In this document: positions 1-56,730 of the stretch, in pieces
How positions within the stretch are numbered: the first letter of the stretch is position 1
Layout: each line of letters opens with the position of its first letter
Assembly (NCBI GenBank): GCA_964369145.1
Contig: CAYJEE010000002.1
Location: 1-56,730 of the forward strand
DNA from: an uncultured Candidatus Saccharibacteria bacterium
Lineage (GTDB): Bacteria; Patescibacteriota; Minisyncoccia; Phycocordibacterales; DATDWN01
Reading direction: 5' to 3'
Length of the DNA stretch: 56,730 bases
Position numbers and translations under genes: made by a program
The notes under the pieces: generated by a model
The model's input: only the letters and a program-made list of their open reading frames with translations
Databases searched by the model: none
Told to the model about the DNA's origin: nothing

Positions 1-204
1 CTCTTGTGCTATACGAAAACGTTCGAGCACATTGGACAATGTTTGCTGATCAACACTCACCTGAGATATTGCACTCTCCGTTTCAACATTCCACCACGAA
101 CTATTTTTTACCCCCATGTATATAAACAAATGCACACAGGCGGAACACACACCAAAGAAAACCAAAAACGCAACCACCGCAGTCCAATCCGCCCCCGGAC
201 GCAT
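1..204 (-). CDS. hypothetical membrane-anchored protein, N-terminal part only (gene runs off the left edge)
   Basis: Not in the ORF track because there is no stop in the window. ATG at 204 on the minus strand, 68 codons open to position 1 (MRPGADWTAVVAFLVFFGVCSACVHLFIY...), one hydrophobic helix. Directly downstream of the pilM/N/O-like genes on the same strand. Confidence 0.35.
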   Translation of the reverse strand, partial: MRPGADWTAVVAFLVFFGVCSACVHLFIYMGVKNSSWWNVETESAISQVSVDQQTLSNVLERFRIAQE

Positions 205-286
205 ACCTTTTTTACGATAAATACCCTTTGTCTGTGAAAAGGTTTTTTTATACCATGATGTTATTGTTGCAAAAAAATTATTCATA

Positions 287-835
287 TTATTTCTTTTTTA
301 ACACCTTGATTACATACACACCTTTCCATATTACAGGTTTATTTTTAGGAGGTGTGTTTGTATCTTCTCGGATAAAAGCCAGAGAGTTTATATGGACTGA
401 ATACGGGAACAACTCAAGTGTCCGAGAAAAATCCCACACACCTGCCCATGTACCCACCACATTAAATCGAATACGCAAATACTCCACACCTTTTTCTGTC
501 ATTTCTTTCGATGATTCCAGAGATGCTGTTTCTATCTTTACCTCAAGATTTTGTGCTTTTGCATTTTGCTCAAGAAATTCGATAAACTCAACCTCACCTT
601 GTTTTTTGACGAAAATGTTTTGCAAGTTATTGATATCCACCTGTACACCTTCCAAAGAAGAAAGCATCAGCTCAGCATGTTGTTTCTTTTGTTCAGCAAG
701 CAATACATCATTTTTATACATCACAATATTGCCAGCCTTCCCCCATATCATCTGCAACGCAAAAAAGTATCCCCAACCGAGCAGGAGTATTCCGCTCACC
801 AGCACAAGAAGGCTTATGTAATATCGTTTATTCAT
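287..835 (-). CDS. pilO: type IV pilus assembly protein PilO-like
   Basis: 182 aa. N-terminal TM helix (ISLLVLVSGILLLGWGYFFAL), then a coiled-coil segment and a C-terminal alpha/beta region. Third gene of a pilM-pilN-pilO-type row with 4-nt overlap to the upstream gene. Assignment is by architecture and position. Confidence 0.55.
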   Translation of the reverse strand: MNKRYYISLLVLVSGILLLGWGYFFALQMIWGKAGNIVMYKNDVLLAEQKKQHAELMLSSLEGVQVDINNLQNIFVKKQGEVEFIEFLEQNAKAQNLEVKIETASLESSKEMTEKGVEYLRIRFNVVGTWAGVWDFSRTLELFPYSVHINSLAFIREDTNTPPKNKPVIWKGVYVIKVLKKK

Positions 836-1368
836 GATGCTGTTATGCTTATAGTAAAATCAATATCTTTATCTTTCACAAAATTTGAAACAGGAAGTTC
901 AATATTTGAAAAACCTTTTATCGATTCTAGATTGGTCACAAACTGACGCAATGCATCGCGTCTATCCGCAACACCCTTTATCACCACAATCGAAGACGTA
1001 GCTTTTATTTCTGTGTATTCGATTTCATATATACGAATCGCTGCGTTTTTTGTACTGATTATCTGCTGTATTGAATTGATTGGATTTACCGATCTATTCT
1101 CCTGTTCAAGTACCTTCAGTTGAGTATTTGTTTCTTTGATTGTCTGTGCGACCTGATCGGCTTTTTTAAACTGTACTGAATTTTTTATTCTTTCCGCATC
1201 ACCAAGTGTATTTTGCTCTTCAAAAAACACATGGGTATATGTCGGAAGCAAGAATATAAAAAACGTACCCATAAGCACACAGACACCAAAAAGCCACACG
1301 ACTATTCGACGCTCTGTATAATCTTTGATTATTTTTTCTTTCAGTGTTTCAGGGATAAGGTTGAACAT
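832..1368 (-). CDS. pilN: type IV pilus assembly protein PilN-like
   Basis: 178 aa. Short cytoplasmic N-terminus (MFNLIPETLKEK, the typical PilM-binding type), a single TM helix and a periplasmic domain. Immediately follows the pilM-like gene. Confidence 0.6.
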   Translation of the reverse strand: MFNLIPETLKEKIIKDYTERRIVVWLFGVCVLMGTFFIFLLPTYTHVFFEEQNTLGDAERIKNSVQFKKADQVAQTIKETNTQLKVLEQENRSVNPINSIQQIISTKNAAIRIYEIEYTEIKATSSIVVIKGVADRRDALRQFVTNLESIKGFSNIELPVSNFVKDKDIDFTISITAS

Positions 1369-1374
1369 AGGTGT

Positions 1375-2346
1375 TTATATTAGAATATGGGTCGGTAATG
1401 CAAGACCGATCGCAGCTGCATACTTTACTGAATCCATAAAAGAAATCTCTGGTACCGTGTGATGCACATCGAATGCATTGATCCATACATTACCGATAGA
1501 CACATCAGCTTTTACCAATGCCCCGAGTGTCGCCGCAAAATCTTCATCAAAACCCTCTCCTGTCACAAAGACCCTCTCAATATCTTTGAGCTCGGTATCG
1601 TCCGACACGTGAGAGTTTTTCCAAAACATGATTACTTTTTTTAACTCTGCAGCAATGAGGTTTGAATCAAAATTTTCTTTTGTTTGGACAGAGATAGTAG
1701 ATGTAAAATGTATAATACTGTGACTCACAATATACAAACCAACTTTTTGTGGGGCACAATGCACAAGCACATACGTTCCGCGCTGTTGTTTTGTGAGCAG
1801 TGAACGCGCAATCGCCTGTGATTCTATTTCGAGTGAGTATGGGATAAACCCTGCTGATTGAAATACTTCTACATATATATCGATAACTTCTCGAGGAATC
1901 GCTGATACCACGACATCAAAATGAGTTTTTTTAGGATCTTTTGGATCCACTACCGCAAAATCAAATGCAAGGGTGTTTGCAGGAAGTGGTACATTTTCTT
2001 CAAGTTTAAATTCTATATTACTCCTGATATCATCTGAGGGCACGAGTGGAACATCAGTTTTAAATAAAAACGCTTTTTCTTCAGGTAAGGATACTCTCAC
2101 GTATGGAGTTTTGATTTCCTTTTTTATATCTTTAAGGATGTCGACGACTTGGTGTGGCTCATGAATATGACCAGACACAATAAGCCCCTCAGGCAATATT
2201 CTTTCAAGATATTTTTTTATCACAAGACGCTGTCCTTTTTTTTCAAACTGGAAAAAACGAATAGCATTATCAGACACTGAAACGCCAGAATAATCCGGGT
2301 CGAGGAATTTTGGAGGAGGAAAAAATTTTAAAAAACGACGTTGCAT
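1375..2346 (-). CDS. pilM: type IV pilus assembly ATPase-fold protein PilM
   Basis: 323 aa, actin/FtsA-like fold pattern typical of PilM (GVSVSDNAIRFFQF..., later VTGEG...). A TATAAT box lies 9 nt upstream of the ATG (2356-2361, minus strand). Confidence 0.75.
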   Translation of the reverse strand: MQRRFLKFFPPPKFLDPDYSGVSVSDNAIRFFQFEKKGQRLVIKKYLERILPEGLIVSGHIHEPHQVVDILKDIKKEIKTPYVRVSLPEEKAFLFKTDVPLVPSDDIRSNIEFKLEENVPLPANTLAFDFAVVDPKDPKKTHFDVVVSAIPREVIDIYVEVFQSAGFIPYSLEIESQAIARSLLTKQQRGTYVLVHCAPQKVGLYIVSHSIIHFTSTISVQTKENFDSNLIAAELKKVIMFWKNSHVSDDTELKDIERVFVTGEGFDEDFAATLGALVKADVSIGNVWINAFDVHHTVPEISFMDSVKYAAAIGLALPTHILI

Positions 2347-2410
2347 TATGAATTCATTATATAATGCAGGCAGTATTTTTCACAACACGTTGTCCCCCGT
2401 TACAGTACGA

Positions 2411-2749
2411 CTACTTCACGAGTGACCCAGGTGGTACGTCATCGGAAAACTTCATAAGCGAGAAAAAATTCTCTCCACTTGTCGCAAGTATCATCCCCTG
2501 ACTTTCTAAACCCATCATCGCTCTCGGCTCCAGGTTTGCCACAAAACCACAGGTAACACCCGAAAGACCCTCACCTCCAGGGAAATATTTTGCAATACCA
2601 GAAAGAATTGTTCGTGGAGACTCCTCACCAAAATCAACTGAGAGTTTGAGGAGTTTGTCCGAACCTTCGATTGTTTCTGCAGACAAAATCTTTCCTGCTC
2701 GTATTTCAACCTTTTTTACATCGTCGATAGTAATCATATTTTTATACAA
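2411..2749 (-). CDS. tRNA-binding domain protein (CsaA / EMAP-II-like)
   Basis: 112 aa. KVEIRAGKILSAETIEGSDKLLKLSVDFGEESPRTILSGIAKYF is the classical OB-fold tRNA-binding domain pattern. The start may be the internal M5 at 2737. Confidence 0.7.
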   Translation of the reverse strand: MYKNMITIDDVKKVEIRAGKILSAETIEGSDKLLKLSVDFGEESPRTILSGIAKYFPGGEGLSGVTCGFVANLEPRAMMGLESQGMILATSGENFFSLMKFSDDVPPGSLVK

Positions 2750-3179
2750 GTTCTCTTTCTTTATGTTTTTTTAATTCAAGGTAACTACTCAGTATAAGCG
2801 CCGCTGCCGAAGCGTCGAGCATATCATTTTTACCTTGCAGACGCTCTGCTTGATTTGAAGTCATAAACTCAGGATGAAGCTCAACGGGCAATGCGAGCAC
2901 TTCTTTTAATTTTTCAACAAATGGAATAACTTGCTCCATAATCGTATTGTCCTCACCTTTAAAATCTTTACTGTCCCCCACCACCACTTCCCCCACATTA
3001 TTAATCGTACACAACTCACGAATCTCTCGTATTAAATGTTCATTGTTTTCGATCACTCCGTACGGCAAAGCAAAATCACCACTTTCATCTGAAAGGGCAA
3101 TGCCTACACGCTTTGATCCAAAATCTATTCCTAGTGTTCTCATGGGTATTATTGTATAGCAATCTAACCTGTATTGCAC
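2742..3179 (-). CDS. ruvX: Holliday junction resolvase-like nuclease RuvX/YqgF
   Basis: MRTLGIDFGSKRVGIALSD motif at M13 of the ORF, so the likely true start is 3143. Size and C-terminal pattern are typical of YqgF. Confidence 0.85.
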   Translation of the reverse strand: MQYRLDCYTIIPMRTLGIDFGSKRVGIALSDESGDFALPYGVIENNEHLIREIRELCTINNVGEVVVGDSKDFKGEDNTIMEQVIPFVEKLKEVLALPVELHPEFMTSNQAERLQGKNDMLDASAAALILSSYLELKKHKERELV

Positions 3180-3208
3180 GAGTTACACACAAAATAAGCT
3201 AACTACTC

Positions 3209-3684
3209 ATGTGGTATACTGGATTAGTGGCTGAGCGATATATTAGAACACCAAATACCAGTTGTTCAATTTGTAACAAACTTGTATACAGACGACCAGC
3301 TGAATTACTAAAAAACAATGGAAAAGCCTTTTGTAGTATGGCGTGTTTTGGTATTTCTTGTAGAAGAGAGCTCCCTGTGTGGTCTGTGGGAAATTAATCT
3401 TAGCTACTTTCCACAAGAAAACATGTAGTAGAAGTTGTGCAAATGTCCACAGAACAGGTATTCAGTATAAGATCAACCGACCAAGGGATAAAGTAAAAAC
3501 TCAACAGGCTCTTAAGGTAAGATTACTTGTAGTGAGAGGTGAAAAATGTGAAAGGTGTGAATTTAATATTCCAGAGATACTGCAAGTTCACCATAAAGAT
3601 CGGAACAGAAACAACAATACCCTCGAAAACCTTGAGCTTATTTGTCCAAACTGTCACTGTAAAGAACATTATCTAAAAAATTAA
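3209..3684 (+). pseudogene. HNH endonuclease with zinc-ribbon repeats, split by a frameshift
   Basis: Two overlapping ORFs in different frames (3209-3397 frame 2; 3379-3684 frame 1, open back to the TAG at 3361). Part 1 has CSIC...CSMAC. Part 2 has C(V)VCGK...CSRSC plus the HNH core HHKDRNRNNNTLENLELICPNCH. Joining them needs a frame change between about 3364 and 3397. Confidence 0.6.
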
Positions 3685-3791
3685 TAGATTGCATTATTAG
3701 TCTTTTCTGATAAGATAAGCCTTGTAACAAAGAGTATTTTGAATGTCATATTCGCCAAATGATTGACATATATATTATTTAATGTTATAAT

Positions 3792-3877
3792 GGAGGAGTC
3801 GCATAGTTGGTCTAGTGCACTCGTCTTGAAAACGAGCATGCCGCAAGGCATCGAGAGTTCGAATCTCTCCTCCTCCG
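3792..3877 (+). tRNA. tRNA-Ser (anticodon UGA), type II with long variable arm
   Basis: Hand-folded cloverleaf. Acceptor GGAGGAG/CTCCTCC, anticodon stem CTCGT/ACGAG with loop CTTGAAA (TGA), long variable arm CATGCCGCAAGGCATC, T arm GAGAG-TTCGAAT-CTCTC, discriminator G. No encoded CCA. Confidence 0.9.
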
Positions 3878-3920
3878 CAAATCAAAGACACCCTTAGGGG
3901 TGTTTTTGATTTGCGGAGGA
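3871..3920. terminator. 23-bp-arm palindrome / bidirectional terminator that starts inside the tRNA-Ser 3' acceptor strand
   Basis: tcctccgcaaatcaaagacaccc - ttag - gggtgtttttgatttgcggagga. 22 of 23 positions pair. Confidence 0.7.
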
Positions 3921-3941
3921 AGCAAAACTAAAAGTTTTGCG

Positions 3942-4055
3942 GGTGAGATTCGAACGGACTCGCGGTCTACGAGCGCAACAGCGCTTGTCGCGAGTCCGGT
4001 GCCCAGAAATTCTTCATCTGACGAGATGAAGAATTTCGAGGGAGAAATTCTCACC
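3942..4055 (-). ncRNA. candidate structured small RNA, copy A of a 3-member family (function unknown)
   Basis: Read on the minus strand. Closing stem GGTGAGA/TCTCACC (4055-4049 with 3948-3942). 14-bp perfect hairpin GAAATTCTTCATCT-CGTC-AGATGAAGAATTTC (4037-4006). Then TGGGCACCGGACTCGCGAC and a 10-bp stem CGGACTCGCG/CGCGAGTCCG enclosing AGCGC-TGTT-GCGCT. -10-like TAAATA at 4068-4063. Ends at the palindrome 3871-3920. Not a canonical tRNA. Confidence 0.4.
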
Positions 4056-4068
4056 TCCTTGTATTTAT

Positions 4069-4764
4069 TTGCTACAATTAGTACTAATGAAAAAATTACC
4101 CAACGTAACCCTTATCGGAATAGACTGTGTAGATGTAGAAAGAATTCGAAAAGCTCTGGATATCTCATCTAAAGAAATTGAGTTTGCAGAAGTTAAACTA
4201 CTTACTTCCCTTCCAACTGATGACATAAGAAAAGTGGAGATACCTCACATTGATTCAATCGAGGCTTTTTCTAAATTTTGTATTTGTAATTTAATCGAGT
4301 ATGTAGATACTGATTTTGTACTACTTGTACAACACGATGGATTTATCCTAAACCCACAGTCCTGGACTGATGAATTTTTGAATTATGACTACATTGGTGC
4401 ACCCTGGTTTGTTCACGATGAGTTTTGGTTTACACGATTTAATTTCCCAAGAGAACTCTTTGATACAACTGTAGTTGGAAACGGTGGTTTTTCTTTACGG
4501 AGCAAGAATTTTCTGGAAACCTCAAAAATATTAGCCAATGAAGGAGCCTTTGCAGCTTACCACCCTGAAGATTTAGCAATGTGTGTTTGGAATCGAAAAG
4601 CTATGGAGAATGCGGGTATTCATTTCGCTCCCCCAGAAGTCGCGAAAATATTTAGTGTCGAAGGTCAAGATCATGTATACAAAGATCAGTTTGGTTTTCA
4701 TGGATTACAATGGACTGATATTTCAAAATGGATAGAGGCAAATCCTGAGTGGGACATCAAGTAA
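4069..4764 (+). CDS. DUF5672-like protein (putative glycosyltransferase-fold enzyme)
   Basis: 231-aa ORF; likely start at MKKLPNV (4087), 8 nt after a TACAAT box. Motifs YDYIGAPW and GNGGFSLRSK recall the DUF5672 family as I remember it. Confidence 0.5.
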   Translation: MLQLVLMKKLPNVTLIGIDCVDVERIRKALDISSKEIEFAEVKLLTSLPTDDIRKVEIPHIDSIEAFSKFCICNLIEYVDTDFVLLVQHDGFILNPQSWTDEFLNYDYIGAPWFVHDEFWFTRFNFPRELFDTTVVGNGGFSLRSKNFLETSKILANEGAFAAYHPEDLAMCVWNRKAMENAGIHFAPPEVAKIFSVEGQDHVYKDQFGFHGLQWTDISKWIEANPEWDIK

Positions 4765-4824
4765 ATCAAAAAATAACCTGTAAAAAACACTAACGCCTAA
4801 CTTTATTCATCACCAAGAATTTCC

Positions 4825-4833
4825 TGGTATAAT
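4825..4833 (+). promoter_or_regulatory. extended -10 box TGGTATAAT, 6 nt upstream of the ATG at 4840
   Basis: tggtataat-tatctt-ATG. No purine-rich SD fits in the 6-nt gap. Confidence 0.5.
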
Positions 4834-4839
4834 TATCTT

Positions 4840-5364
4840 ATGCAATATCTCTACCACCGTGTACCAAAAAATATGTCTGGAACAATTTTGTATCCATTGA
4901 ATGTTTTAAAAGATACAAAACCTGATATTTATACCGAACACTCTAAAAAATATCTCGGTAGAGAAAGAATTTTAGGGGCAAAGATTCCCCCGCTCGATTG
5001 TCTATGGAATGATGTTTTACATTTTACAGCAGTTGAACCAGAGACAATGAGAAAAAATCTCGAAAATGCAGGTTTTGTATTTGAACCAAGTTCCTATTTT
5101 AAAGTTCCTGCAGGAATGATACTGGGAGAAAATAGTGTCGCCTTTACAAATCCCGACGGTAAACCAACCTTAGTTCCATTACTTAATTACGAAACTTTTG
5201 ATATTAATCGCATGTCAATTTACAAAGAGATTCCTGTAGCTACTCTAGAATACTATAAGGAAAGGAAGTTAGCAGGAGAAAAGCCTATGATATATCAATT
5301 TGTACCTCATATTTTGTACAAAGGAAATATAGACACTAAAAGCTTAGAGATAATTATTAACTAA
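4840..5364 (+). CDS. conserved hypothetical protein
   Basis: 174 aa, no TM segment. Motifs LYHRVPKNMSGTILYPLN and CLWNDVLHF resemble an uncharacterised family I recall from Firmicutes. No function assignable. Confidence 0.6.
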   Translation: MQYLYHRVPKNMSGTILYPLNVLKDTKPDIYTEHSKKYLGRERILGAKIPPLDCLWNDVLHFTAVEPETMRKNLENAGFVFEPSSYFKVPAGMILGENSVAFTNPDGKPTLVPLLNYETFDINRMSIYKEIPVATLEYYKERKLAGEKPMIYQFVPHILYKGNIDTKSLEIIIN

Positions 5365-5395
5365 AAAGGTTCCAACTTCGAACCACACTCCCCGC

Positions 5396-5431
5396 AAAAA
5401 AGAAGAACCCCCGAAAGGGGTTTTTCTTTTT
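5396..5431. terminator. bidirectional intrinsic terminator
   Basis: aaaaagaagaacccc-cgaaa-ggggtttttcttttt, between convergent genes. Confidence 0.75.
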
Positions 5432-5447
5432 GAGGCACAATGAAAAT

Positions 5448-6179
5448 CTATATTTTTGTAGTATTCCAAAGATACTGGAAAATGTCTTTGAATGCTTTCG
5501 CAATTATTTCGTTTTTTATAATAACTCCAGAAGGTTTCTTCTCATCAAAGGTAACGATAGAAACCTTTGACCCGTATATATTAACTTCTATACCTAAATC
5601 CTTAAATATATTTAAAAATCGCATATCTCTCAGAAGCTCTTTTGCACGAGATAAATCTTTTTTTCCTGAGGTACTTTTTGGAAGTAAGCTTCTAACAGAA
5701 ACTCCATGAGACACTCTGTCTGGAAAGTACTCTTTCTCAAAATAATCATTTAGAGTCTTATACGCTTTATCATAGTCAGTAATTGCACAAATTGTTTTAT
5801 CTTTATTATCCCTCCAGCTATCAGCGTAAAGATTTTTAACCCCTTCTATTCCCTCAAAATACTTAATATCAGAATGAAGTGTTGGGACTTCTTTCCTTTG
5901 AGTGCTGAGCCAACTCTCTAATTGTTCTGTTTGAGTAGAGACGGCTTCAATTTGTCTTTTTGCCCAAATTTTATAATCCACCAAACTAATTGGTTGAAAA
6001 TAAGCACCACTTTCTTTTGTTATTTTTGTTACCAATCCTTTTTTTAATAACTCTTCGATGGTGTGATACAGAGCGGTTCTATTGAGTAAAGTTTCTTTGG
6101 CTATTTTACTAATCGGAGAGTCACCTAATTTATACAAGGCCCCTAGAACCCTTTCTTCTTTTTTAGTTATTATTTCCAT
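5448..6179 (-). CDS. TrmB-family transcriptional regulator
   Basis: 243 aa. N-terminal winged-helix pattern (ERVLGALYKLGDSPISKIAKETLLNRTALYHTIEELLKKGLV) followed by a coiled coil and a C-terminal domain, as in TrmB-type regulators. Confidence 0.7.
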   Translation of the reverse strand: MEIITKKEERVLGALYKLGDSPISKIAKETLLNRTALYHTIEELLKKGLVTKITKESGAYFQPISLVDYKIWAKRQIEAVSTQTEQLESWLSTQRKEVPTLHSDIKYFEGIEGVKNLYADSWRDNKDKTICAITDYDKAYKTLNDYFEKEYFPDRVSHGVSVRSLLPKSTSGKKDLSRAKELLRDMRFLNIFKDLGIEVNIYGSKVSIVTFDEKKPSGVIIKNEIIAKAFKDIFQYLWNTTKI

Positions 6180-6269
6180 AGACCTACCCTATCAATGTTG
6201 TCAAAATGTGTCAACTATTTTACATATTATATTAATAATATTATAAATTATATTGGAAGGACTAAACCC

Positions 6270-6656
6270 ATGAAAATAGAATTCGTTTCTGATGATGGTA
6301 AGGATTTTCCCACCACTTTAATTGAAAAATCTCGTTTAATAGCAAACACTTTAGCTCAGTTGCTATTCGAAGTAGAGGTTTTTAAATATTCAGAATCACA
6401 TCAAATTATCCTTGATTGCACCCTATCTACATTCATGCCAACAAAAGAACAAACTGATTTGTTTGTTGAAGAAGTTAAACAATCAACAAATACTTGTATA
6501 ACCATGTTTAGGTATAAAACCGAAAAAATTGAGTCGATTATTGTTAGTTTAGACTTAATCAGGGTAGCTCGTGGTTACTCAACAGTGGTTACTGAAATTG
6601 GAAAATATAGATGGGCCGTTAGTTCAGAAGAAATTGATTTTGAAAGAATTAATTAA
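6270..6656 (+). CDS. hypothetical protein
   Basis: ORF opens at 6195. In-frame ATG at 6270 is preceded by GGAAGGA 8 nt upstream (MKIEFVSDDGKDF...). Divergent from the TrmB-like gene. Confidence 0.5.
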   Translation: MKIEFVSDDGKDFPTTLIEKSRLIANTLAQLLFEVEVFKYSESHQIILDCTLSTFMPTKEQTDLFVEEVKQSTNTCITMFRYKTEKIESIIVSLDLIRVARGYSTVVTEIGKYRWAVSSEEIDFERIN

Positions 6657-6763
6657 GCTAATTTAAAATCAAAAGGAGTTGATTATGTAAAACACAGTTA
6701 ACTCCTTTTTAATTCCCTTCTATTCTACAGTTCTAAACGCATCTAACCACTCCCGCACAAAAC

Positions 6764-6789
6764 AAAAAAACCGCATATGCGGTTTTTTT
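6764..6789. terminator. bidirectional intrinsic terminator
   Basis: aaaaaaaccgca/tgcggttttttt palindrome between convergent genes. Confidence 0.8.
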
Positions 6790-6792
6790 GTT

Positions 6793-7887
6793 TTACCTAA
6801 ACTCAATCACCACCACTTCCCCTCGATTAAACGTTCTCATTCGCGGACCAAAGGTTCCAATACCGTTGGTAGTAATACTATTGAGCCCATTTTTAGTAAC
6901 CAGCCCGTACACATATTCTTTGTAGACTCGTCGTGCGATATAATTGCCTGGCCACACCTGTCCACCGTGTGTGTGCCCTGAGACCACCAAAAATACTCCG
7001 GCATCTGTAAGTTCTTTATGGAATATTGGTTCGTGATTGAGTACGATTGCTGGATTGGATGCTGTAATACCTTCCCGAGCCAAAATCCCTTCAACCTCAA
7101 GTGGATCCTTAATTGTTCGATAATTAAGTCCGAATACCGGCACTCCAAAAATCTGCGCCTGACTGTCGACGAGCACTGTCATACCTGCACGCTGTGCGCT
7201 CAAAAGAAATTCACTATACGGGCCGTACTCCTCATGGTTGCCTGGTGTAAAAAATACAGGAACCTGTGTGGTTAATTTTTTAAACTCGTTTTCTATATCG
7301 GTGAAATCAAATGCTGCACCATCAAACATATCTCCTGCAATCAACACAGCATCTGGTTTAGTATCAAGAACTTTTTGTACAACATGCCGAGCAAAGAGTG
7401 CTTGGTTTGCGGGGCCAAAGTGCGTATCTGCAACAAGAGCGATTCGCTTACCCACAAGCTCTGTATATTGTGGAGGTGTTTTAACCGTATAAGTAACGGT
7501 CCGTGTCATAAACGCCTGCACAATACCCGTTATCCCCACCACTGATGCGATCATGTATAACGCAAAAGATATTTTTGCAAGCGGTACACTGAAAAATTGA
7601 CCAAGCAAGAAAAAACCACAAATAATAACTGATGCGAAAAACCAATATAAGAATACACCTCCTACATATGAGGTAATAAGATAAAACACCTGAGACATGA
7701 GATGTGGCGAGTACCTAAACCACACATTTGCAAGAATAAATGAAAGCGGTGTAAACAACGCCACACTAATAATGATACGTTTCAGCAACAGAGTCGCACC
7801 TAATCCAATAATGGCACCAAGCGCGGTAAACCCTGACACAGCAAGTAAAAATAAACTGAGTATTGAAAAGAAAATAAGTTGTTCCAT
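6793..7887 (-). CDS. membrane-anchored metallophosphoesterase
   Basis: The ORF extends to 7983, but the likely start is MEQLIFF at 7887. Four to five N-terminal TM helices, then calcineurin-like motifs: VADTHFG, GDMFDG, PGNHE, VSGHTHGGQ. Confidence 0.8.
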   Translation of the reverse strand: MEQLIFFSILSLFLLAVSGFTALGAIIGLGATLLLKRIIISVALFTPLSFILANVWFRYSPHLMSQVFYLITSYVGGVFLYWFFASVIICGFFLLGQFFSVPLAKISFALYMIASVVGITGIVQAFMTRTVTYTVKTPPQYTELVGKRIALVADTHFGPANQALFARHVVQKVLDTKPDAVLIAGDMFDGAAFDFTDIENEFKKLTTQVPVFFTPGNHEEYGPYSEFLLSAQRAGMTVLVDSQAQIFGVPVFGLNYRTIKDPLEVEGILAREGITASNPAIVLNHEPIFHKELTDAGVFLVVSGHTHGGQVWPGNYIARRVYKEYVYGLVTKNGLNSITTNGIGTFGPRMRTFNRGEVVVIEFR

Positions 7888-7932
7888 ATACATGTATAGT
7901 ACGGTAGTTTCTTTTTCCACACAACAACGCTG

Positions 7933-7941
7933 TGGTAGTAT
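7933..7941 (+). promoter_or_regulatory. extended -10 box TGGTAGTAT, 6 nt upstream of the ATG at 7948
   Basis: tggtagtat-atatac-ATG. Confidence 0.45.
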
Positions 7942-7947
7942 ATATAC

Positions 7948-8400
7948 ATGAATATTTCTTGGAAAGCACCGGAGCATATGCACACAGAAAAAAGTGCTGA
8001 TTGGTATTGGATTGTTGGTATTGTTTCTGTCACTCTCGCGGTAATCTCAGTACTCCTCGGCAATACTTTGTTTGCAATACTTATTATTGTAGGTGTGTTC
8101 ACGTTGACCTTGTACAGCACAAAAAAACCATCGACAGTGTACATCGAACTCACTCCAACAGGAATAAAAATGCATGACCTATTCTATCTCTACAGCAACC
8201 TTGAATCTTTCTGGATCGAAGAACAACAACTCTCCCCTCGCATACTCCTCAAAACCACAAAGAAAATTGCTCCATATGTAATCATATTACTCGGGGATGC
8301 AAACCCAGATGAAGTCCGAGACGAGCTCCTGGTCCACCTTCCAGAAATCAAGCACTCTGAACCTTTTATTGAAAAACTCTTGATCTATTTTGGGTTTTAG
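7948..8400 (+). CDS. hypothetical membrane protein (two TM helices)
   Basis: 150 aa. Hydrophobic hairpin WYWIVGIVSVTLAVISVLLGNTLFAILIIVGVFTL, followed by a soluble domain. Confidence 0.55.
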   Translation: MNISWKAPEHMHTEKSADWYWIVGIVSVTLAVISVLLGNTLFAILIIVGVFTLTLYSTKKPSTVYIELTPTGIKMHDLFYLYSNLESFWIEEQQLSPRILLKTTKKIAPYVIILLGDANPDEVRDELLVHLPEIKHSEPFIEKLLIYFGF

Positions 8401-8435
8401 GTTTTTTATGTTAGTTTTGTTGTGTATTTACCACC

Positions 8436-8507
8436 GCTCTCGTAGTTTAATGGATAGAATGCTGGCCTGCGAAGCTGGCGATCCAGGTTCGATTCCTGGC
8501 GAGAGCA
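8436..8507 (+). tRNA. tRNA-Arg, anticodon reads GCG in my hand fold
   Basis: Acceptor GCTCTCG/CGAGAGC, D arm GTTT-AATGGATA-GAAT, anticodon stem CTGGC/GCTGG (two G-U pairs), loop CTGCGAA, T arm CCAGG-TTCGATT-CCTGG, discriminator A. No encoded CCA. Confidence 0.8.
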
Positions 8508-8552
8508 CAATAGAAAAAATCCCTTTAAAGGGATTTTTTCTATTGTGCTCTC
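8501..8552. terminator. perfect 23-bp-arm palindrome starting inside the tRNA-Arg 3' acceptor strand
   Basis: gagagcacaatagaaaaaatccc-tttaaa-gggattttttctattgtgctctc. Confidence 0.7.
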
Positions 8553-8605
8553 GCAGCAAAAGCGAAGCTCTTACGTTTGGAATCGAAATACTCCTGGCGT
8601 GTATA

Positions 8606-8989
8606 TTATATACGATTCACCAAATCCCCTATCGACCTTATCCCTTTCACCACCAACTCATCTACCTCAACAAGCGCCACATCATATTTTTCATACAAAT
8701 CCTTATTTCTTTTTGAAATCATTTCTGAATCACCAGAAAGACCATCATTTTTATTTTCTGCAACATACACCTCACACTCATTATTTAAAGATGCGTAAAA
8801 AGCCAGAAGATTATGACCATCGATCGCAATATAACCACCACGAGGATTTTCTCTTACGATCGGTGTTGGGGGTAATTTTTCTAAATAGCCTTTCTTGTAA
8901 TTTTCCTCAATAAAAGCTAACGTGTCAGCTTTTAAAAAATCCTGCGATGGTTGTATATGTACCGGATTTATCTTAATTATTTTTCCCAT
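8606..8989 (-). CDS. ParB/Srx-like nuclease-domain protein
   Basis: 127 aa. IKINPVHIQPSQDFL and IAIDGHNLL resemble the ParB N-terminal domain signature (I-x-I-x-P-x-Q, DGHHR-like). Weak, motif-level only. Confidence 0.45.
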   Translation of the reverse strand: MGKIIKINPVHIQPSQDFLKADTLAFIEENYKKGYLEKLPPTPIVRENPRGGYIAIDGHNLLAFYASLNNECEVYVAENKNDGLSGDSEMISKRNKDLYEKYDVALVEVDELVVKGIRSIGDLVNRI

Positions 8990-8991
8990 AC

Positions 8992-10131
8992 TTATTTCAA
9001 ATACCCCACTTTTTCCTTTAATTTCAAAATAGGTTTTTCCATATACACATACGATAGATGTGCAAAAATACCTGACAGTACTGCCGTAATAATTGAAATA
9101 CCTAGAAGTACTGTTACTGAGCTGTATTCAAGCGGTAAACCAAAAAATAGAACACCTGCCCATAACACCAGTGTAAGTGCGACCATGTGGTATGCATACA
9201 ACCCATATGATATTTTTCCTAAATAGGTAAGTACTTTGTTGTTTCCAAATTTAAAAAATGAATTCTTACTGAAGCATTGCTCCAAAATAATCCCGGAAAA
9301 CAATATACAGAAAATAATTGATTCGAGTGCATACATCGTATGATAGAACCATCCTGAGATAAGAAACGAAAGTACTCCACGAAGCACTGGATAAAAGAAA
9401 ACTAAAATGTAGTTGACCAGTATCACCCACCGAGGCAACCTCTCAAAAAATTCTACAAACCCTTTCTTGAAAAATACGAGATACGCCAAGAGACAACCGA
9501 TAGCGAGATCCGAGAAAACAGAAAATGTCATGTACCGGATAATCTCATAATTTTCCCAGTGAATAAACCGATATACAAAAGAAGCAACGATGACACTTCC
9601 CAGTATCCACGGCATTCGAGAAATCTTAATATACTTAAATGTTGCGGGCCAAATGAGGTAAAACTGCTCCTCAACCGCAAGCGACCACAGCACCCCAATA
9701 ATAACCGATGCGTATCCCACATAAATCAAATCAATATTACCAAGAAAGAAAATATATGCAGGCAACCGCGACAGTGGCGCTTCTAAAGAAAGTGCGAGTG
9801 GACTGTCGATGAGATATGGGAAAATAAAAAAACCGCACAGTATCACCACGAGATATACAGGCCAAATGCGAAGTCCTCGACGAATATAAAAATGCTTCAA
9901 AGATACATCCCCTTTCGAATCCCTTTCTTGTAACAATAAGTATGTAATCAAAAAACCAGACAAGGTAAAGAAAAAAGTTACCCCGAGGTCCCCATGTGTG
10001 AGAAATAGTTTTCTAATCGGACTATAGTACTGTCCCGTAAAGCCTGTGAAAATACTGAGATGTGACACAAGTACCACAAAAAATGCAAAAAATCGAAGCC
10101 CATCAAGATGCGGAAAATATACTTTTTTCAT
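8992..10131 (-). CDS. acyltransferase family 3 membrane protein (OafA-like)
   Basis: 379 aa, about 10 TM helices. N-terminal FPHLDGLRFFAFFVVLVSH motif is typical of acyltransferase_3. Confidence 0.8.
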   Translation of the reverse strand: MKKVYFPHLDGLRFFAFFVVLVSHLSIFTGFTGQYYSPIRKLFLTHGDLGVTFFFTLSGFLITYLLLQERDSKGDVSLKHFYIRRGLRIWPVYLVVILCGFFIFPYLIDSPLALSLEAPLSRLPAYIFFLGNIDLIYVGYASVIIGVLWSLAVEEQFYLIWPATFKYIKISRMPWILGSVIVASFVYRFIHWENYEIIRYMTFSVFSDLAIGCLLAYLVFFKKGFVEFFERLPRWVILVNYILVFFYPVLRGVLSFLISGWFYHTMYALESIIFCILFSGIILEQCFSKNSFFKFGNNKVLTYLGKISYGLYAYHMVALTLVLWAGVLFFGLPLEYSSVTVLLGISIITAVLSGIFAHLSYVYMEKPILKLKEKVGYLK

Positions 10132-10272
10132 GTCAAAGTATCAGTATAACAAAAAACCACTCCCTGTAGGAAGTGATTTTTTGTGTTTATTTCGACTAGC
10201 TTCGAGTAAAGTAGGAAGAGGGTGACCTTTCTTACTTTCGAGATGCGACATCGAAGCAAAAATTCATAATTA

Positions 10273-10536
10273 TTATTTTGCTTTTGTAACCATTGCACTC
10301 AATCGAGATTTCTTTCGAGACGCTGCATTTTTCTTGATCAAACCTGTTTTAGCAGCTTTATCAATTATCTTTTGCACCTGAGGAAAGAGTTTTTCAGCAT
10401 CTTTAACTTTTTTCTCTGAAATAAGTTTTTTAAGTGTTTTTACACTTTTAGATACCTGATCCTTCTTTCGAAGATTAAACATCTTCTTTCGTTTCGATGA
10501 GCGAAGGGCTTTTTTAGCTGATTTGATGATTGGCAT
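10273..10536 (-). CDS. rpsT: 30S ribosomal protein S20
   Basis: 87 aa. MPIIKSAKKALRSSKRKKMFN... is the typical basic S20 N-terminus. Confidence 0.9.
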   Translation of the reverse strand: MPIIKSAKKALRSSKRKKMFNLRKKDQVSKSVKTLKKLISEKKVKDAEKLFPQVQKIIDKAAKTGLIKKNAASRKKSRLSAMVTKAK

Positions 10537-10574
10537 GAATTACATAATACATATAAATAAGGAAAAATCAAAGG

Positions 10575-10603
10575 TTGACATACTATCTATATTGTGCTTA
10601 TAT
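10575..10603 (+). promoter_or_regulatory. sigma70-type promoter with full -35 (TTGACA), 17-nt spacer and TGcTTATAT extended -10
   Basis: ttgaca(10575-10580)-17 nt-ttatat(10598-10603) with TG at 10595-10596. Followed by a ~40-nt leader, AAGAGG (10638-10643) and GTG at 10649. Confidence 0.5.
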
Positions 10604-10648
10604 ACTAACAGAAAACAGCTGGTAACCCCAGCACAGAAAGAGGTAGAT

Positions 10649-11188
10649 GTGACGACGTACACAACATTTAAGCAACTGAAAGTACCCTCTTTAGAGGCCC
10701 TTCAGCTTTTTTGCAAAGCCACTTGTGCACGAGGAGGTTTCCACCCTCTCGAATTTCAGTCCAGGATAACTGAAACAGAAAAAGTTGGCTTCAGAAGACA
10801 CTTCACACGACATATCAGAATTGAGGCAACACTGCAAACAGCATACGAAGCTGCTCTCATACGGCACAACAACTCAAACCCGGGAGGACCCATTCCTAAA
10901 CGAATAACCTCTCAAAAAGGCACTATACGATACAGCTTGAAGTGGAAAGAGAGTGGCACAATCATTACCTTGACCTTCCTTCGCCAGGACACTTTTCTTG
11001 CGGTTACAGGTCTTAACCTTGATCGTGTAGCCGAATATGCTACGCGATTAAGGCTCCCAGAACCTGTAGCTCAAGAAATACGCCACTCGCAACACCTCAC
11101 AGAAACTCACCTTATTGCACAATCCTGGCGGGATGTGAGCATTCCTCTCGGCGACATAATTGATTTCGTCAATCGTTACCGAAAGTAA
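10649..11188 (+). CDS. hypothetical protein (G+C-richer than the flanks)
   Basis: ORF opens at 10523. I prefer the in-frame GTG at 10649, 5 nt after AAGAGG (MTTYTTFKQLKV...). No recognisable domain. Confidence 0.5.
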   Translation: MTTYTTFKQLKVPSLEALQLFCKATCARGGFHPLEFQSRITETEKVGFRRHFTRHIRIEATLQTAYEAALIRHNNSNPGGPIPKRITSQKGTIRYSLKWKESGTIITLTFLRQDTFLAVTGLNLDRVAEYATRLRLPEPVAQEIRHSQHLTETHLIAQSWRDVSIPLGDIIDFVNRYRK

Positions 11189-11348
11189 ACCCAAAACCAA
11201 ACCCCGTTGTTCTTTTTCGTCTAAATATTGCATACTAAAAAATTTTGCAATAATAAATTCTCATACGTATGAGATAAATCAAAAAGACTCTTTATTTAAA
11301 TTATTTAAAAAGAGGCTTTTTTATTTATAAAAATAATTTCTAAAATCC

Positions 11349-11356
11349 TGTATAAT
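11349..11356 (+). promoter_or_regulatory. -10 box TGTATAAT, 6 nt upstream of the ruvA ATG
   Basis: tgtataat-accctt-ATG(11363). Confidence 0.5.
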
Positions 11357-11362
11357 ACCCTT

Positions 11363-11911
11363 ATGATCGGATACATAAAAGGCAAAATAGTCTGGCAAGA
11401 CCTCAAAGCTGTGGTGGTAGACGTAGGAGGTGTCGGATATAAAGTGCACACAACCCTCGGAGGACTCGATGCAGAAAAAGAAGTTGAGTTTTTTACCTAC
11501 CTTGCAGTTCGTGAAACCGCACTCGACCTCTATGGTTTTCGAAGTAAAGCAGAGCTCGACTATTTTGAGCTCCTGCTCACCGTCTCAGGCATCGGACCAA
11601 AGTCTGCTCTTGCCATACTTTCTGTAGCATCACTCGATACCCTCTCGTATGCAATCAACAATAATGATGCAGGACATCTCACCAAACAAGCAGGTATCGG
11701 AAAAAAGAATGCCGAAAAAATCGTCCTCGAACTCAAAGGAAAGGCACCAGAAACATCACCTGGACACACTCATCACCATGAAGACGATGATACCCTCGAA
11801 GCTCTCAAATCTCTCGGCTACTCAGAAAAAGACGCTCGCGAAGCACTAAAAAAAGCATCCGGCGAAACAACCCAAGAAAAAATCCGCTCAGCACTTAAAA
11901 TGTTAAGATAA
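11363..11911 (+). CDS. ruvA: Holliday junction DNA helicase subunit RuvA
   Basis: 182 aa. MIGYIKGKI...VDVGGVGYKV OB-fold start, HhH region LLTVSGIGPKSALAIL, C-terminal domain III. Confidence 0.9.
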   Translation: MIGYIKGKIVWQDLKAVVVDVGGVGYKVHTTLGGLDAEKEVEFFTYLAVRETALDLYGFRSKAELDYFELLLTVSGIGPKSALAILSVASLDTLSYAINNNDAGHLTKQAGIGKKNAEKIVLELKGKAPETSPGHTHHHEDDDTLEALKSLGYSEKDAREALKKASGETTQEKIRSALKMLR

Positions 11912-11915
11912 ACAT

Positions 11916-12005
11916 ACGAATTAACGAATTGAATACTTACGAATGGTTGCGAATAAATGCATCTATTCGTATTCATTCGTAGATTTGTATTATTCGCATA
12001 TTCGT
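11916..12005. repeat. mirror array of four (A/G)CGAAT and four ATTCG(T/C) hexamers
   Basis: Forward hexamers at 11916, 11924, 11939, 11949. Reverse hexamers at 11965, 11975, 11992, 12000. Spacings 8/15/10 versus 10/17/8. Spacers are not complementary. Confidence 0.6.
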
Positions 12006-12017
12006 ATATATATTTCC

Positions 12018-12920
12018 ATGCCCGAACTCCCCGAAGTCACCACCACCGTAAAAGGTCTTAATGAAGTCCTCCCCCGCCTTACTATCACCGATGTATGGTC
12101 GGATTATTTTGTAAACACAAAAAGCGTCGCTCAAAACACCATTAAAAACAAAAAGTTTTTTGAGAGTTTTAAAAAAGAAGTGGTGGGTGAAAAGTTTCTA
12201 AATGCTGAGCGTCGAGGAAAAAATATTTTAATTCACTTGAGCAACAACAAGACAATCCTGATCCATATGAAAATGACAGGGCATCTTTTGTATGGAAAGT
12301 ACTCTTTCGATAATACAAAATGGATTGCAACAGAAGACAGTTTACTGAAAGATCCCTTTAATCAATTTATCCACTTCACCCTTTCTCTCTCCAACGGAAA
12401 AACGCTCGCATTTTCTGACATGAGAAAATTTGCAAAAGTGACTTTGTTTAAGACAGATACAAAAGATACTCACCTAGACCTCCAAAACCTTGGCCCTGAG
12501 CCACTTTCACACCTTACTCCAAAGACACTCACCACTCAACTTTCTAAAAAACCAAAGGGTGTTATCAAAACCGTGCTTATGGATCAAACAGTAGTTGCTG
12601 GTATCGGTAACATTTATTCTGATGAAATCCTCTGGATGTCCGATGTACATCCCGAAAGAAAGGTACACACCCTCACCTCAAATGAAATTAAAAAAATATT
12701 TTCTGCAATGATTGATGTCCTCCATACAGGTATCGAGCTCGGCGGTGATTCGATGTCTGATTATCGAAACATCTACGGTGAGCGTGGTGGTTTTCAAAAC
12801 TCACATAAAGCATACAGACGGACAAAACAATCTTGTCTTAAAAAAGGCTGCTCAGGCATCATCACACGAAAAATTATCGGAGGAAGAAGTGCACATTTTT
12901 GTAGCATCCATCAAAACTGA
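12018..12920 (+). CDS. mutM: formamidopyrimidine-DNA glycosylase (Fpg/MutM)
   Basis: ORF opens at 11943, but the catalytic N-terminus MPELPEV starts at 12018. C-terminal zinc finger C..C...C. TATATA box lies 7 nt upstream. Confidence 0.85.
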   Translation: MPELPEVTTTVKGLNEVLPRLTITDVWSDYFVNTKSVAQNTIKNKKFFESFKKEVVGEKFLNAERRGKNILIHLSNNKTILIHMKMTGHLLYGKYSFDNTKWIATEDSLLKDPFNQFIHFTLSLSNGKTLAFSDMRKFAKVTLFKTDTKDTHLDLQNLGPEPLSHLTPKTLTTQLSKKPKGVIKTVLMDQTVVAGIGNIYSDEILWMSDVHPERKVHTLTSNEIKKIFSAMIDVLHTGIELGGDSMSDYRNIYGERGGFQNSHKAYRRTKQSCLKKGCSGIITRKIIGGRSAHFCSIHQN

Positions 12921-12975
12921 AAAGTGTTATACTAGAGAGAACATGGATGTTTAGGTAAAGTTCTAGGCAGACAAG

Positions 12976-13020
12976 AAAAATAATGCGAGCCTTACTTGTC
13001 GTAAGGTGAGAATTATTTTT
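12976..13020. terminator. two-tier hairpin terminator
   Basis: aaaaataat...ccttac-ttgtc-gtaagg...attattttt. Confidence 0.6.
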
Positions 13021-13064
13021 TGAAGTCTAACAACGAAATTTGCCAAACATACATGTTCTACATT

Positions 13065-13952
13065 ATGAAATGGGACTGGGGCTTAGTATTAATATGTACC
13101 GTACTCGCACTTATGATTTTTGGTGGTGCAAAAAATGCAAAACCTCTCGGACAAAGTGGCTCCACCATACCCTCACCCTCTGAGCGCCAGCTCACTCAAA
13201 GCGAAATCGAATACAATCTCGCCCAAACAAAATATAAAACCGAACAACTTCAACAAGAAATTGCTCGAGAAAATGAACGGAAAAATTCTTCACCTTACAA
13301 AGGCAAGATTTCAATGTATGTAAACCCTTCGTCAGATGCATCAGCTGAGTATGTCGACATCTATGCAGAATACGGAAACAAAGAACCTATCAACATCACC
13401 GGATGGCGACTCGTAAGCACCTCAACAAACCAAAGTGTAGTTATCCCTCAAAGCACATACCTTTACTTTTCTGGACAACAAAACACTGAGCAAGATGTGT
13501 TCTTGAACCCAGGAGAACACGCATATGTAGTCACCGGACGCTCTCCACTTGGATATGGATTTAAAGTAAATAAATGTTCAGGATACCTCTCACAATACAC
13601 CACTTTTTACCCAGGAGTATGGACAAACTGTCCTGCACCACGAGACGAAGATCAGTCATCGATTCCAAAACGACTTGTAAATGATAATTGTTTTGACCTG
13701 ATCAACTCTCTCGGGTCATGCCGTATCCCCGACCCACTTCCAAACTCATACTCATGGGAGTGCCAAGCATTTTTGACTGAAAAAATAAATTATCCGTACT
13801 GTATTTCAAATCACAAAAACGATAAAGATTTCTGGGGTACAAACTGGTACGTATACCTCAAACGAAGTGAACCGCTCTGGAAATACCGAAAAGAAACGGT
13901 GATTCTCTACGACAAAGACGGCAAACCGGTCACTCAAGTAATTAAATACTAA
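13065..13952 (+). CDS. lamin-tail-domain (LTD) protein with N-terminal TM anchor
   Basis: ORF opens at a TTG at 13020; the ATG at 13065 gives MKWDWGLVLICTVLALMIFGG. Central EYVDIYAEYGNKEPINITGWRLVS... matches the LTD pattern (E-x-V-x-I-x-N...GW-x-L). Confidence 0.6.
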   Translation: MKWDWGLVLICTVLALMIFGGAKNAKPLGQSGSTIPSPSERQLTQSEIEYNLAQTKYKTEQLQQEIARENERKNSSPYKGKISMYVNPSSDASAEYVDIYAEYGNKEPINITGWRLVSTSTNQSVVIPQSTYLYFSGQQNTEQDVFLNPGEHAYVVTGRSPLGYGFKVNKCSGYLSQYTTFYPGVWTNCPAPRDEDQSSIPKRLVNDNCFDLINSLGSCRIPDPLPNSYSWECQAFLTEKINYPYCISNHKNDKDFWGTNWYVYLKRSEPLWKYRKETVILYDKDGKPVTQVIKY

Positions 13953-13996
13953 AAAACAGAAAAAAATTACCCCTAGGGCCACCCTAGGGGTAATTT

Positions 13997-14482
13997 CTAA
14001 ATTTTTAATAATTGGAACAATGCAATCCCAAAAGCTACAGATACGTTGAGCGACTCTTTCTCCCCTTTCATAGGGATTTCTGCCACCACATCCGCACATT
14101 TCAAAAGCTCTGACGACATTCCTTTTACCTCATTACCCACAATCATCAAAATTTTCTTACCAATTTTTACCTTTCTATAATCCACCGAAGTATTGCTTTG
14201 CTCAAGTGCAACCACAGAAAAACCATCGATTTTTAATTGGGCGATGAGATTTTTTATATTTCCTGCTTTACTCCACTTCACACTATCCTCAGCACCGAGC
14301 GCCACTTTGGCAATATCTTTTCTTTTTCTATTGAACTGATCAAGTGGTGTGGGAGTGTATCCTGAAATATAGATATGAGAAACCCCCGCCGCATCTGCAG
14401 TCCGAAAGAGTGATCCGACATTATGAGTACTGCGTATATTATGAAGCAGTATCCGCACATCTCGTGTATTTTCCCTTTTCAT
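13997..14482 (-). CDS. SpoU/TrmH-family RNA 2'-O-methyltransferase
   Basis: 161 aa. NIRSTHNVGSLFRTADAAGV and the C-terminal SLNVSVAFGIALF knot motifs. Confidence 0.8.
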   Translation of the reverse strand: MKRENTRDVRILLHNIRSTHNVGSLFRTADAAGVSHIYISGYTPTPLDQFNRKRKDIAKVALGAEDSVKWSKAGNIKNLIAQLKIDGFSVVALEQSNTSVDYRKVKIGKKILMIVGNEVKGMSSELLKCADVVAEIPMKGEKESLNVSVAFGIALFQLLKI

Positions 14483-14499
14483 GACACCACTATACCTGA

Positions 14500-14505
14500 T
14501 ACTAT
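14500..14505 (+). promoter_or_regulatory. -10 box TACTAT, 6 nt upstream of the ATG at 14512
   Basis: tactat-atatct-ATG. Confidence 0.4.
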
Positions 14506-14511
14506 ATATCT

Positions 14512-14859
14512 ATGCTATCACTTTTCCCAAACTTATTTACGTTCGCATTATTCGCCCATTTTCTTCTTCGCTTGGTACTTGCGTACCAGTTTGCGTTGAT
14601 TGCAAAAGCTCGTTTTAAAAAACCTTATAAATACGTAGCGTTTGCTGAAATGATTGCTGTGATTCTTGTCACACTCGGACTCTATACCCAGGGTGCGTTG
14701 ATCGGTGTTATTGCACTTCTTATCGCTGAATCATTTCTCGAACGACAAGCTGGCACCTTCAACAGAACAGAGGCAAACCTCCGCACAACCCTCGGTCTTG
14801 TCGCCCTTTCTTTGATGTTCCTCGGCGCAGGAGCATTTGCATTTGATTTGCCGTTGTAA
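14512..14859 (+). CDS. small DoxX-like membrane protein
   Basis: 115 aa, four predicted TM helices, FLLRLVLAY motif. Confidence 0.45.
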   Translation: MLSLFPNLFTFALFAHFLLRLVLAYQFALIAKARFKKPYKYVAFAEMIAVILVTLGLYTQGALIGVIALLIAESFLERQAGTFNRTEANLRTTLGLVALSLMFLGAGAFAFDLPL

Positions 14860-14893
14860 AATTAAAATTTACTTTACCAATCTATGTGAATAG

Positions 14894-14922
14894 AAAAAAT
14901 CCCAAACTGATGGGATTTTTTT
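14894..14922. terminator. terminator hairpin, copy 1 of an exact 28-nt duplicate
   Basis: aaaaaatcccaaactgatgggatttttt. The identical string recurs at 15053-15080. Confidence 0.75.
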
Positions 14923-14946
14923 AGGCACCAAGTTGTTTATAAGAAT

Positions 14947-15046
14947 GGTGCACTTTGGATAATTTCAATTCCGTCGAATTGAAATTTCCTTCGGCCCACG
15001 ACTCGACCGTTTTTGCTACTACAAAAACATGTCTCCGTCGCGCACC
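14947..15046 (+). ncRNA. candidate structured small RNA, copy B of the family
   Basis: Hairpin AATTTCAATTC-CGTC-GAATTGAAATT (14961-14986), then TCCTTCGGCCCACGACTCGACC, hairpin GTTTTTG-CTACTA-CAAAAAC (15009-15028), then ATGTCTCCGTCGCGCACC. -10-like TATAAG at 14938-14943. Terminated by the hairpin at 15053-15080. Confidence 0.4.
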
Positions 15047-15052
15047 AGTAGC

Positions 15053-15080
15053 AAAAAATCCCAAACTGATGGGATTTTTT
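15053..15080. terminator. terminator hairpin, copy 2; shared by tRNA-Lys (-) and element B (+)
   Basis: Exact copy of 14894-14921. The extended palindrome 15040-15090 includes the tRNA-Lys 3' end (gcgcaccag / ctggtgcgc). Confidence 0.75.
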
Positions 15081-15083
15081 GTC

Positions 15084-15159
15084 TGGTGCGCCCGGCAGGA
15101 ATCGAACCTGCGACCATCTCCTTAAAAGGGAGCTGCTCTACCGACTGAGCTACGGGCGC
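15084..15159 (-). tRNA. tRNA-Lys (anticodon UUU), CCA encoded
   Basis: Reverse complement: GCGCCCG TA GCTC AGTCGGTA GAGC A GCTCC CTTTTAA GGAGA TGGTC GCAGG TTCGATT CCTGC CGGGCGC A CCA. Confidence 0.9.
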
Positions 15160-15204
15160 AAAAGCTTTAATAAATCAAACTGCTTTGATTTATTAATGAC
15201 TTTT

Positions 15205-15290
15205 GTGAGCCGCAAACATGTTTCGCTACCAAGCGAAACAGTTGAGGCCGGGTCGGGAAATTTTACGAGCGACGGCGAGTAAAATATTCT
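15205..15290 (-). ncRNA. candidate structured small RNA, copy C (more diverged), upstream of tRNA-Lys on the same strand
   Basis: Minus strand: ATTTTAC-TCGC-CGTC-GCTC-GTAAAAT (15285-15260), TTCCCGACCCGGCCTCAACT, hairpin GTTTCGC-TTGGTA-GCGAAAC (15239-15220), ATGTTTGCGGC. Followed by the AT-rich hairpin 15167-15198. Confidence 0.3.
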
Positions 15291-15396
15291 TGACCATAAA
15301 GTCTTTTGGGAACCTTCAAAATATATCAGAAAATAACAATTTGTCCAACCTTTACTTCTCCTCAAAAACTGCTAATCTAGTTTTAGGAGCAGTTTA

Positions 15397-15585
15397 ATGA
15401 CAAATAATTTCGACGAAGAAAGCCGCAAAGAAGGGCTTCGAGTTCTTCTGGCGAGACAAAATGTTGTGCAGGCGATCTCAGAACCAGAACCAGAAAGCAT
15501 GAGAGAGCTCTTGGAGAGAGTGCGGGATCAGGTTAAAATTCTCGAGACTCAAGTCAACCAACCTCGATACACTGAGATTATCTGA
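15397..15585 (+). CDS. small hypothetical protein (62 aa)
   Basis: AGGAG lies 7 nt upstream of the ATG, and a strong terminator follows the stop. Helical and acidic. Confidence 0.5.
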   Translation: MTNNFDEESRKEGLRVLLARQNVVQAISEPEPESMRELLERVRDQVKILETQVNQPRYTEII

Positions 15586-15590
15586 TCATT

Positions 15591-15622
15591 ATCCCGCCAA
15601 GCTCAGTGAGCCTTGGCGGGAT
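15591..15622. terminator. bidirectional terminator
   Basis: atcccgccaag-ctcagtgagc-cttggcgggat. Confidence 0.7.
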
Positions 15623-15626
15623 TACC

Positions 15627-16340
15627 TTATATAGCAAGCACCACCCTCTCAAGCAGCACCTCCATCTCTCCCTCTCCACTTCTCACCTTCTCTGTCGCAT
15701 CTACCAAAGCGCCAGAGATTTTTTGTAATTCTTCTTTGGTAAAATTCCTTGCAAACTTTCGCGCTTTCGAATCCACAAAAGGAGAAAGTTTGGACTCACT
15801 TGTACTCTTTGTATGCATTGCAAGTGTGATGTTTTTTACTTGCCAAAAAAGCACTCCGCAAATCTCCTCTGCACTCACTCCTGCTTTTAGTGCCTCTAGG
15901 TACCCTACCCACAAAGACTTTTTATCTTTACTCCCGAGCGCATCTCCGAGTGCAAAGGTATTAAAAAATTCTTTCTTCTTTTCAGGCAATGCAAACTCTT
16001 GCGTCTTTTCTGCATGTTTCTCCACCGTCTCTACTATTTTTTTCGCAGGATTATGTTCAATCATCAAAAACACATGAGCCGACTCTTGCATCGCTATTAT
16101 ACTCTCTTCGACGAGTGAGGTAGACTCCTTGTATTCGAGTAGCCCATCGAGCACCGCGATGTATTTCTGATCAAACAACCCTTGCGCATTCAAAAGCTCT
16201 TGAAATGTGCCTTCATTCCAGTTATCTTCTTTGAGTCGAAACACTTCAGCATCTGGTCTTTTTTTCGCCAAAGACGCCAAAAGCGCCTGGAGCTTTTTTC
16301 GAGATTCTATTGTATTTGTACCGTATAAAAAGTAGAGCAT
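15627..16340 (-). CDS. holA: DNA polymerase III delta subunit (HolA)-like, short form
   Basis: 237 aa. MLYFLYGTNT... start and helical C-terminal region resemble HolA. Sits immediately downstream of polA. Motif-level call only. Confidence 0.5.
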   Translation of the reverse strand: MLYFLYGTNTIESRKKLQALLASLAKKRPDAEVFRLKEDNWNEGTFQELLNAQGLFDQKYIAVLDGLLEYKESTSLVEESIIAMQESAHVFLMIEHNPAKKIVETVEKHAEKTQEFALPEKKKEFFNTFALGDALGSKDKKSLWVGYLEALKAGVSAEEICGVLFWQVKNITLAMHTKSTSESKLSPFVDSKARKFARNFTKEELQKISGALVDATEKVRSGEGEMEVLLERVVLAI

Positions 16341-16341
16341 A

Positions 16342-18696
16342 TTATAGAGAAATCATATGAGACCAATTATCCCCCACCGAAGCATTGGCGACACAAATAA
16401 CCCCCTCTGTCTTTTGCGGATCAATCACATTTTCCATAAGTTGCCTAATCGCAGGAGCGATTTTTTCTACCACATCTTTTTCAACTTCATACACAAGCTC
16501 ATCATGCACCTGCAAAAGTAGATGTACTTTTGTATCAAGCTTTTCTTTTTTGAGATATTGGTCTATATGTATCATCGCAAGTTTGATTACATCCGCTTCT
16601 GTTCCCTGTATTGGCGCGTTGATAGCCATGCGCTCAGCCTGAGCTTTCATAAACGGAAGCTTTGAATGTATCTCTGGGAAATATCGTCGTCGCCCAAAAA
16701 ATGTCTCAGTGTACCCTTTCTGAGCAGTCTCTCGTTTTACTTTTTCTAAATATTCAGCAAGTCCTGAGAAAGTGTTGAAATATCCATCCAAGAATTCTTG
16801 AGCTTCTTCTTTACCTACTCCCATATTTGCTCGGAGTGCATTTACTCCCATACCATACATCACACCGAAGTTGATTGTCTTTGCATGAGATCGCATCGTC
16901 TTGGTCACCTCGCTTGGCTTCACACCAAACACACGGCTTGCTACTTCTGTATGTACATCCTGACCGTTTTTAAAAATCTCAATCATTTTTTGATCGCTCG
17001 ATAGAAACGCAGCGATACGAAGCTCGATTTGAGAGTAGTCGAATGCCATGAGCACACTTCCTTTTTTTGCTACAAAGGCGGTGCGAATCTCGCGACCAAT
17101 ATCTGTCTTGTTTGGAATATTTTGAAGGTTTGGGTTTGCCGATGCCATACGTCCAGTACTTGCTCCATTTTGTAAAAAGCTCGCATGGAGTCGCCCTCCC
17201 CCGTCCACCATCTGAGGTATCGTATCGATATATGTTCCTAAAAGTTTTGCGAGCTCACGATACTCGAGCACGTACCCCGCTATCGGATACTCTTCTTTCA
17301 TCTTTTCAAGCTCAGACTCTTTTGTTGAAAATCCTCCTGAAGCATTTTTCTTTTGACCTTTAATTGAAATACCCATTTTCACAAAAAGAATTTCACCGAG
17401 CTGTTTTGGTGAGGCAATATTGAACTCTTCTCCCGCTTCTTTCCAGATTTTAGCTTCGAGCTCAGCGAGCGTTTTATGGTGTTTTTCTGAAAGTTTTTTG
17501 AGTACCGCAACATCCACCTGAATACCCACTTCTCGCATCTGGTCTGTAATCGACATAAGCGGTTTTTCTATTTCTTCCCAGACATACGTAAGGTTTTGGT
17601 CAGCGATAATTTTCTCGAGAGCTTGTATCGCATCGGTGATTGTTTTTGTGCGGGTATATGAAAGCAAATCATCTATACTTGGATTTGTTTTGTTTGAATC
17701 AATCACCCAAAACATCAATGAAGCTTTTCTCACGTCCTCCGGTGATGCTTCGGTGTATTCTTCGGACACTGTAAATGAAAACGCTTCAGCAACTTTACCT
17801 TTCAGTGCTCGAAAATCTAACTCTGAAAGAAAGTTGGTGATTTTTTCTTGATCAACTCCGGGGATCCACTCAGTTTCCGGAAGTGTAAAATGTATCGGCC
17901 CATCCCGTCTGATCGTAGCGAGCATTTTTGAAAAAAGTGCTTCGTCTTTTCCTCCCTGTATCTTCTCCAAAGTTTTGCCTTTTATACCCACTTTTTCAAA
18001 CTTTTCAGGGCTTCTTTCGAGCACCTGATACATTTCTTCAATCGAGCCGAAGTTTGAAATCAAAATCTCTGCTGTCTTTTCACCAATCCCTGAAATACCG
18101 ATGATGTTGTCAGATGGGTCTCCTCGAAGACCTTTGTAATCTGGCAAAAGCTCTGGACCAAAACCAAAACGCTCTTTGACCACATCCTCATCGTACACAA
18201 TCGTATCTTTGATACCTTTTTTGAGTGTATACACGCGCACCTTGGTACCAGAGACGAGCTGAAGTGTATCCATATCCCCTGATGCGATCACCACATCGAG
18301 ATCTTTTTGTTCTTTTGTTTGTTCGACAATAGTCCCGAGCATGTCGTCAGCTTCAAAACCGGGAGATGAGTAGATGGGAATATTGAATGCCACACAAATA
18401 TCTTTTGCACGCTCAAGCTGTACCACAAGTGCTTCGTCTGTTTCTTTTCGTCCTGCTTTGTATCCACCGTATACTTCATGTCGCATCGTAGGTTCAGGTA
18501 GATCAAAACATGCCGCAATATAATCTGGTTTGAGATCTTTGATGAGTTTCAAGAGGAGTGTACAAAAACCATACAACGCCCCGGTCGGCTCCCCTTTTGT
18601 CGACATGAAGTCTGGAAGTGCATGGTAGGCACGATGCAAGATGGCGTGAGCGTCGAGTAACACCAGAGTTTTTTTATGTGTTTCTTTTTTAGCCAT
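16342..18696 (-). CDS. polA: DNA polymerase I (5'-3' exonuclease plus polymerase domains)
   Basis: 784 aa. N-terminal 5' nuclease (LLDAHAILHRAYHA, GFEADD), polymerase motif A (DYSQIELR), motif B (RSHAKTINFGVMYG), motif C (QVHDE). Confidence 0.95.
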   Translation of the reverse strand: MAKKETHKKTLVLLDAHAILHRAYHALPDFMSTKGEPTGALYGFCTLLLKLIKDLKPDYIAACFDLPEPTMRHEVYGGYKAGRKETDEALVVQLERAKDICVAFNIPIYSSPGFEADDMLGTIVEQTKEQKDLDVVIASGDMDTLQLVSGTKVRVYTLKKGIKDTIVYDEDVVKERFGFGPELLPDYKGLRGDPSDNIIGISGIGEKTAEILISNFGSIEEMYQVLERSPEKFEKVGIKGKTLEKIQGGKDEALFSKMLATIRRDGPIHFTLPETEWIPGVDQEKITNFLSELDFRALKGKVAEAFSFTVSEEYTEASPEDVRKASLMFWVIDSNKTNPSIDDLLSYTRTKTITDAIQALEKIIADQNLTYVWEEIEKPLMSITDQMREVGIQVDVAVLKKLSEKHHKTLAELEAKIWKEAGEEFNIASPKQLGEILFVKMGISIKGQKKNASGGFSTKESELEKMKEEYPIAGYVLEYRELAKLLGTYIDTIPQMVDGGGRLHASFLQNGASTGRMASANPNLQNIPNKTDIGREIRTAFVAKKGSVLMAFDYSQIELRIAAFLSSDQKMIEIFKNGQDVHTEVASRVFGVKPSEVTKTMRSHAKTINFGVMYGMGVNALRANMGVGKEEAQEFLDGYFNTFSGLAEYLEKVKRETAQKGYTETFFGRRRYFPEIHSKLPFMKAQAERMAINAPIQGTEADVIKLAMIHIDQYLKKEKLDTKVHLLLQVHDELVYEVEKDVVEKIAPAIRQLMENVIDPQKTEGVICVANASVGDNWSHMISL

Positions 18697-19138
18697 GAAT
18701 ATATTCTATTGTAATCTCACGTTCCACCTCTGAACTATGTGCAAGTTTGACTTTAACATGCTCTGGCATAATATCAGCGATCAATTCCGGCCATTCAACA
18801 ACGATAAGATTGTGAGGGTTTGCGATAATCTCTTCCCAACCAAGACGAAGCATCTCGTCGGACTTTTCAATACGATATGCATCGATGTGAATAAGGTGAG
18901 AAAACTTTTGATTTTCAAGTGTGTATATTTTTTCGATTACAAATGTAGGACTCACCACTGTATCAGACACACCGAGCGCTTGAGCTAAGCCCTGGGTAAA
19001 CGAAGTTTTCCCTGCTCCGAGGTCGCCGTAGAGCCCGAGCACTGTCGCTTTGTTTTCTTGTGGACCAAGGTTTTTTACAAATTCTTTTGCAAAATCTTGT
19101 GTTTCCTGGAGGTTGTGGAGTGTTTTACGTTCGTTCAT
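18689..19138 (-). CDS. tsaE: tRNA t6A biosynthesis ATPase TsaE
   Basis: 149 aa. LYGDLGAGKTSFTQGLAQALGV...VSPTF pattern. 8-nt overlap with the polA start. Confidence 0.85.
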   Translation of the reverse strand: MNERKTLHNLQETQDFAKEFVKNLGPQENKATVLGLYGDLGAGKTSFTQGLAQALGVSDTVVSPTFVIEKIYTLENQKFSHLIHIDAYRIEKSDEMLRLGWEEIIANPHNLIVVEWPELIADIMPEHVKVKLAHSSEVEREITIEYIHG

Positions 19139-19161
19139 GACAGTATTTTAGCATAGAAAAA

Positions 19162-19183
19162 GGGCCCGGCGTATGCCGGACCC
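19162..19183 (-). terminator. G+C-rich intrinsic terminator of the 19202-19915 gene
   Basis: On the minus strand: GGGTCCGGC-ATAC-GCCGGGCCC followed by TTTTTCT. Confidence 0.65.
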
Positions 19184-19201
19184 TGAAGGTCACCGAAGTG
19201 A

Positions 19202-19915
19202 CTAATAAAACCTGATTTCCCAAACGGAAGTGTTCATCTGCTGGTAGCTGTTGCCACCATACAGATAAAACTCTTGGGAGCGAGCGATCTTGCCCGCCGC
19301 GTTCCCGTCAACTGGCTGAGCGATGTACGAAAACCGCACACCACTATACCCAGTTTCAAGAAATGGGACAATCGAGCGAGACAAGGTGACGGTGCACCCG
19401 GCGGGCAAATCAAGGATTTGCCCCGATTTGTTGCGGTTCGGGTCGATAGCCGAAATTCGCAACGTAAATGGATGGGTATTGATTACCGTCACCCGATTGA
19501 ACGCTTGCCACCTGCTGTAAAGTAGGTGGCCAGTGTTGTAGACACGAACATGTTGTCCCTCTGGACACGAAATGTCCGCATTCCCTTCTGCTTGGTTTTC
19601 CCGCTCCTGCCGTTGCACCGCACGACGATGCGAGAGGTATTTCTCCTTAGTTTGCTGTTCAATCCGCTTGTGGTCAACCTTCAGAAGCTTCAGATCGGTC
19701 TCCAGCTTCTTTTTATTCAACACAACCTTCTCCTCTTCGATTTCCGCTTTGATAAGGATAATCGTCTTGTCGAGCTGCGCAAGGCAGCCAACAGGATCGG
19801 CCGGTCGGGTCTCTTCCCAGCACGGACCATTTTTCCGTTCATTCAGCGCAAGCGCCGGAAAAGAGAAAACCAGGGTCAGCCACAGAATTACCATCGGACG
19901 AAAAATCTTGCTCAT
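19202..19915 (-). CDS. secreted hypothetical protein, compositional outlier
   Basis: 237 aa. Signal peptide MSKIFRPMVILWLTLVFSFPALA, a coiled-coil segment and a C-terminal beta-rich domain. AAGGAG lies 6 nt upstream of the ATG. Lines counted by hand give 48-58% G+C versus 35-42% for neighbouring genes. Confidence 0.6.
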   Translation of the reverse strand: MSKIFRPMVILWLTLVFSFPALALNERKNGPCWEETRPADPVGCLAQLDKTIILIKAEIEEEKVVLNKKKLETDLKLLKVDHKRIEQQTKEKYLSHRRAVQRQERENQAEGNADISCPEGQHVRVYNTGHLLYSRWQAFNRVTVINTHPFTLRISAIDPNRNKSGQILDLPAGCTVTLSRSIVPFLETGYSGVRFSYIAQPVDGNAAGKIARSQEFYLYGGNSYQQMNTSVWEIRFY

Positions 19916-19963
19916 ATTGAGCTCCTTGGAAAGAATTTGGACGGATTTGGGATACGTCCTTCC

Positions 19964-19980
19964 GGTGTATATTATACACC
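19964..19980. promoter_or_regulatory. palindrome GGTGTATA-T-TATACACC overlapping the -10 (TATAAT on minus, 19976-19971) of the 19202-19915 gene
   Basis: 8+1+8 perfect inverted repeat in the divergent spacer to pilB. Operator-like. Confidence 0.4.
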
Positions 19981-20056
19981 ATTTATAGCATACTTGTCAA
20001 TAGCACGGAGGATACTTTTTTGCTGCTCTACACATGCCTTTTGTAGCATTTTACTC

Positions 20057-20062
20057 TATACT
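20057..20062 (+). promoter_or_regulatory. -10 box TATACT, 6 nt upstream of the pilB ATG
   Basis: tatact-atacgt-ATG(20069). Confidence 0.45.
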
Positions 20063-20068
20063 ATACGT

Positions 20069-21745
20069 ATGACTATCGATTTTGATGAAGATAAACAAGA
20101 CAAGCGAGTAGCGTTGCTTCGAAAACAAGAAGAAGAGCATCTCGCGCAAACCATGGCGTCACGTCTCGGCCTCCCCTACCTCGATCTCACCGTGGTGCCG
20201 ATTGATATCGATGCACTCCGGTATGTATCGGAGCTCGAAGCTCGCGAAGCGTCCCTCGCTGTCTTTAGTGTGGTTGATAAAAAAGTATCTGTAGCTGTCC
20301 TCTCTCCTGAAAACACACAAGCTCAAGCGATCATTAAGAAAATAGAAGGCAAAGGAAATAGTGTTGACCTTTTTATGGTTTCTCATACGAGCCTCGAAAA
20401 GGTGTGGTCTCGTTACAAAGATCTTTCGTTTTCTTTTGAAACAAAAGGTGGTGCGCTTGATATTTCAAATGACCAAATCACTGATTTTCTTTCATCCGTA
20501 CACACCACTGCAGATGTAGCCACACTCATCAACGAGGTGCTCTCGATGAAAAAAGCGTATCGTATCTCTCGTATCCTCGAGATTATCCTTGCGGGAGCGA
20601 TTGCAATCAAAGCATCCGATGTACACTTCGAACCAGAGGAGGAGTATGTGCGTCTCCGGTATCGTCTTGATGGAGTACTGACTGATATTGTTGAGTTTGA
20701 TCTTGAAACATTCAAACTTCTCCTCTCTCGTATCAAACTTATCTCAAACCTCAAACTCAATGTCGGTGGTGCACAAGACGGACGCTTTAGTATTAAACTT
20801 TCAAATACAGAGATTGAAATCCGTACCTCACTTCTTCCGGGAGCATACAGCGAGTCGGTGGTGCTTCGAGTCTTGAACCCTGATGCAATTTCTGTGGGAC
20901 TTTCAGAGCTTGGTATCAACGATCACCTTCTTAAAATCCTCATGCATGAGATCGAGCGTCCAAACGGAATGATCCTCAACACTGGACCAACAGGGTCTGG
21001 TAAAACAACAACCCTGTATGCATTCTTGAAAAAGGTGCACGTACCGGGAACAAAAATCATCACTATTGAAAACCCGATCGAATACCATCTTCCTGGTATC
21101 GTACAGACACAGACAGATGAAAAGAAAAACTACACCTTTATCGAGGGACTTCGCTCAGCACTTCGCCAAGACCCAGATATTATTATGGTGGGAGAAATCC
21201 GTGACAAAGAAACTGCGGAGACTTCAGTCAATGCCGCACTCACTGGACACCTGGTGTTTTCAACACTTCACACCAACAATGCAGCAGGCACCTTCCCTCG
21301 TCTCGTAGATCTCGGTGTAAATCCAAAAACACTTTCTTCAGCTATCAATATAGCAATGGCGCAACGTCTCGTCCGAACGCTTTGCACGGAATGTAAAAAA
21401 CAAATACCGATTGATGAAAAAGATAAAAAAATAATTACCGACGCACTTGAAACAGTGGTTGATAAAACTCAAATCGAAGGGGTCCAAACCGAACATTATT
21501 TTGAAGCAGTAGGATGTGAGCACTGTAACAACACCGGATACAAGGGGCGTATCGGCATCCACGAAGCCATCCGTATGACAGATGAGATTGAAAAAGTAAT
21601 CAACGAAAATTTAAGTGAACGAGAGATTAAAAAAGCAGCAGCACCGCAAGGTATCCTCGACCTCAAACAAGACGGGGTAATAAAAATACTTCAAGGGATT
21701 ACAACGCTCGACGAATTATCTCGTGTTGTCGACATGGAAGCATAA
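20069..21745 (+). CDS. pilB: type IV pilus assembly ATPase PilB (GspE family)
   Basis: The track ORF (19526-21745) has a spurious N-terminal extension antisense to the neighbouring gene. True start MTIDFDEDKQ at 20069. GspE N-domain, Walker A GPTGSGKTT, Asp/His boxes, C-terminal CxxC...CxxC. Confidence 0.9.
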   Translation: MTIDFDEDKQDKRVALLRKQEEEHLAQTMASRLGLPYLDLTVVPIDIDALRYVSELEAREASLAVFSVVDKKVSVAVLSPENTQAQAIIKKIEGKGNSVDLFMVSHTSLEKVWSRYKDLSFSFETKGGALDISNDQITDFLSSVHTTADVATLINEVLSMKKAYRISRILEIILAGAIAIKASDVHFEPEEEYVRLRYRLDGVLTDIVEFDLETFKLLLSRIKLISNLKLNVGGAQDGRFSIKLSNTEIEIRTSLLPGAYSESVVLRVLNPDAISVGLSELGINDHLLKILMHEIERPNGMILNTGPTGSGKTTTLYAFLKKVHVPGTKIITIENPIEYHLPGIVQTQTDEKKNYTFIEGLRSALRQDPDIIMVGEIRDKETAETSVNAALTGHLVFSTLHTNNAAGTFPRLVDLGVNPKTLSSAINIAMAQRLVRTLCTECKKQIPIDEKDKKIITDALETVVDKTQIEGVQTEHYFEAVGCEHCNNTGYKGRIGIHEAIRMTDEIEKVINENLSEREIKKAAAPQGILDLKQDGVIKILQGITTLDELSRVVDMEA

Positions 21746-21805
21746 AATCTCCAAAATCACTTTATCTACACTGTTGAGTTTAAAAAAATTAAAGTAGATA
21801 CGTAA

Positions 21806-21955
21806 CAACTTAATATAAATATATATTTTTAGCCTCCGGAGGGTCTGAGCCGGTGTTGTCAAGGCATTCCTTCTTGACAACTCAGACCCGAGGACAGCCA
21901 AAAGTGCTCGCTGGAGACTTTTGGGAAGCTAAAAAAATATATTTATATTAAGTTG
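21806..21955. other. 150-nt Y-shaped palindromic element D (28-bp closing stem plus two G+C-rich hairpins)
   Basis: Arms caacttaatataaatatatatttttagc (21806-21833) and gctaaaaaaatatatttatattaagttg (21928-21955) pair at 27 of 28 positions. Inner stems GGGTCTGAG/CTCAGACCC with GTTGTCAAG/CTTGACAAC, and CCAAAAGT/ACTTTTGG. Confidence 0.5.
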
Positions 21956-22046
21956 CGGATTATACCTAGTTGCCACTCATTTTTTTTAGAGTTGTAGTGA
22001 GAAAAATACTTGCGCAGGCTCTATAATTGTGAATAATTATATGCAG

Positions 22047-22088
22047 ATACAAAAACAACATCTCCTTGCGGGATGTTGTCATTGTATT
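22047..22088. other. two-tier hairpin downstream of a consensus TATAAT (22022-22027)
   Basis: atacaa-aa-acaacatc-tccttgcgg-gatgttgt-ca-ttgtat. Confidence 0.4.
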
Positions 22089-22102
22089 GTTGAAACAATA
22101 GA

Positions 22103-22270
22103 GTTCCAGAACATAAATCTCTAAGCGACACTTTTAATATCTATACCAAAAGCTAAGTGATTCGCAAAGGATAGTCACAGATAACACCGAAATGTTACCC
22201 AGAACGTCCTCGCAGGATACACTCGTAAACCCGTAAGGGCCCAGTCGCTTAGAGATTTATTTCCTGGAAC
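22103..22270. other. 168-nt palindromic element E (27-nt arms around a 114-nt core)
   Basis: gttccagaacataaatctctaagcgac (22103-22129) versus gtcgcttagagatttatttcctggaac (22244-22270), with 3 mismatches. The core contains TCCT-CGC-AGGA and CCC-GTAA-GGG (GNRA loop). Confidence 0.45.
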
Positions 22271-22329
22271 AAAAAAATAAGCACATCGAGCGCAAAAGAC
22301 ACAGTGCTTATTCATCTAGGAGTCTATCA

Positions 22330-22335
22330 TAGAAT
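22330..22335 (+). promoter_or_regulatory. -10 box TAGAAT, 7 nt upstream of the ruvB ATG
   Basis: tagaat-aaatttt-ATG(22343). Confidence 0.45.
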
Positions 22336-22342
22336 AAATTTT

Positions 22343-23350
22343 ATGTCAAGTACCCCGAAACAACCCCTCAAACAGCCCGATGATTCCCTCTTTCTTGATA
22401 CTACGCTTCGTCCGTCACAATGGGATGACTACATCGGACAAAATGTAATTAAAAAAAATCTACACATCCTTTTAACTGCCGCAAAACAGAGAAATCACCC
22501 ACCAGAACACATCCTTTTTTACGGCCCCCCTGGGCTCGGTAAGACCACTCTCGCTCACCTCATTGCAAAAGAGCTTGGTGTACAAATGAAAACTACATCA
22601 GGACCTGCTATCGAAAAAGTGGGTGATCTTGCATCCATCCTCACAAACCTCTCACCGGGAGATATTCTCTTTATTGATGAGATACATCGACTCAATAAAA
22701 CAATTGAAGAAATCCTCTACCCTGCCATGGAGTCGGGCTCACTTGATATCATCATCGGCAAAGGTCCCAGTGCTCGTACGATACAGCTCGAACTTCCTCC
22801 GTTTACACTCATTGCAGCGACTACCCGAATCGCGATGATCTCCTCTCCTCTTCGTTCTCGCTTCTCTGGTGGTATTCATAAGCTTGAATTTTATTCAGAC
22901 GAAGAGATACAAAAGATTGTGGAACGTTCTGCAGGAATCCTCGGAGTCACTATTCACCCTCAAGGCGCACAAGAAATCGCCAAACGAAGTCGTTTTACTC
23001 CTCGTACTGCCAACTACTTTTTGAAACGTGCTCGAGACTTTGCTCAAGTACACAACACCGAACTCTCACTCGAATCAGTCAATCAAGCACTTGAGCTTCT
23101 TGGAGTCGATGTGGTCGGTCTCACTGCAGCTGACCGAGAAATCCTCGAGACCATCATTCATAAATTTTCAGGTGGTCCTGTCGGACTCAACACCATCGCC
23201 TCATCACTCTCTGAAGAAGAAGCAACAATTGAAGAATTTAATGAGCCATACTTGATGCAAATCGGGTTTATTGACCGCACACCTCGCGGACGCACGGTGA
23301 CGGAGCTTGGATATAAGCACCTTGGATTGACTCCTCCTACCATTCTTTAA
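22343..23350 (+). CDS. ruvB: Holliday junction DNA helicase RuvB
   Basis: ORF opens at 22304; likely start MSSTPKQ at 22343. LRPSQWDDYIGQ, Walker A GPPGLGKTTLA, Walker B FIDEIHR, sensor and winged-helix C-terminus. Confidence 0.95.
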   Translation: MSSTPKQPLKQPDDSLFLDTTLRPSQWDDYIGQNVIKKNLHILLTAAKQRNHPPEHILFYGPPGLGKTTLAHLIAKELGVQMKTTSGPAIEKVGDLASILTNLSPGDILFIDEIHRLNKTIEEILYPAMESGSLDIIIGKGPSARTIQLELPPFTLIAATTRIAMISSPLRSRFSGGIHKLEFYSDEEIQKIVERSAGILGVTIHPQGAQEIAKRSRFTPRTANYFLKRARDFAQVHNTELSLESVNQALELLGVDVVGLTAADREILETIIHKFSGGPVGLNTIASSLSEEEATIEEFNEPYLMQIGFIDRTPRGRTVTELGYKHLGLTPPTIL

Positions 23351-23359
23351 GTTGACATC

Positions 23360-23683
23360 GTGCCTTGTTTTGATAGATTTCAAGTAGAGGTGCCTGTGGA
23401 GTACGAACAATTTAAAGTTGGTGATATAGTTCGGTGGAAGCGACAACTGCTCACTGAAAACCTTTTTACAATATTCCTTACTCTTGTTGTGGAGTCTGGG
23501 GAAACTGGCTCTGGTTTTTACAAAGTTACTGCTATTAAGGAAGTGAGTTCAGATCAAGTGCTTAATTGTATGCACAACCAGACACTCACACTTGAGCATA
23601 TATACGGCCACTTAAGTGGCGAAACCTTTACGTTTGGAGGTACGGCAGACGGCGTCCCTGGTTTCTGGTTTCAAAAACATTAG
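23360..23683 (+). CDS. hypothetical protein
   Basis: 107-aa ORF from a GTG; start uncertain. Followed by a good terminator. Confidence 0.4.
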   Translation: MPCFDRFQVEVPVEYEQFKVGDIVRWKRQLLTENLFTIFLTLVVESGETGSGFYKVTAIKEVSSDQVLNCMHNQTLTLEHIYGHLSGETFTFGGTADGVPGFWFQKH

Positions 23684-23687
23684 CTTC

Positions 23688-23716
23688 AAATGCCGACGGT
23701 AACCCCGTCGGCATTT
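23688..23716 (+). terminator. intrinsic terminator
   Basis: aaatgccgacgg-taacc-ccgtcggcattt. Confidence 0.75.
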
Positions 23717-23762
23717 AACACACTCTTGATTCTTCCATCCAATTTCTATATTCTACATATAT

Positions 23763-24293
23763 ATGTCAGGACATAACAAATGGTCAAAAATTAAACGACA
23801 GAAAGAAAAGACTGATGGGCAAAAGTCTAAGGTATTTAGTAAATTCGTTCGTCTTATTACTGCGGAGGTGAAGGTAGCCGGAGGCAACATCTCATCTCCT
23901 GGTGTGCGCACTGCTATTGAAAAAGCAAAATCAGAAAACGTACCAAACGACATTATTGAACGTGCAATCAAAAAATCTTCGGAGCCAAGTGAGGCAATGG
24001 AGTCAATCACCTACGAAGCCTATGGTCCGGGTGGATGCGGTATTGTAATCGAGGCTTTAACCTCAAACCGGAACAAAGCTGCACAGGAAGTAAAGTTCAT
24101 TTTATCAAAGCATGGCTTTTCACTTGCAGGCATTGGATCAGTCACTTGGGCCTTTGAGCGAGGCGGTGACATGAGCTGGAGTGCTTCAACTCACATTCCC
24201 CTTTCTGACGAAGATGGGGAGAAATTGGGCAACTTGATTGATGAGTTGGAAGAGAATGATGAGGTGCAAAATGTCTATACAAACGCCGAATAA
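23763..24293 (+). CDS. yebC: YebC/PmpR-family protein, short form (176 aa)
   Basis: MSGHNKWSKIKRQKEKTDGQKSKVFSK..., NVPNDIIERAIKK, YEAYGPGG. Clearly YebC-like, but shorter than the ~240 aa usual for the family. Confidence 0.85.
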   Translation: MSGHNKWSKIKRQKEKTDGQKSKVFSKFVRLITAEVKVAGGNISSPGVRTAIEKAKSENVPNDIIERAIKKSSEPSEAMESITYEAYGPGGCGIVIEALTSNRNKAAQEVKFILSKHGFSLAGIGSVTWAFERGGDMSWSASTHIPLSDEDGEKLGNLIDELEENDEVQNVYTNAE

Positions 24294-24308
24294 AATCCAA
24301 CAAAAGTA

Positions 24309-24468
24309 ATTTTAAAAGAGCGTCCTCGTCTTTTGAGAAATGCCGCGCACTTTCTTTGACCTTCCGCAGACTCGCTTCGCTTCGGTCCTGAGTACAGGAC
24401 TTGGTGCTCACGGTCTAGCAGAAAGTTCTGGCATTTCTAACAAAAGTCTGCGAATGCTCTTTTAAAAT
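24309..24468 (+). ncRNA. 160-nt rod-like structured element F (candidate small RNA)
   Basis: Pairing blocks of 13+6+9+7 bp: attttaaaagagc / cttttg / agaaatgcc / actttct on the left, with agaaagt / ggcatttct / caaaag / gctcttttaaaat on the right. They enclose a G+C-rich 64-nt core with GTCCTG-AGTA-CAGGAC. TAAAAT box at 24291-24296; U-rich tail after 24468. Confidence 0.45.
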
Positions 24469-24507
24469 CATTTTGTTTCCGTGCGACAAATAACTATAAC
24501 TTTCTTA

Positions 24508-24516
24508 TGGTAAAAT
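24508..24516 (+). promoter_or_regulatory. extended -10 box TGGTAAAAT, 6 nt upstream of the ruvC ATG
   Basis: tggtaaaat-tacttt-ATG(24523). Confidence 0.5.
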
Positions 24517-24522
24517 TACTTT

Positions 24523-24996
24523 ATGATACTTTTATCCATCGACCCAGGGTTTGAACGCTTAGGGCTCGCCATAATCCAAAAAGAAGGGCGGGGTAAAGAA
24601 ACACTTCTCTATTCTGAGTGTTTTAAAACATCTGCAAAACTCCCCCACCACGAAAGACTTCGTCTTATTGGAAATAAAATAAAAGATGTTATTGAACTAT
24701 ACAAACCAACCGAACTTGCAACTGAAAAACTTTTCTTTAGTTCAAATCAAAAAACAGTGATCCCTGTCGCTGAAGCTCGCGGAGTTATCCTCTTTATTGC
24801 AGGAACATACAACCTGAGTGTCTGTGAATACAGTCCTCCTGAAATCAAAGTGGCGGTGACTGGATATGGAAAAAGTGACAAACGACAGATTATGGAGATG
24901 GTACCTCGACTCATATCTCTCCCTAAACCCATCACTTCAGATGATGAATTTGATGCGATTGCGATAGGACTAACTCATTGCGCAATCAAACGTTAG
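24523..24996 (+). CDS. ruvC: crossover junction endodeoxyribonuclease RuvC
   Basis: 157 aa. MILLSIDPGFERLGLAII (catalytic D7), ...TEKLFF..., C-terminal DEFDAIAIGLTH. Confidence 0.9.
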   Translation: MILLSIDPGFERLGLAIIQKEGRGKETLLYSECFKTSAKLPHHERLRLIGNKIKDVIELYKPTELATEKLFFSSNQKTVIPVAEARGVILFIAGTYNLSVCEYSPPEIKVAVTGYGKSDKRQIMEMVPRLISLPKPITSDDEFDAIAIGLTHCAIKR

Positions 24997-25107
24997 ATGT
25001 CCACACACTTCTTATTTGCAAAATATTCAATATCTGATACAAATATGGAGACTTAAAATGAACATGTGTCACTTTAAGTACATTTACTATATTATATTTC
25101 AAAAAGC

Positions 25108-25440
25108 ATGGTCACTAATGATAATGAAGATGAAGTAAGAGACCCTTTAGAAGTTATGGACGAAGCCGATGGTGATGATGGAGAAATTGACCCAGATAAG
25201 CTTGGTCCAGGTCTTCATATCGAAGGTGAGGATGAGGAGGTGGAAGTAGAGGCAGATGTAGATGGTATTGCGGTTACTGATATTGACGACCCACTTATGT
25301 TTGACCCACTTCTTGAAGACAAAAAACCTAAGAAAGAGAAGGTTCCTGGAGAGGAAGATGAGGAGGAATTTCCAGAAGACGAAGAAGATCCTGAGGTAGA
25401 GCTTGAAGATGAGGAATTTACAGACAAGGAAGAGTGGTAA
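25108..25440 (+). CDS. extremely acidic small protein (110 aa)
   Basis: By my count 50 of 110 residues are D/E and only 8 are K/R. No TM helix or signal peptide. No SD. Confidence 0.5.
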   Translation: MVTNDNEDEVRDPLEVMDEADGDDGEIDPDKLGPGLHIEGEDEEVEVEADVDGIAVTDIDDPLMFDPLLEDKKPKKEKVPGEEDEEEFPEDEEDPEVELEDEEFTDKEEW

Positions 25441-25530
25441 GAGGATTACCTCTTGTCTCGACGTCACTCCTCGGAAATGAAAGAGTGTACTCTCTCATTT
25501 CGCTCGAAGCTAGTCGAGATAGAAAATAAC

Positions 25531-25554
25531 AAAAAACCGCTTTTGCGGTTTTTT
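25531..25554. terminator. bidirectional terminator
   Basis: aaaaaaccgc-tttt-gcggtttttt. Confidence 0.8.
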
Positions 25555-25557
25555 GTT

Positions 25558-26766
25558 TTAGATGATTTTAATAAATCGTCGCTTCCCTAGTTTATATACA
25601 CCCGATACTGCAACAGTATGTGGGTCAGTAATTTTTTCCCCTGTATTCATTTCTGATACAGCACCCGCTTCTACCAATCTTCGAAACTCACCTTTTGATT
25701 CGACAAGGTTTTGTTCTATTGCGATATCAATCCATGCTTTTCCACCACTCGCCTCTTGTATATCTTCAGGAACTTCTCCTTTTGAAAAAGTGTTTTCAAA
25801 ATTAATATGAGCCTTTTGTGCTTCTTTTTCTCCAAAACATAGTTTTACAATTTCTGAAGCGAGCTGCACCTTGAGGTGTTTTGGATTTTCACCAGACTGT
25901 AGTTTGTGTTTAATATCTGAAAGCGTATCGATTGAAACATCAGTGACAATTTCAAATGCTGAAGCTATCATTTCATCTGACCAACTCATCACTTTTCCAA
26001 ACATGTCTTCTGGAGTTTGATCGAGTGAAACCATATTCCCTTCACTTTTACCCATCTTTTTTCCAGTTGGGTCTGTTAAAAGCTTCATTGCTATCACAAA
26101 CTTTTCTTTGTTTTTGATTTGCTTCAAAAGATCACGGCCGGTAAGCATATTAAATGTCTGATCATTTCCGCCCACTTCCCCATCTACATCGAGTGCTACA
26201 GAGTCATATCCTTGCATAAGAGGATACATAAATTCATGAATATAAATCGGTCGTTCTTCTTCTATACGTTTTTTAAACATATCCCGCTTAAGCATCTGAT
26301 CCACCGTCATAAGAGACGAAAGTTCGAGAACATCTTTAAATGTCATTTTTCCAAGCCATTCTGAATTAAATTTAAAAAGTGCTTTGTTTGAACCAGTAAA
26401 ATCAATAAATCGAGAAACTTGTTTTTTATATTCTCTAAGATTAGAACGTACTTCCTCTCGAGTCAGTGGCTTACGCACAGAATTTTTATCTGGATCACCA
26501 ATAGTGGCAGTAAAATCACCAATTAAAAAAACTATTTGATGACCAAGTTTTTGAAACTCGGCAAGTTTACGAATAGGGACAAGATGCCCTATGTGAAGTG
26601 TTGGTCCTGTAGGATCAACACCTAAATAAATAGTGAGGCGTTCACCTTTTTTCAGTCGTGCCTCTATAAAAGATTTGTTTGGAAAAACAGCTTCAACACC
26701 TCGAGTAAGGAAGTGTTCTATTTTCTGTTCATCTGTATTTATTTTTGGTTTTTTTTGGAAAAACAT
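25558..26766 (-). CDS. tyrS: tyrosine--tRNA ligase
   Basis: Class I signatures HIGH (TLHIGHLV) and KMSKS-like (KMGKS), plus a C-terminal S4-like domain. The ORF opens at 26772, but M3 (MFFQKKPK) sits 8 nt after a TATAAC box. Confidence 0.9.
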   Translation of the reverse strand: MFFQKKPKINTDEQKIEHFLTRGVEAVFPNKSFIEARLKKGERLTIYLGVDPTGPTLHIGHLVPIRKLAEFQKLGHQIVFLIGDFTATIGDPDKNSVRKPLTREEVRSNLREYKKQVSRFIDFTGSNKALFKFNSEWLGKMTFKDVLELSSLMTVDQMLKRDMFKKRIEEERPIYIHEFMYPLMQGYDSVALDVDGEVGGNDQTFNMLTGRDLLKQIKNKEKFVIAMKLLTDPTGKKMGKSEGNMVSLDQTPEDMFGKVMSWSDEMIASAFEIVTDVSIDTLSDIKHKLQSGENPKHLKVQLASEIVKLCFGEKEAQKAHINFENTFSKGEVPEDIQEASGGKAWIDIAIEQNLVESKGEFRRLVEAGAVSEMNTGEKITDPHTVAVSGVYKLGKRRFIKII

Positions 26767-26817
26767 ATACATATGTTATACCATAAATAGTGGTATAATT
26801 CTAAGAATTCTATTTAT

Positions 26818-29067
26818 ATGAAAAAATACATCAACCAAGGTGTTTCTTTGGCAAAAAAAGGCCACCGTAAGGCAAAATTATTAGGAATGCGTAATATACT
26901 ACTCGGAATTACTGCAATTGGTGTTATTTTCCTTGGATTTATGATTATTTGGGTTTCTACCTTTAAAATCCCTACATTAGATGATTTTAAAGAAAGAAAA
27001 ACAACACAATCAACAAAAATTTACGATCGAACTGGAAAAGTGCTTTTATACGACATCTTTCAAGATCAAAAACGTACTATCGTAACTTTTGATCATATAT
27101 CTCCGTACATAAAAGAAGCGACAATGGCAATAGAGGATCAAGATTTTTATACACATAATGGCATCAAACCGACTGCATTTCTCCGAGCCATACTTGTAAA
27201 CCTCACTTCCCTTTCATACAGCCAAGGAGGATCTACTATCACCCAACAAGTTATCAAAAAAACAATCCTTTCTGACGACAAAACACCAACTCGAAAAATT
27301 AAAGAGTGGATTCTTGCACTTCGTCTCGAAAAAATACTTACAAAAGATGAAATTTTTGAGCTTTATCTTAATGAAATACCCTATGGAGGAAATTATTATG
27401 GTGTAGAAGAAGCAAGTCAGGCATATTTTGGTAAAAAAGCATCTGATGTAACGATCGCTGAAGCAGCATATCTCGCGGCACTTCCACAAGCACCGAGCTT
27501 CTATTCTCCGTATGGAAAAAATAAAAAAGCACTCGATGAACGTAAAGATGTTGTGTTGAAAGAAATGAAGCAAGTTGGTTATATTACCGATGAACAATAT
27601 CAAACCGCAAAAACTGATGTTGTTATATTCCTTCCTAAAGAAGAAAAAGGTATAAAAGCGCCTCATTTTGTAATGTTTGTAAAAGAATATTTGGTTAAAA
27701 AATATGGTGAGGAAGTATTGGAAAATGGAGGACTTCGGGTAACTACCACCATTAATTATGAACTTCAAAAAAAGGCTGAGGAAATTGCACTTAAATATGC
27801 ACTTATTAATGAAAAAACAGTAAAAGGTAAAAATGATGGTTTTGTAGTGATTGATCCAAAAACAGGAGAAATACTCACTATGGTTGGATCGCGTAACTAT
27901 TTTGATAAAGAAATCGATGGTCAGTACAATATTGCTACCGCAAAAAGACAACCAGGATCAACATTTAAACCGTTTATCTATGCGGAAGCATTTAACCGAG
28001 GGTACACTCCAGAAACAGTACTCTTTAATACCGAGACTCAGTTTGGAACTGCATGTCAGGTAGATACGATGAGCAGCGTTCCACCGTGTTACTCACCAAA
28101 AAATTATAATGCAAAATATACAGGCCCAATGGCACTCCGTGATGCACTTGCTGCTTCTGTAAACGTACCTGCGGTAAAACTCCTCTATCTTGTCGGTGTT
28201 CAAAACGCTATCAATCTAGCGCGTTCAATGGGTATCACCACTCTCACTGATGCAAATCAATACGGACTTACTCTTGTACTTGGAGGTGGTGAGGTTTCCC
28301 TTCTTGATATGACTTCTGCATACGGAGTATTTGCAAACGACGGAGTACGTAATCCTTATTCAGCAATTATAAAAATTGAAGATGTAAAAGGAAATATACT
28401 TGAAGAGCTCGCTTTAAAACCGACTCCTGTGTTAAACCCTGAAAGTGCTCGACGAATTTCAAGTATTCTTTCAGACAATGTTGCTCGAGCGCCACTCTTT
28501 GGTTCAAACTCCCTTGTATACTTCGGTGGACGTGATGTAGCGGCTAAAACCGGTACTACAAACGACAACAAAGACGGATGGCTTATCGGATACACTCCGA
28601 GTGTTGTAGTAGGTGCTTGGGCAGGAAACAACGAAAATACACCTATGGTAGGAATGTCGGGAACCATTATTGCTCCTATGTGGCGTGCTTTAATGGATGA
28701 AGCTATGAAAACTGTCCCAAGTGAATCATTTATTGATCCTATTATAGAGGATTCATATGATATTAAGCCGATCTTACGAGGTAAATGGCAGGGTGGCATC
28801 TCTACTGTCTCACAAACTACCCCTGTAACTCCTGCACCATTTAACAACCTTATGCCGATTACTCCTCCTCAAACTGATTCCCTTCTTCTGCCATATGAAT
28901 CAACATCTGAAACACTTTCAGGAGGAATTCACTCTATTTTACACTGGGTTGATAAAGGAAATCCTCGGGGACCAATACCTACAAATCCTGAAAATGATTC
29001 TCAATATAAATACTGGGAATACAGTGTTCAGAAATGGCTCCAATCAAATGGATATCCAGTTCAGTAG
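26818..29067 (+). CDS. class A penicillin-binding protein (transglycosylase + transpeptidase)
   Basis: 749 aa. N-terminal TM anchor, GT51 motifs (EDQDFYTHNGI, GGSTITQQ, RKIKEW), transpeptidase STFKP, SVN, KTGTT. Confidence 0.9.
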   Translation: MKKYINQGVSLAKKGHRKAKLLGMRNILLGITAIGVIFLGFMIIWVSTFKIPTLDDFKERKTTQSTKIYDRTGKVLLYDIFQDQKRTIVTFDHISPYIKEATMAIEDQDFYTHNGIKPTAFLRAILVNLTSLSYSQGGSTITQQVIKKTILSDDKTPTRKIKEWILALRLEKILTKDEIFELYLNEIPYGGNYYGVEEASQAYFGKKASDVTIAEAAYLAALPQAPSFYSPYGKNKKALDERKDVVLKEMKQVGYITDEQYQTAKTDVVIFLPKEEKGIKAPHFVMFVKEYLVKKYGEEVLENGGLRVTTTINYELQKKAEEIALKYALINEKTVKGKNDGFVVIDPKTGEILTMVGSRNYFDKEIDGQYNIATAKRQPGSTFKPFIYAEAFNRGYTPETVLFNTETQFGTACQVDTMSSVPPCYSPKNYNAKYTGPMALRDALAASVNVPAVKLLYLVGVQNAINLARSMGITTLTDANQYGLTLVLGGGEVSLLDMTSAYGVFANDGVRNPYSAIIKIEDVKGNILEELALKPTPVLNPESARRISSILSDNVARAPLFGSNSLVYFGGRDVAAKTGTTNDNKDGWLIGYTPSVVVGAWAGNNENTPMVGMSGTIIAPMWRALMDEAMKTVPSESFIDPIIEDSYDIKPILRGKWQGGISTVSQTTPVTPAPFNNLMPITPPQTDSLLLPYESTSETLSGGIHSILHWVDKGNPRGPIPTNPENDSQYKYWEYSVQKWLQSNGYPVQ

Positions 29068-29092
29068 ATAAACGAATATACAAATTTAACAC

Positions 29093-29134
29093 TTACAAAT
29101 AACTACGAATGAATTCATTCGTAGTTATTTGTAA
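29093..29134. repeat. perfect loop-less 21+21 nt palindrome centred on GAATTC; carries the ACGAAT/ATTCGT motif
   Basis: ttacaaataactacgaatgaa|ttcattcgtagttatttgtaa. Shares ttcattcgtag.t..tttgta with 11972-11990. Confidence 0.7.
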
Positions 29135-29144
29135 ATTTCTATGT

Positions 29145-29390
29145 TTACCTTATCTCAGCTATCCCAAAATCTTTTAATTCTCCTAAAATTTGCTCTTTTT
29201 TCATAAATAAAGCCATTTTATATGCCGGATTTATTTTGAGTACCAACGTATCTTTTTGAATATCTATTAACTCTCCTGGACATGTATACCCTGTATGTTT
29301 CTGGATAATGTATTGTATTTCTTTCTTCTTTAATTCACTTGAATCCAGAAGTCCGGTAGCGCGTTTTAAAAAAGAACTAATGTTAAACAT
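29145..29390 (-). CDS. DUF721/DciA-like small protein
   Basis: 81 aa, directly downstream of dnaN. DTLVLKINPAYKMALFMKKEQILGELK resembles the DUF721 pattern. Confidence 0.45.
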   Translation of the reverse strand: MFNISSFLKRATGLLDSSELKKKEIQYIIQKHTGYTCPGELIDIQKDTLVLKINPAYKMALFMKKEQILGELKDFGIAEIR

Positions 29391-29391
29391 A

Positions 29392-30492
29392 TTATTTGTT
29401 CATTGGCATCACCAAATAGAGATAACTTGAATCACTTGAACCTTTTATCACCATTGGTTTACTTTGATCAACAAACGAGAGTGTGAGTGAATCAGACTCA
29501 ATCGACTGAAAACAATCATTTATATATTTATAATTAAAACTTACTGTTATTTCATCCCCTTTTACAACAGCATCAAGTATGTTTGTATTTTCACCAATAT
29601 CAAGATTTTTTGTTTTCACTTCAAAAAGTTTATCTTTTTGTGAAGCGGTTACATATACCTGACTAAATTTATCACTGAAAATATTAGATATTTTAAGTGC
29701 ATTTACAATATCTTGTTTAAGTACCACAACTTCAGTCTTTACCTCACTTGGAATAATTTTCTTATAATCAGGGAAATTACCATCAACAACACGAGATACC
29801 AGATAAATACCTTCATACTCAAAAGAAATCTGGTTTTGATTAAAAGAGATAAGAACCTCATCTGTAACATCTTCAAAAGACTTTATAATTTCTGGGATAT
29901 TCTTAAAAGGAATAAGAATTGATGAAAAATCCTTATGTTTTTTAACCTTTATTCTCTTCTCAGCGAGTCTAAACGAGTCTGTAGCCACAAACACAACAAA
30001 CTCTTCATCTGGGTAAATGTAGACGCTTGCAAGGGTAGGTTTGATGGTTGATTGAGATGAAGCATATGCAACCGATTTTAAACCTTTAATAAAATCCTGA
30101 ATAGGCATTGAAAATGAGACACTGTCTGCAAGTTTAGGGATTATTGGGAAATCTTCAAATGGAAAGGTTTTAATAACAGTTTTAGTATGATCAGTAGAAA
30201 CTCTTAACTGTCCCCCTTCTGTTTCAAGAGTAACGTTTTTATCATTAAAAATACTTCCAATAAAAGATGAGAGGATGTTTCCTGGAACAGCGACAACACC
30301 TGGTTCGGTTATTTTAACAGGAAGAGTGATGTCGAGACCGAGATCGAGATTTGTTGCAGAAATAGATAATGTTGATCCTTCAGCTTTAAGTAATACACAT
30401 GAAAGTACTGGAAGTGTACTTTGACGACTTGTCATTTTTTCAGCCTTCATGAGAGCTTTCGCTAATTTTTCTTTCACGCATTCAATCTTCAT
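29392..30492 (-). CDS. dnaN: DNA polymerase III beta sliding clamp
   Basis: 366 aa with three-domain repeat pattern. MKIECVKEKLAKAL...LPVLSCVLLKAEG. Position next to dnaA. Confidence 0.9.
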   Translation of the reverse strand: MKIECVKEKLAKALMKAEKMTSRQSTLPVLSCVLLKAEGSTLSISATNLDLGLDITLPVKITEPGVVAVPGNILSSFIGSIFNDKNVTLETEGGQLRVSTDHTKTVIKTFPFEDFPIIPKLADSVSFSMPIQDFIKGLKSVAYASSQSTIKPTLASVYIYPDEEFVVFVATDSFRLAEKRIKVKKHKDFSSILIPFKNIPEIIKSFEDVTDEVLISFNQNQISFEYEGIYLVSRVVDGNFPDYKKIIPSEVKTEVVVLKQDIVNALKISNIFSDKFSQVYVTASQKDKLFEVKTKNLDIGENTNILDAVVKGDEITVSFNYKYINDCFQSIESDSLTLSFVDQSKPMVIKGSSDSSYLYLVMPMNK

Positions 30493-30593
30493 AGTTGTAT
30501 TTTACCTTTTAAAAGAATCTTATTACTATTAGGGGTGTGTATAAGGGGAAAACTTATATAATGGCTTATATAAAGGTTATTTTGAAAAAATAC

Positions 30594-30737
30594 TGTGGAA
30601 AACTGTGGGAAAACTGTGTATATCTTTGTGGATTATTGATGTTCTCTTTTTCTTATCCTTTTTTATCCACATAAATCACTACACTTTTCCTTTGTTATAC
30701 CCCTTTATATACAGAGTAATCCACAGGCTTATCCACA
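30594..30737. promoter_or_regulatory. oriC DnaA-box cluster
   Basis: Boxes in reverse orientation: tgtggaaaa (30594), tgtgggaaa (30604), tgtggatta (30627). Boxes in forward orientation: ttatccaca (30663, perfect), taatccaca (30717), ttatccaca (30729, perfect). An AT-rich stretch at 30493-30590 is adjacent. Confidence 0.8.
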
Positions 30738-30806
30738 GATACTACCACATTAAGATTGCATGTATAGTCTTTTCAGTAAGAATTTTTTAGGTTCTTCTAT
30801 AGATTT

Positions 30807-32147
30807 TTAAACTAAAATAGATCGAAGTTGATTGATTTCGGCGGTGAGGTTTGTGTCATTCGCCATATCATTTTTGATTTTCTCACATGAGTGCATAACC
30901 GTGGTATGGTCACGTCCACCAAGCTTCTCCCCTATTGCTGGGTATGAGATGTTATATTCTTCTCTTAAAATATACATAATAATTTGTCGAGGCTTAATAA
31001 TCTCCTTTTTACGAGTTTTTTCATAAATTGAATTTTCCTCTATGTTGTAGAAATCAGCCACAGTTTTTACAATTTCTTTTGTAGAAATGTTCTTTTTTGG
31101 TTTTGCGCTTGTTTTAATGAAGTTTTTAACCTCATTTAAACTTAGTTCTTTGTCTTTAAGTTGAGATTGGCAAATAATTGAGTTTAGTATCCCCTCGAGT
31201 TCTCGAATATTTCCAGATAGTGAGTATGCAAGAAAATCAACCACTTCTTTTGAGAGAGGAAAGTTGTTTTGGGTTATTTTGGTACGAATAATAGCCGCTC
31301 TTGATTCTGAATCAGGAGGAGGAATATCAACAATCATACCAGCACTAAATCGAGATTTTAGACGATCTTCAAGATCTTGTATTAATGCAGGATGTTTATC
31401 TGAAGAAAAGATGATTTGTTTGTTGTTGTCGTATAAATGGTTGAAAAGATGAAAAAGTTCCTCTTGCATACGCATTTTTCCAGAGAGAAATTGAATATCG
31501 TCCATTATTAACACATCATATTTTCTATATTTTTCTTTAAAAAAGTTTGGTTTGTTGAGTTGGAGTGCATTTACGTATTCCTGACCAAACTTCTCAGAGG
31601 TTGTATAAAATATTTTCCGTTGACCGCTTTTTAAATGATTTCCAATTGCTTGGATAAGGTGTGTTTTGCCGTGACCTGTGTTTCCATAGATGAATAAAGG
31701 GTTGTATACAATACCTGGTTTTTTTATTACCGCTTGAGCAGCAGCGTGAGCGAGCTCGTTGAAAGGTCCTACTACAAATGATTCAAATGTGTAGCGAGGA
31801 TTGAGGTTATCTTCTTTGTTTATATAGTAATTATCAAGAGGAAGCTCTTTGTTTACGAGTTGAGTTTTTTCAAGAGCTGCTTTGAGACGCATATCCTCTT
31901 TTGTAATCATATACTGAAGAGAATGAAATGAACTAGAGATGTTTCGAAGTGATTTAAGGATGGTATTGTGGAATTTTTGAGATAACCATTCGGAAACAAA
32001 ATTGTTTGGGACAGAGAGATACACAGTACCATCTTCAATTTTGAGTATATAGGTATCCTTAAACCATGTATTAAAGTTTGGTTTAGAGATTGATAACTCC
32101 ATTTCTACAAGTACGGTATCCCAAATTTTTTTGTTATCGAGTTCCAT
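30807..32147 (-). CDS. dnaA: chromosomal replication initiator DnaA
   Basis: 446 aa. Walker A GNTGHGKTHL, box VII, C-terminal DNA-binding helix (GGRDHTTVMHSCEKI). TATAAT lies 8 nt upstream of the ATG (32161-32156, minus strand). Confidence 0.95.
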   Translation of the reverse strand: MELDNKKIWDTVLVEMELSISKPNFNTWFKDTYILKIEDGTVYLSVPNNFVSEWLSQKFHNTILKSLRNISSSFHSLQYMITKEDMRLKAALEKTQLVNKELPLDNYYINKEDNLNPRYTFESFVVGPFNELAHAAAQAVIKKPGIVYNPLFIYGNTGHGKTHLIQAIGNHLKSGQRKIFYTTSEKFGQEYVNALQLNKPNFFKEKYRKYDVLIMDDIQFLSGKMRMQEELFHLFNHLYDNNKQIIFSSDKHPALIQDLEDRLKSRFSAGMIVDIPPPDSESRAAIIRTKITQNNFPLSKEVVDFLAYSLSGNIRELEGILNSIICQSQLKDKELSLNEVKNFIKTSAKPKKNISTKEIVKTVADFYNIEENSIYEKTRKKEIIKPRQIIMYILREEYNISYPAIGEKLGGRDHTTVMHSCEKIKNDMANDTNLTAEINQLRSILV

Positions 32148-32238
32148 GTGTAGATATTATATAGGGTAGGAATTTTTATAACACTTGTTAAACGTCTCTA
32201 AACATGTTAGTATCTTCACATAAAGAAATTTAAATTAT

Positions 32239-32403
32239 ATGTCTCAAACATACCAACCTAAAAAACGAAAACGAGCAAAGAAACACGGCTTTCTTTCCCG
32301 AACAAAAACAGCAGGAGGAAAGAAGACTCTTCTCCGACGACGACGAAAAGGACGAGTTGCATTGTCTACTGTTAAACAGAAAGTATCAATCAAAAAGAAA
32401 TAA
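32239..32403 (+). CDS. rpmH: 50S ribosomal protein L34
   Basis: Below the ORF-track size cut-off. Hand translation: [54 protein letters not shown]. Confidence 0.9.
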
Positions 32404-32423
32404 AGTAGTTTAACTGTTTAAAT

Positions 32424-32765
32424 ATGCTTCCAAAAGCACGAAGAATAGATAAAACAACCTTTAAAACACTAACAGGAAGAGGTAAGAGTTTCAGCTCACC
32501 TCTCCTGTTTTTGTCTGTATACCCTCAAAAAACACAAGATCAAAGCCGTTTTTCTGTCTTGTCTTCAAAAAAAGTATCTAGTAAAGCGGTTGATCGTAAT
32601 CGACAAAGACGGCGAGTGTATAAAAGTATTCAAGGAATACTCTCACATATAAAACCAGGTTTCTGTGGTGTATTTACATTAAAAAAGGAAGCAAAAGAAA
32701 GTGGTTTTGTTGAAATTGATGAATGTGTCAAAAAACTAGTCGTAGAAGCTTTGTTGGTTGATTAA
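32424..32765 (+). CDS. rnpA: ribonuclease P protein component
   Basis: 113 aa, basic. RNR-like motif (AVDRNRQRRRVYK). Classical rpmH-rnpA-yidC order. Confidence 0.85.
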   Translation: MLPKARRIDKTTFKTLTGRGKSFSSPLLFLSVYPQKTQDQSRFSVLSSKKVSSKAVDRNRQRRRVYKSIQGILSHIKPGFCGVFTLKKEAKESGFVEIDECVKKLVVEALLVD

Positions 32766-32795
32766 GTCAATAAATACATATACTATTAATCAACT

Positions 32796-33524
32796 ATGAT
32801 TTCAACATTTTTCAAAGCAGTTTTTTATCAACCTCTCTATAATGGTTTGATTTATCTTATGGATATACTCCCCTTTTTTGATGCGGGGGTTATTGTGATT
32901 CTTTTTACAATCATTGTAAAACTGATTATGTTCCCTCTCTCTATTAAAGCGACAAAAGCTCAGATTGAGATGAAAGATATTGAAAAAGATCTTAAAAAAA
33001 TAAAAGAACAGTATCCAGATAAACAAGTACAAACTCAAAAAACTATCGAGCTCTACAAAGAAAAAAACATAAACCCATTTGCAGGCTTTTTTGTATTGTT
33101 GCTTCAGTTGCCTATTATTATTGCGTTATATCAAATATTCTTAAAATCAGGTCTACCTGTTATCAATCTTGAGTTGTTGTATTCTTTTGTGTCTGCACCA
33201 CTCTCGATTAATATGAGTTTTCTAGGTTTGATAGATATTGCGGGTAAAAGTATTATGCTTGCGGTTATTGCAGGTATATCGACATATTTCCAGATCGCAT
33301 ACGCTACACCGCCGGTAGATAAAAACACAGATCCAAACAGTAAACCAACAATGCAAGAGGATGTGATGAAAATGATGCAAACTCAAATGAAATACGGATT
33401 TCCAATACTTGTTACATTTATCTCTTGGTCAGTTTCAGCAGCAGTCTCGATCTACTGGATTACAAGTAATATATTTACTATTGGACAGGAATTATATATA
33501 CGGAAACATATACGGAAAAGCTAA
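32796..33524 (+). CDS. yidC: membrane protein insertase YidC/Oxa1 (short, monoderm type)
   Basis: 242 aa, five TM helices. KLIMFPLSIKATKAQ, INPFAGFFVLLLQLPI. Confidence 0.85.
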   Translation: MISTFFKAVFYQPLYNGLIYLMDILPFFDAGVIVILFTIIVKLIMFPLSIKATKAQIEMKDIEKDLKKIKEQYPDKQVQTQKTIELYKEKNINPFAGFFVLLLQLPIIIALYQIFLKSGLPVINLELLYSFVSAPLSINMSFLGLIDIAGKSIMLAVIAGISTYFQIAYATPPVDKNTDPNSKPTMQEDVMKMMQTQMKYGFPILVTFISWSVSAAVSIYWITSNIFTIGQELYIRKHIRKS

Positions 33525-33526
33525 TT

Positions 33527-33556
33527 AAAAAAACCGCTCCAATGAGCGGTTTTTTT
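33527..33556. terminator. bidirectional terminator
   Basis: aaaaaaaccgctc-caat-gagcggttttttt. Confidence 0.8.
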
Positions 33557-34757
33557 AATTAATCGTAACAGTCCAAAGACTGTCGTCGGTTTTGCTTTGG
33601 ATAAGGAGTAGGGTGTCAGTTTGGTTGATAGAGATAGTTGAAACATCAATAGTTCGTCCTGCACGATCTTCGAGATCTACAAGTTTTCGTGCGGTGTTTG
33701 CTACTACATCATATTCCCAGATAGAGTCAGAGAAAGAAATTTCTCCTCTATACCAGGCATACAACGATCCAGAGCCGAGGGTGCTTTCAGGTACCGCACA
33801 ATATAGGAATAGTTTTGTATTACCCCAGACACATTTTTCAGGGTAGGTGTATGGAGAAAGTTCTGTAGAAGTGTTGGTTGTGGTATTAAGGTTAAACAAT
33901 GCAATATTGTTTGAATATGCTACATGAGGTTGTTTTTGGTTGGGTAATGTAGTCAAGTTTAACTGATTTGATATAAGTACGGTTTCGTTTGCATTTTGAG
34001 TATTAATATCAAAAAACAATCCATACGCAGACATGTGTGGTTTACTCTGAAGCCCGATATGGGTTGCAGAAATAAACTGAGGGACAAATTCCCGTAAAGG
34101 AGAATCCCAAATAAGTTTCTTTTTTGTACCATCAGGAAGTGATATATATCCTTCGCTTCCACGAGAAGTCTTTTCTAGTGTAAAGATATTCTGAGTATTT
34201 GGAGAGACAGTAAATGAAGTGATTGAGCGAGAAAGGAGAGTCCCTGTCACAGTTTTTTCTGTATCAGATCCAGTGATTTTTCCGTACAGAGTTTCGGTGC
34301 TATCATCGTTTTTAATGTATTGAGCAATAAAACCAGCCCCATTTTCGGTGAACAATGCGGTATGAATTTGAGGAATAGTTGTGTTTGATATTCGAGTATT
34401 TGTATTCTCAAATGTAGGTACATCAAAAATATGACCTGTCGCTTTTTCAATATAGCGAACAATATCCCCTCTTTGGTTTTTAATAAATATACTACCAGCA
34501 ACTGGTTCATCTGAAATAAGACGAACAGTTTGTTCAAAGTTTTGCACCACCTGGTCAGGTGTGATCGAAGGAGTGCTTGTGGCAAAGGGTGTCTCAGTAA
34601 CTACCTCGTTGTTTCCAAAAGGAAAAAGGTTTCCAAAAAACGGTTTTTTACCCCCTTCCACGTTTTCATTGGTAGAAAGTATAAAATAGTACCCTAAAAG
34701 CGCGACTGCGAGAGCGATCAGGATATACGCACTGATTTTGAGGATTTTTTTTGTCAT
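33555..34757 (-). CDS. N-terminally anchored extracytoplasmic protein, beta-propeller-like; last gene of the T4SS-like locus
   Basis: 400 aa. TM anchor ISAYILIALAVALLGYYFIL, and a repetitive beta-rich sequence. No assignable domain. Confidence 0.6.
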   Translation of the reverse strand: MTKKILKISAYILIALAVALLGYYFILSTNENVEGGKKPFFGNLFPFGNNEVVTETPFATSTPSITPDQVVQNFEQTVRLISDEPVAGSIFIKNQRGDIVRYIEKATGHIFDVPTFENTNTRISNTTIPQIHTALFTENGAGFIAQYIKNDDSTETLYGKITGSDTEKTVTGTLLSRSITSFTVSPNTQNIFTLEKTSRGSEGYISLPDGTKKKLIWDSPLREFVPQFISATHIGLQSKPHMSAYGLFFDINTQNANETVLISNQLNLTTLPNQKQPHVAYSNNIALFNLNTTTNTSTELSPYTYPEKCVWGNTKLFLYCAVPESTLGSGSLYAWYRGEISFSDSIWEYDVVANTARKLVDLEDRAGRTIDVSTISINQTDTLLLIQSKTDDSLWTVTIN

Positions 34758-34759
34758 AC

Positions 34760-35764
34760 TTAATTATATTTTAAGGTGTTGTAGATTGAGAAATGAGGCG
34801 CTGTAATACACCCTCCTGGCACATAACCACTTCGTGGACAAGTTGGTAGGTATAGCGCATAGCTTTCACTAATCCCAGCTGCGCGTAACTGAGCCTTTAC
34901 TTGATTTACAGCTTCACGGTTATTGCTTTCAAACACTGCGCCTGCATTAGATTTTCTCGCATCTACAATCATTTTCACCGCATTGCTTGGGGTCATAGCT
35001 ACATTTCGTAGGACTGCATCCACACAAGTTCCGTTTTTATGACAACCATCACCATGGGTTCTTGTCGGAGGCCATGCTTCTGTTACCGAAAGGGGGCTTC
35101 CTTGATTAATCTGTACCAGCTGATTGCCAAACGAAGTTGTTACCGATGATCCTGTTGTACCACTTCCGCTTAAACTCACCCCATTTAAATCTGCAACTTT
35201 TACACAACCGGTGGCTGTCCCATCACCACAATCATTATAATACACACCGTTTCTATTGTATTTTCCTTTAGTCTGATCGTTTACAACGGTGGCTCCAGGT
35301 AGAGCACCGTTACCTGTTGTGTTTACCACAGGTGCAGTTATTTTTGGAGTTGTAATTTCTAAGGAAAGATTTTCAACCAAAGCAGGATTGATTGTGTACA
35401 TAATTGCATATGCAGAAATAATCAAAATAAGACCCTGGAGTATTTCCCATATTTTTCCTTTATGTTCCATTTTTACCGAAGCACTGTCGGAGAAAGCATA
35501 TTGAAAGCCATAAAACGCAAGCATAAGCATTGCGATAATAGCACCTATGCCGATAACCAGTCCGAGAAACCCAGAAAGGTATGAGTTGATATCAGAACAA
35601 TCTTTACCTGCATTGGTTCCGGTACAATTAACTGTTGTTCCAGGAAGTGGTGCAAGGACGACATACTCCCCTATCACAGGTTCTGTTGCTTGAGCATGAA
35701 CATATGCGGCAGGGATGCTAAGTGTTGTGAAGATATAAAAGAGCGCAAAAATGTATCGTTTCAT
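34760..35764 (-). CDS. VirB2/TrbC-type pilin-like N-terminus fused to a putative zinc M15-type peptidoglycan peptidase domain
   Basis: Signal peptide (..AAYVHA), LAPLPG, two TM helices separated by about 18 aa (pilin topology). C-terminal domain has H-KNG-TCVD (fits S-x-H-x-x-G-x-A-x-D apart from C for A) and the late APHFS His. Confidence 0.55.
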   Translation of the reverse strand: MKRYIFALFYIFTTLSIPAAYVHAQATEPVIGEYVVLAPLPGTTVNCTGTNAGKDCSDINSYLSGFLGLVIGIGAIIAMLMLAFYGFQYAFSDSASVKMEHKGKIWEILQGLILIISAYAIMYTINPALVENLSLEITTPKITAPVVNTTGNGALPGATVVNDQTKGKYNRNGVYYNDCGDGTATGCVKVADLNGVSLSGSGTTGSSVTTSFGNQLVQINQGSPLSVTEAWPPTRTHGDGCHKNGTCVDAVLRNVAMTPSNAVKMIVDARKSNAGAVFESNNREAVNQVKAQLRAAGISESYALYLPTCPRSGYVPGGCITAPHFSIYNTLKYN

Positions 35765-35765
35765 A

Positions 35766-36779
35766 TTATTGGTTTTGTAAAAAATCTATTGAAAGGTTGT
35801 AAGAAGTAAACTGAAGTAGTTTATTTTTTTGGAGTACTTTTAAGGCAATATTTGAAACACCAAACACTTCCCCCACTTTTCGAAACACTCGAGTGCGTAC
35901 GTTTTGTCCATCAGAAATAGTGTTTCCGTTGATAGACCAGTTGTAGGAAATACTTCCAGATCCACCTTCTGCATTACTAAAGTAATACGGTACAGCAGTA
36001 AGAGTTACTTCTTTACCACCTAAAGGTAATGTGCCTTTTATTGCTTTGTTATACTGTACTCCATAGAGAGGGTCGACAACATAAGTGATTACCTCAGGTT
36101 CAATTGGAGTTATATTAATCGTATCAAAAGCAGTGGTACCAGTGTCGGGATCGCTCACCTCGAGGTCAATTGAGAGTGGGCGAGAAATAATTGATCCAGT
36201 GATTGGTAAAGTATAACGACCATACCCATTTTGATCACCAAGTACCGTACCATTTTTACTCCATGTATATATAAGGTTTTCTTTAGGAATTTCTTTTCCA
36301 TTCACCACAATACGAGGGGTGGCAACAAATAATATGTTGCTTTGATGTGAAAATAGAGCTTTGCCTTTAAAAAAATGAGGTGTGTATGTCCGTGCTTCCC
36401 ATAGAATACTCACTGATGCAGGTACGATACTAATATTTTTTGTAAATGTTTCTGTTTTTGTATCTACAACAACGCGCACAGAGGTTTCTGTCCCAAGCTT
36501 ACCTGTTTGAGTGGATATATTTTTTACCCCCGTACCTTTACGTACTTCCGTATTGTTTACATACCAAGTTATTTGGGCGGCATCAAGGTTAAGTGAATAG
36601 GATTCAATGGTGATTTGTACCGGTTGATTTGGTCGCGGACTTGCAGGTAAGAGTCCTATAGAAATATCACTTGATTCATTAAATTGGGCAAAAACTGAGG
36701 TTGTGGTAAAAAATATACCAAATATGAACAGGAGTGCGATAGAGTTAAATAGAGAAATTTTTAGAAAACGAGATATCAT
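35766..36779 (-). CDS. secreted protein with three Ig-like repeats
   Basis: Signal peptide. A repeated motif occurs three times: ITWYVNNTEV, YTWSKNGTVL, YNWSINGNTI. Confidence 0.6.
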   Translation of the reverse strand: MISRFLKISLFNSIALLFIFGIFFTTTSVFAQFNESSDISIGLLPASPRPNQPVQITIESYSLNLDAAQITWYVNNTEVRKGTGVKNISTQTGKLGTETSVRVVVDTKTETFTKNISIVPASVSILWEARTYTPHFFKGKALFSHQSNILFVATPRIVVNGKEIPKENLIYTWSKNGTVLGDQNGYGRYTLPITGSIISRPLSIDLEVSDPDTGTTAFDTINITPIEPEVITYVVDPLYGVQYNKAIKGTLPLGGKEVTLTAVPYYFSNAEGGSGSISYNWSINGNTISDGQNVRTRVFRKVGEVFGVSNIALKVLQKNKLLQFTSYNLSIDFLQNQ

Positions 36780-36833
36780 ATTAAACCTATTTTATCACAG
36801 ACTACATAGAAAACAGGTGGGGGTTGTTAACAG

Positions 36834-37406
36834 TTAAGCAGCTTTCTTTTGATTTTGAATCCGTTGAGTATTTTTTTCTCTCATATAGAGTACGTTTCCT
36901 CTGTTTGCAGATTGGGCACTTAAGCCAACTTTTGCAGTGTCAGTTGTGGTTGTACGGGTAGTATTAGTTGCTGTAATGTTTGAGTTAACTGCCATGCTTA
37001 TAACTTTTCCACCAGGTACTTTTTCGGCAACTTCTGCAATTTTAGTTGTTGAAATGGTGTACCAAACTGCGAAAGTCCAAGTTGGAATTATATTTAACAC
37101 AGGGATAAGTTCAATAAGCCACCCTCCCCCTATTGCCACAAGACGCTTAGGTGATGAAAAACTAACATCGTGTGTTTTGAACCATACATAAAAAGTTAAT
37201 CCAGCAAATACAGCAATAAAACTGTTAGCTATAGCTCCAATTACAAAAAAAATAAGGATTGCCTGAAGTGCGTCAAAAAAAAGTGCAGTAATAGTCATCA
37301 TAACTATTGTACTTTTCGGCAAAGAACTTTGTGGTTTTTCCTGAACTTCTTCTTTCTTGTCAGGATTCCATCTATTTTGCGCACGGATTTGTTCGAGTTC
37401 GTCCAT
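36834..37406 (-). CDS. polytopic membrane protein (about 4 TM), T4SS-locus associated
   Basis: 190 aa. Cytoplasmic N-terminus, four hydrophobic helices, T/N-rich tail. Confidence 0.55.
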   Translation of the reverse strand: MDELEQIRAQNRWNPDKKEEVQEKPQSSLPKSTIVMMTITALFFDALQAILIFFVIGAIANSFIAVFAGLTFYVWFKTHDVSFSSPKRLVAIGGGWLIELIPVLNIIPTWTFAVWYTISTTKIAEVAEKVPGGKVISMAVNSNITATNTTRTTTTDTAKVGLSAQSANRGNVLYMREKNTQRIQNQKKAA

Positions 37407-37426
37407 AATATCTCATATTATACAAC

Positions 37427-39232
37427 CTATTGTGACAATAAGTCAGACTTTGCCTTTTTAATAGCAAGAATTTGAGATGGATCAGATGTAATAATTTGAT
37501 CTTCAGTGTATGAAGCAATAATCTTGATCGCTACATGTTTGAGACCTGCAAAGAAGATACCCTCCCCTACATCTGATTCGAGAAGAAGATATTTTTCTTC
37601 ATCAGTCAGGTTGAACGTCTGCTGGAGTTTATCCATTGAAGTTGGAGATTGTTTGAGGAGGATTTGGATAGAAGAGTTAGTAATAATCGGCATTCCGTAT
37701 GGAGATTTCAAAAAGTCATCCACGTCTTGAGTGATAGTGGCAAGTCCGAGGAAGTATTTTCGTCCTCGTTTTGCAAGTGAAAGGAGGAATGAGGCGGTGT
37801 CTTCTGACTTCATCATCCACCACGCCTCATCGATTACAAGCAGGCGTTTCTTGAGCTCTTTTCGAATAGCTGCCCAGATATAATGCATAATAATATACAT
37901 TGCAATCGGCTTGAGCTCGTCTTCCATATCGCGCACTGAGAATACGATAAACTTTTTATTGATATCGATATTGGTCGGTCGGTTGATAAATCCTGCCCAG
38001 GTACCTTTAGTATATTTTGTGAGGCGTTGTGCGAGAGACTCCCCTCCTTCCATACCAGAAAGCACCATCTCAAAATCAGAAAGAAGCGGAGGTTCAATGT
38101 TTTTAAAATCAGAGTCAGCAGTAATGTCTTTCAGTGCGTATGTTTCTGTGATGGCTCGGTCGACAATCGCGTCTTCTTCAGGAGTGAGTCCACCAAGCAT
38201 AATGCGGAAAAGCCCTACGAGGTTGATAATGTTGCTTCGAAGTACACTCGCGCCCGACTCATCTTCGCCAGGTATTGGAAGGTCAAATGGGTTTATATGG
38301 TGCTCAGAGTTTAATGATATTTTAAAATATCTTCCACCCACCGCTTCGGCCATGTATTCATATTCATTTTCAGGGTCGATCACCATCACTGATGTATCAA
38401 ACATAAGTGTTCGGAGGATTTCGAGTTTTGTTGCATATGATTTACCTGAACCAGATTTTGCAAAGGTAATCGAGTTGTAGTTCTCAAGAGAAAAGCGGTC
38501 AAAGAGCACAAGAGATGAGTTGTGGCGGTTGATACCATACAAAATTCCTTTGTCAGAGGTGAGGTCAAAAGAAATAAATGGGAAAAGGCTTGAGAGTGGA
38601 GAGGAGTTGAGTTTGCTGTGTATTTCAAGCTGGTCTGTGCCAAGAGGAAGCACGGTTTTAAATGCTTGTTCTTGTTGAAAGAGGGCTGGTTTTACATATA
38701 CCAGTTTTGCTTCGAGGATTGATTTGATCTCAGACTCCATTTTATCAAGCTCTGCTTCAGAGTCTCCATACATGGTGATATAAAGACCTACATTAAAGAG
38801 TTTTTCTTGTGCTTGCTGGAGTTGGTCTCGGAGATTTTCAAGATCTTGGTATGCAGTATCAAGCATCGGGTTTCGTACTTGCCCCCTCGCCTCTCGAGCC
38901 ATGATCTGGCTTTGTACCTCAGCAACCTTTTTCTGGAATGTACGGAGAACGTCGGAAGTTTCAATTGGGTGTACAAAAATAGAAATATCAAACACTTTGT
39001 CGAGGTTGATGATTGGTGAAAACCAATTTTCTCCAAGGAATCGAGGGTATGAGATAACAAAAAAACTTCGAAGCACTTTTTCTCCAAGGTTGATCTCTTT
39101 TGGTGAAATCTTCAAAGCACTTGGAGCAATAATATCTTGTAGCTCAAGAGTACCCGCCTCATATATTTCCTGAGGAATGATGGAAGAGATCGAAGGTTCT
39201 TCTTTTTTTTGTAAAAAATCAAATATTCCCAT
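37427..39232 (-). CDS. virB4: VirB4/TrbE/TraC-family type IV secretion ATPase
   Basis: 601 aa. Walker A FAKSGSGKSYA, Walker B RLLVIDEAWWMM (the DEAW signature), C-terminal RKYFLGLATITQ motif, and a Gram-positive-type N-domain. Confidence 0.85.
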   Translation of the reverse strand: MGIFDFLQKKEEPSISSIIPQEIYEAGTLELQDIIAPSALKISPKEINLGEKVLRSFFVISYPRFLGENWFSPIINLDKVFDISIFVHPIETSDVLRTFQKKVAEVQSQIMAREARGQVRNPMLDTAYQDLENLRDQLQQAQEKLFNVGLYITMYGDSEAELDKMESEIKSILEAKLVYVKPALFQQEQAFKTVLPLGTDQLEIHSKLNSSPLSSLFPFISFDLTSDKGILYGINRHNSSLVLFDRFSLENYNSITFAKSGSGKSYATKLEILRTLMFDTSVMVIDPENEYEYMAEAVGGRYFKISLNSEHHINPFDLPIPGEDESGASVLRSNIINLVGLFRIMLGGLTPEEDAIVDRAITETYALKDITADSDFKNIEPPLLSDFEMVLSGMEGGESLAQRLTKYTKGTWAGFINRPTNIDINKKFIVFSVRDMEDELKPIAMYIIMHYIWAAIRKELKKRLLVIDEAWWMMKSEDTASFLLSLAKRGRKYFLGLATITQDVDDFLKSPYGMPIITNSSIQILLKQSPTSMDKLQQTFNLTDEEKYLLLESDVGEGIFFAGLKHVAIKIIASYTEDQIITSDPSQILAIKKAKSDLLSQ

Positions 39233-39237
39233 GATGT

Positions 39238-39876
39238 TTAACTAATTTGTATCGGCTTCTCTGTTTCTCCAGGATTGAAGATTTTATAGAATAATTCTAC
39301 CACCTCTTCTGTACCGAGGTGTGCGACTCGAATCCCACAACGCACGAGCCCTTGCTCGACGATCGCCATGCGTTGTTCGAGTTGGGTTCTGTTTTCTTCA
39401 AAATTCTCCATACGTTTTTTTATGTCCGCATCATTATCTTTTTTTCCAAAAAGACTGCTCGGATTAATACCTTTTCCTTGGATGAGTGCGGGTGTATATG
39501 GCACCACCACAAAGAAACTTTTGGTCATAATGTTGGTAGACTCAGTAAAATTTTTAATAAACTCAATGTATTCCTGAGTTTGTATTTTCATCAAGTCATT
39601 CATTTGCTCTTTGTAGCGTCCCTCAAGAAGTGCGATGTACGGCCGTATATCGAGTTTTCGTGATTGGATAAAAATCTGAAGTGGAAAATCAAGGGAGTTG
39701 AGAAAATCTTGGAACTGATACAAAATACCTTTGCGCTCATCTTCGGATTTGAGAGAAAAGTTTAAAGAAGATGCGAGAAGCACTGCTCGCATAGAGTTGT
39801 CTTTCAGAAGTACTACCCCATCACGTACTTCTTTAATAGGAACAAAATCTTGAGTTGCTTTAGACGGAATAGCCAT
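39238..39876 (-). CDS. hypothetical protein resembling a stand-alone VirB4 N-terminal domain
   Basis: The ORF opens at 39972, but MAIPSKATQDF at 39876 follows the upstream stop. The pattern VPIKEVRDGVVLLKDNSMRAVLLASSLNFSLKSEDE...LQIFIQSRKLDI parallels the N-domain of the adjacent VirB4 (LRSFFVISYPRF...ISIFVHPIETSD). Confidence 0.5.
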   Translation of the reverse strand: MAIPSKATQDFVPIKEVRDGVVLLKDNSMRAVLLASSLNFSLKSEDERKGILYQFQDFLNSLDFPLQIFIQSRKLDIRPYIALLEGRYKEQMNDLMKIQTQEYIEFIKNFTESTNIMTKSFFVVVPYTPALIQGKGINPSSLFGKKDNDADIKKRMENFEENRTQLEQRMAIVEQGLVRCGIRVAHLGTEEVVELFYKIFNPGETEKPIQIS

Positions 39877-39902
39877 AGAACAATTGTAACATACAATTAA
39901 TT

Positions 39903-40340
39903 TTAAATTTGAAATTTGTTCCCCTCTTCTCGTGTGACTGGGTTTTGGTTTTCTTTTATATCCAAACTCCATGTAAGCTCCTTGAGCTTACTATCTGAAA
40001 GTTTTGGTACATACATTTGTGCAGGTGCTTGTTTCTCGGCGCTTTTTGGTGTGACTGTTCGTTCTCTTTTTTTCCATATGTACAGTTTTTCTCCGAGGTA
40101 GTATTGAACACCTGCTTCAAGAAGGTCAATAAAAGGCTTGTTGTTGTAACGAAAAAAGGCAAGGGCTCCTCCGAGTGTGGCGATACCCGCGATAGCCATA
40201 ATCGCAAAAATAAGGGGTAGAAAACGATATGCTATCATCGACATACCCGCCGCTCCTGCTAGGTATAAGAATTGTTTCAAGGTTAAAGGACCAACGATTT
40301 TGTCTTCTATTTCAATAAATTGTGGTACTTGGAATCTCAT
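39903..40340 (-). CDS. PrgI-family (VirB3-like) membrane protein
   Basis: MRFQVPQFIEIEDKIVGPLTLKQFLYLAG followed by two TM helices. This is the signature I associate with PrgI-family proteins of monoderm T4SSs. Confidence 0.7.
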   Translation of the reverse strand: MRFQVPQFIEIEDKIVGPLTLKQFLYLAGAAGMSMIAYRFLPLIFAIMAIAGIATLGGALAFFRYNNKPFIDLLEAGVQYYLGEKLYIWKKRERTVTPKSAEKQAPAQMYVPKLSDSKLKELTWSLDIKENQNPVTREEGNKFQI

Positions 40341-40384
40341 GGTGTTGTGACTATAAGGGCTTTCGACTTGATAGGCTGCATAGA

Positions 40385-41059
40385 CTATTCAATCGGTTCT
40401 CGATATGGATCAACTGAGTATGTCTTCGGTGTGTCTACTGGTGGAGTGGATAGTGTGCTTGGTTGTGTTAGTTTTTGGGTGATAAATGAGCGAGGACTTT
40501 GAGGAACAAATGGTTGCTCCATAGGTGGTGTGAAGGTTGATTGTTGAGGAACAGGTGTTTCTTGGGGTGTCAGGTTTTCTTGTTGTGTTGGTTGAGCAAA
40601 AAAGTCTTTTACCTCATCTCGTAACAAGGTTGCTGTCGGTGTGGTTGAGACGACTACAGGCACCTTCTCTTTTATAAACTCCTCGATTATCTCACCGGGG
40701 AGGTTTGGAGGAGGAATATCGAGAGTGTTTTCTTTTATTTCTGGGGTTTGTTTTTGTTCGATTTTTTTCATTGCCCAAGCGAATATTCTTTCTTCAATTT
40801 CTTCTACGATTTGCTCAGCGAGAATACTTGAAATATCAAGCTCTTCTTCTATTGTTTCATTGAGTAAATCTGGTGATTGTAGATTGAGAAATGTAAATAA
40901 TATTTCGTAACCCAAGCTATCAATTTGTTCTACAGTGAGAGAATATTTTTGCCCAATTTCTTGCACTCTTTTGAGCCACTCCGAAGAACCGATAATGCTT
41001 TTTACATCATCTGAAAGAGTTTTATACGCATCTTTAATTATTTGTTCTTCGTTTTCCAT
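40385..41059 (-). CDS. hypothetical cytoplasmic protein, acidic N-half and P/Q/T-rich C-half
   Basis: The ORF opens at 41131, but MENEEQII at 41059 follows the upstream stop at 41064. Confidence 0.5.
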   Translation of the reverse strand: MENEEQIIKDAYKTLSDDVKSIIGSSEWLKRVQEIGQKYSLTVEQIDSLGYEILFTFLNLQSPDLLNETIEEELDISSILAEQIVEEIEERIFAWAMKKIEQKQTPEIKENTLDIPPPNLPGEIIEEFIKEKVPVVVSTTPTATLLRDEVKDFFAQPTQQENLTPQETPVPQQSTFTPPMEQPFVPQSPRSFITQKLTQPSTLSTPPVDTPKTYSVDPYREPIE

Positions 41060-41063
41060 GTTT

Positions 41064-43415
41064 TTATGGTGTTGGTGGTGTGGCTGGTGGCGTTGCGGGA
41101 GCTGCCGCAGATGCCGCATCATCTGCTGCATTATCAGCTTCTTCTTTTGCTATCGCTTTCAATTCTTCTTCCACAGATTTCTTTTTCTTTAAGCCTTTTT
41201 TGTATGCACGCGCACGGTCCTTATTAAATTCAGGAACACTCTCATTAAAGTACATCCATGGCATCCAAGCACTCTTTTGACTACCCACTCTCTCTGCAAT
41301 TGCTTTAGCACGTATATCTGATTGAGGAAGAACCTCACGAGTTTTAACCTGGCCTTGAAGATATTTATTTTCTTTACCGTATTTTTTCTCATCCTGGCCA
41401 CCTTTAATCGCAATAAGTTTTTCTTGTACTCCTGATATCCATGACTCATATCCTGCTTCCTGCCATTTTTCAAAGTTCTCTCCCAAATCCTTCGTTGCTT
41501 TGTCATATGCACCTGTTTTTTGTTTGACCACATTTTTGGTGTTTATAATCTTAGCTTCAATATCAGTAATAGGTTTACGTTGCTCATCAATCTGAGCCCG
41601 TATTGCTTCACGCGCAGCGTCATCAGTGGCTGCTGTAAGCTGTCTCTGAAGATTCATGTATGCAGTAGATTGTTCAATTGTATTTGTAATTGATGTGAGT
41701 TCTGTCTGGGCAGCAGTAAGAGCTGTTTCAGCTTTAGCTTTTTCACTAACTGCAGTATTAAGAGCTTTTTGACGTTTTGCCCTTTCATCAGCAACCTCTT
41801 TAACACGCTCTGCGCTCGCAAAGTAATCATCTCTTTCTTTCTTCTCTTGTGCTTTAAATGCGTCACTTTTAAGAGTTTCTTCAGCTTTAGCTACAGCTCG
41901 ATCAGATGGTTTGATAAGTTCCAAAAGCTCTTTATCCTCCTTCTTCTTTTCTTTTAGATAACTATCGTACCCACCCTTAATACCTTTACCTGCCCCAGCT
42001 TTAGAAAGTTGGTCGCCAAGCATGCTTGCATTACGAAAATCAAAAGAAGAGTCTGCAGTAGTTTTTGCGCCCTGTAAGGTCCATTTTGCAAACTTACCTG
42101 TGATACCACCTTTCTCTACTCTCTCTCGTAGCATGTCGCTATCAGCGACCGCGCGGCCAAGTCGTCCAAAAGTTTGTGTACCTGCTCGTGCTGCTCCTCC
42201 AAAGACTGCCCCACCAAGATACCCTGTGCCTTTGTCGATAAGTTTTGAACCCACCATTCCTCCTTTTGTTGCAATACTTTTTGAAAGGATAATGCTAGTA
42301 ATCAAAAGTCCGATTATGAGTATGTAGTTAATAATAAGACTAATTGAACTTCCATCTGGTCGTGACAATGCATCTCCGAGAGTTCCTGTTACTGTTGATT
42401 TTAGAAAATTACCATCCCCTGCAAGACTCAGAGTGACCCATGTGAGAAGCATGTACACAGGGGCAAAAAGCGCCTGACTCATAAGGGTCTGCGAGTATTT
42501 CTTTTTTAGATCATCAAGTCCTGGTACTGCCATTGCTATAAAAAAGAAAGGTGACATGATAAGTAGAATAATGAAGGATAGGTAGCGAATAAGAAACATA
42601 AGACCTACTGCCAAAAAGACAAAGGCGGCTATAAGCATAAAAAGTGTGTTTCCGATAAATACAGTAGCTCCTTGAGATCCTGAAAGGGCAATAGTGGCAA
42701 TATTTGTAGGATTGTACAGACTTGAAAGACGTAATGCTTTCATAAATGATCCGGTCAGACCAAAATTTGTTTCATAACCAGCAATCTTTGTAGTGCCTGA
42801 TGATACGATGGACTTATAGAATCCAAGTGTGACCACATTTGATGCGTCAATGATAACTTTTGTGAAAAAAAGGCTGAAGTTTACCAACACTGCAGCTATA
42901 ATAATGCTTGAGACAACTTTTTTTATTCCAGCACCACCCAGTCCGAGTACCATACGGATACCTTCGTAGAGTAATATAAAAATAAAAGCCATGTTTCCGA
43001 GATCTCGAATCACTTTCCATGTATTATTGATTGCCACAATATCCTTTAAATTTTGAGCTAATTCAACTACACTTAGTTTGATTATGTAATCTAAAATGAG
43101 ACCACTAAAGGCTAAAAAGGCTGCTGCAACACCCATTAAAACCACAAAGACAGGAATAAGAAAAGTGGATACTACTCCCCCTGCAATATCAACAGCGGTA
43201 CTTATGACTTTTCCTGTGGTAGGCTGGCTTGCTTTAATTCTTGCTATATCTTCAGGTGTTCCATATTGTGCTAAACAATCCTCATAAACTCCCCCATTTG
43301 ACATACAGCCAGCAAATGCGTCATTTTGCCCTTGAACAGGAACAGGAATCACACTTAAGGTAATAAGTGTGATAAATCCAAGTGATACTAATATTTTTTG
43401 TGCGACAGATTTCAT
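41064..43415 (-). CDS. VirB6/TrbL-like polytopic membrane protein with a long charged coiled-coil tail
   Basis: 783 aa. Signal peptide, at least six TM helices over residues ~80-400, then a ~300-aa K/E/A-rich helical tail ending in AAPATPPATPPTP. Confidence 0.6.
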   Translation of the reverse strand: MKSVAQKILVSLGFITLITLSVIPVPVQGQNDAFAGCMSNGGVYEDCLAQYGTPEDIARIKASQPTTGKVISTAVDIAGGVVSTFLIPVFVVLMGVAAAFLAFSGLILDYIIKLSVVELAQNLKDIVAINNTWKVIRDLGNMAFIFILLYEGIRMVLGLGGAGIKKVVSSIIIAAVLVNFSLFFTKVIIDASNVVTLGFYKSIVSSGTTKIAGYETNFGLTGSFMKALRLSSLYNPTNIATIALSGSQGATVFIGNTLFMLIAAFVFLAVGLMFLIRYLSFIILLIMSPFFFIAMAVPGLDDLKKKYSQTLMSQALFAPVYMLLTWVTLSLAGDGNFLKSTVTGTLGDALSRPDGSSISLIINYILIIGLLITSIILSKSIATKGGMVGSKLIDKGTGYLGGAVFGGAARAGTQTFGRLGRAVADSDMLRERVEKGGITGKFAKWTLQGAKTTADSSFDFRNASMLGDQLSKAGAGKGIKGGYDSYLKEKKKEDKELLELIKPSDRAVAKAEETLKSDAFKAQEKKERDDYFASAERVKEVADERAKRQKALNTAVSEKAKAETALTAAQTELTSITNTIEQSTAYMNLQRQLTAATDDAAREAIRAQIDEQRKPITDIEAKIINTKNVVKQKTGAYDKATKDLGENFEKWQEAGYESWISGVQEKLIAIKGGQDEKKYGKENKYLQGQVKTREVLPQSDIRAKAIAERVGSQKSAWMPWMYFNESVPEFNKDRARAYKKGLKKKKSVEEELKAIAKEEADNAADDAASAAAPATPPATPPTP

Positions 43416-43421
43416 TGTTGT

Positions 43422-44855
43422 TTAAGGTGTGGACTCAGAGCTTCCATCAAGAACCGTTCTTCCACATGCATCCGTTCCTGGAACACCATTCACTAATGTC
43501 ACAGTATTGTTGTTTTCTAAACAGTATCGCTGTCTATCTTGTTCGGCTCTAAATCGAACCTCTGCTTCTGATGGTGGTGTGTAAATTCCTGTAGGTTCTC
43601 CGCCAGTAAGAACAGATTGGAACTGAGCCGGTATCGTCGCCTCTATTCCCGCTCTTTCAGATTCGAAGCTTGATTGGGTTGACGATGCTTGAATTTGTTC
43701 CAATAAGGTACTTGATTTGCCTGCTTGTTTTTTACTTAATCCTCGAAGGCCACCCTGGACACTGTTGAGGGTTTGTTCAATCATCTGGGTCATCAAAGCA
43801 TTCACCACCTGATTGATTGAGTTTGTAAGCTCAAGTGTTGTTTCTGTACTGTTTAAAGATTTGGTGAGTTTTTCTGATATTACACTACCTGGAGTAACGG
43901 TTTGCTTTGCTACTGTACAGTCGGTAGCTAATATTCCACCAAGTTCTGAGCCTGCAGTGAGGTTTCCGTTATCATCTAAGAGTGAGGGGTCTATAACCTC
44001 GCAAGTAAAATTGCTACCACATCGTAGGCCGGCTCCACATACTGCACCACCTTCCAGTTCACACGCATCCCCTGCTCTGCCTACTATCTGACCTCTGTTT
44101 GCTGCCACTTCTGCTTTTGTTTTACCCTCAGGACACACCTCGAAAGACAAGAAACCTTTTCCTTGAGTGAGCTGTTTGTCGTATTTTGTATTTTGGACGT
44201 TAATTCGAGCGGAAAGTTGTCGAGAAGCATCAAAATATGCACCATATGGATTATTTTGACTTTCTTGGGTCATAGTAACCCATGCCTCCCACCCTCCTTG
44301 ACTAAAGTCGTTGGTGAAGTTTTCAAAATTAGCACCTATTCTGCTGAATGTACACTGAGATTGAAATTGGTCTTCCTGAAGATAGTTTTTTACCAATGCA
44401 AGTCTGACTTGTGGCTGGAAAGCTGTACAGAGCTGGTTGAGTGGAGAGTTTGCATTGAGAAAATACTGCGACGCTGTTCGGTCTCCAACATCTAAAAAGA
44501 ATTGTTCTGGGTCGGTCACGAATGCAGGGTTGCCTTGAAAGCCGGTGTTAATCCAATTGACAGTCTGTGCGGTGAGTTTACGGAGTATTGCTCGAGCGAA
44601 AGCGGTGGCAACAGTATCCAATACGAATGTTTTAAGGAAATTAGACACATCAGTCGATGCGCTCACGGTCGTCCCTGCCGCGGTTGTAACACCGGTGATT
44701 GCACTTATTGTGCTTTGAACCACGTTTGCAAAGTTCCACGTAGGCCAAGCGGCATCGGCCTTTTTTGCAGGTAGTGCAAAAAAGACAATAGGGAGGATGA
44801 TCAGGGTGATACAAATACTTGACAGAGCTTTTTTAGAGAAAAATGGTACGTTCAT
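43422..44855 (-). CDS. secreted hypothetical protein
   Basis: The ORF opens at 44966; MNVPFFSKKALSSICITLIILPIVFFALPAKKADA at 44855 is a signal peptide. Contains a Cys-rich insert (CELEGGAVCGAGLRCGSNFTCE). Confidence 0.55.
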   Translation of the reverse strand: MNVPFFSKKALSSICITLIILPIVFFALPAKKADAAWPTWNFANVVQSTISAITGVTTAAGTTVSASTDVSNFLKTFVLDTVATAFARAILRKLTAQTVNWINTGFQGNPAFVTDPEQFFLDVGDRTASQYFLNANSPLNQLCTAFQPQVRLALVKNYLQEDQFQSQCTFSRIGANFENFTNDFSQGGWEAWVTMTQESQNNPYGAYFDASRQLSARINVQNTKYDKQLTQGKGFLSFEVCPEGKTKAEVAANRGQIVGRAGDACELEGGAVCGAGLRCGSNFTCEVIDPSLLDDNGNLTAGSELGGILATDCTVAKQTVTPGSVISEKLTKSLNSTETTLELTNSINQVVNALMTQMIEQTLNSVQGGLRGLSKKQAGKSSTLLEQIQASSTQSSFESERAGIEATIPAQFQSVLTGGEPTGIYTPPSEAEVRFRAEQDRQRYCLENNNTVTLVNGVPGTDACGRTVLDGSSESTP

Positions 44856-44931
44856 AGAAATATATACTCTATTATATAAGATACAAGCATTATTTAATAG
44901 AACAAAAACAAATTTCTGTTGAAAAGTATTT

Positions 44932-45849
44932 TTAATTATTACTGAAATATTTTTGGATTCCTTCAAATCCGATTTTCAGCATAAGAGCATCTTTTTGAAA
45001 ATGCGCATACCCGATATATCCACGCATCGGGTCTTCTAAAACCAGTCTCATCTCAGATAGATCAGTATAAACTGAAGAAAGTGCATTAAGGTATATCATA
45101 TGCTCCGGAACAAGGTCTTTAGGTACAGGGATTTTAAGTATCTCAGTAAGGATATTTTTATACGCCTGTATAATAGGATCAAGTTTTTTAATGTCGGCAG
45201 GGTTTTGACTTTCAACCGCTTTCATCACTATTTGAAGCTCATTTTCCTTTGATTTTGGTGGATTTGCTTTCAATACCCGAATAAATGTCTCTATATAAAA
45301 AGTTTGAGACTCTAAAGTTTTTGGAACAATAGTGATATCTTTGAGTTGATATTGTTTAGCATTTGATTCAACGGGGATGTTTTGCATAACTAACTCCGCT
45401 ATTTCAAGTGCAGTTTCAGGTGTTACCTCTTGACCTCCTTTTTTTGCAAGTAAATATTGACCGAAAAAGTTTCGTGATACTTGGGCTGTAAGGGTGTTAT
45501 CCTCATTTTCTACCGAGTTTATCACCAGAGGGCTAATCTCCGTGCTTGCCTTATCGTTTGGTCCTACTTTTTTTGGATCTCTTCCTTGTTTTACTTCTTC
45601 TCCGTCAGTTGTACCATCTCCGTCAGTATCTACGTTTGTTGGATTTGTGCCAATCAGTCCCTCTTCCCAGTCTTTAAGGTCGTCCTTATCTGTATCTCCA
45701 GTCGAACTTTTATCAATCATGCTTAATATATCAGCAGTTTTTTTTGCGGTACTGTTTTTGGAAGTGGTTTGTATTTTTGATATTAGAAATACTGATGTAA
45801 TAACACCAATGCAGATAATAAGCGTTACTAACACTTTTTGATGTGCCAT
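44932..45849 (-). CDS. N-terminally anchored protein with acidic Ca-binding-like DxDxDG repeats; first gene of the minus-strand T4SS-like row
   Basis: TM anchor VLVTLIICIGVITSVFLI, then GDTDKDDLKDWEE...NVDTDGDGTTDGEE (thrombospondin type 3-like). Confidence 0.55.
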   Translation of the reverse strand: MAHQKVLVTLIICIGVITSVFLISKIQTTSKNSTAKKTADILSMIDKSSTGDTDKDDLKDWEEGLIGTNPTNVDTDGDGTTDGEEVKQGRDPKKVGPNDKASTEISPLVINSVENEDNTLTAQVSRNFFGQYLLAKKGGQEVTPETALEIAELVMQNIPVESNAKQYQLKDITIVPKTLESQTFYIETFIRVLKANPPKSKENELQIVMKAVESQNPADIKKLDPIIQAYKNILTEILKIPVPKDLVPEHMIYLNALSSVYTDLSEMRLVLEDPMRGYIGYAHFQKDALMLKIGFEGIQKYFSNN

Positions 45850-45933
45850 AGTGTTTTTAGTATATCATGACGTGATATACTAAAGGGTAATTATTATTGT
45901 TAATAACGAAGGGTGGTGTTGGTTTTTAAATAT

Positions 45934-47847
45934 ATGAAAAAGATATTTCAATATAGTGTCATGATGTTTATGTTTGCAGTGCCGTTTATTTCGCATGGAC
46001 AGACCACTTCAGGTACATGTACTGGTGAGATTCGTACTGATCTTGTTGCTGCTACAGATTGTATTAATAAAGCTACTGCACAAGGTCAATCACGTGGATA
46101 TACCATGAGTTGTACAGTAGAACAGCTTCCTCTTGGAGGGTTCACCGATCCTACTTCAGGTAAGGATTATATTCTTAACCCTGTCTGTACTGTAAATGGC
46201 TCTGAGGGTCACGGAGCGTATCTTCTTGCAGGATTTACTGCAGCTGCGGGGTCAAATGCTATTATTCAAAGTGTTAATCCTGGTTGGGATATTTTGAAAA
46301 CAGAGTTGGCATACGAAAGTGCATTTGCACAGTGTGGAGGAAAAGCACCGTATGGGTCTGTGGTAAATGGTGTGAGTGTTTATTCGTGTACTCCTCCACC
46401 TGGCGCGCTTCCTGTTCCTGCATCATCTGTTGGTTCGACAAAAGTTGGAACTGGAGACTCTTTATCTACAGAAGCGGCGGTTAAAGAAGTTCTCAAGTCA
46501 ATTTTTAGTGTTAATCAGGGTTTACTTCAGAATATCATGAATCGATATGGCGAATATTCACGGACAATGTTAAATCCAGGCACAACCACAGTTAACACTC
46601 CTGTATCTACAACACCCAACTCTCAATGCTACCAATTCACCAAAACTCTCCAGGTGGGTAGCTCAGGGCTTGAAGTGTATGCGCTTACGTATGCACTCAA
46701 ACACGAAGGTTTTCTTTCTCAAACAAGTAGCGTATTTGATACGACTACAATGACGGCTGTGAAAAGATTCCAAGAGGCGCATGCAACCGAAATATTAAAC
46801 ATTCTCGGGCTTACTCAAGGAACTGGAGTGATGGCTGAAAAAACTCGTGCATACTTGAATTCAACATGTATTGTACCCGCATCAATAAGTCTACCAACCA
46901 CGCCTACCACAACCTCATGTGCTGCTCCAACTCGAACAGGTATTAAAAATGGTGTATATCGATACACATTTACACAAAGAGGAGATAATTGGGTGGTGAC
47001 ATTAAATAATCCTGCATATCGGACACCTGGGGATCCATACTATGTTCCAGCAAACTTCTCATTTACTGCACCAAACGCACTTGATTTAAATAGACAAAAT
47101 CAAGGTAAATTTAACTATCTCCAGTCATTGCCAGGTACGGCAGAAGGAAATACAGAGTATGCAAACCTCTTTGGTTCATTCAACAACGCATATTATGACT
47201 GGAATGCACTTACTTCACCTCTTGGTGCGGGATGTGCCAATCCTACTGTAAATCCAAATCCTACATCTGGTATAACTGTTCCTACTTTAAACATACCTGC
47301 TACAGCTGTTCGGTATATTAAGATTTCTGTAGCAGACTGGGATACACTTCCGCTTGCATTGCGAGAGATTGTGGTGGTAAGTAAAAAAGGTACACTTGTA
47401 AAACCTGTAGCAGTAACTGCAACTAATTTTGATGCATTCAGTAATACAGTACCTGCAAACTTAATTGATGGTAATGAAAATAGTATTTGGAAAGCTACAA
47501 AAAGTATAGCGACGTGTTCAAACAGAGTGACTGCTGATCAGACTGCAGCGAGAGGTTCCGATGGTGCAATCCGGGCGCAGATTCAGTGTAGTGAAACAGA
47601 TGGTGATTTACAGGTTATCACTCTGGATCTCGGGCAGGCGATCGAGCTTGATCAAGTGAGAATTGTGAACTATGGATTTACAGATACACGAGTATTTGTG
47701 ATTGAGGTGGGTAGTGATGATCGTGCATACTCACAGATTGCAGAAGTCAGGGCTCGAACAACCGCGCCGATTGTAGATAAGGGTGTGGTATACGGAGTTA
47801 TGAAGTCAGCTTCTACTGTTGGTCCACTTCTCTACCCACTTCCGTAG
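45934..47847 (+). CDS. secreted protein with a peptidoglycan-binding (PG_binding_1-like) domain and a C-terminal discoidin/F5-8 type C-like domain
   Basis: ORF opens at 45913; MKKIFQYSVMMFMFAVPFISHG signal peptide at 45934. LQVGSSGLEVYALTYALKHEGF...TTTMTAVKRFQEAH. C-terminal YIKISVADWD...NLIDGNENSIWKA... Confidence 0.6.
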   Translation: MKKIFQYSVMMFMFAVPFISHGQTTSGTCTGEIRTDLVAATDCINKATAQGQSRGYTMSCTVEQLPLGGFTDPTSGKDYILNPVCTVNGSEGHGAYLLAGFTAAAGSNAIIQSVNPGWDILKTELAYESAFAQCGGKAPYGSVVNGVSVYSCTPPPGALPVPASSVGSTKVGTGDSLSTEAAVKEVLKSIFSVNQGLLQNIMNRYGEYSRTMLNPGTTTVNTPVSTTPNSQCYQFTKTLQVGSSGLEVYALTYALKHEGFLSQTSSVFDTTTMTAVKRFQEAHATEILNILGLTQGTGVMAEKTRAYLNSTCIVPASISLPTTPTTTSCAAPTRTGIKNGVYRYTFTQRGDNWVVTLNNPAYRTPGDPYYVPANFSFTAPNALDLNRQNQGKFNYLQSLPGTAEGNTEYANLFGSFNNAYYDWNALTSPLGAGCANPTVNPNPTSGITVPTLNIPATAVRYIKISVADWDTLPLALREIVVVSKKGTLVKPVAVTATNFDAFSNTVPANLIDGNENSIWKATKSIATCSNRVTADQTAARGSDGAIRAQIQCSETDGDLQVITLDLGQAIELDQVRIVNYGFTDTRVFVIEVGSDDRAYSQIAEVRARTTAPIVDKGVVYGVMKSASTVGPLLYPLP

Positions 47848-48736
47848 CGAGTTCTTGTGCGAGGGTCATCCATTGTAAAATAGAAAGATCTTCCCCACGA
47901 ACATTTTCAAGAAGTGCACAGTTGTGAAAGGCGCGCGAAAGTGCGTCTTTTGTATATATAGAAGAAAGATTTGATATTAAAATTTTTCGTTTGTGAGCAA
48001 GACCTGTTTTTACTATAGTAAAAAAATGTTGTGGGGAGGTTGTGCCGAGTTTTTCTTTAGAAATATCTGCAATATGGATAATAGCGGAGTCGACATTTGG
48101 TATAGGGAAAAATGAGCCACGTTTAACCACGGAAATAAGAGAGGGTGTGCCAAAAGCTTTTACTGAAAGAGAGAGTACACTTTCTTTTTTATCTCGAGCC
48201 ATGATACGTTCTGCAACCTCTTTTTGTACTAAAAGAGTCATGCTTTGTGGCGGTGTTTCGTGCTCTAAAAAGAGGCGCATGATTTCACCAGTGATATAGT
48301 ATGGAATATTTGCAACCACTGAGTACGGTCTGTATGTTTGGCGCACTCCTTTGTTGCTCGCTTGCGTTTGCTCCCGCAATATACCATTAAGTACATTTTG
48401 GTCGCAATCCGCACTCGCGCCTCGGATTGCATCCAAATCTAAAGACCTTAATGCGCTTTCAATGTCTATATTTAAAATATCACCTTGAATTACAATGAGT
48501 TGTTTATTTGTAATTTCCTTTGAAAAGGTTTCGGAGAGGAGAGGGATCATACGATCATCTTTTTCTACCACAATCACATGCGCTCCTGTAGTGAGGAGTG
48601 CTTTTGTGAGAACACCTTTACCCGGGCCAATTTCAAGCACGCTATCCCCTTTTTTGGCTCCAGATGCAGTCACCATATGGTGTACTGCTGCAGTAGAGGT
48701 GAGAAAGTTTTGACCAAGTGATTTCTTTGCTTTCAT
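47813..48736 (-). CDS. rsmA: 16S rRNA (adenine1518/1519-N6)-dimethyltransferase RsmA/KsgA
   Basis: KKSLGQNFL, VLEIGPGKGVLT, VANIPYYIT. The 3' end overlaps the convergent upstream gene by 35 nt. Confidence 0.9.
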   Translation of the reverse strand: MKAKKSLGQNFLTSTAAVHHMVTASGAKKGDSVLEIGPGKGVLTKALLTTGAHVIVVEKDDRMIPLLSETFSKEITNKQLIVIQGDILNIDIESALRSLDLDAIRGASADCDQNVLNGILREQTQASNKGVRQTYRPYSVVANIPYYITGEIMRLFLEHETPPQSMTLLVQKEVAERIMARDKKESVLSLSVKAFGTPSLISVVKRGSFFPIPNVDSAIIHIADISKEKLGTTSPQHFFTIVKTGLAHKRKILISNLSSIYTKDALSRAFHNCALLENVRGEDLSILQWMTLAQELATEVGREVDQQ

Positions 48737-48824
48737 GGGTTTAATCTAGCATTTCACGTGATGCTTGGCGAATCCAGTACATTTTGTTGTTAGGTTTCAA
48801 TCTATACAAGATTAATGGGTTCTA

Positions 48825-50822
48825 TTAGAAATCAATACTAAAGTATTTTCCACCTGCATTACCCATTGGTCCCATCATACTTTTCTTTTCTTGATCGAGA
48901 AAATCCTCATTGATGTCGGCGATAAAATGAGAGGGTGTGTTGATTTGTTTCGATCCAAAAATGGTTCGCATTTGTGCGAGTGTGAGATAGAGTTTTTTTC
49001 GTGCGCGAGTGATTGCTACATAAAACAAACGTCGCTCCTCTTCACTATCCTCACCCTCTTTTTTCTTTTCACCGAAACGTCGGTGAGGAAACAGATCTTC
49101 CTCCATACCAGAAACAAATACAGTATCAAATTCGAGACCTTTTGATGAGTGTACAGTCATCAGTTTGACTCCAGACGTTTCTTTTTTGAGTGAGTCTTGA
49201 TCTGAGACGAGTGCAGCGTCGGTAAGAAGTTGCTCAATCCCCTCTTCCGGTAAAAGCTCATCATATCCTGTGGCAAGTGTGACGAGCTCCATAATGTTCT
49301 CAAGTCTTTCTTGGTCTTCATCGTTTCCTTCTGCATACACCTTTGCCATACCTGAAATTTCGACGATAAAACGGATTGATTCGGATGTTTTGTTGGTTAG
49401 TATAAATTCTTTAATCCGCGCAAGCATTTCTTTGAAAAGACGTATCTTTTCCTGGGTTTTTAGAGGGAGACTTTCTGCTTCACCTGCTTCTATTTTATCA
49501 AGCGTTACTTTCCCGATACCTCGAGGCGGTACATTAATAATACGTGCTAAATCAAGAGTGCTTTCAGGATTTAAGGCAGATTTAATATAGGAGAGCATAT
49601 CCTTTATCTCTTTTCGTTCAAAAAATTTTGTTCCAAGCATTTGATAAGGTACTCCGTATGCGAGAAAAGCTTCTTCGAGGATTCGTGATTGGAAGTTGGC
49701 GCGAAAGAGTACAGCAATCTCGTCTGGCGAAGTACCTTGTTCTACAATCTCTTTACTTTTCTGAGCAATAAAATGCGCCTCATCAACCTCATTAAATGCT
49801 TCATACACACTCACTTTCTCCCCTTCTGCATTTTCAGTAAAGAGTTTCTTGTCGATACGCCATTTATTTTTTGAAATAATGTCGTTTGCAACTGCCAAAA
49901 TCATTTTGGTTGAACGATAGTTTTGTTCGAGAAGTATGACGTGTGCATGAGGATGCTTCTTTTCAAAACTAAGCATGTTTTTTATTTCAGCTCCTCTCCA
50001 GCTGTAAATGTTTTGATCGGTATCACCCACCACACAAATATTATGATGTTTTTCGCAGATTAATTCTGCGATCCTGTTTTGTACTTTGTTTGTATCTTGG
50101 TATTCATCGATGTGTACGTACTGCCAGAGGTCTTGATAATATGCTCGTATATCAGGATGTTTTTCGAGAAGTTCGAGTGATTTGAGAAGGAGATCGTCAA
50201 AATCAAGAGCTTTTTCTTTTTTAAGTGCAGATTCGTATATGTTCCAGGCTCGGGCAGTGATATCTGAAGTAAAATCATAACTTTGACGGGAAGCGAATTC
50301 GGTGTATGACACACCCAATCCTTTTTCTCGAGAAATAATACCAGCGACCTTGTCGAGGTGCTCTTTTGGTTCTACATTGAGCGACTCAAGAGCTTTTTTT
50401 AATGCTTTTTTCGAATCAGTTTTATCAAAAATACCAAAATGTCGTGGTAATCCGAGACGGTCTGCCCACTGTTTGATCATATATACTCCGAGAGAGTGAA
50501 ATGTGCTCACAAAAGGTGCGGCATTGTGGTGTTCGGCACGAAGAAGTGGGTCTTGTGTGAGGAGGTGTTCTACACGCTCGCGCATCTCTTTTCCTGCTTT
50601 ATTGGTAAAGGTAATCGCGAGAATATGGTGAGGGTGCACTCCATTTTTAATCAGATGAAGGATGCGGTGAGTGATTGTTTTTGTTTTTCCTGCACCTGCT
50701 CCGGCCACGATGAGTACAGGACCTTCTGTTGCAAGTACTGCGGTCTGTTGTGCGGTATTGAGTCCTGAAAGATAGTTGGTTGTGGCATCCATAGGCCACA
50801 CTATAGCACGATATTCATACAT
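48825..50822 (-). CDS. pcrA: ATP-dependent DNA helicase PcrA/UvrD family
   Basis: 665 aa. LNTAQQTAV, Walker A AGAGAGKTKT, DEYQDT, later SF1 motifs (VHSSKGLEFD, YVAITRA). Start codon uncertain (M1 or M11). Confidence 0.9.
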   Translation of the reverse strand: MYEYRAIVWPMDATTNYLSGLNTAQQTAVLATEGPVLIVAGAGAGKTKTITHRILHLIKNGVHPHHILAITFTNKAGKEMRERVEHLLTQDPLLRAEHHNAAPFVSTFHSLGVYMIKQWADRLGLPRHFGIFDKTDSKKALKKALESLNVEPKEHLDKVAGIISREKGLGVSYTEFASRQSYDFTSDITARAWNIYESALKKEKALDFDDLLLKSLELLEKHPDIRAYYQDLWQYVHIDEYQDTNKVQNRIAELICEKHHNICVVGDTDQNIYSWRGAEIKNMLSFEKKHPHAHVILLEQNYRSTKMILAVANDIISKNKWRIDKKLFTENAEGEKVSVYEAFNEVDEAHFIAQKSKEIVEQGTSPDEIAVLFRANFQSRILEEAFLAYGVPYQMLGTKFFERKEIKDMLSYIKSALNPESTLDLARIINVPPRGIGKVTLDKIEAGEAESLPLKTQEKIRLFKEMLARIKEFILTNKTSESIRFIVEISGMAKVYAEGNDEDQERLENIMELVTLATGYDELLPEEGIEQLLTDAALVSDQDSLKKETSGVKLMTVHSSKGLEFDTVFVSGMEEDLFPHRRFGEKKKEGEDSEEERRLFYVAITRARKKLYLTLAQMRTIFGSKQINTPSHFIADINEDFLDQEKKSMMGPMGNAGGKYFSIDF

Positions 50823-50903
50823 ATTTTATGTGGATAGGTCTAGTTGACCTCAGGTAGGGCTTAGGTATAATAAGTAAGTTCTTCAGAAACACAGTGGTAT
50901 AAA

Positions 50904-52082
50904 ATGGCTCTACATAGCCATTTACCGATATTCAGAATTGAAACTAATCTAACGCGTATAAGAGGAAACTCACATGAAGCGTTGCGTCGAACTGGTCTAA
51001 AAAACAAAACATCACCGAGCATTCGGAGAAGTCGAGTTGGGTCACAAGACACATATGCGAACACACAAAAGTCATTTACACTGATCACAAAGGTTGTTTT
51101 TTTGTGCCTACTTGTCGCACTACCCCTCGTAGCCTCTGCAGGTATCAGATCGTTTGTGTTTGGTATGTTTAAGGATGCGTCTGCCGAAAGCGAATTTGCG
51201 CCAAATTCACAAAATATGGCTCTATTGCAAGCAGCAACCGCACCTCAAAACCAGCCAGATGGTGGTGGTGATATAGCTATTGTGGACGGTAGTTCTCTCC
51301 TTGCAGAAACGTCAGGTGTCGCGGCGTCTGCAAAAGATCATTCTTTAGATCAAATTACGATTTATGTTGTTCGAAAAGGAGATACCCTTTCCGGTATTGC
51401 TAAAATGTTCAATGTGACTACAAACACTATCGTGTGGTCAAACGACATCACAGGAAATACGGTGTCACCAGGAGACCGTTTGGTAATCCTCCCTATCTCT
51501 GGGGTCCGACATGTGGTGAAAAAAGGAGATACAGTGCAGTCTATTGCAAAAAAATACAGTGGAGATGCTGATGAAATTGCCCAGTTTAATGATTTGGGAG
51601 TAAGTACAAAGCTTGCGGTCGGAGATACAATCATCATTCCTGATGGAGAAATGTTGTCCGGACACAATGACACTCCGAAGAAAACAGTGGGAACATCGGT
51701 AAAAAAAGTTCAGCAGTACCTTTCTGCGCCTAAGTATGATGGATACTATATTCGTCCAGTTATTGGTGGTGTAAAAAGCCAAGGGTTACATGGTCACAAC
51801 GGTGTTGATCTTGTTTCAGGTTTTGGAGCAAGCATCTTGGCTGCCGCAGATGGTGAAGTCATTGTAGCTAAAAGCAGTGGATACAACGGTGGGTATGGGT
51901 CATATGTTGTACTAAAACACGGCAACGGTACACAGACATTGTATGCGCACCTTTCCGGAGTACAGGTCGCGGTAGGACAGGAAGTACTCCAAGGTCATGT
52001 GATTGGAAATATGGGATCGACGGGTAAGTCGACTGGGACGCATCTGCACTTCGAAGTTCGGGGAGCAAGAAATCCATTTTAA
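50904..52082 (+). CDS. LysM-domain M23 metallopeptidase
   Basis: TM/signal segment, two LysM repeats (YVVRKGDTLSGIAKMF; HVVKKGDTVQSIAKKY), M23 motifs HNGVD and GSTGKSTGTHLHFE. Start uncertain because a TGGTATAAA box abuts the first ATG. Confidence 0.8.
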   Translation: MALHSHLPIFRIETNLTRIRGNSHEALRRTGLKNKTSPSIRRSRVGSQDTYANTQKSFTLITKVVFLCLLVALPLVASAGIRSFVFGMFKDASAESEFAPNSQNMALLQAATAPQNQPDGGGDIAIVDGSSLLAETSGVAASAKDHSLDQITIYVVRKGDTLSGIAKMFNVTTNTIVWSNDITGNTVSPGDRLVILPISGVRHVVKKGDTVQSIAKKYSGDADEIAQFNDLGVSTKLAVGDTIIIPDGEMLSGHNDTPKKTVGTSVKKVQQYLSAPKYDGYYIRPVIGGVKSQGLHGHNGVDLVSGFGASILAAADGEVIVAKSSGYNGGYGSYVVLKHGNGTQTLYAHLSGVQVAVGQEVLQGHVIGNMGSTGKSTGTHLHFEVRGARNPF

Positions 52083-52106
52083 AAAAGAGCCAAAAGGCTC
52101 TTTTTT
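52081..52106. terminator. bidirectional terminator
   Basis: aaaaaagagcc-aaaa-ggctctttttt. Confidence 0.8.
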
Positions 52107-52114
52107 AAAATAAG

Positions 52115-53671
52115 TTAAATTATCTGATACGCCTTTGGGCGATATTGGAGTGCTTCGAGTATATGTTCTGGTTTTATATGCTCACTTTCTGCAAGATCTG
52201 CAATCGTTTGAGCGGTTTTGATGATGCGGTGATATGCGCGAGCAGAAATATCAAACTTTTTTGCTGAAGCTTCGAGGATAGTTTTTGCTTCAGAGGTAAG
52301 GCGTATCATTTCAACAAGCTGTTTTCCCGACAGCTCACTGTTTACCGAAATGCCCCGGTTCTCATATCGATTTTTTTGTAATTCCCGAGCTTTACGTACA
52401 CGCTCTTTGATTGACTGTGTCGCCTCCCCTGTCCCTTTTTCCGTAAGCTGGGAGTGTTCAACAGTTGAAACTTCAACCCACATATCGATACGATCAGCGA
52501 TTGGTCCTGATAGTTTTCGTTTGTATTTCTGGATATGAATCGGTGAACAGATACACTCTTTCCCTTTTACTCCATAATATCCACATGGGCATGGATTCAT
52601 TGCTCCGACTAAAATAAACTGCGCGGGATACACTACACTTCCTTTTGCTCGAGAGATGCGCACTTTTCTTTCTTCGAGCGGCTCACGGAGTGTCTCGAGG
52701 ACTTGAGTGCTAAACTCAGGCATCTCATCTAAAAAGAGCACGCCTTTGTGAGCCAGGGTCACCTCACCTGGTCGTGGATTAGACCCTCCTCCCACAATAG
52801 ATACGTATGATGCGGTGTGGTGAGGTGATCGAAACGGTGCCGCAGTGACCAGATCCCCTCCTCCATTGTGAAGTGAATGAATAGAAGTCACTTCGAGCAT
52901 ATCATCAAAAGAAAGTTCTGGGAGCAGGCCTTTGCATGCTTTAGCAAGCATCGTTTTTCCTGTGCCCGGTGGTCCGTACATAACAATATTGTGTCCACCT
53001 GCAGCAGCGATCTCAAGTGCTCGCTTAGCTACTTCTTGACCGGCTATATCTTGCATATCTACATCTGCAAGATTGGAGGTTGTTTCCGGAGTGCTGATTT
53101 CTAAAGGTTTGATTTCTGCACTCATGATTCCTGGCCATTTTTCTCCATGAGGATTTGTGTGAATATGAGCGATTACCTCACGTAGTGTTTCTGCGGGATA
53201 TATGATAATACCTGGTATAACTGAAGCTTCGACACTGTTTTCTTTTGGAATAATACAATCAGTAAAACCTTTTTTTCGAGCTTCGATAATCATGGGGATA
53301 ATCCCCTTCACTTTCCGGATGCTTCCATCGAGAGATAGTTCTCCGATGCAAACAGTTTTTTTCATATCAGCCTGGATATCACCAGATGCACAGAGATAAC
53401 CGATCGCAATCCCGAGATCAAATGCGGGACCCTCCTTTTTAATATCTGCAGGGGCAAGCGATACAACTACTTTTTGATTTTTACTTTTTGGTGAGGTAAA
53501 ACCTGTGTTTTTAATTGCAGAAGAGACTCTGTCTTTTGCTTCATCGACAGCTTTGCCCGCAAGTCCGACTATAGAAAAAGAGTGGAGCCCTTTGGAGAGG
53601 TCCACTTCTATAGTCACTATGGAGGCATCAAGGAGATTTGTTTGGGCGCTATATATCTGTGCGATGGCCAT
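52115..53671 (-). CDS. comM: Mg-chelatase-like AAA+ protein YifB/ComM
   Basis: 518 aa. Lon-like N-domain, Walker A GPPGTGKTM, Walker B LFLDEMPEF, zinc-like CPCGYYG...C.C motif. Confidence 0.9.
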   Translation of the reverse strand: MAIAQIYSAQTNLLDASIVTIEVDLSKGLHSFSIVGLAGKAVDEAKDRVSSAIKNTGFTSPKSKNQKVVVSLAPADIKKEGPAFDLGIAIGYLCASGDIQADMKKTVCIGELSLDGSIRKVKGIIPMIIEARKKGFTDCIIPKENSVEASVIPGIIIYPAETLREVIAHIHTNPHGEKWPGIMSAEIKPLEISTPETTSNLADVDMQDIAGQEVAKRALEIAAAGGHNIVMYGPPGTGKTMLAKACKGLLPELSFDDMLEVTSIHSLHNGGGDLVTAAPFRSPHHTASYVSIVGGGSNPRPGEVTLAHKGVLFLDEMPEFSTQVLETLREPLEERKVRISRAKGSVVYPAQFILVGAMNPCPCGYYGVKGKECICSPIHIQKYKRKLSGPIADRIDMWVEVSTVEHSQLTEKGTGEATQSIKERVRKARELQKNRYENRGISVNSELSGKQLVEMIRLTSEAKTILEASAKKFDISARAYHRIIKTAQTIADLAESEHIKPEHILEALQYRPKAYQII

Positions 53672-53689
53672 AGATTTTAAAAATCAAAC

Positions 53690-54052
53690 TTAGTTATTCA
53701 TCTCTGCTTTGCAGGTTCGTGCCGCAGGATTTGCCTCAAGACGGTCTTCTTCGATCGGAAGTCCTGAGACTTCACAGATACCATATGTACCCAGTTCTAT
53801 TTTAGCGAGTGCGTCTTTGAGTTCATTAAAACGAATCTCGAGCTGTTTGAGAATTGCTGAATTGTTTTCGTATTCTTCGATACCTTCTGCAATCTCCGCC
53901 TCTTCTGCGGTGTCAGTATTCATCTCTCCTTCTTTCGCTTCCCAATCAAGTGGATTTGAAGGGTTTTTTCGCCCCACGGTTGCGAGTTCGGCCTCTACGG
54001 TTTTTAATTCTGCTTCTAGTTTTTCTTTAAAATGTTCGGTGTGTATAGTCAT
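53690..54052 (-). CDS. DksA/TraR-family protein
   Basis: 120 aa. Coiled-coil N-terminus and C-terminal GTYGICEVSGLPIEEDRLEANPAARTC, so only part of the usual C4 zinc finger is present. Confidence 0.7.
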   Translation of the reverse strand: MTIHTEHFKEKLEAELKTVEAELATVGRKNPSNPLDWEAKEGEMNTDTAEEAEIAEGIEEYENNSAILKQLEIRFNELKDALAKIELGTYGICEVSGLPIEEDRLEANPAARTCKAEMNN

Positions 54053-54086
54053 ACCTCTATTGTATCACTCCGTATGCTGACGGCAA

Positions 54087-55031
54087 CTATCGAGAAAGTT
54101 TGTTTTGGTTGTGTTTTACGAGAATCGCTTCAAAAATACGTTCGTTTGCAGTGATGAGGAGTGTCTCTTTGTCTAGAAAACCATATAAAAATACAATCTT
54201 CCCAGCATCATTGCGAATCGCGCGCACGTCTTTGTTTTTATATGTTTCATCTGTAAATAGCGCAGGGTTTACAGAGAGGTGCTGACGGAGTCCAGGAAAG
54301 AAGAGGGCAAAATCTTGTGCAAGTGTATTTTCAGACTTAAGCATTTCAGAATATACAATACCAAATTCATCTGGTTTTACTACAAAGAATAGTTCATTTG
54401 TATCATATGAAAAAATACCAGACATTACATCAAGAATGTTTCTTTTGAGTGCATCTTGTGCTTGCGGAACAATCAGAGGGATAAGCTGGTCTTTGGTGAG
54501 TGTTTCCTCTTGATATATAAATTTTGTATAAAGGATGGTATTTATCTCTGCACGAGTGTTTGTCTGCTCTTGGAGTAGTGCTGATACAATAGTGGGAGTA
54601 TCTAAGGTGTTGAGTGTAATATCTTTTTTTTGTGTATATGGTAAGAGGGTTTTTTCTACGACAGTTTTTGTTGAGGTTGGTTGTATTTCAGTTTTCAAAA
54701 AATATAATCCGCCAAACACAAGACCTCCAGCTACAAGGCATAATGTACCAATAATAATAAATAAACCAGAGTGAGTTTTTGGTTCACGTTCGGTATATGT
54801 CGGTTCATTATGTTCTATCTTTTTTTTCTGTTCTGCGAGTGCGATGGTTGCAACTGTCTCCTGCTTTACTTCGATATGCTCCTGCATATCCCCCTGGAAG
54901 GTACGGAGGGATTTGAGATTAGGGTTTGGCACGTAACCTTTATCAACTCCGTTGGTACGAGTTGCTTGAGTTTGGATACCGTCAACAACAGACTGTAAGC
55001 TACTTTTTTTATTTTGAGTTTCAGGGGGCAT
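54087..55031 (-). CDS. hypothetical membrane-anchored protein
   Basis: The ORF opens at 55205; I prefer MPPETQNKK at 55031. One TM helix (GLFIIIGTLCLVAGGLVFGGLYF). Confidence 0.5.
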   Translation of the reverse strand: MPPETQNKKSSLQSVVDGIQTQATRTNGVDKGYVPNPNLKSLRTFQGDMQEHIEVKQETVATIALAEQKKKIEHNEPTYTEREPKTHSGLFIIIGTLCLVAGGLVFGGLYFLKTEIQPTSTKTVVEKTLLPYTQKKDITLNTLDTPTIVSALLQEQTNTRAEINTILYTKFIYQEETLTKDQLIPLIVPQAQDALKRNILDVMSGIFSYDTNELFFVVKPDEFGIVYSEMLKSENTLAQDFALFFPGLRQHLSVNPALFTDETYKNKDVRAIRNDAGKIVFLYGFLDKETLLITANERIFEAILVKHNQNKLSR

Positions 55032-55291
55032 TTGTATAAGTATACCAGTATTTTTGTATATAAAAAAAGAGGATCCCTTTACATACACAAACGGAGTAAT
55101 GTATGACGAGAGACCCCCGGGCTTGGATCGAACATTAAGAGTTACCACCACTGGAGACTGGTTAATGTTCAGCCTAAGAACCTTTGAGAAGATTAAGAAG
55201 TACAATTGCGCACAAGGAGCAGGTCTCCCAAAAAGCTCCCTGTGCGAGGATTTCTTGTGTTGAGACGCAAGAATCTGCCTAGATAGTAGGA

Positions 55292-55888
55292 TTATTCGCC
55301 GAGTTTGTCAATATTTCGGTCTGGTGTATGACCTGCTTGCCCGGGTTTTCGAAAGTTTCTCGCTTGAGGTCGGCGTGTGCGGTAGCCGATCAAGTATTTT
55401 GCAGGATTTGTATCGAGGTCGATAAAGTCGTCCACTGCTTCGATAAGTTTTGAAGAAGAAGATTTTCCAAAAGAGATTGCTTCTACCTGGCACCCTTGGT
55501 TGGTGCGGAGGTATTCAGCGAGGGGGACAAAGTCTCCGTCACCGGTGATGAGGATTACCGCATCGAGCTTTGGTGCGAGCTTGATAGCATCCACTGCCAT
55601 CCCCACATCCCAATCCCCTTTTTTTGCTCCCCCAGAGAAAATCTGAAGGTTTTTTGTTTTTGTCTCGATACCAACTTTTTCAAGTGCGTCGAAGAATCCT
55701 TTCTCATCCCCTGCTTCAGTGGTGATGACGTATGCCACAGCACGGATAAGTGACCGTCCTGCGAGACCGTCTTTGACCACTTGGTCAAAGTTTACTTTGC
55801 ACCCGTAGAGGTTTTTAGCAGTGTGATAAAGGTTTTGGGTATCGATGAAGATTCCGACTCTTTGATTTTTGTGTTTAATAACACTCAT
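55292..55888 (-). CDS. NYN-domain (LabA/DUF88-like) protein
   Basis: VGIFIDTQNLYH, DVGMAVDA, ILITGDGDFVPL are typical NYN/LabA motifs. Confidence 0.8.
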   Translation of the reverse strand: MSVIKHKNQRVGIFIDTQNLYHTAKNLYGCKVNFDQVVKDGLAGRSLIRAVAYVITTEAGDEKGFFDALEKVGIETKTKNLQIFSGGAKKGDWDVGMAVDAIKLAPKLDAVILITGDGDFVPLAEYLRTNQGCQVEAISFGKSSSSKLIEAVDDFIDLDTNPAKYLIGYRTRRPQARNFRKPGQAGHTPDRNIDKLGE

Positions 55889-55950
55889 ATAAATATATTA
55901 AAAATGAATAATAAAAGTATGAAAAAAGTGAACATATTAAGTATAACACA

Positions 55951-55980
55951 AGAAAAAATACCCTAATGGGTATTTTTTCT
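55951..55980. terminator. terminator downstream of rpsO
   Basis: agaaaaaataccc-taat-gggtattttttct. Confidence 0.8.
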
Positions 55981-55986
55981 TTTTGA

Positions 55987-56253
55987 TTATTTCTTCAAAC
56001 CAAGTTTTTTAACGAGTGTTGCGTATCGTTTTGGAGATTTCTTCTCGAGGTATTTCATGTGAGCCTTTCGGTCAGCTACCATCTGGAGGAGTCCTCGTCG
56101 TGAGTGGTTGTCTTTATTGTTCTTTTTGAGATGTGAAGCAAGTTCGTCGATTCGTTTTGAGAGAATAGAAATCTGGACCTCAGGAGAACCTGTGTCTGTT
56201 TCGTGGATTTTCACGGTATCGATAACTTTTGCCTTTTTTGTTTTGGTTAACAT
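55987..56253 (-). CDS. rpsO: 30S ribosomal protein S15
   Basis: 88 aa. GSPEVQISILSKRI..L..HLKKNNKDNHSRRGLL. AGAGGAG SD lies upstream. Confidence 0.9.
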   Translation of the reverse strand: MLTKTKKAKVIDTVKIHETDTGSPEVQISILSKRIDELASHLKKNNKDNHSRRGLLQMVADRKAHMKYLEKKSPKRYATLVKKLGLKK

Positions 56254-56350
56254 TGCTCCTCTAAGATATCACAAATACGCCTAGGATGCAAGGGGTCTGA
56301 TGATCTAAAGGTACAGGTCTACAATAATATTGTACGACATGAGGTTGTGA

Positions 56351-56356
56351 TAGAAT
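56351..56356 (+). promoter_or_regulatory. -10 box TAGAAT, 7 nt upstream of the ATG at 56364
   Basis: tagaat-tatacaa-ATG. Confidence 0.45.
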
Positions 56357-56363
56357 TATACAA

Positions 56364-56730
56364 ATGCCCAAAGAAGAGATAAAAAAACCAGTTTCCAAGC
56401 GTATTCCGGCTCGCACAGAAGAGGAAATGATACCGAAAACCATACTTGGTAGGCATCTGCGAGATTTTCTCAATTATATAGAAATAGAACGCGGGCGATC
56501 ACTTCAGACCCGTATCAACTATTTGCACTACCTCGTGCGCTTTCTTGAACAAACAAAAGCTTCAAAACCGAGCGATATTACTGACGCTGTGGTGCGAGAG
56601 TTCCGCCTGTGGCTCAACAGACAGCTTTCGGGACTCGATAAGGCAAAAAAACAAACGCTTTCCAAAAGAACTCAGAACTATCACCTCATAGCACTGCGTG
56701 CATTCTTGAAATTCCTCGCACGAGAAGGTG
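56364..56730 (+). CDS. tyrosine recombinase XerC/XerD-like, N-terminal part (runs off the right edge)
   Basis: Not in the ORF track because there is no stop. Hand translation MPKEEIKKPVSKRIP...LRDFLNYIEIERGRSLQTRINYLHYLVRFL...NYHLIALRAFLKFLAREG matches the SAM-like N-domain of phage-integrase-family recombinases. Confidence 0.7.
   Translation, partial: MPKEEIKKPVSKRIPARTEEEMIPKTILGRHLRDFLNYIEIERGRSLQTRINYLHYLVRFLEQTKASKPSDITDAVVREFRLWLNRQLSGLDKAKKQTLSKRTQNYHLIALRAFLKFLAREG

Follow-up and report, generated by a model that had tools for sequence, protein, structure and literature searches.

Three structured intergenic elements, copies A, B, and C, lie in the window (the whole stretch of DNA that was analyzed, 56,730 nt), and each of them adjoins a tRNA gene: tRNA-Ser in the case of copy A and tRNA-Lys in the case of copies B and C. 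A first-pass annotation of the sequence had pointed out this linkage, and its elements were confirmed where it had placed them (3942 to 4055, 14947 to 15046, and 15205 to 15290), with every sequence that it quoted being found in the window. The flanking proteins are PilM, RuvX, a SpoU methylase, and a lamin-tail-domain protein, a set that indicates Patescibacteria, and relatives of the SpoU methylase were found solely in Paceibacteria/Parcubacteria-type MAGs (up to 92% identity). ARAGORN predicted three true tRNAs in the window and nothing more. All three of these tRNA genes bear a unit of the kind described below or a remnant of one. The features of the two loci are as follows, with P1 denoting the closing helix of an element and P2 and P3 the two hairpins within it.

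3763-3791: sigma-70 promoter of tRNA-Ser, from the promoter scan; 12 of 12 consensus positions, with TG
3792..3878, plus strand: tRNA-Ser(UGA), from ARAGORN and Rfam RF00005 (57 bits); its 3' end is the segment X that is copied in copy A
3871..3920, plus strand: trailer hairpin 3' of tRNA-Ser, an inverted repeat with arms 3871-3893 and 3898-3920 (96% complementary); the final 8 nt of the tRNA form part of the 5' arm
3922..3940, plus strand: short hairpin GCAAAAC-UAAAA-GUUUUGC, read from the sequence, directly 5' of copy A
3941..4056, sense on the plus strand: copy A; P1 pairs 3941-3951 with 4044-4056, P2 is 3956-3997, and P3 is 4002-4042 with loop GACG
14894..14921, no strand assigned: T1', a second copy of hairpin T1 (28-mer, 100% identical), which closes the B unit
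14947..15046, sense on the minus strand: copy B; P1 pairs 15046-15040 with 14953-14947, P2 is 15042-14997, and P3 is 14989-14957 with loop GACG
15053..15080, no strand assigned: hairpin T1 (A-run, stem, U-run), a 28-nt repeat between tRNA-Lys and copy B
15084..15159, minus strand: tRNA-Lys(UUU), from ARAGORN and Rfam (74 bits), with copies B and C on its two sides
15167..15196, plus strand: hairpin T0, with a CUGC tetraloop on the plus strand, from the inverted-repeat search; 5' of copy C
15198..15303, sense on the plus strand and divergent from tRNA-Lys: copy C; P1 pairs 15198-15203 with 15298-15303, P2 is 15209-15248, and P3 is 15250-15295, with loop GACG and tandem G-A/A-G
15320..15347, minus strand: promoter-like site TGGACA-16-TATATT with TG, from the promoter scan; copy C lies between it and tRNA-Lys, whose promoter it probably is

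The bounds first proposed for copy C captured a genuine copy but were too short, as its real span includes the closing stem GACUUU/AAAGUC. To count the elements, we used a covariance model (R2) that was built from B/C-type copies only, taken from the window genome and related genomes. Run over the 56.7-kb window with filters off, R2 gave three copies as the full count: C (E = 4e-23; 97.4 bits), B (E = 4e-21; 89.5 bits), and A (E = 4e-6; 30.8 bits). The best remaining match had an E of about 0.08. Compared with dinucleotide shuffles, the three folds had z scores of −4.1 to −9.2, and none of 200 shuffles equaled the real fold. Copy A folds at −67.5 kcal/mol (z = −9.2), copy C at −44.5 kcal/mol (z = −6.1), and copy B at −43.9 to −45.6 kcal/mol, varying with the stretch that was folded, versus −32.8 kcal/mol on the plus strand. 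The mean column identity in an alignment of the three is 65%. Further copies were recovered in related loci by blastn and R2, including orthologues of A (L001, L003, and L024, all 3' of tRNA-Ser), of B (L001, L002, and L023), and of C (L001, L005, and L023, in the corresponding divergent position).

The first-pass annotation had read A on the minus strand, B on the plus strand, and C on the minus strand. In all 16 copies compared (3 from the window and 13 homologues), the opposite strand folds better, by 2 to 16 kcal/mol. Across 117 distinct family members, the paired columns contain 181 G-U/U-G cells versus 19 A-C/C-A cells, and 108 of 114 sequences retain the same G-U wobble at the base of P3. 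Read in this orientation, the hairpin 5' of the element has a CUGC loop, not GCAG; the loop fits CUNC in 57 of 106 family members, where CTGC accounts for 0.9% of all tetraloop hairpins in those loci. Together, the better fold, the G-U excess, and the CUGC/CUNC orientation establish that the sense strands are plus for A, minus for B, and plus for C.

Copies A, B, and C belong to a large family of Paceibacteria (Patescibacteria/CPR) modules, each about 100 to 130 nt long and here called M. M is an RNA-level three-way junction of P1, P2, and P3 that is read on the same strand as its neighboring tRNA. J1/2, which joins P1 to P2, bears a CGA(A/G) motif. P2 contains a conserved GA-rich internal loop (CGGAG/CGAG) and ends in an AGCA or AGUA (AGYA) loop. 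A GGGUCG block lies 5' of P3, which is a long, AU-rich hairpin with the invariant G-U, a variable mismatch, and a bulged A in UAUC. The P3 loop is GNCG (GACG in 63 sequences, GGCG in 20, and GUCG in 7), with tandem G-A/A-G under it in 56 of 117. On the 3' side, UGACC is followed by the 3' strand of P1. The module is usually preceded by a hairpin, which in many cases has a CUNC loop and in many cases resembles a terminator, so that the whole unit reads tRNA or tmRNA, hairpin, P1 5' strand, P2, GGGUCG, P3, UGACC, P1 3' strand. Unpaired nucleotides and loops are conserved in the family.

A family of structured elements with compensatory changes had been proposed from the three window copies, and the homologues bear this out. 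In the 117 sequences, 91.9% of the cells at paired positions can pair, versus 38 to 49% with slid partners; double changes occur at all 32 modeled pairs, and 0 of 500 shuffles matched the observed values, in an alignment that was fitted to the model and therefore somewhat favors the structure. In a 10-sequence MAFFT seed, 91.5% of cells pair, versus 36 to 50% when slid, and double changes are seen at 23 of 32 pairs. The covariation is strong in both P3 and P2, which are the first hairpin (loop CGTC, or GACG on the complementary strand) and the second hairpin of the original description, in the order given there. The G+C-rich block that had been described as single stranded between them turns out to be mostly paired: it makes up the P3 base and the outer portion of P2. 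P1 lies outside the model and was assessed separately by an anchored analysis: pairs 1 to 4 are paired in 96, 86, 81, and 72% of cases, versus a background of 42%, and their pair types switch among G-C, U-A, and A-U. In most copies, P1 is 3 to 8 bp long.

Over 150 copies of the family are present in the genomes of relatives and in metagenomes. A synteny-selected set, searched by blastn and R2, gave 28 R2 matches in 69 related genome loci. A motif-selected set, in which metagenome contigs were scanned for the motif only, without bias toward any locus, and then searched with R2, gave 124 further matches in 100 loci. About 14 matches of the motif-selected sample are G+C-rich false positives inside ORFs. 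Copies within the same contig have a median identity of 64%, versus 65% for random pairs, indicating that most copies are old and kept by selection and have not spread lately. A search of 2.9 million viral contigs gave two matches, both of them false and inside ORFs. We found no prior description of M in the open-access literature, a survey of 224 motifs included, and M is apparently an undescribed family.

Comparison with known families points the same way. Rfam 15, applied to the window copies both at the gathering threshold and at E ≤ 10, gave no family match to M, and in 18 related loci, Rfam at the gathering threshold gave tRNA, tmRNA, and one SAM riboswitch only. A tRNA or tRNA pseudogene was rejected, as RF00005 had no match on either strand of A, B, or C at E ≤ 10. 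A likeness to Y RNA/YrlA, which had been suggested earlier, was not upheld: Rfam gave none at E ≤ 10, and the scanned flanking ORFs (PilM, RuvX, HNH, DUF5672, SpoU methylase, and Pol III delta subunit) lack a Ro/TROVE-type domain. M is not an intrinsic terminator, in agreement with the earlier statement that the elements are not plain terminators; it is branched and has no U run after it, and separate terminator-like hairpins (T1, T1', and T0) flank it. Known self-cleaving ribozymes (hammerhead, twister, twister-sister, pistol, hatchet, and HDV-like) were discarded by Rfam, the sole match being a partial hammerhead-like one in the P3 loop region (15 bits; E = 0.62) where the gathering score is 34. 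K-turns and H/ACA and C/D-box RNAs do not fit either, as their defining bulges and boxes are missing from the internal loops. For the window and L001, the P2 loop and the 5' flank could form a pseudoknot, but this pairing shows no covariation in L002 and L023 (by eye). Finally, copies B and C could form an rRNA-like stalk around tRNA-Lys (duplex of −79 kcal/mol), but within the full transcript, the local folds win, and the complementarity of B and C is not kept.

We then considered the position of M relative to the genes around it. M starts about 40 nt 3' of a tRNA or tmRNA gene and lies on the same strand. In the synteny-selected set, 22 of 30 copies are 17 to 130 nt 3' of a same-strand tRNA, and five "C-type" copies are divergent, at 41 to 44 nt from the tRNA 5' end. 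In the motif-only metagenome sample, 57 matches have a same-strand tRNA upstream, with a sharp peak at 87 to 95 nt from the tRNA end to the start of P3; the remainder of that sample consists of second units of arrays, matches at contig edges, or matches 3' of tmRNA genes. More than 20 tRNA isoacceptor types are accompanied by M, and in three copies (L091, L163, and L113), the upstream gene is an Rfam-confirmed tmRNA. For 17 copies, co-oriented tRNAs lie on either side, with only 10 to 37 nt from M to the next tRNA in 7 of these, and of 13 cases checked, 11 have no promoter-like site in the 230 nt before the second tRNA. As M is the sole spacer between such tRNAs, the downstream genes would be expressed only by reading through the hairpin and M. 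The hairpins between tRNA and M in these operons often lack a free U run. In the window and at many other loci, a terminator-like hairpin with a U run separates the tRNA from M, so that there M would be made by read-through only. From this gene arrangement, M is probably transcribed in the sense direction together with the tRNA, as a spacer or trailer.

The first-pass annotation had instead proposed independent small-RNA genes (A on the minus strand, B on the plus strand, and C on the minus strand), each with a −10-like box and a terminator. Bidirectional hairpins do stand on both sides of B, and copy C is downstream of the promoter-like site on the minus strand. However, every tested copy folds worse on those strands, where the conserved wobble becomes an A-C mismatch. 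The −10-like boxes found no support in a promoter scan, in which the sole match on the proposed strand (14936-14963) would initiate inside the element, and a scan of 3600-4300, copy A included, gave no promoter-like site except that of tRNA-Ser. The elements have no room for promoters of their own; throughout the family, they are co-oriented with an upstream tRNA, and many copies lie inside tRNA operons between two co-oriented genes. We therefore find it hardly credible that the elements are independent genes.

The closing helix is tied to the sequence of the neighboring gene. P1 pairs a 5' strand (X-bar) that complements the 3' part of the adjacent tRNA (X) with a 3' strand (X') that is a direct copy of X; X itself begins in the T loop or acceptor strand and continues into the trailer. 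In copy A, the P1 5' strand GGTGAGATTCGAAC is complementary to the T loop and 3' end of tRNA-Ser, GTTCGAATCTCTCC. In copy B, CUGGUGCGC is matched with GCGCACCAG of tRNA-Lys, and these two segments also lengthen the stem of T1. In L119, P1 has 20 bp and is identical to the 3' end of tRNA-Val, while in L109, the X/X' repeat is 27 nt long, trailer included; the tmRNA loci likewise have the X, X-bar, and X' pattern. Match scores of at least 10 between X and X-bar were obtained for 72 of 88 units, versus 16 of 397 mismatched controls, and between X and X' for 17 of 88 units, versus 2 of 397 mismatched controls. Among 131 tRNAs that were not selected for M, 34% have such a complement at most 220 nt downstream, versus 4.6% of controls. 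The mirror covers the tRNA only from its T loop to its 3' end, with the remainder unmatched, and M as an antisense copy of an entire tRNA was accordingly discarded.

X-bar has two alternative partners: it can pair with the tRNA, which extends the intervening hairpin, or with X', which forms P1. When the full transcript is folded, the local folds win and the tRNA stays intact. As X-bar complements bases of the trailer as well, and never the CCA end, the relation operates in cis, within one transcript or within DNA, and not with the mature tRNA. The same relation accounts for the T-loop-like GTTCGAATC and the acceptor-like closing stem that had been noted in copy A; both are real and are present because the closing helix is the complement and the copy of the tRNA-Ser 3' end. 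The description "tRNA-like" thus stands as far as P1 copies the acceptor and T-stem of the neighboring tRNA, but there is no cloverleaf.

This likeness raises the question of whether M is a mimic of the tRNA "top half," with P1 resembling an acceptor/T-stem minihelix on which RNase P, RNase Z, the CCA-adding enzyme, or a synthetase would act, making M a processing signal, decoy, or adaptor. In a subset of copies (L119, L096, L113, and L095), P1 has 12 to 20 bp with the exact acceptor 3' strand, discriminator, and T-stem of the tRNA, and copy A bears GGUGAGAUUCGAAC/UCUCACC, derived from tRNA-Ser. In most copies, however, the 3 to 8 bp of P1 match the discriminator and trailer only (CAC|AAAA) and form no minihelix. 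The pairing with trailer bases and never with the CCA end, the missing T-loop/elbow, and the lack of matches to tRNA models also speak against mimicry, which we regard as very unlikely.

The units vary in number among close relatives. Tandem units occur in L147 (179-nt period, 100% identical), L091, L056, L030, and L120. L002, which is 92% identical to the window at the neighboring protein, has an extra, unrelated unit between tRNA-Lys and B; this unit has its own trailer and hairpin and is bounded by 20-nt repeats of the tRNA 3' end. A copy in L093 that is 98% identical occupies a non-tRNA site. The tRNA-Lys module of the window is about 80% identical to that of L023, where the neighboring SpoU protein is 57% identical. 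The promoter-like TGGACA-16-TATATT is 159 to 172 nt upstream of tRNA-Lys in L001, L005, and L023 and 80 nt upstream in L002, which lacks copy C, indicating that copy C is a mirror-image copy located in the tRNA leader. Copy C and its orthologues keep every feature of the family in this 5' leader, antisense to the likely tRNA promoter. Such a place, with all features intact, is awkward for a purely cotranscriptional RNA role.

How such units might arise is suggested by perfect palindromes of considerable length elsewhere between the genes of the window (8499-8554, 29093-29134, 6759-6794, and 13964-13996), which indicate that hairpin extension is common in this genome and are consistent with template switching. 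Template switching during replication has been documented to create and maintain hairpins (PMC8794818). M could then be nonfunctional palindromic DNA, with hairpins that are made, extended, and kept paired by template switching near terminators and that have no selected role; the alternation of X, X-bar, and X' is the expected product of serial hairpin extension. The process does not explain why unpaired nucleotides, G-U wobble, the bulged A, GA mismatches, and the GNCG, AGYA, and CUNC loops are kept where neighboring proteins are only 50 to 60% identical, nor why the position and orientation of M are fixed and the excess of G-U over A-C is strand specific. A purely nonfunctional origin therefore appears highly improbable.

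The main rival explanation holds that M is the structured recombination site of a nonautonomous (selfish) integrative cassette at tRNA 3' ends. In this model, the unit [hairpin - X-bar - M - X'], in the form of folded single-stranded DNA or in some other form, would present a P1 duplex identical to the segment from the tRNA T loop to the 3' end; recombination would rebuild the tRNA 3' end and leave the old end behind as X', and arrays would grow in the manner of integron cassettes or CTX-type insertions. X' is indeed a direct repeat of the tRNA or tmRNA 3' end from the T loop, a classical integration site, is up to 27 nt long, and sometimes includes the trailer. A circle that integrated at X' would leave the parts in the observed order: X, hairpin, X-bar, M, X'. 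The tandem arrays, the extra unit of L002 with its 20-nt repeats, the L093 copy away from a tRNA, the position of copy C at a mirror-image "pseudo 3' end" of tRNA-Lys, and the conservation of the tRNA-Lys module in L023 beyond that of SpoU all fit, and a cassette is the more natural account of the direct repeats, arrays, polymorphism, and copy C.

Several observations are nevertheless difficult to reconcile with a cassette. An unsystematic look revealed no associated integrase, HUH (single-strand DNA nuclease), or other recombinase gene: M units contain no ORF, the cargo ORFs of L137 and L093 have no Pfam match, that of L117 is an ABC1 kinase, and PADLOC gave weak noise only for cargo ORFs near some units. 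The islet in L137 is explained by a plain insertion that separates the tRNA from an M unit already in place. Copies in the same genome are as divergent as random pairs (about 64% identical), which argues against recent spread, and the sequence of P1 varies tRNA by tRNA, so that it cannot be a fixed recombinase site; moreover, it has just 3 to 8 bp in most copies. The G-U excess and the invariant G-U suit RNA better than DNA, and copies lie inside tRNA operons. On balance, we consider the cassette unlikely but a serious contender, and the readings as a mimic, as a palindrome, or as independent small-RNA genes less likely than either it or the explanation that we favor. Direct repeats of the 3' end, tandem arrays, and presence or absence among close relatives would also fit a mobile element.

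The explanation that we favor, and to which we would give an even chance, is that M is a processing, insulating, or decay module of tRNA precursors that binds a protein or RNase and in which P1 neutralizes the strand complementary to the tRNA; any one molecular role is much less likely than this overall explanation. M would fold by itself once X' emerges. Formation of P1 would lock X-bar and bar it from invading the upstream tRNA, and the conserved unpaired core could serve as a platform for the protein or RNase. The bound factor would then separate, trim, stabilize, or dispose of the spacer or read-through part of stable-RNA precursors. The units themselves may be born, lost, and homogenized via recombination between repeated tRNA 3' ends, together with hairpin extension by template switching, which would explain the tandem arrays and the mirror-image copy C. 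More speculatively, M and the CUNC-loop hairpin may form a CPR-specific catalytic or enzyme-recruiting RNA (a ribozyme that cleaves itself, or a dedicated RNase guide) that cuts polycistronic tRNA/tmRNA precursors with X-bar as a programmable recognition strand, or else a homology-programmed, structure-guided cassette that targets tRNA 3' ends without a recombinase of its own; we see this as a long shot.

Several known systems resemble M in part. RNAs from tRNA spacers and trailers, such as 3'ETS-leuZ of Escherichia coli, and the spacers of polycistronic tRNA precursors are transcribed from tRNA promoters and freed by tRNA processing. To our knowledge, known tRNA spacers are short, poorly structured, and unconserved beyond close relatives. 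M likewise lies between or after co-oriented tRNA genes, has no promoter of its own, and is presumably transcribed from the tRNA promoter and released by processing. In contrast to those spacers, it is a conserved three-way junction with invariant core nucleotides that accompanies more than 20 tRNA species and tmRNA, and its closing helix copies the tRNA 3' end. In plant mitochondrial t-elements and the MALAT1 mascRNA, likeness to a tRNA recruits RNase P/RNase Z beside other RNAs. The P1 helix of M can be an exact look-alike of an acceptor/T-stem, but M differs from these RNAs in having neither a cloverleaf nor a T-loop elbow, in a P1 that is mostly too short, and in leaving tRNA models unmatched.

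REP, BIME, and REPIN elements and integron attC sites are intergenic hairpin units, often near terminators, in which structure is conserved more than sequence and which form arrays and are strand specific. M shares the intergenic hairpin units, the arrays, and the strand specificity. However, the window copies adjoin tRNA genes only, copies within a contig are no closer than random members, and no RAYT (REP-associated transposase) or IntI is known to be linked to M, which is branched with a conserved core, has tRNA-dependent flanks, and occurs inside tRNA operons; an attC site, by comparison, is a single imperfect hairpin with R/L boxes near an intI gene. MITE, REP, and REPIN were rejected as identities for M, as copies in a contig are about as divergent as random pairs (median identity of 64% versus 65%) and the terminal helix changes with the tRNA. 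Williams is said to have described, in 2002, the attL/attR repeats of elements integrated in tRNA and tmRNA 3' ends. Direct repeats from the T loop to the 3' end similarly bracket the M unit, but the M "island" is usually about 150 to 200 nt and gene free, and its inverted copy X-bar pairs with the distal repeat and closes the RNA fold.

GOLLD and ROOL are large orphan structured RNAs that are often near tRNAs and possibly cotranscribed with them (PMC5737381). They are 400 to 800 nt long, often phage associated, and present once per locus (PMC5737381), whereas M is about 100 nt, chromosomal, and found at many tRNAs per genome; also unlike them, M is absent from the viral contigs apart from the two false matches and has no Rfam match. 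Every one of these analogues has a single trait in common with M, but the architecture of M is not seen in any of them.

Although the genomes of Paceibacteria are very small, a structured module of 100 to 200 nt is retained next to a large fraction of their tRNA genes, and next to tmRNA as well. This retention suggests a function in stable-RNA biogenesis or genome dynamics that is not known from model bacteria. M is a new, abundant RNA class with strong covariation and is well suited to structural work. It may offer a view of tRNA-operon processing in CPR bacteria, and it would be a natural case of an RNA helix that is rebuilt from the end of a neighboring gene, via template switching or recombination. 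Annotation of CPR genomes would gain as well, as M regions are now left blank or called as spurious ORFs. In the tRNA predictions for L023, L060, and L148, the "tRNA-Stop(UUA)" calls of ARAGORN are tRNA-Lys(UUU) read in the wrong register.

The module considered here, M, is an RNA three-way junction of roughly 100 to 130 nt downstream of tRNA and tmRNA genes, framed by a complement (X-bar) and a direct copy (X′) of the tRNA 3′ end (X). The sequence that follows tRNA-Arg(GCG) in the window looks like a decayed unit (8499-8599) that has lost its P2/P3 core, judging from these elements:

8436-8508, tRNA-Arg(GCG)
8499-8554, perfect palindrome with 28-nt arms that follows the tRNA and takes in its final 10 nt
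8577-8587, TTGGAATCGAA, 3′ of the palindrome, complement of the T loop of tRNA-Arg(GCG)
8591-8599, CTCCTGGCG, 3′ of the palindrome, copy of the T-stem/acceptor of tRNA-Arg(GCG)

Read this way, a unit or its remnant would be present at all three tRNAs of the window.

At L137 (4803-6400), a locus outside the window, a 1.4-kb islet separates tRNA-Ser(GCU) from its M unit. The islet holds one hypothetical ORF of 253 aa and another of 116 aa, neither of which had a Pfam match. The hairpin there is preceded by a decayed copy of the tRNA-Ser(GCU) 3′ end, and the 3′-end copy located 3′ of M still matches at 18 of 18 positions. At L093, two M cores (2594-2691 and 3437-3535) that are 98% identical lie about 850 nt apart, separated by a 125-aa ORF on the opposite strand. 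tRNA-Gln precedes one of them and the other adjoins no detected tRNA; the pair may represent a recent duplication or transposition.

The X-bar to X′ frame also houses a longer variant, found 3′ of tRNA-Arg, tRNA-Ser and tRNA-Pro, which carries, in order, the motifs GGGGUCGGGAAAAC..GUUUUCCCGUGGAGGAAGGCAG..GGAAAACCGUGGGUUUCC. It is probably a sister class of M, and an Rfam search with it, as with M, returned no match. Its copies are as follows:

L021, 18140-18342
L046, 15680-15883
L020, 13100-13301
L023, 8127-8330
L057, 3808-4010

Copy B of the module, near tRNA-Lys, is flanked by identical copies of a bidirectional terminator-like 28-nt hairpin (window 14894-14921 and 15053-15080). The sequence of this hairpin and the start of copy B are 100% identical in L001 and L023. 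Because this identity holds in L023 despite only 57% identity of the SpoU protein that adjoins the tRNA-Lys module, the comparison hints at horizontal exchange of the module. Other perfect palindromes in the window, intergenic and with arms of 15 to 25 nt, are probably bidirectional terminators:

29093-29134
6759-6794
13964-13996

ARAGORN additionally called a "tRNA-Stop (UUA)" at three loci outside the window:

L023, 3918-3993
L060, 2596-2669
L148, 1296-1369

We rejected a suppressor tRNA as the explanation, since the anticodon loop, CUUUUAA, is that of tRNA-Lys(UUU), from which the calls differ by one variable-region base; the UUA reading is a register artifact.

The tRNA-Ser gene near copy A has a sigma-70 promoter (window 3763-3791) matching the consensus at 12 of 12 positions (TTGACA-17-TATAAT, with TG). 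Its last base is position −1 of the tRNA, so the usual start site would be expected about 7 nt within tRNA-Ser; in related loci, the −10 box most often lies 10 to 19 nt from the tRNA. Directly 5′ of this promoter is a small 101-aa ORF with an HNH endonuclease domain (window 3379-3684), which may be left over from a homing or mobile element.

Follow-up and report, generated by a model that had tools for sequence, protein, structure and literature searches.

T4SS-like gene clusters of the Patescibacteria have been described in recent studies. The VirB4 clade of this phylum was reported to nest inside MPF_FATA, with TrsD, PrgI, VirB6, and VirB2-like genes near virB4; relaxases were found to be rare, and the Paceibacteria locus was placed near dnaA, dnaN, rnpA, and ksgA (Quinonero-Coronel 2025, PMC12102498). 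Epibiotic growth of Southlakia requires its T4SS, SEML1_0006-0019 (Wang 2023, PMC10633639; PMC12857230). A further study reports tubules at a parasite-host interface, which "may be T4SS pili" (bioRxiv 10.64898/2026.06.21.733656). The cluster analyzed here, the chromosomal one that ultra-small Patescibacteria maintain next to the origin of replication, is real and well conserved and, because such clusters were described in 2023-2025, our finding is largely a rediscovery; the initial annotation could not tell whether this gene set had been described, which it has (PMC12102498, PMC10633639).

The window, i.e., the whole stretch of DNA that was analyzed, is a 56.7-kb contig (56,730 nucleotides) from a Paceibacteria/Parcubacteria (Zambryskibacteria-like) lineage, not from Saccharibacteria. 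Eleven of the twelve ORFs at the locus (O1-O11) form a single tight minus-strand operon (33555-45849) beside oriC, which encodes VirB4, a TrsD-like protein, a PrgI/VirB3-like protein, a VirB6/TrbL-like protein, and a VirB2-type pilin; the remaining six operon products (O1, O3, O4, O8, O10, and O11) are lineage-specific envelope or cytoplasmic proteins. The features are as follows:

30536..30737, no strand: DnaA-box cluster, likely oriC (six TTATCCACA boxes between dnaN and dnaA)
33521..33562, no strand: bidirectional intrinsic terminator hairpin of the convergent yidC and O1 (perfect 18-nt arms, 4-nt loop)
33555..34757, minus: O1, N-terminally anchored TolB-like beta-propeller protein, last operon gene (orthologue profile)
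34760..35764, minus: O2, VirB2/TrbC-type T4SS pilin with a C-terminal Hedgehog-N/DD-peptidase (LAS)-like domain (profiles, AF2)
35766..36779, minus: O3, three Ig-like repeats (~100 aa each) in a secreted or anchored protein (alignment, profile)
36834..37406, minus: O4, small membrane protein with 3-4 TM segments (alignment, hydropathy)
37427..39232, minus: O5, VirB4 ATPase of the monoderm (MPF_FATA-like) type (Pfam, PDB, family HMM)
39238..39876, minus: O6, TrsD-like, 212 aa, homologous to the N-terminal domain of VirB4 but encoded as a separate protein (NCBIfam; start corrected)
39903..40340, minus: O7, PrgI/VirB3-like membrane protein (Pfam PrgI)
40385..41059, minus: O8, acidic cytoplasmic protein, 224 aa (alignment; start corrected)
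41064..43415, minus: O9, VirB6/TrbL-like polytopic membrane protein (TrbL matches via homologues, TM segments)
43422..44855, minus: O10, secreted protein, 477 aa, with a conserved ~200-aa Cys-containing domain (start corrected)
44932..45849, minus: O11, first operon gene, N-terminal membrane anchor and thrombospondin-type-3 Ca-binding repeats (Pfam)
45934..47847, plus: O12, divergent secreted protein with PG_binding_1 and C-terminal F5/8-type-C (discoidin) domains (Pfam)

All twelve ORFs of the initial annotation are present, but the 5' ends of O6, O8, and O10 had been called too long, an effect of taking the first start after a stop; the corrected starts were derived from gene calls on identical contigs and from orthologue lengths. 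The tight spacing stands, with gaps of 1-76 nt and no overlapping genes in place of the 0-80 nt first given, as does the adjacency to yidC, with a measured gap of 30 rather than 31 nt. The yidC/O1 hairpin is bordered by A and T runs and ends the operon while also serving yidC. The description as a twelve-gene locus holds for O1-O11, but O12, detected in just 9 of 80 related genomes, is a variable neighbor outside the conserved core.

The assignment of the ATPase is supported by several lines of evidence. O5 carries the expected Walker A (AKSGSGKS) and Walker B (LLVIDEAWWM) motifs, matches P-loop_TraG (E 1.7e-27) and AAA_10 in Pfam, and in PDB matches Thermoanaerobacter VirB4 (4AG5, E 1e-40) and TrwK (E 2e-8). 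O7 has the PrgI-like N-terminus MRFQVPQFIEIEDK that had been noticed and matches Pfam PrgI with an E-value of 1.1e-9 (39.1 bits; cutoff 27), so that the VirB4 and PrgI assignments both lie above curated thresholds. The ORF between these two had been counted among eight unassignable ones, which was incorrect; O6 matches the N-terminal region of VirB4_plasma (E 2.4e-12), CD1110 (E 6e-6), and TrsD (E 3.4e-5) in NCBIfam, and has a precomputed Pfam match to TraC-like PF26593. With regard to O9, hydropathy indicates a signal peptide and ~6-8 TM segments, followed by a long, hydrophilic, coiled-coil C-terminal half ("extended VirB6") that is matched by coiled-coil proteins only. The VirB6/TrbL-like reading of O9 holds via orthologues, 6 of 59 of which match TrbL, and via a homologue, P0236, which passes the TrbL cutoff of 25.9 bits (26.3 bits, E 7e-6), but Pfam gave no match for the window protein.

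Across 80 related genomes, VirB4 identities are 78-98% (median 82%), as compared to medians of 67% for the TrsD-like protein and 54% for O7, the latter being present in 76 of the 80. In loci picked by VirB4 similarity, VirB4 was more conserved than DnaA in 55/55 genomes, DnaN in 53/53, YidC in 60/60, and KsgA in 47/47; among loci chosen in this way, VirB4 appears to be under purifying selection, with a constraint stronger than that on DnaA.

O2 combines a pilin hairpin (residues ~55-125) with a Hedgehog-N/LAS-like domain (~205-334). Its signal peptide and helical hairpin agree with the VirB2/TrbC topology proposed initially; the pilin assignment holds via orthologues, 45 of 47 of which match T4SS_pilin, but the window protein falls below curated thresholds (NCBIfam Mbov_0395 pilin-like, E 1.3e-8; Pfam TrbC, E 5e-4; T4SS_pilin, E 7e-3). 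An AF2 model (pLDDT 82) consists of the helical hairpin and an alpha/beta domain and gave no significant structural matches in Foldseek. A profile of the C-terminal domain matched essentially only Hedgehog N-terminal domains in PDB (E 0.002). This domain type was found in 262 clusters, with the pilin also present on 125 of 146 retrieved representatives, making the fused architecture common to at least 125 protein clusters. As in the Hedgehog-N/DD-peptidase (LAS, MEROPS M15-like) family, the profile aligns to Shh including Glu, His, and an intact H-x6-D zinc motif; O2 differs from this family in its fusion to a T4SS pilin hairpin, in an invariant Cys pair flanking the His, and in a second motif that reads H-F-S instead of H-x-H, as it also does in 120 of the 146 relatives. 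Because O2 keeps only the first His of the LAS H-x-H, it may be inactive as a peptidase. In orthologues of O2, other wall-hydrolase domains (Peptidase_M15_4, NlpC/P60, and glucosaminidase) occupy the same position.

Several of the remaining products resemble extracellular proteins. The orthologue profile of O1, which has a TM segment at residues 3-30 and is present in 63 of 80 related genomes, matches twelve TolB entries (best E 0.004). O3, present in 77/80, shows the repeat motif Y-x-W-x-x-N-G in alignment, and its profile matches T4 Hoc Ig-like domains (E 1.8e-4). O11, present in 37/80, matches Pfam TSP3_bac (E 3e-5), its orthologue profile matches a Bap repeat region (E 4e-4), and its C-terminal domain spans ~190 aa. 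O12 matches F5_F8_type_C (E 1.8e-6) and PG_binding_1 (E 1.9e-4) in Pfam; in five genomes, discoidin domains sit on O10 homologues instead. Since homologues of O10 have a DUF4141/TrbJ-like N-terminus (Pfam DUF4141, E 5e-8, residues ~18-58; NCBIfam TrbJ, E 1.2e-4, residues 10-51), O10 is a possible, though unproven, VirB5-like candidate on the basis of ~40 N-terminal residues in these homologues; its AF2 model was poor (pLDDT 65) and yielded no Foldseek matches, and its profile did not match R388 TrwJ. O4, with conserved Asp45 and Pro108, had no matches in Pfam or NCBIfam. O8, which had none among family profiles and PDB, begins with a helical domain, continues through a Pro-rich linker, and carries at its C-terminus a DPYRE motif (D217-P-Y-R-E221) that is invariant in 25/25 aligned sequences.

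As in the Patescibacteria-clade T4SSs (PMC12102498; PMC10633639), the locus clusters a monoderm-type VirB4, TrsD, PrgI/VirB3, VirB6, and a VirB2-like pilin, lacks a relaxase, and adjoins dnaA, dnaN, rnpA, rpmH, and ksgA as reported for Paceibacteria. Whereas Southlakia epibionticum has six small pilins in an array, here a single pilin gene also encodes a wall-peptidase-like domain; demonstrations of essentiality are confined to Saccharimonadia. The conserved O1, O3, O4, O8, O10, and O11 are unnamed in those papers. We did not find in Wang 2023 or Quinonero-Coronel 2025 the pilin-Hedgehog/DD-peptidase-like fusion, the TrbJ/DUF4141-like N-terminus of the secreted O10 family, the TolB-like propeller (O1), the Ig-repeat protein (O3), or the conservation of VirB4 above DnaA in 55/55 genomes. 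Among MPF_FATA systems (pGO1 trs, pCF10 prg/pcf), the VirB4 family HMM matches PrgJ (3e-52) and TrsE (9e-41), as well as Tn916 Orf16 (4e-10); pGO1 has the same core order of VirB3-like protein, TrsD, and VirB4 and also encodes a CagC/VirB2-like small protein, the VirB6 here being of the TrbL family. Unlike these plasmids, the locus has no VirD4, relaxase, topoisomerase, SSB, CHAP/SLT VirB1, or VirB8-like protein (PrgL/TraM; none was identified), is not on a mobile element, and has accessory proteins unrelated to theirs in sequence. Likeness to Gram-negative VirB/D4 systems (MPF_T, R388 Trw) extends to the VirB4 ATPase and the concepts of VirB2, VirB3, and VirB6, but VirB7/9/10 outer core, VirB11, VirB8, and VirB1 are missing here, and of our family profiles only that of VirB4 matched R388 proteins.

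The chromosomal setting bears on whether this machinery is mobile. The placement beside oriC, asserted initially, is borne out by the DnaA boxes (two perfect, four with one mismatch) and by a GC-skew sign switch at ~29-31 kb of the window; the operon ends 2.8 kb from this likely oriC. Among 80 species-level related genomes, nearly all loci with sufficient flanks keep the order dnaN-dnaA-rnpA-yidC-[operon]-ksgA-uvrD, which is the result of the synteny comparison that had been proposed. The operon has the GC and GC3 of core genes, and its start regions are of the same kind as theirs, lacking a Shine-Dalgarno motif and carrying a TATAAT-like box near the start codon; a shared AT-rich composition and leaderless start style had been judged by eye. 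Type IV pilus genes are also present in the window, as is a ComM-like gene. A Pfam scan of ~42 window ORFs gave no VirD4, relaxase, VirB7/9/10, or integrase and, in place of VirB11, only the type IV pilus ATPase PilB; no border direct repeats >18 nt and no tRNA target were found at the locus, and neither the window nor 1.42 Mb of related loci yielded T4CP, relaxase, or integrase homologues. These absences had been claimed for the window and stand; the lack of a coupling protein covers the 56.7-kb contig and does not extend to the genome, because most Patescibacteria genomes have VirD4-like genes at other sites, according to published surveys. Given the conserved order, core-like composition and starts, and missing relaxase, coupling ATPase, and integrase in window and related loci, we agree with the initial annotation that this is a fixed chromosomal, monoderm-type T4SS-like machine rather than an ICE. 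Taken as a whole, the locus is with good confidence best explained as a descendant of monoderm (MPF_FATA) conjugation machinery that now lies outside any mobile element.

In such a machine, PrgI and TrsD would anchor a VirB4 hexamer at the membrane, and this hexamer would energize a VirB6-based channel and pull pilin-like O2 subunits out of the membrane to give a short pilus or stalk. Outside the cell, the Hedgehog/DD-peptidase-like domain of O2 could bind or trim peptidoglycan, its own or the host's, and so stand in for the missing VirB1, while O10 (possibly VirB5-like), O1, O3, and O11 would form the extracellular part that touches the host cell.

Two functional readings are each possible but doubtful. 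A dedicated nucleic-acid import machine, comparable to H. pylori ComB or archaeal Ced, fits the lack of relaxase and coupling protein at the locus, the ComM-like and type IV pilus genes in the window, the reported absence of nucleotide synthesis in Patescibacteria, and a 2026 preprint on RNA feeding and possible T4SS pili; however, deletion of comEC in Southlakia ends competence and leaves viability intact while the T4SS is essential (PMC12857230), so transformation DNA uptake is not the essential role, no DNA-binding or nuclease component was recognized among the operon genes, and sequence does not reveal the direction of transport. This reading is a functional sub-case of descent from conjugation machinery, with the same identity, in which host DNA or RNA would reach a nucleotide-auxotrophic epibiont. 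A translocator that injects the host bacterium with toxins or with proteins that manipulate it, as in Xanthomonas and Legionella, is in keeping with T4CP-independent effector T4SSs such as Ptl and Brucella VirB (PMC12102498), with adhesin-like parts suited to contact-dependent delivery (O1, O3, O11, and the O12 discoidin domain), and with the protein export that Wang 2023 (PMC10633639) lists among the options; against it, no candidate effector/immunity pair lies in or beside the operon, and the sole product that might conceivably act as a substrate or adaptor, O8 with its DPYRE motif, bears no known type of signal. Finally, an integrated conjugative element or recent remnant is very improbable; VirB4, TrsD, PrgI, and VirB6 do derive from monoderm conjugation systems and the order PrgI-TrsD-VirB4 is that of trsC-trsD-trsE of pGO1, but this reading is contradicted by identical position and gene order across dozens of species-level genomes, native composition, missing integrase, relaxase, T4CP, tRNA target, and flanking repeats, and a VirB4 constraint exceeding that on DnaA in loci chosen by VirB4 similarity.

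For the organism, we infer that the most likely role of this chromosomally fixed descendant of conjugation machinery is to make contact with the host and to let macromolecules pass between epibiont and host, rather than conjugation; import of host-derived material, tentatively proposed, is slightly favored over the export of effectors.

All twelve open reading frames proposed for this locus in the initial annotation were recovered, with eleven (O1-O11) on the minus strand, running from 45849 down to 33555, and the divergent neighbour O12 on the plus strand. While nine of the ORF coordinates stood as given, those of three genes (O6, O8, and O10) had been over-extended at the 5' end by a rule that takes the first start after a stop, and the starts of these genes were corrected using gene calls on two contigs with identical proteins as well as orthologue lengths. 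After start correction, the intergenic gaps within O1-O11 are 2, 1, 54, 20, 5, 26, 44, 4, 6, and 76 nt; O1-O11 therefore represent one compact operon.

Features of the locus resembling a type IV secretion system (T4SS) and of its flanks
29392-30492, left of the locus, dnaN
30807-32147, left of the locus, dnaA
32239-32403, left of the locus, rpmH
left of the locus, rnpA and yidC
33521-33562, perfect hairpin (arms of 18 nt) across the 30-nt space that separates the convergent yidC and O1 stops
34763-35152, Hedgehog/DD-peptidase-like C-terminal domain of O2
39238-39876, minus strand, O6 with corrected start, 212 aa
40385-41059, minus strand, O8 with corrected start, 224 aa
43422-44855, minus strand, O10 with corrected start, 477 aa
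right of the locus, ksgA/rsmA, UvrD/PcrA helicase, LysM-M23 peptidase, and ComM-like protein

Between dnaN and dnaA, at 30536-30737, is a group of six DnaA boxes (two perfect), and a sign change of the GC skew at approximately 29-31 kb coincides with this group, which is likely oriC; the end of the operon is therefore placed 2.8 kb from the likely origin. The operon, located to the right of likely oriC and on the minus strand, is oriented head-on to the rightward replication fork, and its orientation relative to dnaA is the same in related loci. The remaining genes in the window are core genes (pilM/N, pilB, ruvABC, polA, PBP1, tyrS), with three tRNAs well away from the locus. The 57-kb contig that carries the T4SS also holds type IV pilus genes (pilN, pilM, and pilB; 832-2346 and 19526-21745); the listed pilB ORF overlaps an opposite-strand ORF (19202-19915), and the true pilB start is probably further downstream. 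The LysM-Peptidase_M23 protein and the adjoining ComM/Mg-chelatase-like protein are encoded at 50904-52082 and 52115-53671, respectively; the former, separated from the operon by 3-4 kb, keeps its syntenic position in nine related loci, and M23 and LysM domains have been described in some VirB1-like proteins (2025 survey, PMC12102498). At 56,730 nt, the window equals the longest contig on record for its proteins and is therefore probably a complete contig. Copies identical to the locus were also present in the Logan assemblies of ERR4405440 and ERR4405441.

Among the operon proteins, O5 (37427-39232) has a match to Pfam P-loop_TraG (E 1.7e-27), the C-terminal domain of Thermoanaerobacter VirB4 (PDB 4AG5, E 1e-40) as its best solved relative, and a much weaker match to R388 TrwK (E 2e-8); the O5 family profile matches pCF10 PrgJ (3e-52) and pGO1 TrsE (9e-41). 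On these profile matches, O5 is assigned as a VirB4 of the monoderm (FATA) type, to which it is closer than to diderm VirB4. The genes adjoining virB4 encode the PrgI/VirB3-like O7, which matched Pfam PrgI above cutoff (E 1.1e-9), and the TrsD-like O6. O6, which the initial annotation had left unassigned, matched the N-terminal region of NCBIfam VirB4_plasma (2.4e-12) and TrsD (3.4e-5) and carries a precomputed Pfam TraC-like match; it is a TrsD-like, stand-alone homologue of the VirB4 N-terminal region, an assignment based on curated profiles; BLASTP similarity between O6 and the O5 N-terminus was not significant. With regard to O9, the window protein had no family match of its own; TrbL was matched by 6 of 59 orthologues, and a homologue (P0236, E 4e-37 to O9) scored above the TrbL cutoff. 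Indirect evidence, through these relatives, thus points to O9 as a VirB6/TrbL-like polytopic protein near virB4. The C-terminal half of O9 is a coiled coil, and the O9 profile matched only coiled-coil proteins in the PDB. No VirB8-like protein was recognised in the operon.

O2, encoded near virB4, carries the VirB2-like pilin hairpin. Three pilin models match a single hairpin in O2, all below cutoff (E 1e-8 to 7e-3), Pfam T4SS_pilin is matched by 45 of 47 O2 orthologues, and the pilin region is a helical hairpin in the AF2 prediction. The C-terminal domain of O2 was predicted with high confidence (pLDDT 85-98). While a Foldseek search of the whole two-domain model against PDB and BFVD gave no match with E <0.07 and only helical-hairpin noise, a profile built from 22 O2 C-terminal domains had 24 matches in the PDB, of which 23 were Hedgehog N-terminal domains (best E 0.002); the Hedgehog-N fold belongs to the LAS/DD-peptidase group. 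The profile segment vTEa.pp..H...CH..GtCvDa aligned with a 25-residue stretch at the zinc site of Shh, and E20, H28, H33, and D40 (numbered as in alignment A7), which align to this site, are invariant or nearly so. The domain therefore has the zinc motif H-x(3-6)-D together with the upstream Glu and His. The second histidine of a further motif, H-x-H, provides the third zinc ligand in Shh and DD-peptidase; this motif is absent from the window protein and kept in only 14 of 146 relatives, and catalysis by O2 is uncertain because the domain closes with H-F-S in place of H-x-H. Most O2-type domains share this arrangement, with C-H-x2-G-x-C-x-D and an ending of H-[FYW]-S rather than H-x-H.

The O2 C-terminal domain is found in 262 clusters at 50% identity, and fusion of a pilin hairpin to a domain of this type is the usual arrangement (125 of 146 retrieved representatives). 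In other O2 orthologues this position is taken by a Peptidase_M15_4, NlpC/P60, or glucosaminidase domain, so that attachment of a wall-hydrolase-type module to the pilin appears to be a general theme; such a module could plausibly take the place of the missing VirB1. We do not claim homology between the window-type domain and the SxHxxGxxxD...HWH type of other orthologues, for which hhalign gave a probability of 2%.

Of the other operon proteins, O1 is a membrane-anchored TolB-like propeller, O3 has three Ig-like repeats, O4 is a small membrane protein (3-4 TM segments), and O11 has Ca-binding TSP3 repeats. Members of the O10 family share a strongly conserved, approximately 200-aa domain without known relative. 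Many O10 homologues matched Pfam DUF4141 (5e-8) and one matched NCBIfam TrbJ (1.2e-4), in each case over the N-terminal ~40 residues only; the window protein had no DUF4141 or TrbJ match of its own, its AF2 model is helical and of low confidence (pLDDT 65), Foldseek and PDB profile searches gave no match, and the O10 profile did not match R388 TrwJ. These data provide a hint, not a demonstration, of a VirB5-like role. O8 is an acidic cytoplasmic protein with a C-terminal D-P-Y-R-E that is invariant (25 of 25 orthologues), the remainder of the protein having drifted to approximately 28% identity; this tail could be a docking peptide or secretion signal. Neither O8 nor O12 matched any entry in the PDB.

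A scan of one genome per species identified 579 VirB4 relatives; among the best 80 of these, all from Parcubacteria-group MAGs, VirB4 identity was 78-98%, with CAYRRP01 the closest at 98%, and all those specifically named were members of the Parcubacteria group (Zambryskibacteria, Taylorbacteria, Nomurabacteria, Paceibacterota). The label "uncultured Candidatus Saccharibacteria" on many third-party (TPA) MAG records with this Parcubacteria-type locus looks like a default or mistaken assignment. When all window proteins were compared by tblastn with the 80 related loci, the order dnaN-dnaA-rnpA-yidC-O1-O2-O3-O4-VirB4-TrsD-PrgI-O8-O9-O10-O11-(O12)-ksgA-uvrD was found in nearly every locus with enough flank, with O12 detected in only 9 of the 80 genomes. 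Median identities were 82% for VirB4, 67% for TrsD, 63% for DnaA, 54% for both PrgI and UvrD, 51% for DnaN, 49% for YidC, 43% for KsgA, and 27-35% for the envelope proteins; the extracellular parts of the operon are thus only approximately 30% identical as compared to 82% for VirB4. In 55 of 55 genomes, VirB4 exceeded DnaA in conservation, and it likewise exceeded DnaN, YidC, and KsgA in every genome compared; these comparisons may be biased, as the loci were chosen and ranked by VirB4 similarity.

The initial annotation had proposed, by eye, that the locus shares its composition and start style with core genes, and both points were borne out, with GC of 0.397 and 0.396 and GC3 of 0.307 and 0.319 for T4SS and core genes, respectively, and a Shine-Dalgarno sequence in 0 of 12 T4SS and 1 of 23 core genes. 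In both groups a TATAAT-like box is often located 5-10 nt before the start codon (e.g., upstream of 37406 [O4], 34757 [O1], 44855 [O10], and 32147 [dnaA]), which suggests leaderless mRNAs and putative internal promoters inside the operon.

One alternative is that the locus is a conjugative element or ICE. A Pfam scan of the window found no VirD4, relaxase, integrase, VirB7/9/10, or VirB11, the sole VirB11-like match being the type IV pilus ATPase PilB. Queries with five relaxases and four coupling protein (T4CP)/FtsK sequences gave zero tblastn matches in the window and the 80 related loci, and VirD4, FtsK-like, relaxase, and integrase queries found none in the 1.42 Mb comprising the window and related loci. 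No long border repeats were present at the locus, no tRNA was found within 18 kb of it, and it occupies the same site in all of the relatives. Given the conserved synteny, the native composition and starts, and the lack of border repeats and, in the window and related loci, of linked relaxase, T4CP, and integrase genes, the ICE reading is rejected; the earlier view of the locus as chromosomally fixed holds. A diderm VirB/D4-type T4SS is not supported either, with no Pfam match to a VirB7/VirB9/VirB10 core or VirB11, and nothing significant when ten family profiles (all but VirB4 and O12) were searched against R388 Trw proteins, TrwH/F/E/D among them.

The locus is a chromosomally fixed, monoderm-type T4SS-like operon. 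When the twelve family profiles were run against pCF10, pGO1, and Tn916 proteins, VirB4 alone gave a robust match, with weak matches to PrgI/TrsC (~0.01) and TrsL (0.004); homology of O1, O3, O4, O8, O10, or O11 to PrgD/F/G/K/L, TrsF/G/H/J, or VirB5/8 was unsupported by profile searches. Wang et al. 2023 (PMC10633639) reported that the T4SS of Southlakia epibionticum (SEML1_0006-0019) is essential, resembles Gram-positive conjugation systems, and has pilins, but no coupling or relaxase protein that could be recognised. Quinonero-Coronel et al. 2025 (PMC12102498), in a survey of 3,035 Patescibacteria genomes, found that Patescibacteria VirB4 form a monophyletic clade nested in MPF_FATA, the monoderm-type conjugation class, that TrsD, PrgI/VirB3, VirB6, and VirB2-like genes occur near virB4, that relaxases are rare and VirD4-like genes mostly far from virB4, and that the Paceibacteria T4SS locus is close to dnaA, dnaN, rnpA, rpmH, and ksgA. 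The window locus is likewise chromosomal, near dnaA, dnaN, rnpA, and ksgA, with no relaxase found, and combines a FATA-type VirB4, adjacent TrsD- and PrgI-like genes, a VirB6/TrbL-like protein (by indirect evidence), and a VirB2-like pilin in this location; the analysis thus shows both the identity of these components and their fixation in the chromosome. The finding correctly and independently re-derives a published system in one more genome. Tubular structures, possibly T4SS pili, were shown in a 2026 preprint (bioRxiv 10.64898/2026.06.21.733656). In pGO1 (L084), 25115-25432, just upstream of trsC-trsD-trsE, is annotated as "CagC family type IV secretion system protein" (VirB2-like), so MPF_FATA systems may not be entirely devoid of such proteins.

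Based on family knowledge and the literature, the machine would serve host-directed macromolecule transport, with direction leaning slightly to import; VirB4, TrsD, and PrgI would represent the motor, the VirB6-like protein the channel, the pilin-peptidase fusion the filament, and the adhesin set the extracellular part. A more specific model, which we regard as rather improbable, would have a pilus or stalk whose subunits bear on the outside a Hedgehog/DD-peptidase-like domain in which the metal site is remodelled, with a TrbJ/VirB5-like O10 at the tip, as a wall-binding or wall-cutting filament that opens a conduit through host peptidoglycan, with the O8 DPYRE tail as docking signal for the VirB4/TrsD motor. 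If true, this would be the first case of a monoderm T4SS in which VirB2- and VirB5-type parts occur together and a pilin is fused to an enzyme. The locus does not represent a new class; it provides a clean Paceibacteria reference, syntenic throughout, in which eleven parts are defined. Points worth carrying on are the fusion of the pilin to a peptidase-like domain, the TrbJ-like N-terminal region of the secreted O10 family, the O8 DPYRE motif, and the conservation of VirB4, which with TrsD forms the putative motor, beyond that of DnaA. In the single species in which this was tested, the Patescibacteria T4SS is essential; it belongs to the small number of machines that are likely to account for life on other cells in a quarter of bacterial diversity.
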